In this document: positions 1 through 64,000 of the stretch, one piece after another | Layout of the letters: every line of letters begins with the position of its first letter | How positions within the stretch are numbered: position 1 is the stretch's first letter | NCBI GenBank assembly: GCA_051294375.1 | Contig: CM119267.1 | Coordinates: 26,399,324 to 26,463,323 of the forward strand | DNA: 64,000 nt | Direction of reading: 5' to 3' | Source of the DNA: Paraspadella gotoi | Taxonomy: Eukaryota; Animalia; Chaetognatha | Made by a program: the position numbers and the translations under genes | The notes under the pieces: generated by a model | Told to the model about the DNA's origin: nothing | Databases searched by the model: none | Seen by the model: only the letters and a program-made list of their open reading frames with translations

Positions 1-3000
1 GTAGAACCAACGCCGCATCCCACGGAGGAAAATCCGCGAGTAGGGGGACTCCGCTCGAAGGTCCCCTTGAGAAACGTCGAACGAGGGGGTGTTCCCCCAC
101 GAGTACGAACCCTGTGCGGCAAGGTGGCCGAAATCGCTGAGCGGTGAAGGGTTCACCGTGCTGTACGACAAGCCTAACCAACGAGATGGGCTAGGTACTC
201 CCGAACATCCTTCAGAGACGCATTCAAGTCTCGAACTTCCTTACATTGAAGGAAAGACAAGGAAGGAGGTCACAGGCTTCCAGAGCGTAACGATCTCGCG
301 TCGAGCTCTCAGCTGTGAGCGATGATGTCGAAGGCCTGGAGTCGCTGAGGTCGTCTGAGGTCGTTCGCCGCCGAAAATCTGCCAAAGACCAGCTTGAGAC
401 CGGTCGGCTGTGCGGCGGCGGAGATCCTGTGCTGAGGTCGATGACGGACGTCCTCCGGGAACCGGAAGGCTCGAGCCTCCAGAATCTTCAGGTTCAACAA
501 CGACGGGAACCACTTCTGGCTGGCCAGAAAGGGGCGATCAAGCAGGAAGATCCCGACGACTCCTCCAGCTTCGGATGAGCTCGGGAGGAGAGGTGGTGGA
601 GGAAAGAGAAATGCCGATCGAAGATCCAAATCTGGGCGAGGGCGTCCACACCCTCCGTTGGCGCCTCCGCCTATCGAGAAGAAACGGCAGCCTGCGTCGA
701 GTCTTCGTCGCAAAAAGATCGATGGAGGGAGTGCCGAAGGTCTCGCAGATCTGACCGGAAGATCCGTGGAAGGAGATGCCAATCGCAACTAGCGTCCCTC
801 GACGCCCGATCTCGTTCACCAAGTCTCCTTCTGACGACAGGTGACTCCCGGGTGATACGGATCCCCAGGGTATGGGCGATCAGCAGAGACTCGCCGGACA
901 ACCTCGTGTAGCTCCGTCGAACGGCTGCACGTGCGCTGGAGACAGAGCAACGACACCAGACTGTCGGCATTGATATGGGTGATGGACATCTGCAGCCTCC
1001 CAGGCACCTCCCCTGGTGAGCTCTCCCTGGAAAGGATGCCCCAACCTCCTGCGAGGCATCCGTCGTCAACTACGTGGGCGCAATCTTCTGGAGCAAGATC
1101 GTCCACGGACGCGACGGCAGTCCTCCAGGCGAAGCGACTGACACCACTCTAGCTCCTCCCGCGCTGAAGCGTCTAACAGCGTTGGCGATCGAGATCCTTC
1201 TCGGAGTGGTAGACCGGTTGACGTTCCTTTGAATCCGGGCGGAAGTGGCAACAGGAGAAGCGGAACTGCGAGCGTGGCCGCCGTGGCGTGTCCGAGAAAC
1301 TGAAAGGACTAAACGCGCCGGCGGGAGAGACGACGAGAGGAGTGAAGTCGCTAAACTCCGGATCGATTCAACTTGGGCGGCGGAAGCGAGATCTGATGAA
1401 GCTGCCGTCCCAATGAAAACCGAGGAATCGAGAGGACTGATAGGGAGTCAGGCTCGACTTCTCCCGGTGGAGAAAGAAACCGCCTCCAAGAGCAGATTGG
1501 ACCGCTTCAACGTCGCTTGGTGACACTCCTCCTTCGATGAGCCAGGATGAGAGGATGTCGTCGATATATAAGAGAGACAACGAATGCCTCTCTGCCTCAG
1601 CCATTGAACATAGCGGGCGCATTGTCTTCGTGAAGAGCCACGGGCCGTCGCCAAAACCGAAGGGAAGAACCTTGTACTGGAGGATCCACCCTTCAAATGA
1701 ATCGACAAAACTTCGATGCCTCCTCGTGAAGCGGGAGGGGGAGATAAGCGTCGCGTAGGTCGATTGAGGCGGCCAATCTCCCCGTCGAAACATTCTCCTG
1801 ATGTCCTTGACCCTTCCAAGCGGAAATACGGAAGGTGAAGAAAAGCGCGGCTCGTTGAGAACGCTTCAGGTTGAGAATGGGCCTCCACCTCCATCCTTCT
1901 TCGGTCAAAAGAAGATCCTGGAGTAAAAAACCCGGAGAGGCTCTACCTCCTCGATCGCACCCTTCTCCAAGGCGGCGGAGATTTCCGCTTCGACTGGCGT
2001 CGTCCTCTCGCGAAAGAGCGCGTCGCGTCCGGCAGGACGAGGAAGACGGGTTTGGGGATCGCCCTCCGGCATCGGCGATCTTGAAGCCCGAAAATGTTCG
2101 TTGTCAAAATTGGAGAGGGTCGGGCCCCGACCTGACGAATCCGATCTTGAAGAGGGCCTGCAGCCGGACGACGAGCGGCGACTGCATCGCCGGAGAAACT
2201 CCGTACATTCGCAGGCTTGGCTTCCCCCTGTCCTGCCCGCTTTACCCGACTCTGAAGCGAGTAGGGCTTCTTGCCGCTCTCCGCGGGCTTTGAAGTTGGA
2301 ACTTCGACGCTTTGAACCTGACTGCCCACGTTAATTCAAGAGATACGCAGAAGAGGGCGTGCGGCGATCGTTAAAATGAGGCGGCTATGGTTGACCGCGC
2401 ACGAAACTTCGATCTCGAGCGATTTCCGAAGAAAAACCTCTCGGGTCGGGAGCGGCGTCCTTGCCAGCGCCGCCACGCCAGAATCGTGACGCCGGCGTGC
2501 CCATTCGACAACAACGACGTCTCGAACTTCCAAAAGCGCAAGCGTATTGAACGGCGGCTTGCCTGGGCATGGGACGCAAATATCGCGTAGGGGCGAAGCC
2601 AGCGAGGAGATTGCCGGCTCCCAACCACCTGATCCGCTCTGAAATTACCCGCCTTGATCTGCGCTGTCCGACAACAAAAGGCGTAGTCTCCGTCGGCCGA
2701 CAAAAAGCAGCGGGCGTGTACCACGACGCCGCACCGGCCCTCCTGCATCGTGCGCTTAAATGTTGTACTGGTAGACAGGGATAAACTGGGTGGTAGATAG
2801 CCGCTCGGAGAAGGCGGGATCACACCCGTTCCTGATCTGGAAAGTAAGAAAACGACTGCCGATGAGGCGTAGGTCCACCCAACGGACGAAGGCGCGACGG
2901 TTGCGGAGGGTTGTGCGGAGACTCCAGCTTCTCGACCAACATCCCCTGACTCCGAGACCGTTGACGAAGCCGGAACGCCATTGCTCGAAACTCCAATCAG

Positions 3001-4662
3001 GACGGCGACACGCGTCCTTGGCGGCGGGACTTGCAAGCGTAGAAAGGCGCCCGATCGACGTGCTGGGTCGGAACCTCACCTCTTCCATCTCCCGATGAGG
3101 GTTGTGTCCAGTCCCGGAAGCTGGGTGCGACGCCCGTTTTGTGCCGTCCAGGCGGTGAAGGCTGACGCGTTGGTCTAGAGGCCGAGGCAGGGAGCCGTGG
3201 GCGGACTCTCTTCCTTGGAAGCGAAGGACATCGTCTCAGAGGGTACCAGCGGGCGAAGGGAAAGGCGAAGTGAAAAGTCGTACCCGTCGATAAGAAATTC
3301 ACCATGAACGCAAGCAAAAAAACGCGAGAATTTAGATTACATATCAAAATACGAGGGAAACCCCCCCCTTCTTTCTCTCTAATCCACAAATATTCAGCAA
3401 AAAAGAAAATATCTTGAAAACTTAAACACAACACAGAAAAAAAACGGAAACCGGAACTCACACCACGGAACCCACACCCACCCGAGAGCTGAAGCACCGC
3501 AGTAGTGCCCCGACTGTTCGTTATCGTCAGGCGGGGCAGAATGTGTGGGGGTTCTCGATAAGATTCATAATATTCCATTCAGAATTACAGATTCTCTATT
3601 CGAAACCCCCCCCCACGAATTAAGCCTGCAGAAGTAACGAGAAAAAAACGCGGGCGTTGAGTGAACATCATAATATAAAAAATATAAAAACGAAAAGAAA
3701 GAAAGGAAAAGAGAAACAAAAATTTATGAGGTCAAATAAGAATTGCACGGCAAATAACGAAGCCTCTATCAAGCACCTGCGCTTTCGCTCCATCTGCCAA
3801 CGCGATCGATCCTCTTCGAATAAAGGAACGCCACAGGTTATACGCCGAGCCCGCTGGCGATTTTCACATCTCCGGGACCTATAAGCCAAAATCTCCTGGC
3901 ATGTCCTGCGACCCGGCTTAGGCCGTCCTTTCAATAAGCTCCAGGCCTCGACCTTGCACGCCTCCGCGGTGCGTTAGCGAATCCACGCCCAACCCGAACC
4001 CCACAGTCCCCCGGGGGGTCTCGCGCCGCCCTGCCCAGCGCGCGGCCCTCGCAATCGCGGCGACCGTGAAGCTCGCAGGTAACGGAAGACAGCGCCTAAA
4101 GCAGAGGAGGGTGAGAAGAAACACCGACCGGGCGCGAGCATCTGCGACGCCAGTCGACGCAGCCCACGATGCGAATCTCAGGGTCCCTGCAAACCCTGTG
4201 GTCGAAACTAAGATTTCGTTCGAACTGCGTACCTCGCGCCGATCTTCTCCTGAGATCTTAATCGCGGCATTCTTGACTGATCGTCGGCAAATAAACACAA
4301 AAGGAGTTCACGAGGCGTCGAAATGTTCAAAATACGATAGTGAAAAGCAATAATATCGAAGGAAAAGTCCGATAATAATCGAAAAAAAGCGCTAAAAATA
4401 AGCGAAAGCGACTGTATCACATAGAGCGCGAAAAAAGAGGAAGACAGTGACGCGTCCCGGCTGCAGCACTGCACTTCGACAGTCAGGACGTGCAGCTCGG
4501 GATGGGCCTGCAGCAGCTCTGCTGCCCGCTGAGGCCGGCGGAGAGTATTTTTTCGTTTGACTTTTGTTTCTGTTTCACATGTCTGGTCACAGCGCGGTTT
4601 CGTTGTCTCGCCTTTTGGGGAGACAAAAAGGCTAATTGTGGGGGGGTTTCGAATAAGAGAAT
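1..4662 (-). mobile_element. DIRS-type tyrosine-recombinase retrotransposon, copy 1 (frameshifted; 3' end runs off the window)
   Basis: Minus-strand fragments in DIRS order: gag-like (~3300-2300), RT (WRPILNLKR, ASIDLRDAY, YKVLPFG..GPWLFTK, LLYIDDIL), RNase H (TTDASQ, THIN), methyltransferase-like domain (IDLFAT, FLFPPPPLL, QKWFPSLL), start of YR. Left ITR ~4445-4662 ending in ATT on the minus strand; ICR at 3543-3626. Confidence 0.9.
3543..3626 (-). other. DIRS internal complementary region (ICR), copy 1
   Basis: Arm-spacer-inverted arm; 3591-3626 (attctctattcgaaacccccccccacgaattaagcc) is the near-exact reverse complement of the element terminus 4630-4662. Confidence 0.8.
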
Positions 4663-5608
4663 TACTTATGCTGAAACCTCCTTACAGGGTGAGTGTCAAA
4701 CTAAGTCAAAAATTATAATGAATTTTAAAACTAATGGCACCCCATAAGAATAAATGAAAATTAAATTCTTGTTTTAATTGATTCTGAGAAGAAAAAAGCT
4801 AAATTGTACTCTAGTAAAACTTTTAAAGTTTTTTGAGATAAAGAATTGTGAATTTTTGGCCACTTAAATATTTGCTTAGTCTGATTTTTACAAGCATGCT
4901 TACAAAATTCTACAAAATATTATTTACCACATCCCAGCCTAAGTGTTTATCCTTTTTTTCCACCAGCAAAAAGTAAACATAATCTTACTGAAAGGAGCCG
5001 GAAGACATTCAACTTCTTCACTTTGATGTTATTTTTCAATAATAAACTAAGCAATTTTTTTAATTATTTAACTCTCACAGGCTTCATAAGATATTACACT
5101 TTCATAATATCCCTATGTTAATGTAATTTATTATATTTTTTACTCAGAAATCATAAAATAACAGGAAGTTGTGGATTCCCTTCGCTCGTTTCAGAAAAAA
5201 AAATTAACTAGCGGAATTATAAGTTTGTAAGAGGAAGTCAGAATCGGCGAAAATCTTAAAAAGCGAAAATGTTGAAAAAAGGGAGGGAAATTTTGGTTGT
5301 TTTTGGTCGATTTCTTCTAAACCCATTGGCCAATTTAGACGTAACTTAAGATTTACATTATTCCAGTCATTCTCTATCCAAAAATATAAAAATATTATGA
5401 AAAAAGGTTTGGGATCGTCTATAAATATTTTATGTAGCATTAAATCAAATAATTAAAAACTTATTTGTTATTTGGGTGGGTTTTTTTGGGTGGGTTTTTT
5501 AATGCCAACCCTGTTTGTCGCCCAGGGGAACCATGAAACAAAAGAAAAAATTGTCTCTAAATACAAACGCAACAAACATTAATTTAAATAAAAACGATAA
5601 AAAAGAAA

Positions 5609-8298
5609 AACAAGTTTGAGCAAACGAAGCCGGATCTTCCCACGATCATTAGCGGTAAGCAGCTGATCAGATAATTAATTTATTAATAAATTAATTAATA
5701 TTATTTTTTTTTATTTATGTCAAAATCGTTTTCCACTTTGTCTTGCCTCTCAATCACAAAACAACAATCTCGATCACAAAATTAATTACAAATAAATATT
5801 TATTATTTATTAATAATTAATTAATGCAGCTTGAATTTACATTTAATATAAAAATAAAAAGGCATAATCAAATAGTGAAATAGATTGTTTGTTTTTTCCA
5901 TTTTAACTCATTTCCACTTGGACGATTCCAACGAAATTTTATTTCCTGCTTAATAACACACTTTCCTACCCACATACAAAATTTTAAGTCAATCACCCCA
6001 TTCACTCATGAGTAATTGGCGTTCAAAAAGTGAATTTTTTTTTTACTTCAACTCATTTCCACTTGGACGATTCCATCGAAACTTGATTTCCAGCTCAATC
6101 ACAATTTCCTACCCACGCACAAAATTTCAATCCAATTCATCCATCAAATCACGAGTAATTGGTGTTTTTTGCTAAGGGGGGATCGACGGACAGACAGACA
6201 GACAATTTTTTTGCATAATTTTTCATAATTCAATGTTCTGACATGATATAAGTGAATGCCCGACAATATTGGGGGGGCGGACCGACAAAGTGAATTATAG
6301 AGCCAGAATCTGCTAATTTTTATCTCGGACTCTCTCTCTCTCTTTTGCAATTGCAACGATCCTTATGCTCATTTTTTCTGCTCTCTATCTCTCTCTTCTC
6401 TTGCAATTGCGACGATCCTTATGCTTTTAGGATTTTTTTAACTTGCATCATTTTTTCTGCTTGCATCATTTTTCAACTTGCATAATTTTTTTAAATTGCA
6501 CATTTTTCACATTAATTAATTAATTAAAACATTAGTAATCATAAAATAATAAAGATTCAAGTAAATGTGACTTATGTTTTTTCCATTTAAACTCATTTCC
6601 ACTGGCAATTCCGTCAAAACTTTATATCTAGCTTCTTCACACACTTTCCTACCCGCTCACAAAATTTCATCTCAATCTATTATGGGTTAAAATAAGTAAA
6701 AAGTTTCAAGTAAATGTAACTCATATTTTTTTATATTAAACTCATTTCCACTCGTACGTTTCCACCGAAACTTTATATCAAGCATCGTTACACATTTTCT
6801 ACCCACACAAAAAATTTGAACTCAATCTATCCATCCAATTATGATTAATTAGAGTACTTATTGGTTAAAATAAGTAAAATATTTTTAGTAAATGCGACTT
6901 ATGTTTTTCCACTTAAACTCATTTCCACTCACACGATTCCGTCGAAACTTTATATCCAGCTTTATCACACACTTTCCTACCCACACACAAAATTTCATTC
7001 CAATCCAACCAGCCAATAACCAGTTATTGGAGCTTTTTGCTAAGGTGGGACGGATGGACGGATTGATTGACTGATTAATTATTGATTAATTAATTGACTA
7101 ATTGATTAATTAACTGATTAATTATTTGATTATTAATACATCTGCATATACATTTAATATAAAAGGAAAAAGAATCATAATCAATTAGTGAAACAGGTTT
7201 TTGTTTTTTTCCATTTAAACTCATTTCCACTCAAAAGATTCCATCGAAACTTGGTTTCCTGTCAATCACACACTTTTCTACTCGCATACAAAATTCCAGG
7301 TCAATGATAATTAAGTGGTAATAAGCTAACTTGTCAACTTGCATAATTTAATCAACTTGCATAATTTGGTCTTCTGACATAATTTGGTAAACTGACATAA
7401 TTTGGTAAACTGACATAATTTGGTAAACTAAAATTGGTCAATGACATATAATTTGTCAATTAGGATAATTTGGTCAACCGGCAAATTTGGTCAACTGGCA
7501 TATTTGGTCAACTGGAAAAATTTGGTCAACTGGCAAAATTTGGTCAACTGGCATAATTTGGTCAACTGGCATAATTTGGTCAACTGGCATATTTTTGTCA
7601 ATTGGCATAATTTGGTCAATCAATCAATCAATCAGAGAGAGATAGAGAGAGAGAGAACTTTAAAAAATTCAAATAAATGTGTCTTTTGGTTTTCTAATTT
7701 GAACTCTTTTCCACTCCTATGATTCCATCACATACTTTCCTACCAACACACAAAATTCAATTTCGATTTATCTATCCAATTTTTAATAAACATAATAATT
7801 ATGAGTAAATTTAAGTAAAAATACTTCAAGTAAATATGACTTTTGTTTTTCCATTTTAACTCATTTCCACTCGCACGATTCCATCGAAACTTTATCACAC
7901 ACTTTCCTACCATCATACAAAATTTTAAGTCAATTGCCCTATCCACTCATGAGCAATTGGCGTTCAAATAGTGAAATATATTTTTTTTGTTTTTTCCATT
8001 TAAAACCAATTTCCACTCGCACGATTCCCTCGAAACTTCATATCCATCTCAATCACACAGTTTCTACCCACACACAAAATTTCATACAATCCATCCATCC
8101 AATCACGAGTAATTGAGTTTTTTGCTAAGGTGGGACGGACGGACGGACGGACAGACAGACGGACATCGTTTTTTTTGCATAATTAATCATAATTCGATGT
8201 TCTGACATGATATAAGTGTATGCCCGACAATATTGAGGGGCGGACCGACAAAGTGAATTATAGAGTCGGGATCTACTGATAATCAGATCCGACTAAAA
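5609..8298. mobile_element. Helentron-associated interspersed element (HINE/DINE-1-like), composite copy with internal tandem repeats
   Basis: One end aacaagtttgagcaaac hairpin + subTIR (g)ccggatct; other end gtcgggatct..agatccgactaaaa palindrome; (GGAC/AGAC)n microsatellite; repeated aactcatttccact units; A-run flanks, no TSD. Confidence 0.75.
7330..7620. repeat. 18-bp tandem minisatellite (ggtcaactggcataattt) inside the HINE
   Basis: Directly visible head-to-tail units without spacers. Confidence 0.9.
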
Positions 8299-8730
8299 AT
8301 TAGAATTGAGATAGAGCTCAAAGTGAGCAGGCCCCCCTTGGTTTATGCAAATGAAGCCTTAACGATGAGGCCGGGTCATTGACACATCATTGGTTGAGAC
8401 GACAATTCTGTTGAGGTCGTCAGCGTTGCACTGGGGATACTTCCTTGCGGGAAGAGACCAAGTGCGACTCGAATGTCTCACTGGCCTGATACGCCTGCCG
8501 ACTGCCCCCTTCTCGCCTGCTGGCGGGGCGGGCGGTTATCAGTTCTTGCCGCTTTTGCGACAGGAGTGGCGGACTCCTCTCCCTCCAGTAGCCGATGTTT
8601 TGGGCGGCACTCATTCCCCAGAGAGAGGGATTGAGTTGCTACAATCAAGGGAGAGGCATCGTCTGCCCTTTTGCCCTCTCTCTCTCTTTCTCTCTCTCTC
8701 ACTTCTTCTACACAATTTGGTAAACTGTTA

Positions 8731-8770
8731 ACGCCGATGAAGACTCGAAACAAGAGTCGAAACATGTCAC
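8731..8770 (+). ncRNA. Degenerate minimal type I hammerhead ribozyme motif (Penelope-type)
   Basis: CCGATGA-a-gactc-gaaacaa-gagtc-GAAAC-ATGTC; core U4 changed to C, palindromic ACATGT helix III. Confidence 0.6.
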
Positions 8771-9301
8771 TTTTTAATAAAAACAAATTCGTTGAAGAAG
8801 CAAATTTCAAACTATTTCTTAATCTCTGTACTCAACGAAACAGAAAGGAATAATACAATGACTCCAAACATATAAAATTTCTTCTCAATTTTAAATTGAG
8901 AAGAAATACTTGTAAATATTTATTGTTTTCAGTAATAAATTACTGAATTATTCTCCTATACCTTATTGTTTGCCCAATTATTCCCCAAAGGAGAAGCAAT
9001 ATTGTCAAGTACTTTGTTCCTTAGTTTGTATTATAAGTCACATCAACTGTAAATATGGTCAGTTCGAACCCCTAAGGTCCGAACTTCAGGGGGGGATGAG
9101 GCGACTTACGATCGGTCTCTCTCTCTCTGAACCTTCCTCTCTCCTCTTACTTCGTGCCGGTCAGTCCCCATGGTCACTTTGCCCTCGCACTGACCACGAT
9201 AACCTTACTATAAAGGTGTCCAGTGGACACTGTCCACTGTCCGTTTACGTTTAGTGTCCCAAATCTGGGCGACAAATAAAAACCAAAAAAAATGCTGGCA
9301 C

Positions 9302-9427
9302 CGGGGGTGAAAAGGCCAAATTTGGTTCCTCTGTCGTAAACGAGATTAAATTCTACGTAGCGACCCCGCCGCAGGAGCTGCCATCGACGATCGGCCCATG
9401 AGTAACCGTCGTGTTTGTGTTTGGCCA
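9302..9427 (-). CDS. CPOX: Coproporphyrinogen III oxidase, exon 6
   Basis: [28 protein letters not shown] signature; cag acceptor, probable GTGCCA donor at 9301. Final exon not found in window. Confidence 0.9.
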
Positions 9428-9501
9428 CTGAAAAGAGAAGAGAAAATTACTCGGTGAAAGAGGAAGACATCGGGCGGACGAGTTTCGGAGATCTCACTCA
9501 C

Positions 9502-9653
9502 CAAGAGGAGCATAGGAGGGAAGGACAGAGTTGGCGGCGTCGACGAGAAAGGTGAAGGCAGCGTCGAGATTCGGTGTCTCCAAATCGTCGAAGAAAATCC
9601 CACCAACGCCGCGACGCTCACCGCGGAAAGGATTCAAGAAGTATTCGTCGCAC
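9502..9653 (-). CDS. CPOX: Coproporphyrinogen III oxidase, exon 5
   Basis: [24 protein letters not shown]; AG/GT boundaries, phases consistent. Confidence 0.95.
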
Positions 9654-9720
9654 CTGGATAACGAGAGGCCCTCAGCAATAGCAATAGCAAAAAAAAAAAA
9701 AAAAAAATGAATTGGGTTAC

Positions 9721-9888
9721 CATTTCTTAAACTCTTTGTAGCGAGTGGGGTGATGCTTGTCGCAGGCGGCCTTCAACGTCTTATGAAAGTGGACAAAGTC
9801 TTCCTCATTGTAGACGTAGGGAGTCAAGTCGGTACCGCCGCCAAACCAGGCCGTCGTCGCTCCGTCGTCGTCGCGGATCTCAAAATAC
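9721..9888 (-). CDS. CPOX: Coproporphyrinogen III oxidase, exon 4
   Basis: [35 protein letters not shown]; AG/GT boundaries. Confidence 0.95.
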
Positions 9889-9948
9889 CTGGAGGTGAAG
9901 AGCGAAGAGAAGCAAAGGAAATGAAGGCGAAAAGATACCAACGCTCAC

Positions 9949-10059
9949 CTGTAATTAAAGTGGACCGTGGGAACGTGAGGATTTCTAGGGTGGATAACGG
10001 AGCTGATCCCACAGGCGAAAAAATTCGGCTCCTCCGCTGAAAATTGGCGTCCACGTGAC
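9949..10059 (-). CDS. CPOX: Coproporphyrinogen III oxidase, exon 3
   Basis: [25 protein letters not shown]; AG/GT boundaries. Confidence 0.95.
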
Positions 10060-10149
10060 CTGAAAAGTATTTGGTAATTGTTCTACTTAATAAATTTCAT
10101 CAACTGAAAGGTTTACAAGAAAAACAGTGCATGTTTTTGTCAAAGAACA

Positions 10150-10388
10150 CGCCTCCCGTATAGCTTGGTGAAACTCAGCTCGTCCCATTGGCTTGGACAG
10201 CTAAGTACTCGTTCACTAACCCTGAGTTCGGGGTTTAATCCCCTCACAGTCACTCTGGTTAAAGTGTGATGGACCGATGGTGTTGGCATAAACACGCCAG
10301 TGACAGAGTGGTCATTGCAAGTCCAAAGCCCTGAGCGCCAGCTGTCGGGAGATGCCTCACACCCCGGGCATCACACATGTTCCCCCCA
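10150..10388 (+). mobile_element. tRNA-headed SINE-like repeat (family A) carrying a twister-like core
   Basis: A-box-like TAGCTTGGTG, B-box-like GGTTTAATCCC; diverged independent copy at 29494-29735. Confidence 0.7.
10247..10346 (+). ncRNA. Candidate P5-type twister ribozyme
   Basis: taaa-GTGT-GA-TGG-[P1 hairpin]-TAA-ACAC-GC-C-[P3 agtgac/gtcatt]-G-CAAG-TCCAAAGC-CCTG-A: P2 GTGT/ACAC, T1 TGG/CCA, T2 GC/GC. Confidence 0.7.
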
Positions 10389-11067
10389 TTTTATTGCTTC
10401 ATTTTAGAAAATGCTCTTTTGCTTTTTCGAACCAAAAATCGGTTCTGACCAAATCACTGAACCAAATTTGATACGATACAAATGGGACTATCGTGGCGAT
10501 TTTCAATATTGTACCCCTGAGCTATGGTACAGAGCCATGGGGGGTCACCCAAAGGGGGCAAAAAATGACCAAATATTTATTTAAAAAAAGATAAATTTTT
10601 TTTCATAGATGATTTGCATTACTTTGTAGAAAAAACATTTTAAAAACGAAAACTTGAATGAACCGCCTATGTTCATGATCCTGGAAATAGAGGAAAAAAT
10701 TGGTTTTTCACAATAATAGATTTACTTTACTGGACAAAAAAAGGTTTCTGCAACAGTTCGGTTTAAAAAAATTGAAAACAATTTTATTCCACTTGGGCTG
10801 ACCTCTTGTGAGCCCATATCTCGGGTCATAGGTCAAGTTTCAAAAATCCCTTCAATAGTCCCAATTCTATTGCCCTATAGTTAGTTCAAGCAAAATTTCA
10901 TCAATTTCGGTCTAGTAGTTTGATCGGAACCGATTCTTGGTTTGAAAAAATTAAAGAGGATTTTCTAATATGAAGCCTTGTATTTTTATTAATACCAAAA
11001 ACGACATTAACAAAAAATGTAAAGAAAAATTTTTCATTTAAATTGATCAATGAATCCATGAAAAAAC

Positions 11068-11204
11068 CTCATTTGAGCAGCGGCAGCCTTGCTGAGTTTT
11101 CCGTGGACTACGGAGACGTTGACGCCGGCCTTTTCAAAGACCATTCCGTCCTGAAGGACGCAAGTGACGCCTCCACCACCTTCTGGCCTTTCCCATCGAT
11201 CAAC
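11068..11204 (-). CDS. CPOX: Coproporphyrinogen III oxidase, exon 2
   Basis: [35 protein letters not shown]; aag acceptor, AG|GTTTTT donor. Confidence 0.95.
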
Positions 11205-11677
11205 CTTCGAAAAGAGCGATAAGATCATCAACGGAATGGATCTATAAACGGACTTGGTTGGCCAAGTGCTCGTCTCCTTCACGAATCATCAGAATGCCGA
11301 CGAATCACAGACCTTACTTCAACCTTAGAATGACCAATGACCGACAGAGGAACCGACGGAGGGATTGATGGTCAAAATTGCTAAGAGAACTCTAGGCATT
11401 CACCTCTACACCCAAAACTCAAGAAAGAACACTTCTTCAAATAATTATTGAACTGTTTAATATTGTCATCACCTTTGTCTTAACCTTTGTCATCGTGTCA
11501 TCGTTACCTATGTCATCACCCTAATCATTGTCCGTCATAAATAAAACCATTGTCAACCAAATACTTTGCCACTTATTAATTACCCTCGTTATTTGACTAA
11601 ACGTCAACGAGATTATTTTTAAAAAATTCGCCCTCGACTCTAAAAACGGCGACGCGGCTTAACTCACCTCGCCTCAC

Positions 11678-12079
11678 CTGGAACGTTTTGTCCTCTTCCA
11701 ACTTCTCGAGTTCTCCGCAGATCTGCCCCTGCAATCCCATGATGAGAAGTTCCATCTTTCGCTTTGTCTCGCCGCTTTCCTCTATGAGAAGAGATGCGTC
11801 GGTAATCGGTGGCGCCATCCACTTTCTCTGGCGCAAACTGGAATCAGGAGTCATTTTTGGGAAACTCATGGGTTGGATGACGGAAGATATTTCGGCGGCC
11901 AGCGCCACAAAGCGTCGCTCGTCTCGACAAGTGGACCACAGCCATGCCCCCGTAGACGCGGCACCGATAGTCATCACCAACCCGGCACCGATCAAGGGGC
12001 TCCGTCTTTCGAGGGAAGAGCGAGACCAACGTAGAAAAAGGGAAAGGGCACGGGAAGAGCAAGAGTTTGAAGGAAGCAT
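11678..12079 (-). CDS. CPOX: Coproporphyrinogen III oxidase, exon 1 (mitochondrial-type presequence and hydrophobic segment)
   Basis: ATG at 12079; Arg/Ser-rich N-terminus, hydrophobic stretch, then WMAPPITD..KRKMELLIMGLQGQICGELEKLE; CAG|GTGAGG donor. Confidence 0.9.
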
Positions 12080-12203
12080 CGCGTCCAATCGCGAAAATTC
12101 CCTTTTAAATTCTTAATGAACAAAGAGCCAATTACGGATCTATAGGCTTAACAAAACAGAACATTTTTAATTTCATGTAATTTCAAAAATGTGAACTTTG
12201 TCT

Positions 12204-12338
12204 TTAAACTTGTTCTCCGTTCGAGATCTTCGACGTCAATAGACCCCTCATGACGCGGCAGGAAGGAAAAAGAGTAACATCCTTGGGTTGCCCGTACACC
12301 CGCTGCTCATCCGCGTATACGTAAGGAAGTCGCAGAAC
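12204..12338 (-). CDS. SMG8: SMG8 last exon (exon 9)
   Basis: cag|VLRLPYVYADEQRVYGQPKDVTLFPSCRVMRGLL..stop continues exon 8 (..NCVW) in phase 0 and resembles the SMG8 C-terminal WVLRFPYAY motif. Confidence 0.85.
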   Translation of the reverse strand, partial: VLRLPYVYADEQRVYGQPKDVTLFPSCRVMRGLLTSKISNGEQV

Positions 12339-12429
12339 CTGTAATGTGGAATGGGATTCATTATAAGTATTTTATTTTCATAAAACTTCATTATAAGTAT
12401 TTAATGCTTAGTGTATAACATAAAGTATA

Positions 12430-12869
12430 GGGTAGAGGGACCACATTGCTATCAATAGAAATAAAAAACTACAATCAATATATATTTATACATATTTACA
12501 CACATACACATATACATACATATATACAAGCACACAAATCAACAGAAAGAGACACTAATAAAAACATAGAGACAAAGAGACGCTAAAAAATAAATGAGAC
12601 GCTAAAAATGAAATGAGACGCTAACAAATACACAAAAAACTATATCACATAAGTATAAGAGTACATCACATATATAAAACAAAGAGTAAATCACGTATAT
12701 AAAAACAAAAAGACGCTAATAAAAAATGATAATAATAATAAAAACAAAGACGCTAATGAACAAATAAAATGATAACGATAATAATAATAAAAACAAAGAC
12801 GCTAATAAACAAAGAGACGCTAATAAAAATACCACATAAAAAATATAAATATGTGGTCCCTCAATACCC
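12430..12869. mobile_element. MITE-like element with internal gacgctaa repeats
   Basis: Inverted ends gggtagagggaccacat / atgtggtccctcaataccc. Confidence 0.5.
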
Positions 12870-14088
12870 AATACGAGATACCCTCATTGATTAAATAAGT
12901 TCCAATAGCCAATTTTAACCCGTTTAATTAAGTTTCCCAACTCTATAGTCCCATCCTCATTTAATGTACCCAGTACATTACCCAATAAGATTCGTTTTTT
13001 AAAACTTCCCATTTGCCACTTAATTTGGCCACCCAATAATCTTGTTCTAAATCCTTTCTCAAATGAATAATAATTTTTTTAAAAAATATAATTAGAAGTA
13101 CTAAAAGAAAGGCAAAAAATGTTACAATTGTTTCTAATTGGAAATTTTTACAATTTTTTCCAATCATAGCTTGTAACAGGTTTTATTTTTATTTGTATTA
13201 AAATTAAGTTATAGCTTCTAATTAAAAAGGTATTTTAATTTCACATGTTTATTATAGATTCAAAGATTTTTTTATGAATTTCATCTTAAATATTATTTAC
13301 TGCAATATGTAAATTAGATTAAAGTATTTTTATATACTAATTTGGATATTATAATGAGTACTATAATCTCATTTTCATATTGCAGTAATCATAATGAAGT
13401 GGAAATTCAAACAAAAAATACTTGAATCCCAATGTAATATGAAAATTTCAAAACTATTTCAAAATGAGAAGCCATATCTAAATTTTTAACTATATTCATT
13501 TTATCTATATTTAAAACAAATAAGTCTAAACATGTATGTTATTTGTTTCTATTTTAAAAATCGTTGTTTGTAAACAATACAAATTTTTTTCTCACAAACT
13601 AATTCACAACGCAACGAAAGAAAGCATTCACACAATACCATTTCCCTTGAAACTTAACAACTGAAGCCTCCGGAATGAAAACTAAAGCGTTCGGTCTTAG
13701 TATTTTAAATATTTTCAAATACTTTAATTCGAACGTTTCCTAAATAACAAAAACACATTTTTCACTATTTCAGAGTTTGTTCGAGATGCTCTCGTTAAGG
13801 TCCGATCAGTATTTTCACTATTATTAGAAATTTTTCGAGGTGCTCTCGTTAAGGTTCGATCGATTTTTGCCTCTGTATAAGTATTGTATATTTCTCTATC
13901 TCTGGTTCTCTTGCTTATTTCTCATGCGAAATAAATTCTTTGAAAGAAGATTCCTGCTTTTCGATACTAATAATTAAATATAAATTGTTTAATTTTTTCT
14001 TTTTTTGTTGTTGTATTTGATTAGCGGATTCGAAAACGAAAGTTTTATTACTTTTAAGAAAAAGGGTCATTCAATTCAACTTCAAAAT

Positions 14089-17000
14089 ATAAGTCACATC
14101 AACTGTAAATATGGTCAGTTCGAACCCCTAAGGTTCCGAACTTCAGGGGGGATGAGGCGACTTACGATCGGTCTCTCTCTCTCTGAACCTTCCTCTCTCC
14201 TCTTACTTCGTGCCGGTCAGTCCCCATGGTCACTTTGCCCTCGCACTGACCACGATAACCTTACTATAAAGGTGTCCAGTGGACACTGTCCACTGTCCGT
14301 TTACGTTTAGTGTCCCAAATCTGGGCGACAAATTAAAACCAAAAAAAATGCTGGCACCGGGGGTGAAAAGGCCAAATTTGGTTCCTCTGTCGTAAACGAG
14401 ATTAAATTCTACGTAGCGACCCGCCGCAGGAGCTGCCATCGACGATCGGCCCATGAGTAACCGTCGTGTTTGTGTTTGGCCACTGAAAAGAGAAGAGAAA
14501 ATTACTCGGTGAAAGAGGAAGACATCGGGCGGACGAGTTTCGGAGATCTCACTCACCAAGAGGAGCATAGGAGGGAAGGACAGAGTTGGCGGCGTCGACG
14601 AGAAAGGTGAAGGCAGCGTCGAGATTCGGTGTCTCCAAATCGTCGAAGAAAATCCCACCAACGCCGCGACGCTCACCGCGGAAAGGATTCAAGAAGTATT
14701 CGTCGCACCTGGATAACGAGAGGCCCTCAGCAATAGCAATAGCAAAAAAAAAAAAAAAAAAAGAATTGGGTTACCATTTCTTAAACTCTTTGTAGCGAGT
14801 GGGGTGATGCTTGTCGCAGGCGGCCTTCAACGTCTTATGAAAGTGGACAAAGTCTTCCTCATTGTAGACGTAGGGAGTCAAGTCGGTACCGCGCCAAACC
14901 AGGCCGTCGTCGCTCCGTCGTCGTCGCGGATCTCAAAATACCTGGAGGTGAAGAGCGAAGAGAAGCAAAGGAAATGAAGGCGAAAAGATACCAACGCTCA
15001 CCTGTATTAAAGTGGACCGTGGGAACGTGAGGATTTCTAGGGTGGATAACGGAGCTGATCCCACAGGCGAAAAAATTCGGCTCCTCCGCTGAAAATTGGC
15101 GTCCACGTGACCTGAAAAGTATTTGGTAATTGTTCTACTTAATAAATTTCATCAACTGAAAGGTTTACAAGAAAAACAGTGCATGTTTTTGTCAAAGAAC
15201 ACGCCTCCCGTATAGCTTGGTGAAACTCAGCTCGTCCCATTGGCTTGGACAGCTAAGTACTCGTTCACTAACCCTGAGTTCGGGGTTTAATCCCTCACAG
15301 TCACTCTGGTTAAAGTGTGATGGACCGATGGTGTTGGCATAAACACGCCAGTGACAGAGTGGTCATTGCAAGTCCAAAGCCCTGAGCGCCAGCTGTCGGG
15401 AGATGCCTCACACCCCGGGCATCACACATGTTCCCCCATTTTATTGCTTCATTTTGAAAATGCTCTTTTGCTTTTTCGAACCAAAAATCGGTTCTGACCA
15501 AATCACTGAACCAAATTTGATACGATACAAATGGGACTATCGTGGCGATTTTCAATATTGTACCCCTGAGCTATGGTACAGAGCCATGGGGGTCACCCAA
15601 AGGGGGCAAAAAATGACCAAATTTTATTTAAAAAAAGATAAATTTTTTTTCATAGATGATTTGCATTACTTTGTAGAAAAACATTTTAAAAACGAAAACT
15701 TGAATGAACCGCCTATGTTCATGATCCTGGAAATAGAGGAAAAAATTGGTTTTTCACAATAATAGATTTACTTTACTGGACAAAAAAGGTTTCTGCAACA
15801 GTTCGGTTTAAAAAAATTGAAAACAATTTTATTCCACTTGGGCTGACCTCTTGTGAGCCCATATCTCGGGTCATAGGTCAAGTTTCAAAAATCCCTTCAA
15901 TAGTCCCAATTCTATTGCCCTATAGTTAGTTCAAGCAAAATTTCATCAATTTCGGTCTAGTAGTTTGATCGGAACCGATTCTTGTTTGAAAAAATTAAAG
16001 AGGATTTCTAATATGAAGCCTTGTATTTTTATTAATACAAAAACGACATTAACAAAAAATGTAAAGAAAAATTTTTCATTTAAATTGATCAATGAATCCA
16101 TGAAAAAACCTCATTGAGCAGCGGCAGCCTTGCTGAGTTTTCCGTGGACTACGGAGACGTTGACGCCGGCCTTTTCAAAGACCATTCCGTCCTGAAGGGC
16201 GCAAGTGACGCCTCCACCACCTTCTGGCCTTTCCATCGATCAACCTTCGAAAAGAGCGATAAGATCATCAACGGAATGGATCTATAAACGGACTTGGTTG
16301 GCCAAGTGCTCGTCTCCTTCACGAATCATCAGAATGCCGACGAATCACAGACCTTACTTCAACCTTAGAATGACCAATGACCGACAGAGGAACCGACGGA
16401 GGGATTGATGGTCAAAATTGCTAAGAGAACTCTAGGCATTCACCTCTACACCCAAAACTCAAGAAAGAACACTTCTTCAAATAATTATTGAACTGTTTAA
16501 TATTGTCATCACCTTTGTCTTAACCTTTGTCATCGTGTCATCGTTACCTATGTCATCACCCTAATCATTGTCCGTCATAAATAAAACCATTGTCAACCAA
16601 ATACTTTGCCACTTATTAATTACCCTCGTTATTTGACTAAACGTCAACGAGATTATTTTTAAAAAATTCGCCCTCGACTCTAAAAACGGCGACGCGGCTT
16701 AACTCACCTCGCCTCACCTGGAACGTTTTGTCCTCTTCCAACTTCTCGAGTTCTCCGCAGATCTGCCCCTGCAATCCCATGATGAGAAGTTCCATCTTTC
16801 GCTTTGTCTCGCCGCTTTCCTCTATGAGAAGAGATGCGTCGGTAATCGTGGCGCCATCACTTTCTCTGGCGCAAACTGGAATCAGGAGTCATTTTTGGGA
16901 AACTCATGGGTTGGATGACGGAAGATATTTCGGCGGCCAGCGCCACAAAGCGTCGCTCGTCTCGACAAGTGGACCACAGCCATGCCCCCGTAGACGCGGC

Positions 17001-18714
17001 ACCGATAGTCATCACCAACCCGGCCACCGATCAAGGGGCTCCGTCTTTCGAGGGAAGAGCGAGACCAACGTAGAAAAAGGAAAGGGCACGGGAAGAGCAA
17101 GAGTTTGAAGGAAGCATCGCGTCCAATCGCGAAAATTCCCTTTTAAATTCTTAATGAACAAAGAGCCAATTACGGATCTATAGGCTTAACAAAACAGAAC
17201 ATTTTAATTTCATGTAATTTCAAAAATGTGAACTTTGTCTTTAAACTTGTTCTCCGTTCGAGATCTTCGACGTCAATAGACCCTCATGACGCGGCAGGAA
17301 GGAAAAAGAGTAACATCCTTGGGTTGCCCGTACACCCGCTGCTCATCCGCGTATACGTAAGGAAGTCGCAGAACCTGTAATGTGGAATGGGCTTCATTAT
17401 AAGTATTTTATTTTCATAAAACTTCATTATAAGTATTTAATGCTTAGTGTATAACATAAAGTATAGGGTAGAGGGACCACATTGCTATCAATAGAAATAA
17501 AAAACTACAATCAATATATATTTATACATATTTACACACATACACATATACATACATATATACAAGCACACAAATCAACAGAAAGAGACACTAATAAAAA
17601 CATAGAGACAAAGAGACGCTAAAAAATAAATGAGACGCTAAAAATGAAATGAGACGCTAACAAATACACAAAAAAACTATATCACATAAGTATAAGAGTA
17701 CATCACATATATAAAACAAAGAGTAAATCACGTATATAAAACACAAAAAGACGCTAATAAAAAATGATAATAATAAAAAACAAAGACGCTAATGAACAAA
17801 TAAAATGATAACGATAATAATAATAAAAACAAAGACGCTAATAAACAAAGAGACGCTAATAAAAATACCACATAAAAAATATAAATATGTGGTCCCTCAA
17901 TACCCAATACGAGATACCCTCATTGATTAAATAAGTTCCAATAGCCAATTTTAACCCGTTTAATTAAGTTCCCAACTCTATAGTCCCATCCTCATTTAAT
18001 GTACCCAGTACATTACCCAATAAGATTCGTTTTTTAAAACTTCCCATTTGCCACTTAATTTGGCCACCCAATAATCTTGTTCTAAATCCTTTCTAAATGA
18101 ATAATAATTTTTTTAAAAAATATAATTAGAAGTACTAAAAGAAAGGCAAAAAATGTTACAATTGTTTCTAATTGGAAATTTTTACAATTTTTTCCAATCA
18201 TAGCTTGTAACAGGTTTTATTTTTATTTGTATTAAAATTAAGTTATAGCTTCTAATTAAAAAGGTATTTTAATTTCACATGTTTATTATAGATTCAAAGA
18301 TTTTTTTATGAATTTCATCTTAAATATTATTTACTGCAATATGTAAATTAGATTAAAGTATTTTTATATACTAATTTGGATATTATAATGAGTACTATAA
18401 TCTCATTTTCATATTGCAGTAATCATAATGAAGTGGAAATTCAAACAAAAAATACTTGAATCCCAATGTAATATGAAAATTTCAAAACTATTTCAAAATG
18501 AGAAGCCATATCTAAATTTTAACTATATTCATTTTATCTATATTTAAAACAAATAAGTCTAAACATGTATGTTATTTGTTTCTATTTTAAAAATCGTTGT
18601 TTGTAAACAATACAAATTTTTTTCTCACAAACTAATTCACAACGCAACGAAAGAAAGCATTCACACAATACCATTTCCCTTGAAACTTAACAACTGAAGC
18701 CTCCGGAATGAAAA
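14089..18714. repeat. Near-identical duplicate of 9033-13681 (probably second haplotype or gap-fill artefact)
   Basis: Differences are almost all 1-nt indels in homopolymers; a 25-N gap follows at 18986-19010. Confidence 0.85.
14358..17374 (-). pseudogene. CPOX: Frameshifted second copy of CPOX exons 1-6 (ATG 17117) and SMG8 last exon (17374-17241); likely unpolished allelic sequence
   Basis: Same exons with single-base indels (cgacccgcc vs cgaccccgcc, cctgtatta vs cctgtaatta, ctcattgag vs ctcatttgag). Confidence 0.6.
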
Positions 18715-18715
18715 T

Positions 18716-18985
18716 CTTAGATCCAAATGGAATCACGATTCTGATCGAACCCCCCCACGAATGCCTTTTGTCTCACTAAAGGCGAGACTACCGCGCAGTG
18801 CATCAGAAAGAAAACGAAAACAAAAAAACATCGAAAAAGAATATCTTTTTTGAGCAGCGCTGCAGCACCGTCCGCCCCGCCGCTGCGGGGCTCCACACGA
18901 AGTGCTGCTGTGCCGACAGACGCGTCACATGTCCCGAGAAGAAACTGCAGAAGAGCTCCAAGCGACGTCCCTACAGTAGAAACGG
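18716..18985 (-). mobile_element. Right end of a DIRS element: YR C-terminus, right ITR and right extension (rE)
   Basis: FYCRDVAWS at ~18985-18955; 18738-18935 resembles the copy-1 left ITR; 18716-18740 is the reverse complement of the copy-3 ICR spacer (26717-26742) with one indel. Confidence 0.8.
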
Positions 18986-19268
18986 NNNNNNNNNNNNNNN
19001 NNNNNNNNNNATAGCTAAAATGGAGTACAAATTCAGAAAGCTGAGCTCTTGGCGATTCCGAAAATGTATTCACTTTAAGCATTTGATGCATTCTACCCCA
19101 TTTTATATCGGTTTTAATTATAATATAAAATAAAAGAAACCTATCTGAAGAGTTGCAGGTCAAACGAAAAGGCCAATCCATCTGATATTTTTTATGAATT
19201 TTTTATTACTGAATTAGAAAAATGTAATAGAGAGACATTTTTAAATTTCAACTTGTATCCTTGAAAAT

Positions 19269-21990
19269 TTTTAATTCCTTTATGGAATATTAATTCTATA
19301 TCGGTCCGCCTCGCCACGAAATGCCCTTTTGTTCGCGCTAGTCGATAGATCGCGCGTTTATCAAGTAAGAAAAAACGAACAAAATAACATCGATAGATGA
19401 AAAAAAGAAAATCCAGGGGGAAGCCGTCACGTGACCGGCCTCGACCAATGGGAGCCCGGCAAATCCCAAGCCGGCTCCCTCCCTCATCTGGGAATACGAA
19501 TGCCTCAAACGTCCCTAGAAGATCCCGGAGGGGCGCTCCACGCGACGTCCTGCAGTAGAAACTGAAGAAGGTCTGCGCGCCAGACCAATCTCCCGCGCGA
19601 AGGATGACGCCAAGATCCACTCCGCGGGCAAAGGCGTCCGAGACCGCCATAGCGCGCGTCGACCCCGGGGACGCGGAAACGTCCGCCTCCAAGAAAAGCT
19701 CCTTGAGAAGGGAGCAAAACGCTGCATCGAGAGTTGACGAAAAGGCGGCGCGGGAGCGCAGAAAGAAAATCGTGCGGCGCGCCAATTCCGAATGGAGAGC
19801 CAATTGCGCAGCGCCTGAACCGGGCAACGATCTGAGAGCGCAGCGAATCGAGACGGAATGCCGGACCCATGTGTCCGACCCTGTCCGTCTTCGAGAGCGT
19901 CGATGGAACCTGACGAACGTGAACTACCGCCAAGGAAAGAAAGCCCGCGTCGCAACGAAGAGAGACGATCTCTGAAGGGCGACGAGCTGACGCTAAAGCG
20001 ACGAAAAAGAGGCGAGCGTCGTAGAAGATCCCTCGGCGCGATCGGAAGTGGCGCCGAGTCGAGAATGCGTAAAACCGAGGCCGCATTCCACGTGGGAAAA
20101 TCCGACGTGAGGGAGGGCGTCTCTCGAAAACTCCCTTGAGAAGGCGCCGGACCAAAGGATGCTCTCCAACCGGCGCCCGCCAGGGGGGGAGAATAGCTGA
20201 GATGGCCGATCTGTGAAGGTTGATCGTGCTGTACGAGAGGATCCTCGAACATCTCTATCCTGAAGGAAGTCGCAGAAGGAGCACCAAGCTCTGGCGTAGC
20301 GCTCTCTGGTAGAGCCTCTCCAGCTGTCGACGATGACGGAGAAGGTGAGTCGTCGATGTCGGAGAGATTGTGGCACCGCCTAAAATCCTCCAGACGACGA
20401 GCCTGAAGCGATCCGCCTGCGGAGGCGGAAGTCCGGACACGAGGTCGACGACGAGGTTTGTCGGCGCCGGAAGGCGCCTCGCGTCCAGAATCCGAAGGAG
20501 AAGTAGGCTCGGGAACCACTTCTGAGCCGGCCAAAACGGGGTGATCAGGAGAAAGGAGCCCCTCGCCTTCTCCAGCTTGCGGATCACCATCATCAGCAGA
20601 GGAGGGGGAGGAAGGAGATAGGCCAGGTCGAAGACCCAGCGTTGCACCAGGCGTCTATCCCCTCCGCCTCCGGCGTCGCCTCCCAGGCGAAAAAACGTGG
20701 AACTTGAGCCGACCGGGGAGTCGCGAAAAGATCGAAGCTGGGGAGACCGAAAATGTCGACCATCTGGCGGAAAACTCTCGGAAGGAATTTCCAGTCCGCC
20801 ACCTTGCGGCCCCTCGACGCCGCGTTCGTGAAGAGATACTCCTCCGAAGAGAGATGGACTCCTGCTGCAGCCCCGACGAAGGCAGGTGAGAGAGACGAGG
20901 CTGTCCGTCTTCCAAAGGATGGACGCGCCGTGGAAGGAAGCTCCGAATTGTTGGAGGAAGATCTTCAGAACTGTGAACTCCTTCACATTGATATGGAGAG
21001 GGGCCTCCGCAGTCGACCAGGTTCCCCTCGACAGCTGGCCCTGATGGAGAATCCCCCATCCCTGCGACGAAGCATCCGTCGTCACCTCCAGCGTGCAGTC
21101 CTCCGGGAGGAGGTCGTCGATCGGAGCGAAGCACTGGTCTGGAGAAAGGGCTGTGATCCACCGCAGCTCCTCCATCGCCGGCGAGTGGAGAGGAACAACG
21201 CGGTCGAGATCCTTCTCCAACTTGTAGACGCGATTGACGTCTCGTTGAATCCTCGAAGACCGGCAACGTAGCAGCGGAACCGCCATGGACGCCGCCGTCG
21301 AATGGCCTAGAAGCTGAAGGCACTGACGGGCACGTGGTGCGGTCGTGACAAAAGATTCTCCGCGAGAGAGCGAAGAGTTGTAATTTTCGCCTCCGGGAGC
21401 GCGATGGAGTGGGAGAGGCTGTCCCAAACGAAACCGAGGAAATCGAACCTCTGAGATGGGACAGGCTCGACTTCTGAAGGTGGATGATGAACCCCGCCTC
21501 CTTGAGTAGCCACACCGCCTTCCGAGTGGCTCTCGACAATCGTCCGCCGAAGATCCCAGGATCAAGATGTCGTCTTATAAAAGAGGCATCGAATTCCCTG
21601 TTGGCAGAGCCACTGCACTTAAGGCCTCGTCGACTTGGTGAAAAGCCAAGGGCCCGTCGAGAGGTCGAAAGGAAGGACTCTGTACCGGTAGAAGCGGCCC
21701 TTCCAAAAGAAGCGGCAAAATTTCCGATGATCCTCGTGGATCGGGAAAAGGAGATAAGCATCTCGAAGGTCTACCGAGGCACCCCAATCGCCTCGTCGAA
21801 GCATCCTTCGTACGTCCGGGACTCCTTCCATCCGGAAATAAGGCGGCGAAAGGAAACGAGAGTTGAGCTTTTTAAAGTTCAAAATCGGGCGCCAGCCTCC
21901 ATCTTTCTTCGCAACGAGAAAAACATGGAAAAGAAAAAACCCGGAGAAACCGGGACTACCTCGATGGCGTCCTCTCCCAAAGCCGCCGCA
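19269..21990 (-). mobile_element. DIRS-type retrotransposon, copy 2 (5'-truncated)
   Basis: RT (KKDGGWRPILNFKKLN, DWGASVDLRDAY, YRVLPF), RNase H (VTTDASSQGWG, HINVKEF), MT-like (FDLFAT, LITPFWPAQKWFP), YR (STRERYARAW, ARRPSE, GSTRAMA, AGDWS, FYCR); divergent right ITR from ~19293. Confidence 0.9.
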
Positions 21991-21991
21991 A

Positions 21992-22812
21992 TAGGGGTTG
22001 CCAAATGCCAAAAGTTGCTCGGATTTCAAATGAGGTCTCAGATAATATGTGGAGGCCTAAAAAAAGATGTTAGGAACAATCGCCATTTAAATAAGTTGAT
22101 CACTGGCCGTGCTACCCTGCCTTGAAGGATTTTGGCACACCTTTCACTTCATAGTTTATTGTGTCTAAAAAAGAAAGGTTTTTATGTCCACTTAAATTAT
22201 TAGTTGTAAAAGTATATAAAGTTAATTCAAATAAATTTTCAGATCTTAACTCCCTCTGGAGGCTCTGCTGCAGCATTTACAATATGCTGGAGGAGGTGGT
22301 AGCTATTAAAATAAAGAGTATATCTTTTGAGTGCTGATGGTACTATAAAAGGTTCCTATAAAATATATTCATTAACAAGCCTTTTAACTAATTTCATAAC
22401 CTTTTTTTGAAAATGCAAGTATGTCTACATCCTGGAGGATACTTCTTGTACAGTTTTTTATAATTACTTAAATTATGTACAAAATTTATATCTATTAATT
22501 AGATAGTAAGACAGTTTAATAAAAATAGATAAGATAAAAGTTTTTGGTAAATCTTAAATTGATTGACCAACAACTTTTCATGGGAGCCTCTTTTGAAGGA
22601 TTCTGAAAATTTATCTCCACACCCCATCAATTAAAAAAAAGGAAAGTTATGTTATCAAAAATAGCTTTAATAGCTGGCCAAATACTCGTAGTTACTTTTT
22701 TAATTAAAATTTTTTGAACAGCATTCTTTATACGACCTGTAAAGGCATTTCCAATATGCTGGAGGATGTGGACAAAGGCTTGCTGCTGATAAAGCTTTTA
22801 ATTAAAGAATAA
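21992..22812. mobile_element. One arm of the foldback/MULE-like element
   Basis: Nearly identical to 51806-52630. Confidence 0.8.
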
Positions 22813-22827
22813 TCTCTCTGCAACAAC

Positions 22828-25800
22828 AAAAAAGGTCTGGTCCCCAGACCAATCTCCGGCTCTCAAGAAGACGCCGAGAACGACGCCACGGGCGAAGGCC
22901 TCCGAAACCGCCATGGCGCGTGTAGAGCCGGGAGGGGCGTCCACTTCCGCCTCGAGGAAAAGAGCCTTGAGAAAGGACGCAAGACGTTGCGTAGACAGCT
23001 GCTTGTAGGGATGCGACGGAGCGCAGAAAAGAAAAGAGTGGTCCGGCGACAGAACCTCGCGAACGCCGAGCCACTCCCTGATGGCGTTGAGTGGGCAGCG
23101 CGAAGAAGACGGGAGCGCATCCACTCGAAAAGCCGGGCCTAAGTGGCCGACACGATCCGTCTTGAAAAGGCGAGAGGGCACAAAACGCGCATGATCCTGT
23201 GCCAAAGAGAAGTGGGCGTGATCGCATTAGAGCGAAACAAACTCCGAAGACCTCCTTGCTAAAGCGAGCGCGAAGAGGAAGAACGAGCGCCGGAGAATGA
23301 GAGCGGGCGACAGCGGAAGAGGCGAAACATCCAAAACGCGCAAAACTGACGCCGCATCCCATGGAGGGAAACAACGCCGCGAAAGGGGGCGACGTTCAAA
23401 AGTGCCCTTGAGGAAACGGCGAACGATGGGATGCTCTCCAACTGGAAGGGAACCCACCGGCGGCAGCGTGGCCGAAATAGCGGAGCGATGGAGGTTTACA
23501 GTGTTGTATGAAAGGCCCATCTCCACCAGATGGCCCAAATACTCCAAAACATCGTTCAAGACGCCTCAAGTCCTCGAACGTCCCGACGCTGAAGGAAGGC
23601 GCAGAAGGCCTTCCAGCTCTAGCGTAACGATCGCGAGTGGAGCTCCTCCAACTGTCGGCGATGACCGCGAAGTGGCGTCGTTGAGGTTGTCGAGGTTGTT
23701 CGCCCTCCGAAAATCCTCCAAATGACAAGCTTCAGCCGATTCGCCTGCGGAGGTGGCGAACCTGTGCTGAGGTCGACGACGGCGTCCTCCGGAGCGGGAA
23801 GACGAAGTACCTCCAGGATCTTCAGATTGAGAAGGGATGGAAACCACCTCTGGGCTGGCCAGAAGGGTGTGATCAGGAGGTAGGTCCCTGATGCCTCCTC
23901 CAGCTTGCGAATCACGCTTGGGAGAAGCGGAGGCGGCGGAAAGAGGAAGGCCAGACCGAAAATCCAAATCTGGGCAAGAGCGTCCACTCCCTCTGCTTCT
24001 GTTCCGCCTTCCAGGCGAAGAAGCGGCGGACTTGCGTCGAATCCTTGTCGCAAAAAGATCTATCGCAGGAGCTCCGAAACGCTCGACGATCTGGCGAAAA
24101 AACCTGGGCAGCAGGTGCCAATCCGCCACTAGGCGCCCTCTCGACGCTGCTCTGCAACAGATTTTCCTCCGAAGTCACGTGACTTCCGGTGAGACGAATT
24201 TCGAGAGCATGGGCGAGTAGAAGAGTCTCTCTGACGACCTCGTGGAGGATCTGGGACCGCTGCAAGTGCGTCGAAGGCAGAGAAGAGACACTTGGTGTCG
24301 GACCTCCAATGAAGGGTCGAATCGCAAAGAGAATTGCCGAAATGCCTCAGGAAGATCCTCAGCACTGTGAATTCCTTCACATTGATATGGAGAGGGGCAG
24401 TTGCACCTCCCATGTCCCCTGAAAGAGATCTCCCTGAAAGAGGATTCCCCACGCCCTCTCGGGGACGCATCCGTCTCCAACGCTGGAGCATCCAGAGGCG
24501 TCGGTCGATCGAGATCCAACTCCGAACGATAGACGCGATGACGTCCCGCTGAATCCGAGCAGAGCGACAACGGAGAAGAGGGACGGCCAGAGCCGCCGCC
24601 GTTGCGTACCCTAGAAGTTGAAGCACTAGGCGGGCCTTCGGGCGAGACGCTACGAGGAGAGACGCTGCTGAACGCCGAAGGGATTCCAGCTTTGACGGGG
24701 GAAGCGACACTTGATGAAGACCCCGTCCCCATGGAAGCCGAGAAAATCGAAGCTCTGAGACGGAACGAGACTCGACTTCTCCAAATGAAGAAAGAAGTCC
24801 GCTTCTTTCAGTAATTGGACTGCCTGAAGAGTCGCTTGGGCGCACTCCTCTCTCGAAGAGCCGAGGATCAGGATATCGTCGATGTAAAATAGACAACGAA
24901 AGCCCCTCTGTTTCAGCCACTGAACGAGAGGACGTGTCGTCTTGGTGAAGAGCCACGGGCCGATCGCCAATCCAAACGAAAACACTTTGTACTGGAAAAA
25001 CCTCCCTTTCCAAACGAAGCGACAAAATCGGCGATGGTCCTCGTGCAGCGGGAGGTGAAGGTAAGCGTCGCGGAGAGCGATCGACGCTCCCCAATCGCCT
25101 CGTCGAAACATCTTCCTGATGTCGAAGACTCCTTCCATCCTGAAGTAAGGAGGCGAGAGAAAAACCGTGTTGAGGCGCTTGAGGTTGAGGATCGGCCTCC
25201 AGCCTCCATCCTTCTTCGGAACGAAAAATATCCTCGAGTAAAACCCCGGAGGAGGCTCCACCTCCACTGCGGCGTCTCTCTCGCCGAACGACGGGGTCTC
25301 GTCTGCAGGGCGAGGCAAGCGTGAAGGAAAGGCGTCGGCCCCGGGGAACTTGAATCCCGAAACGTTCTGAAGGATTGGCGAATCCTAGCCGATCAAGCTC
25401 GTCCAAAACGGTAGAAAGAAAAGGAGCCTTCCTCCAACCGGATGGTGAGGAAGCAGCGCCGGATCTGGAGAAAACGTGACCGAGGGTGGAGTCCGGTCCT
25501 GAAGAGCCACTGCAGCCGGACGAGGCGACGACTGCTCCGGCGACGCAGCCCGTCACTTTGAGGGCTTCGCATCCCTGCGCTCTCCGTTTATTCCCGACTT
25601 CTTGGCGGGATAAGGCTTCTTGCCTCCCTTGCGCGCCTGGAAAGAAGGCTTGGCCTTAAAACGCTGACGGCGATCGTCGAAGGAACGAGGACGAGAAGCG
25701 TGAGCGCGCAGGAGAGACGCGTTGACGGCAGAAGCAACTTGGTCCGCCTTGTTGCCGAAGAAAAGAGACTCCGTCGACTGCGCTTCATGAAGGGAGCCGC

Positions 25801-27355
25801 GGAGATCCGAAGACGCCGCCGATTGAACGGCACGCCTAATCTCGAAAAGCGCCGAATTGAAAGAGATCGCCTGAATCGCTGCCACGTCCCGAAGAGGCGT
25901 GGCCAAAGCTTCTATACGTTCCACGGCCTGATCCGTGGAGAGACCCTCCTTGAGCTCCTCGGCCAACAGACGAAGCTCATCCGCGGCGTAAAGCGCCGCG
26001 TGTCCAGACGCACCCGCCTCCTGCATCGAACGCTGATGCTGACGAAAAGAGGCGTTAGGATGAGCGCCAAAGGCTGCTTCAAATTGATGGATTAAGCATC
26101 CATCTCGATCCGGAGGGAGGAATGAAGCCGGAGACGAGATGAGGGAGTCGCGAGACGAGAATCCCAGTGCCTCACCAACTCTCCAGCAGCAGAAATCTGA
26201 CGGAGACTGCGCCATTGATCGACGACCCACTCCGACGCCGAGACTGCCTTCTTGGCGGTAGGGAGGAAGGTGTTGAACCACCCTCTGTGTCGGAAGCTGA
26301 GTCCACCTCCCCCTCCTCGGAGGATTCGGCGTCCGGATCCGGGAAGGAGTGCTTCAACCGGAACTACGTTGCGGAGGCGAGATCTCTCGTGAGTGTGAGG
26401 CTGAGGCAGAAACCCGTGCAGGGATCTGGAAGCGGAAGGCGAAGCAAGGAGAAGCGACGAAGAAGCGGAGATGAGGAGCGGCCATCCGTCGATCAAGAAC
26501 CGTGACATGAACGTAAAAAAACACGAAAAAACAAAAACAGCATTAGATCAAATAAAAACGATCTAACAAAAACCCCTCCCTCCCCTTTCCAAATTATCCA
26601 ATTTAAAAAACATAAAAATGCAACCGGCAAAAACCCACACCCGCGAACCAAAAGAACCCAAACACCGGTGGTGAAAAGGGGTGGACGGCGGAGAGTCGTG
26701 GGGGGGGTCGATCAAGAATCGTGATTCCATTTGGAATCTAAGATTCTCTGATCGAACCCCCCCACGAATGCCTCAGTAACGAGAAAAAAGGAGAGCGCGG
26801 TGTAAAAAAAGGAAAGAAAAGAAATAAAATTTCGAAACAAAAGGAAAGCAGAGGGCATAAGCGAAAATATGCGAAATGACCTAAAAAATAAACTCCCCCC
26901 CCGGTGAGCTCACCGGCGAAAATCCTCCATTTCCAAACGCAAGAGCGTTGAAAATCCTTCATCTCCTTCAAACCCGTCAAGGTGCCTCAAATAGAACACG
27001 ACGACTTCCAAGCCTCCAGCCGCACGCAAGTCTTAAGGAAGAAACGCTTCTTGGCTGACCGCCCCCCAAACCGGCGTCGCCGGGTTGCGCCGCTTCGGTG
27101 TGCGCTGCCTGAGATGGCCGGAACCGAGGTAACGGAAACCGGTCTCCGAGGCGAAGGAGGAGGGGGCGGTGGAGACGCATTGCGGGAAAGTCCCGGTTCT
27201 TCCCCGCGCACCTCCGGGGTCCTCAACCCCCTTGAATTCGACGATTTCGACGAATGGCGATCGCCGTGTTTGTCGTGCGATTTTTCGCGCGACCTCTTAG
27301 ATTCCTCACGTACGAGATGCGAAGACATAATAACGACCGCCGAAATTTCGATAAA
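22828..27355 (-). mobile_element. DIRS-type retrotransposon, copy 3 (left end in 100-N gap)
   Basis: Basic ORF 27328-26987, ICR 26697-26772, gag-like 26508-25553, RT 25318-24650 (GFYSRIFFVPKKDGGWRPILNLKRLN, LFYIDDILI), RNase H (HINVKEF), MT-like (IDLFAT, LFPPPPLL), YR (TVNLHRSAIS, HPIVRRFLKG, ARRSSE, GSTRAMA, AGDWS). Confidence 0.92.
26697..26772 (-). other. DIRS ICR, copy 3
   Basis: cgtggggggggtcgatcaag-aatcgtgattccatttggaatctaag-ATT-ctctgatcgaacccccccacgaatgcc, reads as the joined right and left termini. Confidence 0.85.
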
Positions 27356-27455
27356 NNNNNNNNNNNNNNNNNNNNNNNNNNNNNNNNNNNNNNNNNNNNN
27401 NNNNNNNNNNNNNNNNNNNNNNNNNNNNNNNNNNNNNNNNNNNNNNNNNNNNNNN

Positions 27456-28102
27456 GAGTGCAGGTCAAACGAAAAGGCCAATGCCATCTGATATTTTTTA
27501 TGAATTTTTTATTACTGAATTAAAAAAATGTAATAGAGAGACATTTTTTAAATTTCAACTTGTATCCTTGAAAATGAAACGTTTTTAAACTTTAACCTGA
27601 ATTCTTTCTAACTGGAACGCGTTTATCAAAATGTCTCTCTATTACATTTTTACAAATGTTTTTAAGATTGCTAATCAAATTTTTAATTCAATATTATTCA
27701 GTCTTTAGGCTGCAAACTCTTCAAATTCAGTGTAGATTCATTATAGCTCGAATTTCTTTACCATCTATTTAACTGAAGATTTTGTTCATGACTGGAGAAC
27801 CAACAGAGTAACGAGATTAATTGTTTAATTCTCCCCTTCTAAACTATCCCATACCGTGTTTTAACTTCTTACCTAGAATTTTTTAAAAACCAGATTGAAA
27901 AACAAATCTTTAAAAAATGTGCTTACCCATTTAACTTAACAATTTTGTTATTTACCCATTTAAAAAAAAATTATTGAAAACGGAATGTTTACATATAAAT
28001 AAGAACTTATTTTTTTGTGATTACTGATGACTATAATGTATTTCTCGATATAGATATATTAGCTCTAACACATCAATGATTACGTATTGTTACGCTGAAT
28101 GA
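27456..28102. mobile_element. Kolobok-like non-autonomous element (partial; other pieces at 14057-14088 and 19011-19268)
   Basis: Reverse complement of part of 39394-40209. Confidence 0.75.
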
Positions 28103-28120
28103 TTTATTAACAGAGTAATA

Positions 28121-28164
28121 TCGGACATGTTTTGACTCTTGCTTTGCGAGTCTTCATCAGCGTT
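28121..28164 (-). ncRNA. Degenerate minimal type I hammerhead motif
   Basis: Minus strand: cg-CTGATGA-a-gactc-gcaaagcaa-gagtc-AAAAC-ATGTC-cg (G12 changed to A). Confidence 0.6.
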
Positions 28165-29493
28165 TGACAGTAGACTATTTTTCACAATTATAAGTTAAGG
28201 AGAGAGAGAGAGAGAGAGAGTTTCCAACAAAGAATTGAGAAAGGACAGTGGTCTGATGTGAGGACAGGTAAAAGGACACAAAAAAGGGGAAGTAAGTTGA
28301 TTTTTGAAATGGTGAAAGTGAGAGAGAGAGAAAGACAAAACAATACATTTCAAAATAATTATTATCAATAATTATAATTAATTATTATTTTACTAGGGAC
28401 ACTCGAATTGACCTCAGTCACAAAGATTCCTTTCACTGAAATTCAGTAAATTCATCGTCGTTGTCGTCATTGTCGTAGTTATAAGATCTTCCGGTTAATT
28501 TAAATAAGTACATACGTACATTTATCCCCCTTTTGTTATTGTTCTCCAACGATTCTTGAGTGAAGCAAATACGATACCATAATCCATTTTGCATATTACA
28601 GTATTCGAAATCTTCTCTAGTTTTTAATGATAAGTGTATTAAAACTTGAAGCATAATTTTTGGTCATAAAATTTTAACTAAACATCCATTTTATATTTAG
28701 AAAAAGATGGTATCTTTACTCAGTTAAAGGGGGTGTTGAGTGTGCTCCCAGATCCTTCAAGAGAGGCTCTCTTGAAACCTAGGCTTAATTCATGCAATTT
28801 TTTTGGATCTGACCAATTTTTGTATCATCTTACATCAGCCTGTAATGTAAATTATCCAAAAATGTAATTTTAAATGGTAATTTTATGAAAAATAAAAAAA
28901 AGGAACAGGAAGTATCCTCCAGGATGTAACCACACCACTAAATAAAATCAAATGTTGTTGATTTATATAGAAGAACATATTAGTTGTAAAACTATGCCAA
29001 AGTAAGAGATTCTACCCTGAATGGTTAGGAATTATAAGCAATGATGTTATCAACTCCACATCCTCCAGCGTGCTGTGGAGCCAGTTGTGAAGGCTGTGGA
29101 TGAAAAGAGCACTTCAAATTAATATGAAATAATCTTTGATGATTTCCTCAGTTGAGTGGACGGAAAAACAAGTCATATTTGATGAAAAGAGCACTTCAAA
29201 TTAATATGAAATAATCTTTGATGATTTCCTAAGTTGAGTGGACGGAAAAACAAGTCATATTTTTTAAACAATTAATTTTTTAGTCAAAGGTGTGCCACAA
29301 ATCCTTTAAGCGAGGGTAGTGCTAAGGGTGTTGAAGCAAATTCGATGAGATTTGGGCAAACATCCTTTTTTATACCCCCACATATTGTGCCGGATGTAAA
29401 TTGAGCTACTATCATTTTGAAATTTTTGGCACACCCTACTGGGACATGACATAAAAAATATCTTACGAAACATTTTGAGGCGAATCCTATATT

Positions 29494-29735
29494 CGCCACC
29501 CGAATAGCTTGGTGAAACTCAGCACGTCACATTGGCTTGTACACTGTCCAATGGACAGCTAAGTACTCGTTCACCAACCGTTAGTTCCGGGTTCAATCCC
29601 CTCACGGTCACGCTGGTTAAAGTGATGGTTTCCGCATAAACACGCCAGTGACGTGGGGTCGTCAATGTAGGTCCAAAGCCCTGAGCGTTGGCTGTCGGGA
29701 CATGCCTCACTCCCTGGGCATCACATGTGTCCCCG
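29494..29735 (+). mobile_element. tRNA-headed SINE-like repeat family A, second copy (twister core partly deleted)
   Basis: Homologous to 10150-10388; B box GGTTCAATCCC; TAAACACGCC..GTAGG-TCCAAAGC-CCTG retained, P2' and P1 shortened. Confidence 0.7.
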
Positions 29736-29795
29736 TTGCCATAATAAAGAGACATAAATTATTGTTAAGTGTTAGTGACAGAACCGTTCAATATA

Positions 29796-29871
29796 AGCAG
29801 TCTCTGAGCTTTGGATCAGGCTGTAACACCATGTTACAGGCGGGTTAAGCGCCCCGTCCCTCTTAACTGCT
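29796..29871 (-). ncRNA. Candidate P5-type twister ribozyme (family C)
   Basis: Minus: agcagt-taa-GAGG-GA-CGG-ggcgct-TAA-CCC-GC-C-tgtaaca-tgg-tgttaca-GC-CTGA-TCCAAAGC-TCAG-AG-actgct. Confidence 0.65.
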
Positions 29872-30025
29872 AGAACCCCGGACCTTTGGGTTGGGAGGCG
29901 AATGACTTGCCTCCGGCACCAATGGTCGCTGATGAACGGTTGGTGGATTTTAGTCCACCATACATCTGCTAAGACCGATTGCAGTAATGAAAAAGTTTTG
30001 GAAAAAAGGCCTACTCAGTACTCAC

Positions 30026-30215
30026 CCATACACAGTTGGGCTCCAGTGGGATGGGTTCGGTAGTGGACCCTCCTGGATGGAAAATTGGGCAGGGAGGCGG
30101 GGCAGGCTGAACGCGCGGAGCGAGGAAGAAGGAAACAGAAGGGGCGTCACGTGATCCTCGATCGGGCGTTACCACGAAAACTCGCATTAATTGAGCGATG
30201 AAGACTTTAGTCGAT
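30026..30215 (-). CDS. SMG8: SMG8 exon 8
   Basis: AQLMRVFVVTP..PRVQPAPPPCPIF..NCVW; cag acceptor, GTGAGT donor. Confidence 0.9.
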
Positions 30216-30566
30216 CTGCAACCGAAGAAAAAACGAGCCCGGGGTGCGGGTCAGGCCGGTTCAAGGTTTTAAGTAACAATAACGGTAATTCAAATGTGTT
30301 GCGCCGCAGTGACTGCCTTATCACGAGTATTTATCGTGACATGATATGACGCTACTTGACATGACATGCGCCGAAATGATTTAGCCCGCTCAGCGATTAA
30401 GACTAGTCTGAGGACAGACAGTGGCGACGTGGCTTTGAATTGTACCACCAAAACTACTCGTGAATATTTTAAACTTGACTAATGAATACTTTGGCTACAC
30501 AAAAACTATTCGAAAAAGAAGCTTTGAGATTTGTTAACCAAAAGCAGATTAATTCTTTAAACGTAC

Positions 30567-30799
30567 CTGTCCCGGCAAGTGCATAGAGTGTAGAGAGGCA
30601 TGTCGGAAGCAACGAGACGTTCTGCGGGACTGGAGGCGGGGTTGACGGCGGCATCAGGGCAAGAGGAAATGAAACGATGACCACGCGGACATTCGTATTC
30701 GTAGCCGACGTAGGCACGAATCGTCGTCGTCGTTGTCGTCATCGCCTCAGATTCCTTCGACGAGACAGCGATCAAATTCTTTTTTTGGCGTAGGTAACC
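30567..30799 (-). CDS. SMG8: SMG8 exon 7
   Basis: RAYVGYEYECPRGHRF..DMPLYTLCTCR. Confidence 0.92.
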
Positions 30800-30869
30800 C
30801 TAAAAAAACATACGTTTTGTTTTAAAAGTTCTTTATTTCAGAATTCGTAAATTAAATAAAATCCGACAC

Positions 30870-31498
30870 CTTGGTGGTCTTGGCTTTTGGCGTGGACGTC
30901 TTTCCGCCAGCGGCAGCGCTGGCGTCGACCGCCGTTAGTAAATCCCAAGGAAGCAAAAAGTTTGATCCGGCGATGAATCCCGGCTGATCAAGTCCCTTCC
31001 CCGCGTTGTAAGATCCTGCGTTGCCAATGCGAGTCAAACTCCAAGAAGGAAACTTGACAGTAGCGCCCAACTGTGTCGTCGTCGTGAGGAGGCCTTGCAG
31101 AGTCACCGGCGACGGAGAAGAAGAGGAGGAAGAGAAAAGGGTGTTAGGCGCCGCCTCCTCGGCCGTCCAAGTCTTGGAAAATCTCCCAGATTCAGACTCT
31201 TCTTCTCCCTCTTCCTCGTCCTCCTCCCCCCCATCCTCGAATGGAATTTCCTCACTGCCGAGTGAAAAAGTCGTTTGCTCCGCCAAGAGAAACGTCGTCG
31301 TCGTCGTCGTCGTAGCGGAGAGAGATGTGGGATTCTTTTCCGCAGCCAAAGCGAGAGATGAATCAAGAGTTTGAACTCGTTTCTCTCCTCCCGGGGTGAG
31401 TCGAACCTCGTCACTCTGTTTCTCCTCTCCATTCTCTCGATCACGAAAGCCGGGTGACTCTCCTTGAACCAAAGAAAACTCGAATTTGTCGTAGATGC
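30870..31498 (-). CDS. SMG8: SMG8 exon 6
   Basis: Low-complexity acidic region then FPSWSLTRIG..YNAGKGLDQPGFIAGSNFLLPWD. Confidence 0.9.
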
Positions 31499-31561
31499 CT
31501 AAGAATAAAAAAGATGACTTTCGCTCTCAACATTCAACAATATCCACAAGTACAACAGAAC

Positions 31562-31823
31562 CTTCATCCAAGGATTCGTAGTAAGAAAAATTAGCCGCGC
31601 AAAGGTCGAAGGGATCCTCGCGCGAGGCCTGCCTCGTCCCGCAGTCGGAGGCCGCAAGAGTCTTGTTAAGAGTCGCGTGGGGTTTGGCGGGCAGTTGGAA
31701 GTCAGAGTCGTCGTCGTCAGCGATGAGTCGGTGAAGAGCATGAATACAGTGATTTCCAGTCAGCGTTGTCGCCTCGCAAGATTGACGACCGTCACGCCAA
31801 ATTGCCTCACATTGCTCTTTCAA
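31562..31823 (-). CDS. SMG8: SMG8 exon 5
   Basis: CEAIWRDGRQSCEATTLTGNHC..REDPFDLCAANFSYY. Confidence 0.92.
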
Positions 31824-31920
31824 CTAGAAGATAAAGAAAATCCCTCTTCATACTTAATATGAAAATAATGAAAAATCTGGGCGAATTCCTATAATAAGGC
31901 GACAACAGTGCAAGTATCAC

Positions 31921-32088
31921 CCGTTTCAAATGCGCTCCATAAGAAGGACCACGTGCATGCGTGTTGTAGACAGTCCTGGCGTGCGCGAAACGCTTTTGGT
32001 GAAAAGAGCGCGTGTAGTGAGACAAGACGCCCTCTTGATAAGTCGCCAAAGCGACGGGCACGACCTTCGAACACCGCGCTTCCGAAAA
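31921..32088 (-). CDS. SMG8: SMG8 exon 4
   Basis: FSEARCSKVVPVALATYQ..HYT..HARGP. Confidence 0.92.
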
Positions 32089-32211
32089 CTAAAAAATCTT
32101 AAAGTATAATAAATCTCGCCAGACGTTACTATCAAATAAAATTAATGAAAAAATCTTAAAATTACATTGATTCATTGCTCAATATTTATAAAAAAAAAAA
32201 AGAAAAAAAAA

Positions 32212-33772
32212 GAGGAAAGGTCATTCAACTTAACAATGCGTAATCTCTGATGTATTAGAGCTAATAAATACATCGAGAAATACATCGTAATCACCAGTAA
32301 TCACCCAAAAAAAAGTTTTTATTTATATGTAAACATTCTGCTTTAAATATTTTTTTTTAAATCGGTAAATAACAAAATTGTTAAATTAAATCGGTAAGCA
32401 CATTTTTTCAAGATTTGTTTTTCAATCTGGTTGTCAAAAAATTCTAGGTAAAAAGTTAAAACACGGCAAATTTAGAAGGGGAAAGTTAAACAATTAATTT
32501 TGTTACTCTGTTGTTTTCCAGTCTTAAACAAAATCTTTAGTTAAATAGATGGTAAAGAAATTCGATCTACACTGAATTTAAAGAGTTGCAGCCTAAACGA
32601 TTGCATAGGACTAAGCTCTGACGAACAAAACCCGAGGTTTTTTTAATATATTCTTATACCGGCCGACCAGTAGGAATGATGGCAATATTGTTAATATTAA
32701 GTTTTAAAAAAATCCTACCATAAATATAGAAAAAATTAAACAAAATCCTCGGAAAATCCACCCCTTCTTTGGAAGATTTTCGCCAAGATTTTTTCCCAAA
32801 TCTGACTCTCTATTACATTTCAAATTCACTAATAAAAATATTCATAAAAAAATACCAGATGGATGCTTTTTCGTTTGACCTGCAACTCTTTTTACTAAGC
32901 TCTGACGAACAAAGCCCGAGGTTTTTTTAATATATTCTTATACCGGCCAAGGTAAATGATGGCAATATTGTTAATATTAAGTTTCAAAAAAATCCAACCA
33001 TAAATATAGAAAATATTAACCAAAATCTTTGGAAAATCCACCCCTCTTTGGAAGATTTTCGCCATAGAGATTTTTCCCGAATCTGACTCCCGGTTGAAAA
33101 CTCTTAGAATTCCGATCGTTAGCTCCTCTTTTACTTTTACTTTAAATAAAAATTTTCACCAAAATGGACTAATTCACTTTACCATGATCGTATCATATCA
33201 AAATAACCAAATAAAATGTAAAGAAAATTTGAGAGCCCTTCAGATACTTTGCCAAAGGATTCCAAAAATTAGACCCATTTGTTAAACAGGAACATACCTC
33301 ATGTCACGTTTTATATCGTTTTTCAAGGAAAAAAATCCCTTTAATTTCTATATTAAAATCAGAGATGGAAAATTTTCCATCGAAGCAGCTCTATTTTGTT
33401 CTGGCTTGTTTGATATCAAGATGATGATGATTTGACAAGAGAAAAAAAAATGCGAGCCCTTCAGATGCAACAGGATCTAGGTAGATCAAGTGTTTTTACA
33501 TCATATTTTACCAGAATTTTTACCAGGAGCGTTATTATTGTTTGGTAGTCAGATTTGAACGAAAATCTCCATTGAAAAAGTCTTCCTCGATCTCTAAGAA
33601 CGACGTAGACTCCTACAACTCTTCAGTAGGTTCTTGTTATATTCTATAATTAAAACGATATACAATGGCTAGAATGCGAATCAACATGTTTAAAGTGAAT
33701 ACATTTTTGGAATCGCCACGAACTCAGCTTCATTTTTGCCTATTTTCAAGTTGATTTGTATGACCCTTTTTC
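32212..33772. mobile_element. Kolobok-like element interrupted by TAGG-ended element sequence (~32607-33615)
   Basis: Termini gaggaaaggtcattca / tgaccctttttc-ttaa; internal part matches 49063-49783. Confidence 0.65.
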
Positions 33773-33853
33773 TTAAATAATTACTATTTATCACCACACG
33801 CCAAAATCCTCAACACGCCAATATCTAACAGGGTTACTGGCCAAATTCTGAAC

Positions 33854-34039
33854 CTTAGTGTCGAGATCCAAAAGCGACTTGAGGTTGGCCATAGCGGAGG
33901 CGGTCCTCGAATCGCCAGCACCGAGGATGAGATCGTAGACGGCACCGGCGACGCCAAACCAAACGTCGACTCGGGGAAGTTCGAAGATGGCGGGGACGGG
34001 GTTTCGACCGAGATTGTCATCGAAGCCCCGATCCAAAGC
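33854..34039 (-). CDS. SMG8: SMG8 exon 3
   Basis: ALDRGFDDNLGRNPVPAIFELP..LDLDTK. Confidence 0.92.
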
Positions 34040-34089
34040 CTGGAACAATATTGGAACATAAGAGCATCAGCATGACTTTCTTTTTTGCA

Positions 34090-34120
<31 letters not shown>

Positions 34121-36844
34121 AGGAAGCCGCTATAGAAAAAGAAGCCAGTGACTTTTTTCTTATATTTTTATATCGATAGATGTGGAATGACGGGAATATT
34201 GTAAATCTCAAGTTTCGCTTTAATCGGACCTCACATTGTGGAGAAATCTTAGGAAACCCATCAAAATTCCACCCCTTTTTTTCAACATTCTCGCCTTTTA
34301 AGATTTTTGCCGATTCTGACTTCCTCTTACAAACTTATAATTCCGCTAGTTAATTTTTTTTTCTTAAACGAGCGAAGGGAATCCACAACTTTCTGTTATT
34401 TTATGATTTCTGGGTAAAAAATATAATAAATTACATTAACATTGGGATATTATGAAAGTATAATGTCTTGTGAAGCCTGTGAGAGTTAAATAATTAAAAA
34501 ATTCGCCTATTTTATTATTGAAAAATGACAGTAAAGTGAAGAAGTTGAATGTCTTCCGGCTCATTTCAGTAAACATCCCTGTTCTCTAGCATAAAATAAT
34601 GTTTACTTTTTGCTGGTGGAAAAGAAAGATAAATACTTAGGCTGTGTTGGGTGAATAATATTTTGTAAAATTTTGTAAGCATGCTTGTAAAATCAGACAA
34701 GCAAATATTTAAGTGAAAAAAAATTCACATTTTCTTTATCCAAAAAACTTTAAAGTTTTACTAGAGTACAGTTTAGTCTTTTTTCTTTCGGAATCATTAA
34801 AAAGAATTAAATTTTCATTTATTCCTTCAAAAGATATTAGTAGATAGACAAGTTATCTGGTCGTTTATAATGTTATTTCTAATATTTTTACATTTACTGA
34901 TAGGAAATGATGTCAATATTGTTGATGTAACATTTCAAATCAATCGACCCACGCGTTGAAAAATAATCTACACAAAATGGTCATTTTCCACGCCCAATTT
35001 TAAAACAAATCTGGCTTCGTTAAATTTTCTTTTTGGTTCCACTTAAATTTTTAGCTTTTGCCGAGTGACTTCATTGTAATAAAAAAATTGATTTTCTTGA
35101 TATCTTTTGAACCAAAAATGATAGAACGATGAGACTGTTCATATTTAAAGCCATAATTATGGGGCATCTTTTCCATATAATTTTTTCTCAAATATTTCCA
35201 CGGATTTTTAAAAATCTGGATCGAATCTTAGTCAAAAGTATAACAACTTTTGAAATTAAATAAACACACTTGGCTGTATTTAAAAAAATAAATAAATATA
35301 GTTCTGAAGAGAAAAGATGAATTATGTTTCTGATATAAACACAAATTTTCTATACCTCTAATGTTTATATAATTACTAAGGATAATGAATTATCATTTTG
35401 TGAAAACAAAAAAATTTAAAAAATTCATCAGGAACCTTAAAAAACATATGATTTAAATATGAAAATTTAGGAGTTCAAACTTTGTTCCGGCTGATTTAAA
35501 AACTACTGACATAGGGCTAAAAGCTATATTATCAGATTTTTAAATTTTTGTCATCTTCAGGTGCAAATTAAAACCTTTGCATAATGCCCATTAGCTATAT
35601 TAATATAACAATTTTTTATTAAAAAAGCATAACAATCTTTAAATAACACGCAAATTCATGCGCTGTATGGTAAAATTGTTGTTTTTATTTTTATTATAAT
35701 ACAAGGCTTTTATCAATAAAGGGGTAAATTGCAAAGAAAATAAGTATTTCAAGGCTCCATATTGATACTATGATATCAATGAATTTCTTTGTTCCTCGGC
35801 AACGAAATGTACCTAAGACATTGTAGTTTCATTAGCTAATCTTTATTTTTATAATTTTAAAGGGCATGTTTGGCAAAAACAGTAAGAAACAAAAATGACA
35901 AAAAATTTTGAGAAAATTTGGATTAATTGCTATTATTTCTTACTATGTCGTCAATTTATTTTTTCGTTATGTGCTTGAAAGTTAGGCTAAACCAACAGAA
36001 TCGGAATCAGTGCATGACCGCTGTATATTTATTTGACTTGTACAGTAAATACCGCAAAATAAAAAAAAATTAAAAAGAATTTAGACCAAGCGCTGTCGTG
36101 TTTTTTCAGTATTTTTTAGTCAAGACCTTTATGGATTTTCTTTGTTCCGGCGCGCTGATAGCCCAAACACTGCAGTTTCAGAAATCATCCATGGTTTTGT
36201 AATATTTACTGCGCTACTGGTGCAAAAATTGCTAGGAACCAAAATTATCAAAACCGCTTCGTTCTTTCGATTTTTTTTAAGCGCGGAGCGACATATCTAA
36301 TATAAGGAAAAATCAGTTTTTTTCTCAACCTTCCTTTTAATTTCTTTTTAAATAAAAATTTCGCGATTCAAACCGGACTATTTCATTTAAACCTGATCAT
36401 TTTATGTCAAAATTATTAAAATAAAAAAAAAAAATAGGACAAGCTCTTCAGACACAAAGCTATCAGAATCGCGAAATTCGAAGTCGCTCATGTCACAGGA
36501 AACATATAGCAATCCCGTTTGCAATTTTAAGTTTGTAAAATTCTATATTCTATATTTCTATAGTAAAAATGAGGTTTGAAAATTCTCTGGAGATGAGTAG
36601 TGCATTTCCCCTGGCTTGTTTGATATTAAATCCTTTATCAAATGCCATAAAACGAATAAGACAAGCTCTTCAGATGTAACGCTCTCGGAATCGTGCGTTT
36701 TTACAAGTGTTTTTAACCGAATTTCTGGCAAACGCGTTTGCAATTTGGGTAGTCAGATTTGAACGGAATTCTCTATTAGAAAAATGTTGAATTTTTTCTA
36801 AAGCGAGATTCTCGTCTACTCTCTCTCTCTCTCTCTCTAGAAAC

Positions 36845-37593
36845 CTGATCGATATGATTCTGAATAAAATCATCTAATGAGAGTCTCCGTTTCGTCTGAC
36901 CAAGTGAGGCGCTCGATCGAGATTCGGCGCTGGCAATGACGCCGGGACGCAACGACGACGACGACGACGACGAAAGCGAAGCCGACGATTTAGACGCTTG
37001 GGAAGCGGCGTCACCAACCGAGAAAGACGCCGAAAGTTTGCTCAGTAAATACGAAGCCGGATCTTCTAAGATGCCGCCTCCGCCTCCGTCGCCGTCTTCT
37101 CGAGCGACAATGTAGACAAACTCTTCGTTTGCGGGGACGGCGAATAGCGAATTGTTGGAGACGTTGGTGATGATACGAGCCTTGCGAAGAATTCGGTAAA
37201 TCTGGTCCTCCATCGTGTGTTGCAGACGCTTGAGGGAGTCCGCGGACGAGGTGGTGGCGGCGCCACGATCTTCGAGGCCTTCCTCGTCCTCGGCGTATTC
37301 CTCCTCGTCCACTGCGTAAGAGGAAGAGGAGGCGTTGCTGTTGTTGTTATTAAAGCCGTGAATGGACGGAGGTGCGGAAAGACAAGCGGAAAATGAGCGC
37401 GAAGCAGCGGCGACGCCAACTCCTTTCAAAGGATTTCTCTCGAACACAAAGAGCATCCTGGGAGAACATGGACGACCAGCGTAAATCCAGTCTTTCGAAA
37501 TTCCGCCGCCGCCGACAGAGCGAAGCGTCTCCGTCAGCGTCGGTTGCAACTTCTGCCGCACTAATTCCAAGTTGCGAAAAAGACGGACCAGCG
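36845..37593 (-). CDS. SMG8: SMG8 exon 2
   Basis: WIYAGRPCSPRMLFVF..LQHTMEDQIYRILRKARIITN..LFAVPANEEFVYI. Confidence 0.93.
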
Positions 37594-37704
37594 CTGGGGC
37601 GAATACAAAATGAATAAAATATAACCACAAATGTGATTATGGTCTTCCCAATAAAAAAGTAAATATAAAACTCAATCTTGACTCTTATTCGCAACGAGAC
37701 TCAC

Positions 37705-38158
37705 AAATGTCGAATCGAGACCCGGGGTTATTGACTACGACGAGATGAGAAACGGAAAAAAGAAAAAGGAGAGCGCGAGCCGAAGAGAATTGCGCCGAGG
37801 AAAGAAAAGAGTGAAAGATTGGCGAGCCCTCTCCTTCCTTCTCCTCATCCTCCCTCTTTCGGGCGGCAAACAACGACTCCTCACGCACGTAATCCGCGCA
37901 TGCGCGAGAGAGGACGACGCCGTCATCGACGAGATGGAGGAAAAGGACGCGGCGATCCAAGTCCACATGACCCTCGATCAATGCCGCCTGCGGCTCCGTC
38001 ACGTCCGCGCGGCGCCGACTGAAGCGAGAGGCGCCGACATCGGCGACGACGACGATGCGTTCGTCGACGCTCCGGCGAAGAGGGGAGAGGAAAGAAGAGA
38101 GAGAGAGGATGAGAGAGTCATCGAGGGGAAAAGAAAAGGAGAGACGAGGGGAACACAT
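37705..38158 (-). CDS. SMG8: SMG8 exon 1 (start codon tentative)
   Basis: IEGHVDLDRRVLFLHL..LLFLFSVSHLVVVNNPGSRFDI; GTGAGT donor. Nine exons total 3006 nt with consistent phases. Confidence 0.8.
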
Positions 38159-39349
38159 TTTGTCTCTTCTGATAAATAGATTAACCAACTTGATAAAATG
38201 AAAAAAAAAAAATCAAAACTTTAAAAATAAATAGAACCTCGTAAGCCTCTGCTTACAATCCTCGCATTCAGAAAAAAAAACTACTTTTTCCAGTATTGTT
38301 CAGTTACTATTAACAAAATTCAAGTTCCACCATCATATAAATTAGGCCAAACTATGGATTGGTTAAAACCATCTCCAGCTATTTCTAATCATATAAGAGT
38401 AACATTTTCGCAACTTTTAGGAAAAAAAATCATGTCCATTTTTATCCATTTTCACTTTTCTTTTTTTGGAATTCCTTTCTTCCTTATCTTCTTCACCTTT
38501 GAGTAAATTTATTTCATAGTTAACTTATGAATTAATTTTAAAGTTGACAAGTCAAAAAGTCGCAGTTTTAGTTTTTATTATAATTTATTAAACAAAAATA
38601 GTTTAAATTGGCTTAAACTAACAGAAAATATAGCCCACAGAATAAGCTTTTAACACCAACAAAATTATCAAAAAAACTCTTTTCGTTTAGCCATAAATAA
38701 TTTTTAAAGATGACAATTAATTTGTGACTTTTTGTGACTTGCATTTATTGTTAATAAAGATAAGATTTTAAATTTATTTTATAGTTTTAACAGTTGATGA
38801 ACATACTGACATTAATAAAACAAAAAAAACGCATCTTTTTAAACAAATGGAAAGAGTCAGGACTTGTTTTTTCTCAGAATCGACAGAATTTGCGGAAAAT
38901 TTTTTCTCAAAATCTGTCGATATACTAAATCTGATTGGCAACCAAAATTGAAATAAAATTATGAGATACTGTAAATTTCTTTTCTTATAATGCATATTAA
39001 GGAATTTCTTTGATTTGGCTAAATGTAAATGCAGAAAAGTAGTGGGAGGGAACAGGAAAGGGAGAAGAAGAAAAGAAGAAAAAAGAGAATGAGAGAGAAA
39101 GGTGAAAAAGCAAAAAAAAAAAAAAAGCAAATGGGAAAAAAATAGGGAGATAAAGGAAAGGCGGAAAAAAAAAGAAAAAATGGAAATAAAAAGAGGGGAG
39201 AAAAGAGGGGAAAAAAAAGAGAAGGAAAAAAGGCGGGAAAAAATAATAAAAAAAGTAGTGGCAGAGAAAGGTAGGGTCGTATAAAAGGTAAGTTACGGCA
39301 TGATAAATAGGGGAGGAAAGAGGAAGATTAAAATAGAAACAAAGAGAAG

Positions 39350-42300
39350 AACAAGTTTGAGCAAACAATGTCGGATCTGCGTACGATAATTAAGAGGAAA
39401 GGTCATTCAGCATAACAATATGTAATCATTGATGTGTTAGAGCTAATATATCGAGAAATACATTATAGTCATCAGTAATCACAAAAAAATAAGTTCTTAT
39501 TTATATGTAAACATTCCGTTTTCAATAATTTTTTTTAAATGGGTAAATAACAAAATTGTTAAGTTAAATGGGTAAGCACATTTTCTAAATATTTGTTTTT
39601 AATCTGGTTGTTAAAAAATTCTAGGTAAGAAGTTAAAACACGGTATGGGATAATTTAGAAGGGGAGAATTAAGCAATTAATCTCATTACTCTGTTGGTTT
39701 TCCAGTCATGAACAAAATCTTCCGTTAAATAGATGGTAAAGAAATTCGAGCTACAATGAATCTACACTGAATTTGAAGAGTTGCAGCCTAAACGACTGCA
39801 ATAATATTGAATTAAAAATTTGATTAGCAATCTTAAAAACATTTGTAAAAATGTAATAGAGAGACATTTTGATAAACGCGTTCCAGTTAGAAAGAATTCA
39901 GGGTTAAAGTTTAAAAACGTTTCATTTTCAAGGATACAAGTTGAAATTTAAAAATGTCTCTCTATTACATTTTTCTAATTCAGTAATAAAAAATTCATAA
40001 AAAATATCAGATGGATTGGCCTTTTCGTTTGACCTGCAACTCTTCAGATAGGTTTCTTTTATTTTATATTATAATAAAACCGATATAAATGGGATAGAAT
40101 GCATCAAATGCTTAAAGTGAATACATTTTCGGAATCGCCAGGAGCTCAGCTTTCTGAATTTGTACTCCATTTTAGCCTATTTTAAAGTTGAATTGAATGA
40201 CCCTTTTTCTTAAGCGGTAATCAGCTAATCAGATGATAAATCACAATATTTTTTAAAATTTTTGTTTTAACTTGCATCATTTTTTCAACTCGCATAATTT
40301 TTTCAACTTGCATAATTTTTTCCACTCACATCATTTTTTCAATTTGCATCATCTTTACAATTTGTATCATTTTTTCAACTTGCATAATTTTTTTAAACTT
40401 GCATCATTTTTTCACATTAATTAATTAATTAAAACATTTATTAGTAATCATAAATAATAAAGATTCAGGTAAATGTGACTTATGTTTTTTCCATTTAAAC
40501 TCTTTTCCACTGGCACGATTCCGTTCAAAACTTTATATCTAGCTTCTTCACACACTTTCCTACCCGCACACAATATTTAATCTCAATCTATTAATTAAAT
40601 TATGATAAATTCGAGTAATTATGAGTTAAAATAAGTAAAAAGATTCAAGTAAATGTGACTCATATTTTTTTCATTTAAATTCATTTCCAATCGAACGTTT
40701 CCACCGAAACTTTATTTCCAGCTTCATCACACACTTTCCTACCCACACACAAAATTTCATTCTAATCCAACCACCCAATCACGAGTTATTGGAGCTTTTT
40801 GCTAAGGTGGGACGAACGGACGGACAGACAGACGGACATAATTTTTTTTGCATAATTTATCATAATTCGATGTTCTGGCATGATGTAAGTAAATGCCCAA
40901 CAAGATTGAGGGGGCGGACCAACGGACCAACAAAGTGAATTATAGAGTCGGGATCTGCTGATAAGCAGATCCGACTAAAAAAGATAAAGAAAAAGAATCA
41001 GGGAAACGGTATGAAAGGAAAAACAAGTTTGAGCAAATAATGTCGGATCTGCCCACGATCATTATCGGTAATTAATAATTAATTCAAGTTAATTATTCAA
41101 TTAATTAATTAATTTATTTAATTTAATTATTGCATAATTAATCATTAATATTAATAAGTATTTGCATAATTATTCAAGTTAATTATTTAATTAATTAGGC
41201 AATTAAATAATTTGATCCGAAATGTTTGTTTTGATTGATTAATGATTAATTGACTAACTGATTAATTATTTGATTAATAAATACATCTTGCATTTACATT
41301 TAAAATAAAAAGAACTAGTTTGAGCAAACAATGTCGGATCTGCCCTCGATCATTATCAGTAATTAATTCATTAATAATTAAATAATTCAAGTTAATTAAT
41401 TAATTAGGCAATTAATTAATTAATTTGATCCAAAATGTTTTTTAGGTCTTTTCGTCACTAACCACGATAAAAGCAATGACGATGAGAATAATGTCGATAG
41501 CAATTGACTTGATTGATTGACTGATTAATTAATTATTGATTAATTGACTAATTAATTAATTATTTGATTTATTAATACATCCTGCAATTACATTGATTGA
41601 CTGATTAATTAATTTCAGACCTATTAAGTGACTAATTGATTAATTAACCGATTAATTATTTGATTAATTAATACATCTTGAATTTACATTTAAAATAAAA
41701 GAAAAAGAAGCAATCAATTAGTGAAACAGTTTTTTATTTTTTTCCATTTAAACTCATTTCCACTCGGACGATTCCATCGAAACTTCATATACTGCTCAAT
41801 CACACACTTCCCTACCCACCCAGTAATTGGTGTTTTTTGCTAAGGTGGGACGGACGGATGGACAGACATCTTTTTTTTGCATAATTTATCATAATTTGAT
41901 GTTCTGACATGATATAAGTGAATGCCCGACAAAATTGAGGGGGCGGACCGATGGACCGACAAAGTGAATTATAGAGTCGGGATCTGCTGAAATCCGACTA
42001 AAAATTCAAGTCGACTTGACATTGGTTTTTTCCATGCAAACTTATTTCCATTTCTCGATTCCAACAAAACTTTTTATCCTGCTCAATCACACACTTTCTT
42101 ACCCACACACATCCCATTCTATACATGCAATTATGAATAAATCGATTAATTATGGATTAAAATTATTAAAAAGATTCAAATAAAAGTGACTTATGTTTTT
42201 CCAAACTCATTTCCACTTGCACAATTCCATCTAAACTTTATATCCAGCTCAATCACACACTTTTTTACCCACACACAAAATTTCATTCCAATCCAACCAT

Positions 42301-42499
42301 ACAATCACGAGTAATTGGAGTTTTTTGCTAAGGGGGGACGGACAGAGAGACGGACGGACGGACATTTTTCTTTTTGCTTAATTTAGCATAATATGATGTT
42401 CTGATGTGATAAAAATTATTTACCGACAAGATTTAGGGGTAGGACCGACAAAGTGAATTATAGAGTCGGGATCTGCGGATAAGCAGATCCGACTAAAAA
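39350..42499. mobile_element. Cluster of tandem HINE copies (39350-40981, 41021-42003, 42005-42499)
   Basis: Repeated aacaagtttgagcaaa..gtcggatctgc heads and gtcgggatctgc..gcagatccgactaaaa tails with GGAC microsatellites. Confidence 0.8.
39394..40209. mobile_element. Kolobok-like non-autonomous DNA transposon inserted in a HINE
   Basis: TTAA on both sides; TIRs GAGGAAAGGTCATTCA / TGAATGACCCTTTTTC (RR..YY ends). Confidence 0.8.
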
Positions 42500-42526
42500 T
42501 TTGTGAGTAATTCACAAAAATAATTT

Positions 42527-42568
42527 GGCGCTGATGAAGGCTCGAATTTGAGCCGAAACATGTTCGTC
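42527..42568 (+). ncRNA. Minimal type I hammerhead ribozyme with intact core (Penelope-type)
   Basis: ggcg-CTGATGA-a-ggctc-gaattt-gagcc-GAAAC-AT-GTT-cgtc: helix I ggcg/cgtc, helix II 5 bp, palindromic helix III. Confidence 0.75.
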
Positions 42569-43198
42569 TATTATTAAATTAAATTGTTGTAAAAATACTC
42601 AAACTGTCTCTTTAAACTACAAACACAACAAAAAAGAAAGGATTTACATATAATTTATTGGTTTTAACACATTATATCTAATTAAATAAACTTGGGCAGA
42701 AAGTAACTTTTAACCTTGTATTGTATAGATGCTTCCTCTATTTCCAGAGGACAACACTAACATCCCTCTCTCCATTACATTATAAAAGAATATAAAGAAC
42801 AAATATAATGGAAAAAAAGCAAATATCTACTCTAAATCTAATTTTAATCTAATTTTCGCAGCATTTAATATAAACAATAGTTTACCGAATGCTTTAACAT
42901 TAACAACAAATTTCAAATAAAAGATCCGTCACATCAAAAATGTGACTAACGATTAACAACATTTTAAAAATGCGAAACATAACTGGAATAAGAGACAATG
43001 TCGGCGTCTTGTTTTCCATAGTATCGAAAGAATTACCAGAGTATAAAAAAAGAATGATAAAAGTGAAAGCTTTCTGAAAAACTGAATGATTTTGGATTTC
43101 TTTTGGATGTCAAAGAGATACGGTTAAATACAAAACAACGAAGTGTTTTATAAAGTCTTATTATGTCAAAGTTAAAAAAAGAAGAGGGAAACGATGTA

Positions 43199-43881
43199 CA
43201 GAAGACTTCATATTATAAAATGAGGTTCCCAATTTTTGTGACCAGAATATGTTCCGAGAAAACTATTAAATAAATTTTAATGAAATTTGGTATGAACGAT
43301 CCCTATGTGAATACAAATAGAAATATTTCAATATTTGACCCCTGAGCCGAGATATGGTCCCCAGGAGGGGTAACCCATAAGGGCAAAAAATGGTCAAAAA
43401 TTTTTTTCAAATTTTTAATTTTTTTTTGTTTTGAACCATTGCCCAGACGTTTACTCTTCAACAAAATCGTATTTATTTCCACAAAAAAATTAGTTTACCT
43501 TAAGTTTCAGCTTCATGAACATCAGCGGTTCATGTCAGAACCATGCATCTTCAAACACAGATTAATTAGCAAAAAATTTATTAATTTTAGTTTCAATATT
43601 TTTTTGGTATGTTTAAGACAGCGATAAACCTGATTCTACTAAAAAATATAAAAAATAAAAAATAAAAATTTTAGCCTTTTTGGCCTCCCAGGGGTCCAGC
43701 CCCAGGGGCCAGGGCCCAGTACTTCTTGTCAGGGGTTGAATATTAAAATTCGCCTCGATAGTTCCATTTATATTGTCATTAGGACTATGTAAAATTTCAT
43801 AAAATTCGATCCGGTAGTTTGGTGGGAACAGATTCTGGTCACAAAAAAGGGGAACCTCATTTTATAATATGAAGCTTTCTG
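43199..43881. mobile_element. TA-flanked MITE (Tc1/mariner-like); related partial copy from 63532
   Basis: About 50-bp TIRs cagaag..cttcatattataaaatgaggttccc..gtgaccagaat; TA on both sides. Confidence 0.75.
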
Positions 43882-44388
43882 TAGTAGTTGTTAACATCGT
43901 TTCAGAAAAAATCTTAAAGTATAGTGATCTCGCCAGACGTTGCTATCAAAGAAAATTAATGTAAAAATAAAAAAATAAAAAAAACGAATAATTGATGCGA
44001 TAGAGAATGATTTTTTTCATTTAAACTCTTTTCTACTCGCACGATTCCATCCAAACTTCATATCTAGCTCAATCACACACTTCCCTACCTACACACAAAA
44101 TTTCATTCCAATCCATCCATCCAATTACGAGTAATTAAAATTTTTTGCCAAGGTAGGACAGACGGATGGACATCGTTTTTTTTTTGCATAATTTATTATA
44201 ATTCGATATTCTGACATGATATATGTGGTTGCTTAACAATATTGAGGGGGCAGACCGACAAAGGGAATTATAGAGTTGGGATCTGCTTATAAGCAGATCC
44301 GACTAAAAAGCGTGACGCCGACGCAGACGAAAACTACGTCACAAAGAAGCTAAAGCGATCCAAAATCACGCCAAAACAGGCTTAAGCC

Positions 44389-44518
44389 TTAAGCCCGTCT
44401 GGCGAGATAAAAATCAAATGTCGCGGGCGGATTCAGTGTTGAAACTTGGTAATACTTGGAGTGGGCATATTTCTCGCGCACAGCTTGTTGCTGATGATTG
44501 CTCGCAGACAAAAACGCT
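44389..44518 (-). CDS. CycA: Cyclin A, last exon
   Basis: AFLSASNHQQQAVREKY..KYYQVS..stop. Confidence 0.9.
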
Positions 44519-44638
44519 CTGATAAAAAAAAAAAAAATTTTTCCGACTTCAACATTTATCTGTGAGCAACACCACCACCTTTCATACTTGAAAATGTCCT
44601 TGAGACAATTCTCAACATCGTGAGCAACACTCGCATAC

Positions 44639-44922
44639 TTGTGAATATCCCTGAGACAATTCTGGAAATCCACAAAATTAATTCCCGATTTGAGAGCGAG
44701 TGACTCTGGCCAGGGCTCGTGGCCAAGGGTGTAGCGCGCCAGACAGACTGAAGCGGCGGCGATGGAGGAAGGGCTGTACTGGAAGAAAGGGTCTCCGTCG
44801 ACGAGGGTGAGTTCGGCGAGGAACTTGGAAAGAGACTCGGTCATCTCGTCAGAGGAGAACCACTTGTTGAAGCGCCGCAGAAAAAGGCACGGGGTTGGTG
44901 AAGCCATGTCAAAGTCGAGGAC
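44639..44922 (-). CDS. CycA: Cyclin A exon (C-terminal cyclin fold)
   Basis: VLDFDMASPT..LAELTLVDGDPFFQYSPSSIAAASVCLA. Confidence 0.92.
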
Positions 44923-45465
44923 CTTGAGAAAAAAATGTTGAATGAATGGAAGAACCGCAGGTTCAGCTTACAATCAGTCTTTTAGACAACGAAATCTGTA
45001 CTTCAATAATTACCATCTTTCTTGATCGCATTGGTTAATATGAATAGAGTTCCGATAACCGTTAAAATTTAACGGTTATCAACGGTTAATTATAATTTTA
45101 ACTTAACCGTTAATATATTTATTTTAACGGTTAAATTCGGTTAATTTTTAAATACAATTTTTGTTATTATTTGTTAGAAAATCTTTGATTTTTTGAAAAA
45201 AAAAAAATTTTTCCCGTCCTCTCTTATTCTCCTCTCCCTTTTTCACCATATTTTCCTCCCTCTCTCTCTTCTCCATTTTTTCAATGTTTTTTTTTATTAT
45301 AAACCCCAATCTTTTTTCTATCCTAATCTCTCTTATTCTTTCTTCCCCTAACTTTAAACCCTTATGTTCCTTTCTTTTTCTTTCTCTCTTTTCCCCTCCT
45401 TCTTTCCCCCCTTTCTTTTAATTTTTTTTTAAACTAATTTTATGCATTTACATCTTAGAGACAAA

Positions 45466-45779
45466 GTTTGAAATAATTGGCAATAACGATTTATTTTAAA
45501 GAGAAAACATACATGTTTTGGCTTTTTTACAAGCCTTCTTCAGCGTCAATTTAGTTTGTGAAAATATTAGACAGATTTTGTGTAGAAGAAGGGGAGAGAG
45601 AGAGAAAGGAAAACAGAGAGAAGGCAAAGTTTCTCTGTTTCTCGCTCTCCCCATCTTTTACACAAAATCTGTCTAATAATTTCACAAACTAAATTGACGC
45701 TGAAGAAGGCTTGTAAAAAAGTCGAAACATTACGTTTTCATCTTGAAAATAAATTGTTGTTGCCAATTATTTCAAACTC
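45466..45779. repeat. Long inverted repeat made of two divergently oriented hammerhead-bearing units
   Basis: About 150-bp arms; CTGAAGA-a-ggctt..aag(t/c)c-(G/A)AAAC motif on plus (45696-45736) and minus (45508-45548) strands. Confidence 0.8.
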
Positions 45780-46810
45780 TGTTATATTATAAAAAATTTA
45801 AGAATTAATAATAGAAGGAAGGAATCTTTAAAAAGACATTAAGGCTATTTAAAAATATCCTCCAGCTGCAGACTCGTTTTTTCTCCGATGAATCAGCACT
45901 GGGGAAAAGAGAGAGAGAAAGCTACATATAATTAAAGAGAAAAGAGAGAGAAAAGGAGACATAAAAATAAAATAAAGGATATTTGTTTGTTTTTATAAAA
46001 CGTAAACAAAACATATTTAATAACTGTCCTGACCCAATTTTAAGGACATCAATGATGAGAAGCTGAATATAAATTTTCAGCTTCATACACCCAAATTTAA
46101 TAATGAAAAAGGTGATCTATAATTTGGAACGACAACGACGACGACGCCACTTATGCGCAAAAGCGTTACAAGATCGTCGCAAACACAAAGCGATTGCGAC
46201 GATAAAAAAGGGGAAAAAAATATAATATAGCATGCCGTTTTTTTGCCTAACCAGTAGTATATCCAAAAAACGTGATAGATCCTTCGAGCATATTTTTCTT
46301 TAAAAGTTGCTCTTACCATGAATAATCGTTTTAAGTTTCTTCTTAATTTGGGGTGATACCGTAAATAGAATGATTGTCGTAAAAAAAATTCTGTCTTACC
46401 GTATTTTGAAAGCATAAAAATTCACCCAGTGAGTTCTAGGTTATAAGGAGAAAATAACTATTGCCAACCGTTTTTTTAAATAAAGAGTCTTTCATATTTA
46501 TCAGAGAGAAAAAAAGAAATAATAATTAATAATAATAATTAGTTCCAATTTCATTGTTGAAAATACCCGATTCAAAATCACTGCCTCAAACTTTTTTTTC
46601 CTAAAAGTTGCCAAAATGGTACTCTTTTATCATTAGAAACGGGTGGAGAAGTTTCTAACCAATCCTTAGTTCAGCCCAATTTGTGTTATTGTACAAAGTT
46701 AATCAAAATTGTAAGTAACAACTGAACAATATTTGAAAGAGTCGTTTCTTCCTAAATGCAACGTTTGTAAGCGGAACCCGCATTAAACTCCAATTCCTTC
46801 ATTTTTTCAC

Positions 46811-46988
46811 CTTGAGAATGTAGTGTTCCATCTTCAAGACTTGTTTCTTTGAATAAGTATCATCGGTGATATAGACAAACTCATTCAGATCTGGCGGATA
46901 AATTTCTTCAAACTTAGATGCGATGAACATCGCCGCTGTCCCCACCAGTTGGAGCTTGCCCCTCTGTACCGACATTAGAGAGAGGAAT
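46811..46988 (-). CDS. CycA: Cyclin A exon (cyclin box)
   Basis: [50 protein letters not shown]. Confidence 0.95.
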
Positions 46989-47718
46989 CTGGGGAGAGGC
47001 GATGGAAAAGAAATAAAAACAAGTTTGAGCAAGCAATGCCGGATCTGCCCACGATCAGATAATTAATTTATTAATTAATTAATATAAATTTTTTTCATTT
47101 GTTTCAAAATCGTGTTCCACTTTGTCTCGCCTCTCAATCACAAAACAACAACCTCGATCACAAAATTAATTAATTAATTAGAAATAATTAATAATTAATT
47201 TATTACATATTTATTAATAATTAATTAATGCAGCTTGAATTTACATTTAATATAAAAATAAAAAAACAATCAAATAGTGAAATAGATTGTTTGTTTTTTC
47301 CATTTTAACTCATTTCCACTTGGACGATTCCAACGAAATTTTATTTCCTGCTCAATAGCGCGGAGTATAAATACAAGAAATGATAAAGGACATCTTGTAG
47401 TTGTACCCTCCTAATTTTTTGAAACATGTAAAACTATTCCCTAAGATCAAAAAGTCAAAAATTCGCTTGGCCAATTTTCCCATTCTATCGATTTTATAAT
47501 GCGATAAAAAAGCAAAATAATCGGAAAAAAATTTAAAAATAAAATAAAAGTGGTTAGTATTATTAATTTAATTAAAATATAGCTAAATCCAAGTATATAA
47601 AACTCTTTAAAACTATATAAATGTAAAAAACTTGCATTAATTATTGTTTAAATATTATTTAAAAATTGTATTTTTTGGAAAAATACAAACATTTTTGAAA
47701 AAAAGGAAAGATGGTTAA

Positions 47719-48524
47719 GAAAAGGGGTCATTCAAATCAACTTGAAAATAGGCAAAAATGAAGTACAGATTCAAAAAGCTGAGCTCCTGGCGATTCCAAA
47801 AATGTAAACATTTGATGCATTCAACGTAATTTTATATCGGTTTTAATTATAATACAAAATAAAAAACCTATCTGAAGAGTTGCAGGTCAAACGAAAAGGC
47901 CAATCCATCTGATATTTTTTATGAATTTTTTATTAGTGAATTAGAAAATGTAATAGAAAGACATTTTTAAATTTCAAGTTGTATCTTTGAAAATGAAACA
48001 TTTTTAAACTTTAACCCTGAATTCTTTCTAACTGGAACACGTTTATCAAAATGTCTCACTAGCAATATTAAAAACATTTGTGAAAATGTAATAATCAAAT
48101 TTATAAATCAATATTATTGCAATCGTTTAGGCTGCAACTCTTTAAATTCAGTGTAGATTCAGTGTAGATCGAATATCTTTACCATCTATTTAACTAAATA
48201 TTTTGTTCAAGACTGGAAAACCAACAGAGTAACAAGATTAATTATTTAACTTTCCCCTTCTAAATTTGCCTCTACCGTGTTTTAACTTCTTACCTAGAAT
48301 TTTTTGACAACCAGATTGAAAAACAAATATTTAAAAAATGTGCTTACCGATTTAAATTAATAATTTTGTTATTTACCGATTTAAAAAAAATATTTAAAAC
48401 AGAATGTTTACCTATAAATAAAAACTTTTTTTTTGGTGGTTACTGGTGATTACGATGTATTTGTTGATGTATTAGCTCTAATACATCAAAGATTATGCAT
48501 TGTTAAGTTGAATGACCTTTCCTC
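47719..48524. mobile_element. Kolobok-like element, opposite orientation
   Basis: TTAA flanks; same TIRs as 39394-40209. Confidence 0.8.
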
Positions 48525-49062
48525 TTAAGCAGATAGTTTTATTCAAATATATATGAAATAAGGAGATTTATAACGGTTTTCATTTGTAAAAAGTTACTTT
48601 ATCTAATAATTTTTAACTACAAAAAATAAAGCAAAATAATAAATTAAAGCGTTCAGGAAACTAATGAATTTATGGATTTAGTCAAATGGTGTTTAAAACT
48701 TTCTCAATATAAATAAAAAGAAAAATAAATTGTAAGACATTATCCTGTTAAAAAGAGCTTCCAAGGTAAGAGGTGTTGTTTATGATACAAAAGCAATCAG
48801 ATCTGGGATGGGGAAATTCGGGAAGCTGGCAAAGACAGCTTTCTTTTTATGCACAATATTGGTAGACGGGACCAAAGCTTAAGACTTAGTAACGAGATTA
48901 ATTGTTTAACTCTCCCCTTCTAAATTTGCCTTTACCGTGTTTTAACTTCTTACCTAGAATTTTTTAACAACCAGAATGAAAAACAAATCTTTAAAAAATG
49001 TGCTTACCCATTTAACAATTTGGTTATTTACCGATTTAAAAAACAAGTTTGAGCAAACAATG

Positions 49063-49783
49063 TAGGACTAAGCTCTGACGAAAAAAGTCAGAGGTTTTTT
49101 TAATATATTCTTTGACCGGCCAATGTAGAATGATGGCAATATTGCTATTTTTAAGTTTCAAAAAAATCCGACCATAAATATAGAAAATATTAACCAAAAT
49201 CTTCGGAAAATCCACCCCTTCTTTGGAAGATTTTCGCCATAAAGATTTTTTCCGAATCTGACTCCCGGTTGAAAACTCTTAAAATTCCGATCGTTAGCTC
49301 CTCTTTTACTTTTACTTTAAATAAAAATTTCAGCAAAATGGACTAATTCACTTTAACATGATTGTATCATATTAAAATAACCAAATGAAATGTAAAGAAA
49401 AATTTTGAGAGCCCTTCAGACATATTGCTATCGGATTCCTGAATTCAAAGTTTATTGTAAAATGACAACTACCTTAAATGCGTTGACATTGTATTGAAGT
49501 TGAGAAATCCCTTTATTTTATATATAAAAATTGCATCAAAAATATTTTCCTGAGCGAACCAGTCCATTTGAATCGAATGGTTCGATGTCAAAATGATGGT
49601 TATTTGTCAAAAGAAAAAAAATGCGAGCCCTTCAGATGTAACAGGATCGGAATCGAGTGTTTTTACATCTATTTTTTACCTGAATTTTTCCCAGGGGCGT
49701 TTACATTATTTGGTAGTCAGATTTTAACGAAAATCTCCATTGAAAAAGTCTTCCTCGATTTCTAAGAACGACGTAGACTCCTA
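49063..49783. mobile_element. Non-autonomous DNA element with TAGG..CCTA ends inserted in a HINE head
   Basis: aacaatg duplicated on both sides, splitting gagcaaacaatg|tcggatctgc. Confidence 0.7.
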
Positions 49784-50488
49784 AACAATGTCGGATCTGC
49801 CCACGATAATTAATTAATTAATAATTAATTAATAATTAATTCAAGTTAATTATTTAATTAATTAATAATTAATTTATTCAAGTTTTTTTTAAAATTATTT
49901 AATTAATTAGGTAATTAATTAATTAATATGATCAGAAATGTTTGTTTTGATTGATTAATTGACTAATTAATTAATTATTAATTAATTAATTGACTAATTA
50001 ACTGATTAATTATTTGATTAATTAATAATCTTGCATTTACATTTAAAATAAAAAGAAAATCAATTAGTGAAATAGGTTCTTTGTTTTTTCCATTTAAACT
50101 CATTTCCACTCGGAAGATTCCATCGAAACTTCATATACAGCTCAATCACACACTTCCCTACCCACACACAAAATTTCATTCCAATCCATCCATCCAATCA
50201 CGAGTAATTGGTGTTTTTTGCTAAGGTGGGACGGACGGACGGACAGACGTTTTTTTTTGCATAATTTATCATAATTCGATGTTCTGACATGATATAAGTG
50301 AGTGCCCGACAATATTGAGGGGGCGGACCGACGGACCGACAAAGTGAATTATAGAGTCGGGATCTGCTGATAAGCAGATCCGACTAAAAACTTTATACCA
50401 AAGCATGCAACATTAGACCAGGAAAGAATGGCATGGATTTATTGACGCATTCACACTTCATCCTCCAATCACTTTCTCTGCTAGTAAC

Positions 50489-50646
50489 CTGTCGATGTAG
50501 TTGACGGCAAGGAAGAGAGTCTCGTCGTGCAGCTTGTACTCGTCCGACACCTCGACGAGCCAGTCCACAAGAATCGCCCTCATGTTCATGTTGATATCCG
50601 GCTGCTTCAACATATACTTGGGTTTGGGTCGAGTTTTTTTCTCAAA
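50489..50646 (-). CDS. CycA: Cyclin A exon (MRAIL helix)
   Basis: [43 protein letters not shown]. Confidence 0.95.
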
Positions 50647-51805
50647 CTGAAAATCGGAGGACGAAATGTTAAAAATTTTAAATTTGACGTCCCGGCTTTC
50701 ATTCTTATCGGTAAACAAAAATCTCAACCGGAAAATTCAAGTTATATTGGTTTTATTGCGTCGCAGTTACAATGTGATCGTATTTCCAGATGATTATTTG
50801 ACTTATAAAGTATAAAACAAATAATAGCATCTTATAATTAAGTATAATCTCAAATTGAATTTTAAAAATATCACATGACTACACAAATATGAAAAATATG
50901 CACTAAGATTTAGCTCTCAGAAAAAAAAAGATAAATATACGTCTGGTAGTATTAATATTAAGAACAAAAAATATTTTGTTCATATTCTTATTGGAACAGA
51001 AACGGAAAACATTATATTTTTAGTAATATCTTTACAAAACGGTATATTTTTTAAATGCCTATTCTGAAATTTTTATTAAAGATTCATGTTCGTAATAAAA
51101 ACTGGCGTGAAAAATAGAAATAAAAGTCAAAATACTTAACTTCTTATCTCTCTCTAAAATGACTAGTATATGAAACAAGTTTGAGCAAATAATGTCTGAT
51201 CTGCCCACGATCATTATCGGTAATTAATTAATTCAAGTTAATTTATTAATTTTATCCGAAATGTTTGTTTTTAGGTCTTTTCGTCACTAACCACGACAAA
51301 AGCAATGACGATTACAATAATGCCGATAACGATTGACTTGATTGAATAATTAATAAATTGATTGATTGAATAATTAATTAATAGCTAAATAAATTGATTG
51401 ATTGAAAAATTACAGGTAGTGATTCAAAACTTAGAAAATCCGTATCACTATATCTTTTTTTATTTTGTGACGCATCGGGTGCATTTAAAAAAAAAAAATA
51501 ATTGAAGATACTAAACCAGACCTTGTTCTAACTATTAAACCAGTGCGAAAAGCACTTCTGCAAAAACCATTCCTGCCACATCAATTAAAAGAATGACAGC
51601 TGCTTTTCATAAACGCTTGTGAAAGATCAAAAATTAAAATGTTGCTGCAGCTGAAATATTTATATATTTCAGCTGTGTACAATGCACTTTGTTACGACCA
51701 TGCATAATAACCCCAAGAGTATAGGCTCTTTATATATGTGGCCACTTGAATCTAAACTGAAACCTGAAATCTTTTGTTTCTCTGTTCCACTGGAAGATGG
51801 CTCAT

Positions 51806-54800
51806 TAGGGTGTGCAAATGCCAAAAGTTGCTCGGATTTCAAATGAGGTCTCAGATAATATGTGGGAGGTCTAAAAAAAGATGTTAGGAACAATCGCCAT
51901 TTAAATAAGTTGATCACGGGCCGTGCTACCTTGCCTTGAAGGATTTTTGGCACACCTTTCACTTCATAGTTTATTGTGTCTAAAGTAAGAAAGGTTTTTG
52001 TGTCCACTTAAATTTATTAGTTGTAAAAGTATATGAAGTTAATTCAAATAAATTTTCAGATCCCAACTACCTCTGGAGGCTCTGCTGCATCATTTACAAC
52101 ATGCTGGAGGAGGTGGTAGCTATTAAAATAAAGAGTATATCTTTTGAGTGCTGATGGTACTATAAAAGGTTTCTATAAAATTATATTCATTAACAAGCCC
52201 TTTAACTAATTTCATAACTTTTTTTGAAAATGCAAGTATGTCTACATCCTGGAGGATATTTCTTGTACAGTTTTTATAATTGCTTAAATTATATACAAAA
52301 TATATATCTATTAATTAGATAGTAAGACAGTTTATTAAAAATAGATAAGATAAAAGTTTTTGGTAAATCTTAAATTGATTGACCAACAACTTCTCATGGG
52401 AGCCTCTTTTGAAGGATTCTGAAAATTTATCTCCACACCCCATCAATTAAAAAAAGGAAAGTTATGCTATCAAAAATAGCTTTAATAGTTGGCCAAAATA
52501 CTCGTAGTTACTTTTTTAATTAAAATTTTTTGAACAGCATTCTTTATACAACCTGTAAAGGCATTTCCAATATGCTGGAGCATGTGGACAAAGGCTTGCT
52601 GCTGATAAAGCTTTTAATTAAAGAATAAAATCCATATTTTTTATTAAAATATGGTCATATAAATGATAGACTCAATCATACCATTACTTCTAACCAAGGT
52701 GTGCCTACATCTTTGTAGATTCTTCATGTACAGACTGCTTGAAGGATAAATATCTTTATTATATTATTATAAATATATATTTTAATCATAATATGATAAT
52801 ATCAGATAAAGCATCCAGCCTGAGTCAACCTAAGAATAATATATCTAAAAAATAATAAAATATCCTATAATAAAATAGCTAAATCTATTTACTTTAAAGC
52901 TCAGTTTTTTAGGTTTTTCTTTTAAAATGTTATGGAGTATTATAATTTTGAATATATTTTAAATGCTCATCAATTCTTAATTTCCCTATGCTGATATATA
53001 AAAAAGTGATTACTTGATGGATTGGTTTATTAATTTTTTGATTAATTGATTGAGTGGTCAAATAATTAATTAATATGTAGATGGTTGATTATTCATTTAC
53101 AGATTGTTTGAATGATGGGATATCTGCATCATATGATTATAGATGAATATGTTTACTATTAAAACTTGATAAAATATGATTTCATAAATAATCACTTGAT
53201 ATCATATATAAATAAAAAAAAAAATTTTATAATCCACTTTGTCGGTCCATCACTCCGCCCACTCAATCTTGGCACTCAGTCACTTAAATCATGTCAAAAA
53301 ATTGAATTATAATAAATTCTGAAAAAAAATTATATCCATCCGTCTGTATCTATCCATCCCCCTTAGCAAAAAATTGCAATTATTCGTGATTGAATGGATG
53401 GATTAAAAAGTGTATGATTAAACAGGTATAAAGTTTTGGAAGAATCAGAAATGAGTTTAAATGAAAAAAACATAAATCACATTTACCACAATCTTTTTAC
53501 TAATTTTAACCTATAGAGAAAAGCAAAGTTTTTGAATGTGTTACAACGAATTTATTTGAAAATACGGACATGTTTCGGCTCACATTTCTATATCCTAATA
53601 ACAACAAAAACGAAAGGTTTATCGCAGCATAATTTTAACAATTGGATGGATAGATTGAGATGAAAATTTTGTATGGGTAGGAAAGTGTGTGATTGAGCAG
53701 GATAAAAAATTTCAATGGAATTGATGAGTGGAAATGAGTTTTCATAGAAAAACCAAAATAAAGTTGCCTTGAAGTTTTATTAATTATGCTTACTCATGAA
53801 TGTTTTAATAAAATAATTTCAGTGAAAAAATGATGCAATTTAAAAAAAATTATAAAAGGTGAAAAAATTATGTAATTAAAAAAATGAGGCAAATTATAAA
53901 AATGATGTGAATTAAAAAAATAATGCAAGTTAAAAAGATGATGTGAGTTTAAAAAATAATGTAAGTTAAAAAAATGATGGACGGATGGAGAAAAGTGTTT
54001 AACGTCCGCAGGTTTTTGAGAGGCATTATTTCTCTCTCTCTGGACTTTTCTGACGTTAAATTAATCGCGATATCTTTTATCTTCACCTTCAATATTTTTT
54101 ATTTGTGGGAAACGGGCAAGGCAGCAGCCAGATATCATCTCATCATCGAATCCCACTGCCACGGTCGTGTTTTGTCATGACCGGCGTAATATTGATGTTC
54201 TGATATGATTTAAGTGAATGAACACCCAGATTCAGGGTTCGGATGGCTGGACCAACAAAATGGATTATATAAAACTTTTTTTACTGATATGAAATTGGTA
54301 CAACCAATATAAAAATTATCCATTCATTTAATAAATAAGCTATCTTGCCCCTGACTTTGGACAGGCTTTGGTGGTTTAAGGCCTCCATCACTCTTACATA
54401 TATATAATATCAAATGATTATTTCTGAAATCATAATTTATCAAGTTTTAATAGTAAATATAATAATTTATAATCATATGATACAGATATTCTATACTTCA
54501 AACAATCTGTAAATGAATAATAAACCAACTATAACAATGTTACATGGTGCTGCAGACAACGATATTACGAGGTGTTGCGGATTCCAAGGATGAGATGCAG
54601 CAGATAGATCAGGATGCTACAGAGCATAAAATGCGAACGGGGACACAGATGCAGCCGGGGATTGGGTCAAGGGGTGCATGCCAGCGCTGACGCATTATGC
54701 CACTAATAAAAATTTGTGGGCAAATTGTAGGGACTGTAAAAAGAAATGAAAAGACGGAGCTGACTAAGATTTGATTTTTTTTTCCTCTTTTTGAAACTTA

Positions 54801-56210
54801 GCAAACTGGAGCCATAGATGTAAAAGTATTAAACCTACTACTACCCCTCCTACTCCATTGTTGTACATCGGCAATACATTCGTTGAGTTTGCAAAGATGG
54901 TTATTAATTATAGGGCGCACAGAACAGCGACCAGTGCTAAGTTAATAATATATTAATTAATTATTTAACCACTTGATCAATTAATCAACAAAGTATTAAA
55001 CCAATAAATAAAATAATTATTTTTTTTATATATCAGCATAGGGAAATTAAGAAATTATAATCATTTGGAATAATTCAAATTTATAATACTCAATAACAAT
55101 TTTTTAAAAAACCTAAAAAACTAAGCTTTAAAATATATGGATTTAGCTATCTTATTACAGAATATTTCATTATTTATTAGATATATTATTCTTAGGTTGA
55201 CTCAGGCTGATTGCTTTATCTGATTTTATCATATTATGATAAAAAATATATTTATTTATAATAATATAATAAAGATATTTTATCCTTCAAGCAGTCTGTA
55301 CATGAAGAATCTACAAAGATGTAGGCACACCTTGGTTAGAAGTAATGGTATGATGAGTCTATCATATATATGACCATATTTTAATAAAAAATAAGGATTT
55401 TATTCTTTAATTAAAAGCTTTATCAGCAGCAAGCCTTTGCCCACATCCTCCAGAATATTTGAAATGCCTTTACAGGTCGTATAAAGAATGCTGTTCAAAA
55501 AATTTTAATTAAAAAAGTATTTGGCCAGCTATTAAAGCTATTTTTGATAACATAACTTTCCTTTTTTTTTAATTGATGGGGTGTGGAGATAATTTTCAGA
55601 ATCCTTCAAAAGAGGCTCCATGAAAAGTTGTTGGTCAATCAATTTATAATTTACCAAAAACTTTTATCTTATCTATTTTTAATAAACTGTCTTACTATCT
55701 AATTAATAAATATAATTTTGTACATAATTTAAGTAATTATAAAAACTGTACAAGAAGTATCCTCCAGGATGTAAACATACTTGCATTTTCAAAAAAAGGT
55801 TATGAAATAAGTTAAAGGGCTTATTAATGAAAATAATTTTATAAGAACCATTTATAGTACTATCAGCACTCAAAAGATATACTCTTTATTTTAATAGCTA
55901 CCACCTCCTCCAGCATATTGTAAATGCTGCAGCAGAGCCTCCAAAGGTAGTTAAGATCTGAAAATTTATTTGAATTAACTTCATATACTTTACAACTAAT
56001 AAATTTAAGTGGACTCAAAAACCTTTCTTACTTTAGACACAATGAACTATGAAGTGAAAGGTGTGCCAAAAATCCTTCAAGGCAGGGTAGCACGGCCAGT
56101 GATTAACTTATTTAAATGGCGATTGTTCCTAACATCTTTTTTTAGGCCTCCACATATTATCTGAGACCTCATTTGAAATCCGAGCAACTTTTGGCATTTG
56201 GCACACCCTA
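51806..56210. mobile_element. Foldback/MULE-like element with long (~1.5 kb) inverted arms
   Basis: Ends tagggtgtgc / gcacacccta; 9-bp duplication atggctcat at 51797-51805 and 56211-56219. Confidence 0.85.
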
Positions 56211-57363
56211 ATGGCTCATCTATCCAAAACCTTTTGTTATTCAAATTCAAACTGACTGTTTACTTTATTGATTGTTTGACTGAGATTGATCAGTCTGGTT
56301 TTTCCTGCTTAATACATGAACACTCATGATATTAACTCATTTTTATTACTCGATAAATAATGTAGCCAATACATTAACTCTGTGCAAAAACTCATGAATT
56401 ATTCTCTCAATCAAATTAAACCAATCAATTGAATTAAATACAATTCGAATCTCGGATCCCATTTTCCCTGCAATGTCGCCACTCTGGAAATATATTCTTC
56501 ATGTCAACATCTTAGTCATGTGACCCGGCTGTTGTCATGTGACCTCGTTAACGTTGTGGCTATCTCAGGCACATGCCACACATATGTCAATAAATGGAAT
56601 CTGAGAACAATATAGTAGACTGCAGCAATGGATTTTTGCCCAGTAGCAAAAATATAAGGAAGTATTTATCTTTCATCTGATGCTGAGATGATTGCATTAA
56701 GTAATTTACTTGATATTTTATACAGAGAGTCCCAACTACATCAGTTATTGATTTCATAATCTCACAGAGATGGCACTCAACCAGAGTGACCACTACAGTA
56801 TGAACTTAAGAAAAAAAATTTTTTAACAGCATCTTAAAATTGCAGCAGTTTAATGGCCATAGCATAGTAAAGATAAGATGTCCTAGTAAATATTTCTAAA
56901 TAGAGTTCTTCATTTGCTCTCTTTAGAATTTTCCTTTTAGCATAGAAATGAGCTACTAGCGTGCATAAAAACTGCATATTGTAGGTTTTAGGTTTGCTAC
57001 ATTCGCTACCTGCAGCATCCTTATAAATGGCCCTAATTAACTCGGGCTTGAGCGCATGTTTTCCCGACTTAGAATATTAGTTATTCCTATTCTTAATAGC
57101 CTTCTTAATAATATAACATACTGCTAGGGAACATTAACATAATTAGTTTTTGAACATTTTTTAAAATATGAAAAATCTGCAATAAAAGTCTTTTGTCCTT
57201 TTTACAACCAAATTGACTTATGATGTTAGATTTTGATTAAATTAATTTTTCTCAAGCATGGAAGTATTTTAATATTTAACAATATAAAAGAAATGCTTAA
57301 AAATATTTTTAAGAAATTAAAATTTTTAAAAATGGATTCTGATGAAGATTAAAAAGTTAGATA

Positions 57364-58054
57364 TGTGGATAAGGCGCTAAGTGGGCTGAAGATGACTATC
57401 CGTAACTTCTATAACCCCCTTTAGTAGCCATGGAATGGGTCCTGGGCTTGGAACTAGGCTTGAGGGGTTGCCACGCCCCCAAGGCGGCTTACGGCCGTCC
57501 TCACGCTTCCCACAGGGTAGGTACCGGGTTGGGATTGAACCAGGTACCTAGTGGTCATGAGCTGATGGCTTTACTCAATGAGCCACCGGGTCAGGACTGA
57601 AGGTGTCATGCTTATAGGCGGGGTGAACCTAGGCAATGCCCGACTACATGCCACACAGATTGTAACCCACCCTGCACTGCTTCCAGTGGAGGGGAGGGAG
57701 GGAGCAATCTTCAGCACGTCCATGGGCCTGGAATCAGAAGGGGGAATACGCTCGACAGGATGGGCTCACCAGTGTGGATAAGGCGCTAAGTGGGCTGAAG
57801 ATGACTATCCGTAACCTTTATAACCCCCTTTAGTAGCCATGGAACGGGTCCTGGGCTTGGAACCAGGCTTGAGGGGTTGCCAAGCCCCCAAGGCGGCTTA
57901 CGGCCGTCCTCACGTTTCCCACAGTAGGTACCGGGTTGGATTGAACCAGGTACCTAGTGGTCATGAGCTGATGGCTTTACTCAATGAGCCACCGGGTCAG
58001 GACTGAAGGTGTCATGCTTATAGGCGGGGTGAACCTAGGCAATGCCCGACTACA
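57364..58054 (-). mobile_element. Miniature LTR-type element (TRIM/retrozyme-like): two ~285-bp direct repeats each with tRNA-like box and twister-like core
   Basis: Repeats 57364-57648 and 57773-58054 start TG and end CA exactly at homology boundaries; GATA on both flanks; TGGTGAGCC PBS-like motif 1 nt after the minus-strand 5' repeat. Confidence 0.7.
57843..57923 (-). ncRNA. Candidate P5-type twister ribozyme (family B); twin at 57434-57515
   Basis: Minus: tggg-aa-(A/G)CGT-GA-GGA-cggccg-TAA-GCC-GC-C-[P3 ttggggg/ccctcaa]-G-CCTGG-TTCCAAGC-CCAGG-A-cccg; T1 GGA/TCC. Confidence 0.65.
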
Positions 58055-58568
58055 GATAAAGGTTAATCCTACAAATTTCAAAAACTTCAATGATAAATGG
58101 GCTAAAATTTAAAAAAACTTTAAAAAATCATTATTATCATTTAAATTTTATAGTTTTTGTTAATTTTCATAGATAACTTATTAAAATTTCAAAAAGTTGT
58201 ATTAATAACCTTCCTTTAAATTTTCAAGCTCTATCAGAATCCATTAAAATTTATAAAAAAAATTTTTGACATTATATAGTATTTGGATAATATAAAATAG
58301 CTTCCATGCGTTTAACTATAAAATAAATCTTAAATTTTTCGTGATTTTCACGATCTTTAATAAGCAAATTAACAATATTTATACCGGACTTCTGTTAGTT
58401 TGTAACCTGTTCCGTCTTAATAATTAGTAGTGTTTTTAAGCTCTAAACTGGCGCAGAGCAATAAAACCAATATTGCATTATTTTTAATAGCGCAGCATAT
58501 TGAAAAAGCAAGAGGAAAATAAAACCTATATCAGAAAGAGAAANNNNNNNNNNNNNNNNNNNNNNNNN

Positions 58569-61500
58569 TAATAAAAAAATAAGGATTTTATTCTTAATTA
58601 AAAGCTTTATCAGCAGCAAGCCTTGCCCACATCCTCCAGAATATTTGAAATGCCTTTACAGGTCGTATAAGAATGTGCTGTTCAAAAAATTTTAATTAAA
58701 AAAGTAACTATGAGTATTTGGCCAGCTATTAAAGCTATTTTTGATAACATAACTTTCCTTTTTTTTTAATTGATGGGGTGTGGAGATAAATTTTCAGAAT
58801 CCTTCAAAAGAGGCTCCATGAAAAGTTGTTGGTCAATCAATTTATAATTTACCAAAACTTTTATCTATCTATTTTTAATAAACTGTTTACTATCTAATTA
58901 TAAATATAAATTTTGTACATAATTTAAGTATTATAAAACTGTACAAGAAGTATCCTCCAGGATGTAAACATACTGCATTTTCAAAAAAGGTTATGAAATA
59001 AGTTAAAGGGCTTATTAATGAAAATAATTTTATAAGAACCATTTATAGTACTATCAGCACTCAAAGATATACTCTTTATTTTAATAGCTACCACCTCCTC
59101 CAGCATATTGTAAATGCTTGCAGCAAGGCTCCAAAAGTAGTTAAGATCTGAAAATTTATTTGAATTAACTCTATTACTTTTACACTAATAAATTTAAGTG
59201 GACTCAAAAACCTTTCTTACTTTAGACACAATGAACTATGAAGTGAAAGGTGTGCAAAAATCCTTCAAGGCAGGGTAGCACGGCCAGTGATTAACTTATT
59301 TAAATGGCGATTGTTCCTAACATCTTTTTTTAGGCCTCCACATATTATCTGAGACCTCATTTGAAATCCGAGCAACTTTTGGCATTTTGGCACACCCTAA
59401 TGGCTCATCTATCCAAAACCTTTTGTTATTCAAATTCAACTGACTGTTTACTTATTTGATTGTTTGACTGAGATTGATCAGTCTTTGGTTTTCCTGCTTA
59501 ATACATGAACACTCATGATATTAACTCATTTTTATTACTCGATAAATAATGTAGCCAATACATTAACTCTGTGCAAAACTCATGAATTATTCTCTCAATC
59601 AAATTAAACCAATCAATTGAATTAAATACAATTCGAATCTCGGATCCCATTTTCCCTGCAATGTCGCACTCTGGAAATATATTCTTCATGTCAACATCTT
59701 AGTCATGTGACCCGGCTGTTGTCATGTGACCTCGTTAACGTTGTGGCTATCTCAGGCACATGCCACACATATGTCAATAATGGAATCTGAGAACAATATA
59801 GTAGACTGCAGCAATGGATTTTTGCCCAGTAGCAAAAATATAAGGAAGTATTTATCTTTCATCTGATGCTGAGATGATTGCATTAAGTAATTTACTTGAT
59901 ATTTTATACAGAGAGTCCCAACTACATCAGTTATTGATTTCATAATCTCACAGAGATGGCACTCAACCAGAGTGACCACTACAGTATGAACTTAAGAAAA
60001 AAAATTTTTAACAGCATCTTAAAATTGCAGCAGTTAATGGCCATAGCATAGTAAAGATAAGATGTCCTAGTAAATATTTCTAAATAGAGTTCTTCATTTG
60101 CTCTCTTTAGAATTTTCCTTTAGCATAGAAATGAGCTACTAGCGTGCATAAAAACTGCATATTGTAGGTTTTAGGTTTGCTACATTCGCTACCTGCAGCA
60201 TCCTTATAAATGGCCTAATTAACTCGGGCTTGAGCGCATGTTTTCCCGACTTAGAATATTAGTTATTCCTATTCTTAATAGCCTTCTTAATAATATAACA
60301 TACTGCTAGGGAAAATTAACATAATTAGTTTTTGAACATTTTTTAAAATATGAAAAATCTGCAATAAAAGTCTTTTGTCCTTTTACAACACAATTGACTT
60401 ATGATGTTAGATTTTGATTAAATTAATTTTCTCAAGCATGGAAGTATTTTAATATTTAACAATATAAAAGAAATGCTTAAAAATATTTTTAAGAATTAAA
60501 ATTTTTAAAATGGATTCTGATAAGATTAAAAAGTTAGATATGTGGATAAGGCGCTAAGTGGGCTGAAGATGACTATCCGTAACTTCTATAACCCCTTAGT
60601 AGCCATGGAATGGGTCCTGGGCTTGGAACTAGGCTTGAGGGGTTGCCACGCCCCAAGGCGGCTTACGGCCGTCCTCACGCTTCCCACAGGTAGGTACCGG
60701 GTTGGGATTGAACCAGGTACCTAGTGGTCATGAGCTGATGGCTTTACTCAATGAGCACCGGGTCAGGACTGAAGGTGTCATGCTTATAGGCGGGTGAACC
60801 TAGGCAATGCCCGACTACATGCCACACAGATTGTAACCACCCTGCACTGCTTCCAGTGGAGGGAGGGGAGCAATCTTCAGCACGTCCATGGGCCTGGAAT
60901 CAGAAGGTTGGAATACGCTCGACAGGATGGCTCACCAGTGTGGATAAGGCGCTAAGTGGGCTGAAGATGACTATCCGTAACTTCTATAACCCCCTTTAGT
61001 AGCCATGGAACGGGTCTGGGCTTGGAACCAGGCTTGAGGGTTGCCACGCCCCCAAGCGGCTTACGGCCGTCTCACGTTTCCCACAGGGTAGGTACCGGGT
61101 TGGGATTGAACCAGGTACCTAGTGGTCATGAGCTGATGGCTTTACTCAATGAGCCACCGGGTCAGGACTGAAGGTGTCATGCTTATAGGCGGGGTGAACC
61201 TAGGCAATGCCCGACTACAGATAAAGGTTAATCCTACAAATTTCAAAAACTTCAATGATAAATGGGCTAAAATTTAAAAAAACTTTAAAAAATCATTATT
61301 ATCATTTAAATTTTATAGTTTTTGTTATTTTCATAGATAACTTATTAAAATTTCAAAAAGTTGTATTAATAACCTTCCTTTAAATTTTCAAGCTCTATCA
61401 GAATCCATTAAAATTTATATAAAAAAATTTTTGACATTATATAGTATTTGGATAATATAAAATAGCTTCCATGCGTTTAACTATAAAATAAATCTTAAAT

Positions 61501-61707
61501 TTTTCGTGATTTTCACGATCTTTAATAAGCAATTAACAATATTTATACCGGACTTCTGTTAGTTTTGTAACCTGTTCCGTCTTAATAATTAGTAGTGTTT
61601 TTAAGCCTAAACTGGCGCAGAGCAATAAAACCAATATTGCATTATTTTTAATAGCGCAGCATATTGAAAAAGCAAGAGGAAAATAAAACCTATATCAGAA
61701 AGAGAAA
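58569..61707. repeat. Near-identical duplicate of 55382-58543 across a 25-N gap (probable assembly overlap)
   Basis: Differences mainly single-base indels; includes second copy of the mini-LTR element at 60541-61219. Confidence 0.85.
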
Positions 61708-62420
61708 ACATCAGTGATTATTTTAATGTATTATAAAAAGACATTCAATAACTTTTTGCCTTAAAAATCTGATAGAAAAAACTATGGAAAATACTAATAA
61801 TATAAGTTTTGATTCACTACCCTGTAATTGATTTATTAATTAACTGATTAATTATTTGATTAATTCATACATCTTGCATTTACATTTAATATAAAAATGA
61901 AAAGAAGCATAATCAATTTGTGAAACAGGTTTTTTGTTTTTTCCCCTTTTAACTCATTTCCACTCGGACAATTCCATCGAAACGTCATATCCAGCTTAAT
62001 CACACACTTCCCTACCAATACAAAATTTCATTCCAATCCATCAATCCAATCACGAGTAATTGGTGTTTTTTACTAAAGTGGGATGGACGGGCAGACAGAC
62101 GGACGGACATCATTTTTTTTGCATAATTTCTGACATGATATAAGTGAATGCCCGACAAGATTAAGGGGGCGGACCGACAAAGTGAATTATAGAGTCGGGA
62201 TCTGCTGATGAGCAGATCCGACAAAAAACGTTTTATTCATTTTTCGCGGCCTTAACATCTACTGGTTCATTTCCTGCGATGATACAACATAATATACAAA
62301 AAAAAACTGAAAGATTCGAAATAAGAATGAAGTCCGCAATAAAAGACATACCTATGGGCCGAGCAGTTATTTTCTTACAATCGTTATTGAGCGCCCTTCC
62401 CCGGCCGCGGCCGTGTGCAC

Positions 62421-62552
62421 CTCAATGAGATATTCGTAGATGTCGTTCCCGTAATCGGGAAAGTCGATAACGGGATCAACACTGGACACCGCAAGTTCCG
62501 GAAGCGAACGTTCCAGTTGGAGAAGCGATGAATCCATTGTCATCGGGGATTC
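62421..62552 (-). CDS. CycA: Cyclin A exon (upstream exons lie beyond the window)
   Basis: ESPMTMD..PDYGNDIYEYLIE joins in frame to [12 protein letters not shown]; tag acceptor, GAG|GTGCAC donor. Confidence 0.85.
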
Positions 62553-62603
62553 CTATAGAAAAAGACTAACCAATTTTCTTAATGTCTAATTTTATGTTTG
62601 ACT

Positions 62604-62759
62604 TGCGGATAAGGCTCTCAGTGTGGTAAAGAGTGCTACCCGCAACTTCTTTAACCCCCCTAACGGCCATGGAACGGGTCCTTGGCATGGAACCAGGCTT
62701 GGGGGTTTTCCAAGGCAGTTTACGGCCGTCCTCATGCTTCCCGCTGAGTAGGTACTACA
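62604..62759 (-). mobile_element. Short solo-LTR-like relative of family B lacking the tRNA module
   Basis: tgcggataagg..ctaca; homologous twister-like core with P5 agcggg/cccgtt. Confidence 0.6.
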
Positions 62760-64000
62760 CTGTTTTTTTGACAATACTGTTCAGTTACTAAAATAATTTC
62801 AAGTGCTTAAAAGTTAAAACGATTAAAAGTTGTCGTCAATCAGATTTCGCGTTAGACCCACACACAACTGACCGGAAGTTGACTACAACATGGATATTAC
62901 TAAAAGAAGCAAATTATCATCTAAAATAGAATGTTAATTATTTTGATAAAAACTTTTTTTTCTGCAACTGTTGGTCCACATCCTCCAACAAATAAGGATG
63001 CTTCCACAGAGCCTCTGGGGATTGGTGCTTATAAAATCATGATTGGAATATAAACCTAGACGGTTTTATCAACTAATAAAGCAATTTTTGATTCCATAAC
63101 TCTTATTTTTTTATTTCTATAGGTGTCAAAAATTTAAAAAAAAATTCTTATAAACACGATATCTTAAAAAGTATTTGGTCAATCAAGATGAAATTTATTG
63201 TGTACTGTAATTCTTCCATATTGTGTACTGTAATTCTTCCATATTAGTTTCAAAAGATTCGTTTCTTAGTAGCCCAGGGATTTTTATCTTTAACTGTTAA
63301 AATTAAGAATTAATATCAAAAAACTAGAATAAAAAAAAAACAAGTTTGAGCAAACAATGTCGGATCTACCTACGATAATTAATTAATTAATCGATTAATT
63401 AATTAATTAATTTTAAAATGTAATAATTAATTTTAAATTTATATTCAACTTATCATCATCGATGTCCTTAAAATTGGGTTAGGACAGTTATTAAATATGT
63501 TTTGTTTACATTTTATCAAAACAAACAAATACAGAAGGCTTCATATTATAAAATGTGGTACCCCTTTTTTGTGACCAGAACACGTTCCGAGAAAACTACT
63601 GAATAGAATTTAATGAAATTTTGCATGCGGAGTACCAGCAGTGATACAAATGGAACTATCGAGGCGAATTTTTTACATTCCACCCCAAAGCTGAGATAAG
63701 GGGCCCAGAGGGGGCAGCCCCTTAGGGCCACAAATGGTCAAAAAAATTTTTTCAATATTTTTTATTATTTTTGTTTTAAACAGTTGCACAGACGTTTACT
63801 CTTCCACAAAAACGTATTTATTACCTCAAAAATATTCATTTAACTTAATTTTTAGCTTCATGAACATCAGCAGTTAAAGTCAGATTTGGAATAATTTGGG
63901 AAAATTTGAAGTAAAACGATGAACCATGCTTCTCTAACCATTAAGGCGTAGTAAAATTCCTAAGTTTAACTTTAATTAAAATTCTAAAAGTGAGGAACGA

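Follow-up and report, generated by a model that had tools for sequence, protein, structure and literature searches.

What kind of repeat carries a self-cleaving ribozyme in its middle? The preliminary description of this locus read the repeat at 10150 as a tRNA-headed, SINE-like element with an embedded twister ribozyme of the P5-permuted type, and remarked that the predicted cut would separate the promoter head from the body, which is odd for an ordinary SINE. We followed up the repeat in the window, meaning the whole 64,000-nucleotide stretch of DNA that was analysed, and in contigs from public sequencing runs. On balance, we lean towards another reading: this repeat with a B box and a type-P5 twister-like core would be a solo LTR of a small, protein-less LTR retrotransposon. 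The ribozymes in the two LTRs of such an element would release an RNA of unit length, which is probably circularised and copied by a borrowed reverse transcriptase. The repeat, called family A, and its host intron are placed as follows:

10060..11067, minus strand: intron (GT..AG) of the host gene CPOX (coproporphyrinogen oxidase), holding copy 1 in antisense
10150..10383, plus strand: family A copy 1, likely a solo LTR, with a decayed 3' end
15202..15435, plus strand: third copy of family A, located in the 4.65-kb CPOX duplicate and not independent
29476..29742, plus strand: family A copy 2, both ends present

Copy 1 is on the plus strand and the intron on the minus, as previously described, and with its ribozyme on the strand opposite to the CPOX pre-mRNA, the copy at 10150 is expected to have no effect on CPOX. 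The nearest named CPOX proteins, from an amphipod, a tardigrade and a tunicate, show 65-67% identity over one exon. Two pairs of tandem, near-identical duplicates were found, one at the CPOX locus (9032-13681 and 14088-18714; 4.65 kb, 3 mismatches, 30 gaps), where the second CPOX copy, in 14088-18714, is frameshifted, and one further along (55382-58543 and 58569-61707; 3.2 kb, 18 mismatches, 57 gaps). Their differences are mostly small gaps and both are probably assembly duplicates. The window holds two independent copies of family A, which are 78% alike. GC-rich, frameshifted reading frames lie at ~240-3100 and 19200-26500 and look like DIRS-type reverse transcriptase, RNase H and tyrosine recombinase; two of these frames gave no Pfam match. 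Pfam matches place exons of an SMG8-like gene at 31527-37636 and of a cyclin gene at 44389-50736, both on the minus strand. A long AT- and CT-rich inverted repeat at 45560-45683, with weak microRNA-family matches below the cut-off, is probably a small foldback element.

The helices of the core were parsed by script, since an automatic alignment of seven cores put P2 out of register. The domain layout was that of Table 1 of PMC8501958, read in P5-permuted order, and gave the following parts for copy 1, all on the plus strand:

10264..10333: twister-like core in type-P5 order, by strict descriptor and script parse
GTGT 10264-67 / ACAC 10292-95: P2, 4/4 pairs
10268-69: GA dinucleotide
TGG 10270-72 / CCA 10323-25: T1 pseudoknot, 3/3 pairs
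10273-88: P1 insert
10289-91: TAA, with the predicted cut after 10289
GC 10296-97 / GC 10328-29: T2 pseudoknot, 2/2 pairs
10298-10317: P3, 7 pairs
10318-21 / 10330-33: P4, 3/4 pairs
10253-56 / 10334-37: P5 arms, 4/4 pairs with the family-majority G at 10254

The twister motifs that had been claimed are present at these positions with all core elements in type-P5 order, and the compensatory pairing of P2 and T1 is complete in this parse. The P3 stem is where it had been placed, with seven pairs and not the six reported. Loop 4 has 8 bases, and from the sequence an alternative P5 pairing, 10254-58 with 10338-42, is possible. The order and spacing of P2, T1, T2, P4, loop 4 and the catalytic G and A resemble those of the type-P5 twister RF02684, whose model lacks a P3 stem, unlike the families found here.

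A strict twister descriptor found five loci in the 64-kb window compared to 13 in 911 shuffled windows (0.014 per shuffle), and 1 of 109,547 dinucleotide shuffles of the copy 1 element passed it. The descriptor was composed post hoc, with the sequences already seen, and permits a bulged three-pair P2 for other families; copy 1 satisfies it without this option. A looser descriptor was too permissive, at 7.8 loci per shuffled window. A covariance-model check, proposed in the preliminary description, did not recover the ribozyme in copy 1, for which the Rfam scan gave neither a twister nor a tRNA match at E up to 10. Against the cut-off of 37.6 bits for Twister-P5 (RF02684), copy 2 scored 12.1 and family B, described below, 25.8, while families C and D gave no match. 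These scans covered the decayed window copies only, and part of the low score of copy 2 is due to the model treating the P3 stem as an insertion. Since all the scanned copies are below the cut-off, the core is named twister-like and not a curated Rfam member. Pseudoknot-free folding of copy 1 did not favour the twister helices (z -0.33, with P2 and P4 probabilities near 0), and none of five cores had a significant z-score (-0.83 to +0.27). These scores and folding results are what would be expected if the core were a dead relic, or a structured RNA resembling a twister, that is passively carried. We consider this explanation very improbable because of how the pairs behave in the family majority and between families.

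Majority letters for family A were obtained from contigs of public sequencing runs, and 9 of the 11 listed runs contain the locus or part of it. The contigs aligned to copy 1 numbered 1868, 1084, 185 and 0 in four runs; the zero is from run X10, which is another organism and no proof of absence, and the 185 are from run X9, which is RNA by guess alone and says nothing on expression. Summed depth on copy 1 peaked at 775,903 in run X4, compared to ~260 in the flank, and at 99,298 in run X5, compared to 21. Summed contig depth is not copy number, and is taken to mean that family A has hundreds to thousands of copies. A family consensus had also been proposed as a check, and here the majority letters close the faults of copy 1 in P3, P4, P5 and the B box. 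In run X4, the majority is G at 10320 (292,250/296,715 of depth), closing the fourth P4 pair; C at 10315 (168,770/175,745), which turns a G.U or A.U in P3 into a Watson-Crick pair; G at 10254 (97,353/102,947), which pairs in P5; and C at 10236 (28,586/33,854), where copy 1 has T, which fits the B box. The pairing letter at the four positions is thus held by 84-98% of depth.

The same majority state was found with copy 2 as the reference (675 and 1152 contigs in two runs). Copy 2 has a 14-base insertion in its head, has lost 2 bases of P2 (2/4 pairs) and has a decayed P1 insert, and its T1 (3/3) and T2 (2/2) are Watson-Crick paired in the script parse. The contigs on it show that the lost P2 bases, the altered P1 insert and a longer P5 are private to this copy. 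The copy at 29494 had been credited with restoring P4 and extending P5; P4 is indeed restored, though just by a G.U pair, and the longer P5 comes from private changes at 29688-90. Because the majority letters pair where copy 1 fails, the copies of family A that spread would have had a fully paired core. This evidence for pairing is a majority state and not covariation.

Changes on both sides of a pair were seen between families. Diverged cores turned up with the descriptor and with a loop-4 scan. All of them are on the minus strand, at 54393-54350, at 29862-29800 and within five repeats of the region 57364-62759:

29761..29964, minus strand: family D, with TGT start, tRNA-like head and core 29862-29800; its 3' end is 29761 or 29768
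54350..54393, minus strand: family B, a compact core with a one-pair P3
57364..58054, minus strand: family C, a complete two-LTR mini element of 691 bp with TATC on both flanks
57773..58054, minus strand: 5' LTR of this element, 282 bp, TGT..ACA, with tRNA-like head, B box and core; predicted cut after 57900
57649..57772, minus strand: its internal part, 124 bp, beginning C-TGG
57364..57648, minus strand: its 3' LTR, 285 bp, TGT..ACA, core 57506-57442; predicted cut after 57491
60541..61219, minus strand: second family C two-LTR element with the same flanks, in the 3.2-kb duplicate and not independent
62604..62759, minus strand: older, internally deleted single LTR of family C; both ends are the same

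A different repeat starts immediately upstream of family B, and no head was seen there. Family D immediately follows copy 2 of family A, in tail-to-tail orientation, and a 9-base stem in it (~29940 with 29785) encloses head and core. In family A, a long-range stem of 10153-10169 with 10338-10352 would enclose the tRNA-like head and the twister in one multiloop.

Across the families, T1 is TGG/CCA or GGA/TCC, with one mismatch in D, and T2 is GC/GC or AC/GT with both sides changed, T2 of family B being altered on both sides; in the script parse, families B and C differ from A in both strands of the pseudoknots. P4 takes the form of four stems (CAGG/CCTG, CCTG/CAGG, CTGG/CCAG and CTGA/TCAG). The sequences of P2 and P3 differ in every family, and P3 has one to eight pairs. 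The catalytic G, the U-A-A site and the loop-4 U and AA are present in A, B, C and D. By copy, GA, TAA and the loop-4 T and AA are conserved in 8 of the 10 parsed, the exceptions being a duplicate C LTR that is one base short and misparsed and the old C copy with AT for AA. The helices are thus paired in the family majority, and pairs are changed on both sides across the four families.

The majority letters and the base-pair changes over four families support the twister fold in family A. We are confident that the repeat holds a credible type-P5 twister fold, and we think that the twister of young copies is probably active. A relic would not be expected to keep the catalytic G and A and both pseudoknots while all helix sequences change between families, or to belong to a family whose majority letters improve pairing wherever copy 1 is imperfect. 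About 94% of the natural type-P1 candidates tested in PMC11662667 were active, which also argues against a relic.

Family C is a two-LTR mini element with a tRNA-like head and a twister-like core in each LTR. Its LTR pair is identical at 276 of 282 aligned bases, and a TGG resembling a primer site stands one base past the 5' LTR; no polypurine tract was found in the internal part beside the 3' LTR. The 4-base duplication TATC represents one independent site. Families A, C and D share the order of leader, tRNA-like head, B box, twister and 3' part, with respective offsets from the TGT start of 55, 61 and 41 bases for the head, 114, 107 and 85 for the B box and 148, 143 and 106 for the core. Since its sister family C, with the same module order, is a two-LTR element, family A is probably a solo LTR, and we find an LTR origin of the repeat likelier than a SINE origin. 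The puzzle of the mid-element cut would then be resolved, since the repeat would be an LTR, as in family C.

The ends of family A were defined by contig alignment and are sharp. The family extends ~18 bases 5' of 10150, which copy 1 lacks, and ~10 bases 3' beyond copy 1; it starts with TGT and in most contig rows ends with GCCATA, thus with TA and not CA. The majority flank in contigs on copy 1 is ATAT, in 3 of 4 5' rows and 4 of 7 3' rows (among 18 of 417 rows listed, and leaving out one single-contig 5' row); these are majorities over many sites, from runs of one organism, and not target duplications of single copies. The contigs on copy 2 gave two 3' rows with GCC-TTAA and two 5' rows with ATAG (among 12 of 263 rows listed). 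No target duplication is visible at copy 1 or copy 2. A two-LTR form of family A was sought through end-to-start joints, and none was present among the listed joints (15/54 and 15/19), a weak test given that the ends are poorly covered. Over the first 40 bases, A and C show no significant similarity (113/2000 shuffles), and comparing the 40 bases at either end between A, C and D gave no significant similarity either.

A SINE head generally starts at the start of the tRNA, and here the tRNA-like part begins ~55 bases into the element. This internal promoter and the two-LTR form of its sister family make the SINE label given earlier doubtful. Under that label, family A would be a tRNA-derived SINE with an internal twister, its uncut RNA would be copied since a lone twister with a weak P1 is slow, and cutting would be of consequence solely for master copies arranged in tandem, as with the hammerhead SINE of Schistosoma. 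The B box, the fixed ends, the presence of single family A copies only in the window and a TAA-like 3' end in copy 2 and the contig majorities are consistent with this, and SINE-like elements with a polymerase III promoter and a hammerhead are known (PMC6765202). However, the tail has at most one or two TAA, with no poly(A) and no long simple tail, and in the Schistosoma model the cut unit of single copies has its promoter 3'-terminal, which is the opposite layout (PMC6765202). PMC10886601 likewise describes the SINE head as normally beginning at the tRNA start. There is also no depth step across the predicted cut (10280-10303; 91,503 compared to 92,829 in contigs on copy 1), and sister family C is plainly two-LTR. 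For these reasons, we regard a SINE as unlikely and prefer the solo LTR. Three other candidates were rejected: a DNA transposon or MITE, since the terminal repeat is only 6-9 bases and imperfect; a tandem non-LTR retrozyme, since a tandem array is absent and the flanks are AT-rich and varied; and copies beginning at the cut site, since the depth has no step there.

The head of the solo LTR consists of these features:

10184..10253, plus strand: tRNA-like head of copy 1, colinear with the heads of C and D
10232..10241, plus strand: B-box / T-loop motif of copy 1

The B-box-like motif is present at 10232 as claimed. The term tRNA-headed is supported in part, by this B box and T-loop; ARAGORN, Rfam and searches with a tRNA model detected no cloverleaf. 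ARAGORN found no tRNA in the 64-kb window. The score of the family A head against the C and D heads, with coordinates picked by eye, was reached by 0 of 2000 and 1 of 2000 shuffles, and tRNA-derived heads would be alike in any case. Family C, whose LTR also has the B box, covers 72/72 positions of the tRNA model with its head, weakly (E 0.14). In family A, the T arm alone matches the model and the A box is a loose match. Of 22 distinct viral tRNAs chosen by a 15-base motif of copy 2, 20 went into the model, so that the T-arm match of family A is circular; the motif lies inside an ARAGORN tRNA at 24 of 118 loci. Rfam gave one weak full-length match to a plastid family on the antisense of the family C head (E 0.17), which looks like a reversed tRNA.

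The P1 insert suggests how two such LTRs could act together. In B, C and D it is 6 bases long and consists of a palindromic tetramer closed by a single pair, and that of family C is 6/6 Watson-Crick self-complementary; the family A majority has 8 bases that are self-complementary with two G.U pairs. These inserts have a predicted self-duplex of -8.3 to -10.7 kcal/mol and no predicted hairpin, and the family A majority would permit just 2 pairs with a 4-base loop. A P1 hairpin had been described earlier; copy 1 does have one, which arises from a private 8-base duplication and does not represent the family, whose majority insert is 8 bases. The chance of one palindromic tetramer at the composition of the cores is 0.064, or 0.13 with G.U pairs. 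There are three different tetramers among the four families, and since B and C share identical inner four bases, the palindromes are not all independent. Amphibian hammerheads with palindromic loops cut poorly alone and well as dimers (PMC7229834). By analogy with these dimeric hammerheads, the inserts suggest that the ribozymes of the two LTRs cut as a pair held together by their self-complementary P1.

Type-P1 twisters can do without P1 (PMC11662667; PMC5408937), and a single twister may therefore cut without a partner. Family A could then be a solo LTR of a Helenus-like mini retrotransposon whose twister cuts as a single molecule, or just trims RNA ends, with no dimer or circle. P1 imperfections leave cleavage undiminished in type-P1 twisters (PMC11662667), copy 1 gained a P1 hairpin (-2.6 kcal/mol predicted), and Cassandra replicates with only 18 bases of redundancy (PMC10886601), all of which agree with such a cycle. 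Against it stand the self-complementary P1 inserts, with three sequences in four families, and the fact that two cuts at the same place leave strand transfer no redundancy. We hold this cycle without dimer or circle to be improbable.

Comparison with known systems places the element between two of them. As in Helenus (TRIMp3; PMC10886601), family C is a small, non-coding two-LTR element with a tRNA-like part and B box in each LTR, and its TGG resembles the primer site of Helenus. Helenus likewise has a 4-base target duplication in animals, as seen for family C, and many solo LTRs. The animal LTR consensus sequences in the supplement of PMC10886601 have starts that include TGTGGC and one end in CATA. 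Differences are that no ribozyme is reported for Helenus and the text of PMC10886601 names a twister 0 times, whereas A and the LTRs of C carry a twister-like core; that the Helenus LTRs examined mostly stop tens of bases past the B box, often at a T run, whereas here the B box is followed by the core and by a longer 3' part, and a T run is absent; and that the two-LTR form is known here only for family C. The polypurine tract, a defining feature of Helenus, is absent in family C, so the element is not filed as a Helenus member. Seven loop-4 motifs gave four matches over the supplement of PMC10886601, all in internal parts, in a text whose line breaks could mask a motif, and the primer-site-like sequence of family C gave no match there.

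Plant LTR retrozymes (PMC4918200; PMC7761336) have, as in the model proposed here, a ribozyme in each LTR (~300-350 bp), a short non-coding internal part, a primer site, a 4-base duplication, solo LTRs and a unit-length RNA between two cuts. LTR retrozymes have been described from plants, with hammerheads and a polypurine tract, whereas the present element is twister-like, from an animal, and has a polymerase III-type motif. The hammerhead, their defining ribozyme, was matched in none of the families in the Rfam scans of these copies. Elements of this type would behave as a cross between Helenus and an LTR retrozyme, with one defining feature of each missing, the polypurine tract and the hammerhead.

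Animal non-LTR retrozymes (PMC7229834; bioRxiv 10.64898/2026.07.22.740005) are likewise short and ribozyme-bearing, and they form circles, as proposed here; animal dimeric ribozymes have a stem of one or two pairs under a palindromic tetraloop, which resembles the P1 insert (PMC7229834). The Schistosoma hammerhead SINE-like repeat includes tRNA sequence (PMC6765202), comparable to the tRNA-like head of family A. Both differ in their tandem arrays, hammerhead, missing LTR marks and Penelope-like link, and animal hammerhead repeats are described in PMC4918200 as having no primer site or tract. The T-variant twisters of Schistosoma (PMC8501958) share the order and spacing of the core elements; unlike here, they are 5'-terminal in an autonomous RTE element and have a P1 completed by flanking sequence. 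Our literature search, mostly over titles and the starts of abstracts, found no twister with a self-complementary P1 in print; within open-access scope, which leaves out the original twister survey, Repbase and Dfam, it turned up no description of a twister within LTRs or a SINE, or of a naturally dimeric one. The family patterns found nothing in viral contigs or prokaryote genomes. A pattern scan of metagenome contigs gave two loci in the same bacterial-looking coding stretch, without P4, which were rejected as chance.

The life cycle that we propose is modelled on the plant retrozymes (PMC4918200; PMC7761336). Transcription by RNA polymerase III would begin in the 5' LTR, at its tRNA-like head, and since A and C contain no run of four T, the transcript would read through both LTRs. 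Within this two-LTR transcript, the two twisters would swap strands via their self-complementary P1 inserts, and each LTR would be cut at the same place, releasing a unit of 409 bases in family C. Since two same-place cuts leave no terminal redundancy, a host ligase would circularise the unit RNA, as in hammerhead retrozymes. An enzyme of the Gypsy type, which has been proposed as the partner of Helenus (PMC10886601), would be primed at the TGG site and rebuild both LTRs, and an integrase would leave the 4-base duplication. Solo LTRs, such as that at 10150, would be dead ends. We infer the two-LTR form of A, the transcription, the cleavage, the dependence on a dimer, the circle and the Gypsy partner.

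It is conceivable, though we would not count on it, that the animal hosts a radiation of LTR retrozymes in which each LTR combines a tRNA-type polymerase III promoter with a type-P5 twister whose P1 is replaced by a palindrome, so that efficient cutting requires a transcript containing both LTRs. If true, twisters would have a naturally dimeric form, and these would be the first LTR retrozymes based on a twister as well as the first from an animal. It would also contain a built-in switch, since transcripts of solo LTRs and the finished circle would stay uncut. The palindromic P1 offers a sharp test of a dimeric twister, parallel to the dimeric hammerheads, and the two-LTR element of family C is the best bench substrate. 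With four families in one 64-kb window and 0 above the cut-off, Rfam appears to overlook a set of eukaryotic P5 twisters. Twisters have almost no assigned biological role, and the 5' end of the Schistosoma RTE element was the sole documented link to a mobile element that we found. If a mini LTR element of an animal combines a twister with a polymerase III promoter, the retrozyme cycle has arisen again with another ribozyme class.

Follow-up and report, generated by a model that had tools for sequence, protein, structure and literature searches.

A non-coding mini LTR element in Paraspadella gotoi with a tRNA-like promoter and a twister-derived motif in each LTR

We analyzed a 64,000-nucleotide stretch of the Paraspadella gotoi genome, hereafter the window. 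Its minus strand carries exons of an Smg8 gene at 29500–31500 (Pfam Smg8_Smg9 at 30560–30799) and of a cyclin gene at 44392–50736 (Cyclin_N and Cyclin_C), which we take to be cyclin A-like. Repeated sequence includes a direct duplication of about 5 kb with 97–100% identity at 9000–18400, GC-rich retroelement remains at 19500–26300 with a reverse transcriptase frame at 24653–25384 (RVT_1), presumably DIRS-like and no candidate for a Gypsy partner, and nested inverted repeats at 51865–56213 that form a large foldback structure. On the minus strand at 57364–58054, direct reading of the sequence identifies a 691-bp non-coding mini LTR element of the TRIM kind, the features of which are collected in Table 1.

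Table 1. Features of the mini LTR element and of its related copies in the window
Feature	Position	Strand	Basis or remark
Whole element	57364..58054	-	Sequence; ends fixed in other insertions; empty site skips 695 bp
5′ LTR, 282 bp, TG..CA	57773..58054	-	Sequence
3′ LTR, 285 bp, TG..CA; G-to-A mismatch in P4 at 57455	57364..57648	-	Mismatch absent from most other copies
Internal region, 124 bp	57649..57772	-	Sequence
Target-site duplication GATA, left	57360..57363	.	Sequence; empty-site joint 57358 to 58054
Target-site duplication GATA, right	58055..58058	.	Sequence; empty site
PBS-like sequence TGGTGAGCC	57758..57771	-	Starts at 57771, one base past the 5′ LTR
Polypurine tract position	57651..57656	-	Interrupted in the window copy; most others read six G
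TATAA upstream of the tRNA-like head	58018..58022; also 57612..57616	-	Putative function
A box, 5′ LTR	57980..57991; also 57574..57585	-	TRGCY present (TGGCT); YGG of most Helenus absent
B box GGTTC..	57938..57947; also 57532..57541	-	44 nt after A box start
P1 palindrome CGGCCG	57901..57906; also 57492..57497	-	Unchanged in all 5 window copies
P5-type twister motif, 5′ LTR; predicted cut 57900/57899	57844..57922	-	Descriptor, alignment, Rfam loose match
P5-type twister motif, 3′ LTR; predicted cut 57491/57490	57435..57513	-	Same motif as 5′ LTR
Predicted 409-nt unit between cut sites	57491..57899	-	Predicted from the U of the UAA loop at 57900 and 57491
Second copy, same insertion	60541..61219	-	Within duplication of 55382–58543 at 58569–61707
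Older partial LTR, 76% identical	62604..62755	-	Twister core kept; tRNA-like head missing

A first-pass annotation of the sequence had described two TG..CA repeats of about 285 bp with a 124-bp spacer and GATA on both flanks, together with a PBS-like sequence one base past the minus-strand 5′ repeat, and direct reading confirmed each of these features. Alignment of the two LTRs shows 6 substitutions and 3 gap columns. The PBS-like sequence opens with TGG and agrees with the tRNA-Trp type of Kojima Fig. S2 at 9 of its first 10 positions, making tRNA-Trp the closest, if imperfect, match for a putative primer.

We assessed other copies of the element through contigs from four of 11 public sequencing runs placed on 57200–58200. 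In run X1, contigs exit the element into differing flanks at 57364 (51 contigs), 57649 (50) and 58054 (40), and flank agreement among contigs that leave at the LTR ends is 0.39–0.42. These contigs leave at the LTR ends into unrelated flanks and thus represent many insertions with fixed ends. Two further X1 contigs preserve the empty site, linking 57358 directly to 58054 and removing 695 bp, which corresponds to the 691-bp element plus one 4-bp GATA copy. The annotation saw no clear polypurine tract; this is correct for the window copy and does not extend to the family. Among the variants listed (40 of 226, unphased), most other copies carry C at 57653 and 57655 (run X1, depth 306,820/307,381), which gives a minus-strand polypurine tract of six G before the 3′ LTR that the annotation had missed, and most other copies likewise carry C at 57455, the position of the P4 mismatch in the 3′ LTR of the window copy. 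The locus is an insertion of a high-copy LTR element with fixed ends, a 4-bp duplication, a PBS-like sequence and a family polypurine tract. Two biofilm runs also contain a small share of element sequence, with 14 contigs in X10. Run X6, tentatively an RNA run, has tables almost the same as those of DNA run X5 and was therefore set aside as a source on expression.

Two further stretches of the window contain related sequence. The element at 60541–61219 was rejected as an independent insertion, being near-identical to the first and lying in a duplication that takes in the flanks, so the two are one insertion present twice. Comparison of 55382–58543 with 58569–61707 gives 97% identity with 18 mismatches and 71 gap positions across an N gap; this 3.1-kb tandem duplication shows mostly single-base gaps and is likely an assembly overlap or an uncollapsed haplotype. 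The older LTR at 62604–62755 lacks the head between its TG and the region past the B box, and its flanks show no 4-bp duplication. Set against the young copy, the old one shows a single difference across the 25 bases of the core and P1 and 18 differences across the 62 bases of the tail (Fisher p = 0.01), a comparison of one pair of copies in which about two of the tail differences may be sequencing errors.

Each LTR carries a tRNA-like head, in which ARAGORN called no tRNA. The Pol III promoter spacing and the numbering of twister helices used here follow in part general knowledge of the field. The TATAA, A box and B box named by the annotation are present in both LTRs (at 58022/57616, 57991/57585 and 57947/57541, respectively), apart from a 5′ LTR B box with one C fewer than was written. 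Its observation that the minus strand contains no T4 run inside the element is also correct and extends to TTT; T5 is first encountered 9 nt into the flanking sequence. Among dinucleotide shuffles of the 409-nt unit, 58% have no T4 and 1.7% have no TTT, so the absence of T4 alone is weak evidence.

This architecture matches the Helenus elements (TRIMp3), mini LTR elements with a tRNA-like promoter and 4-bp duplications (Kojima 2024; PMC10886601). Like Helenus, the element is shorter than 1 kb, non-coding, and carries tRNA-like A and B boxes in each LTR without a functional tRNA; it has a PBS-like sequence in the expected place, a family polypurine tract and a 4-bp duplication as in animal Helenus families. 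The paired LTRs, promoter boxes, polypurine tract and duplication make this a likeness of architecture. Unlike most Helenus elements, it extends about 165 nt after the B box instead of a few tens of bases, contains no T run, and carries a twister motif. The annotation knew of no described example that combines a tRNA promoter, a twister and LTR-type ends. The mini LTR element with a tRNA promoter is already known as Helenus, and the twister is the new part: in the accessible text of PMC10886601, a term search finds no mention of twister and finds "ribozyme" only in a reference title, and a term search of the 108,717-character supplement, in which line wraps can hide matches, found no twister L4. 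In searches of open-access full text, twisters were found neither within LTR elements nor as dimers, and Helenus was not linked to any ribozyme.

To define the twister motif, we compared its parts with type-P5 twisters (RF02684). The 5′ LTR contains, in order, P5, P2 (two of three pairs), GAGGA, the P1 six-mer, UAA, T2, P3 (8 bp), P4 (5 bp) and L4. All conserved L1, L2 and L4 bases and both pseudoknots are present, with T1 formed by GGA and UCC. The likeness to type P5 covers element order, GAGGA, UAA, T1, T2, P4, L4 and the 3-nt P2 strand, and the differences are a 6-nt palindromic P1, a broken third P2 pair, an insert in P3 and a score below the Rfam cut-off. A descriptor combining the conserved bases and P4 matched at one place in the 64-kb window and, when the 409-nt unit was dinucleotide-shuffled 20,000 times, in 1 of the shuffles. 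The U residues of the UAA loops at 57900 and 57491 uphold the 409-nt distance between predicted cut sites given by the annotation. We rejected a P1-type reading in which the purine run further downstream supplies the 3′ strand, because P2 and P1 would then fail to abut that strand.

Rfam searches, suggested at the outset as a check, gave a qualified result. At the gathering score, no model matched within the element; in a loose search, the score for Twister-P5 was 16.8 bits (E = 1), short of the 37.6-bit cut-off, the P3 insert being a further departure from the model. Neither search matched a hammerhead. The P5 twister-like core claimed from the sequence therefore stands as a twister-derived motif and not as a clean match, and as judged from sequence it lies outside strict Rfam Twister-P5 membership on score, P1 and P2. 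A covariance model built from 60 phage twisters matched the P4/L4 half alone (21–22 bits, E about 0.003).

We next compared the motif with natural examples. P5-order phage twisters from 108 + 76 loci, plus 7 genome loci, gave 176 distinct motifs, of which 166 have a P4 of at least three pairs; 144 of those also have at least three P2 pairs and form the comparison set. Because the phage set was retrieved with patterns in which the loop bases were fixed, it is informative on pairing and lengths and not on base conservation. Across the 144 motifs, T1 pairs GGG with CCC in 95, GGA with UCC in 46 and other bases in 3, and the element follows the GGA/UCC rule. A 3-nt P2 strand like that of the element occurs often among natural motifs; of the 85 with such a strand, 77 are fully paired, and the third pair is C-G in 74 of those 77 helices. 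In the element, by comparison, the third P2 pair is unpaired in five of five window copies (C.C in four and U.C in the old one), and run X1 contained no G-to-C variant at this pair at 3 in 100, the only two such places lying elsewhere. P1 measures 6 nt against a minimum of 8 nt among the 144 phage examples. P4 closes L4 with 5 bp in the 5′ LTR and has one mismatch in the 3′ LTR of the window copy. Pairing of T1, T2 and P5 holds in each window copy that has letters at these positions, with one two-sided change in P5, and the pairing of P3 and P5 is maintained while the P3 loop varies among the copies. Pair counts on the five near-identical window copies were no better than shuffles (315/500), the copies being too close to give power.

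The matched GGA/UCC rule, the common 3-nt P2 strand and the descriptor frequency of 1 in 20,000 together indicate that the motif is almost certainly derived from a twister. Whether young copies cut is a separate question, for which we predict activity with fair confidence. In the rice twister, mutational analysis showed that P1 can be dispensed with and that 33 of 69 single helix mutants retain activity above 0.8, and it identified T1 and T2 as the sensitive parts (PMC5113685); both are intact in the window element.

The P1 palindrome had not been noted in the first reading of the sequence. Alone, CGGCCG forms 1 bp closing a palindromic tetraloop at +4.1 kcal/mol, and two copies form a 6-bp duplex at −10.7 kcal/mol. 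Hammerheads that act as dimers have this same geometry of one base pair and a palindromic tetraloop, and the two LTRs may therefore form a double twister. The axolotl hammerhead of this design cleaves efficiently only as a dimer (PMC7229834), and in the axolotl retrozyme and Penelope-like hammerheads the cut-site helix likewise consists of one pair and a palindromic loop, with the repeats occurring in twos (PMC7229834, PMC6765202). Those systems differ in carrying another ribozyme class in non-LTR elements, and the dimer is experimentally supported there and predicted here. By this analogy, pairing of the 5′ and 3′ LTR palindromes could exchange GAGGA strands and create two P1-type twisters back to back. 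The palindrome can also arise simply by loss of a hairpin loop.

Folding predictions with ViennaRNA, which omit pseudoknots, gave a pair probability of 0.85 to a local hairpin that traps the UAA loop versus 0.095 to the inter-LTR duplex. Minimum free energy folds of the twister region have z-scores between −0.6 and +0.7, and the 409-nt circle, again folded without pseudoknots, is 64% paired (z −0.5 against 150 shuffles) and thus not highly self-paired, unlike the circular RNA that characterizes LTR retrozymes. On the minus strand, 57832–57838 can pair with 57900–57906 (the P1 six-mer and U-1) over 6–7 bp, an arrangement kept in the old copy that could be a blocking fold or the true cause of six-mer conservation.

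A second ribozyme class appears in the same position in two published Helenus families. By visual inspection, the LTRs of Helenus-2_SyJa and Helenus-2_SyUm from Synergus wasps (PMC10886601, DataS1) contain a type III hammerhead after the B box, composed of an open stem III with GUC, a 7-bp stem I, CUGAUGA, stem II and GAAA, with loops that, also by eye, are complementary over 12 nt. The hammerhead goes unremarked in the accessible text of PMC10886601 and, on this visual reading, would make these families an animal LTR retrozyme. The wasp families share with the window element a long tail past the tRNA-like head, no T run and a ribozyme motif in the slot; their tRNA-Trp PBS is the type that the PBS-like sequence of the window element most resembles, and a 15-nt stretch near the LTR end agrees at 13 positions when aligned by eye. 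Unlike the window element, they have full hammerhead stems and an interior of several hundred bp. The presence of a twister and a hammerhead in the same Helenus slot argues that the slot has a job.

We tentatively favor a reading, drawn from these sequence features, in which the element is a Helenus-type TRIM that works as a Pol III-driven LTR retrozyme and replicates through the predicted 409-nt circle. Pol III would very likely initiate in the 5′ LTR, at its tRNA-like head, and transcribe through both LTRs, because no T run occurs before the flank. The twisters would then probably cut at 57900/57899 and 57491/57490, with about half of that expectation falling on a variant in which cutting needs pairing of the P1 palindromes of the two LTR copies into a double twister. 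These cuts would leave a 5′-OH and a 2′,3′-cyclic phosphate and no terminal repeat, so closure would fall to a host RtcB-type ligase, a step that is reasonably likely if cleavage occurs. A Gypsy-type reverse transcriptase, primed by tRNA at the PBS, would run round the circle and rebuild two LTRs, and a Gypsy integrase would make the 4-bp duplication. The retrozyme model likewise holds that double cleavage removes R and that a circle is then required (PMC4918200), and RtcB is the ligase of animal retrozymes (PMC7229834).

In the main rival reading, the motif is the dead remnant of a twister captured once by an ordinary Helenus-like TRIM and carried since as a passenger after loss of P1 and a P2 pair, with the element replicating through a linear RNA that has an R region and Pol III ending in the T-rich flank. 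The third P2 pair broken throughout the observed copies, a P1 shorter than in any of the 144 natural examples, the competing local hairpin over the cut site and the low Rfam score all fit such decay, and Helenus families devoid of a ribozyme do replicate, among them fish families whose tRNA part is not followed by a T run (PMC10886601). Speaking against a passenger are the better preservation of core bases than of the tail between subfamilies, the persistence of P3 and P5 pairing despite change in the P3 loop, and the other ribozyme class, identified by eye, in the same slot in wasp Helenus-2. We hold this explanation to be plausible but somewhat doubtful. It is unlikely, in our judgment, that an active twister merely trims the ends of the transcript, cutting slowly or partially and mainly in the 3′ LTR as a stand-in for a terminator; the linear RNA would then keep an R region of about 100 nt, from the tRNA-like head to the cut site, undergo normal strand transfer and need no circle. 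With a weak ribozyme, many transcripts would keep their 5′ copy intact, the element has no T run, and ribozymes trim retroelement ends elsewhere, as do twister variants at the Perere-3 5′ end (PMC8501958). The presence of the motif in both LTRs speaks against trimming, since a dimer would cut both sites together, as does the P4 mismatch of the window copy, which falls in the 3′ LTR. Strand transfer would presumably proceed even if transcription ran on into the flank, so the element would not need a substitute terminator.

Very improbable is a locus that contains no LTR element at all and holds either a 1.7-mer of a tandem SINE-like ribozyme repeat with chance TG..CA ends, such as a non-LTR retrozyme or a Schistosoma-type tRNA-ribozyme SINE, or a chance match to twister. 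Described animal ribozyme repeats are indeed tandem and have no LTR, PBS or polypurine tract (PMC7229834, PMC7761336), and schistosome SINE-like repeats are known to place a hammerhead after a Pol III promoter (PMC6765202). The fixed ends at LTR boundaries in dozens of contigs, the exact 4-bp empty site and the family G6 tract oppose this view, which the contig ends and empty site largely refute, and the descriptor frequency of 1 in 20,000 shuffles opposes a chance twister.

The favored reading of a Pol III-driven LTR retrozyme places the element close to known circular-RNA systems. Plant LTR retrozymes (Cervera 2016; PMC4918200) also carry a ribozyme in both LTRs, a PBS, a polypurine tract and a 4-bp duplication, are non-coding, and yield a unit-length RNA between cut sites, which in the window element is predicted from sequence. 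They differ in using a type III hammerhead and a tRNA-Met PBS and in forming circles of 600–1000 nt seen experimentally, and no internal tRNA promoter is described for them in the accessible text of PMC4918200. By strict definition, tied to the hammerhead class, the element is not a retrozyme; it would work like one if it cleaves. Schistosoma Perere-3 (Liu 2021; PMC8501958) offers a twister with weakened P1 in an animal retrotransposon, although that twister is single and of type P1, and the element, which is autonomous and non-LTR, carries it at its 5′ end. Animal retrozymes have been described in reviews as having no LTR, PBS or polypurine tract (PMC7229834, PMC7761336), and an animal element that unites LTR, PBS, polypurine tract and ribozyme would, if the reading is true, extend circular-RNA LTR retrotransposition beyond plants, give twister a second biological job beside Perere-3, and join TRIMp3 with retrozymes.

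A bolder reading, which extends the analogy with wasp Helenus-2 and dimeric hammerheads and which we think improbable, is that LTR retrozymes driven by Pol III exist in animals and have a slot in which the ribozyme can be exchanged, filled here by an obligate double twister that forms when the two LTR copies pair through the P1 palindrome. Only full-length transcripts would then be cut, at both ends together, and solo LTRs and the finished circle would remain uncut. Action as a dimer would be a mode new to the twister and could be useful for making RNA circles that stay closed.

We also scanned microbial and viral sequences for relatives of the motif. Prokaryote genomes searched for twisters with a 6-nt P1 gave seven matches, none with both P2 and P4 sound. 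A first scan of viral contigs gave one match with poor P2, and the exact 14-nt core gave 11 matches in viral contigs, none of them a twister. Three matches from a pattern scan of metagenome contigs were rejected as chance by inspection and BLAST. Among the IMG/VR loci L113–L186, a 3-bp P2 is about as frequent in P5-order twisters of phage contigs as the 4-bp P2 of the Rfam P5 consensus, and several twisters of the 3-bp kind often occur on one contig, with five in L171.
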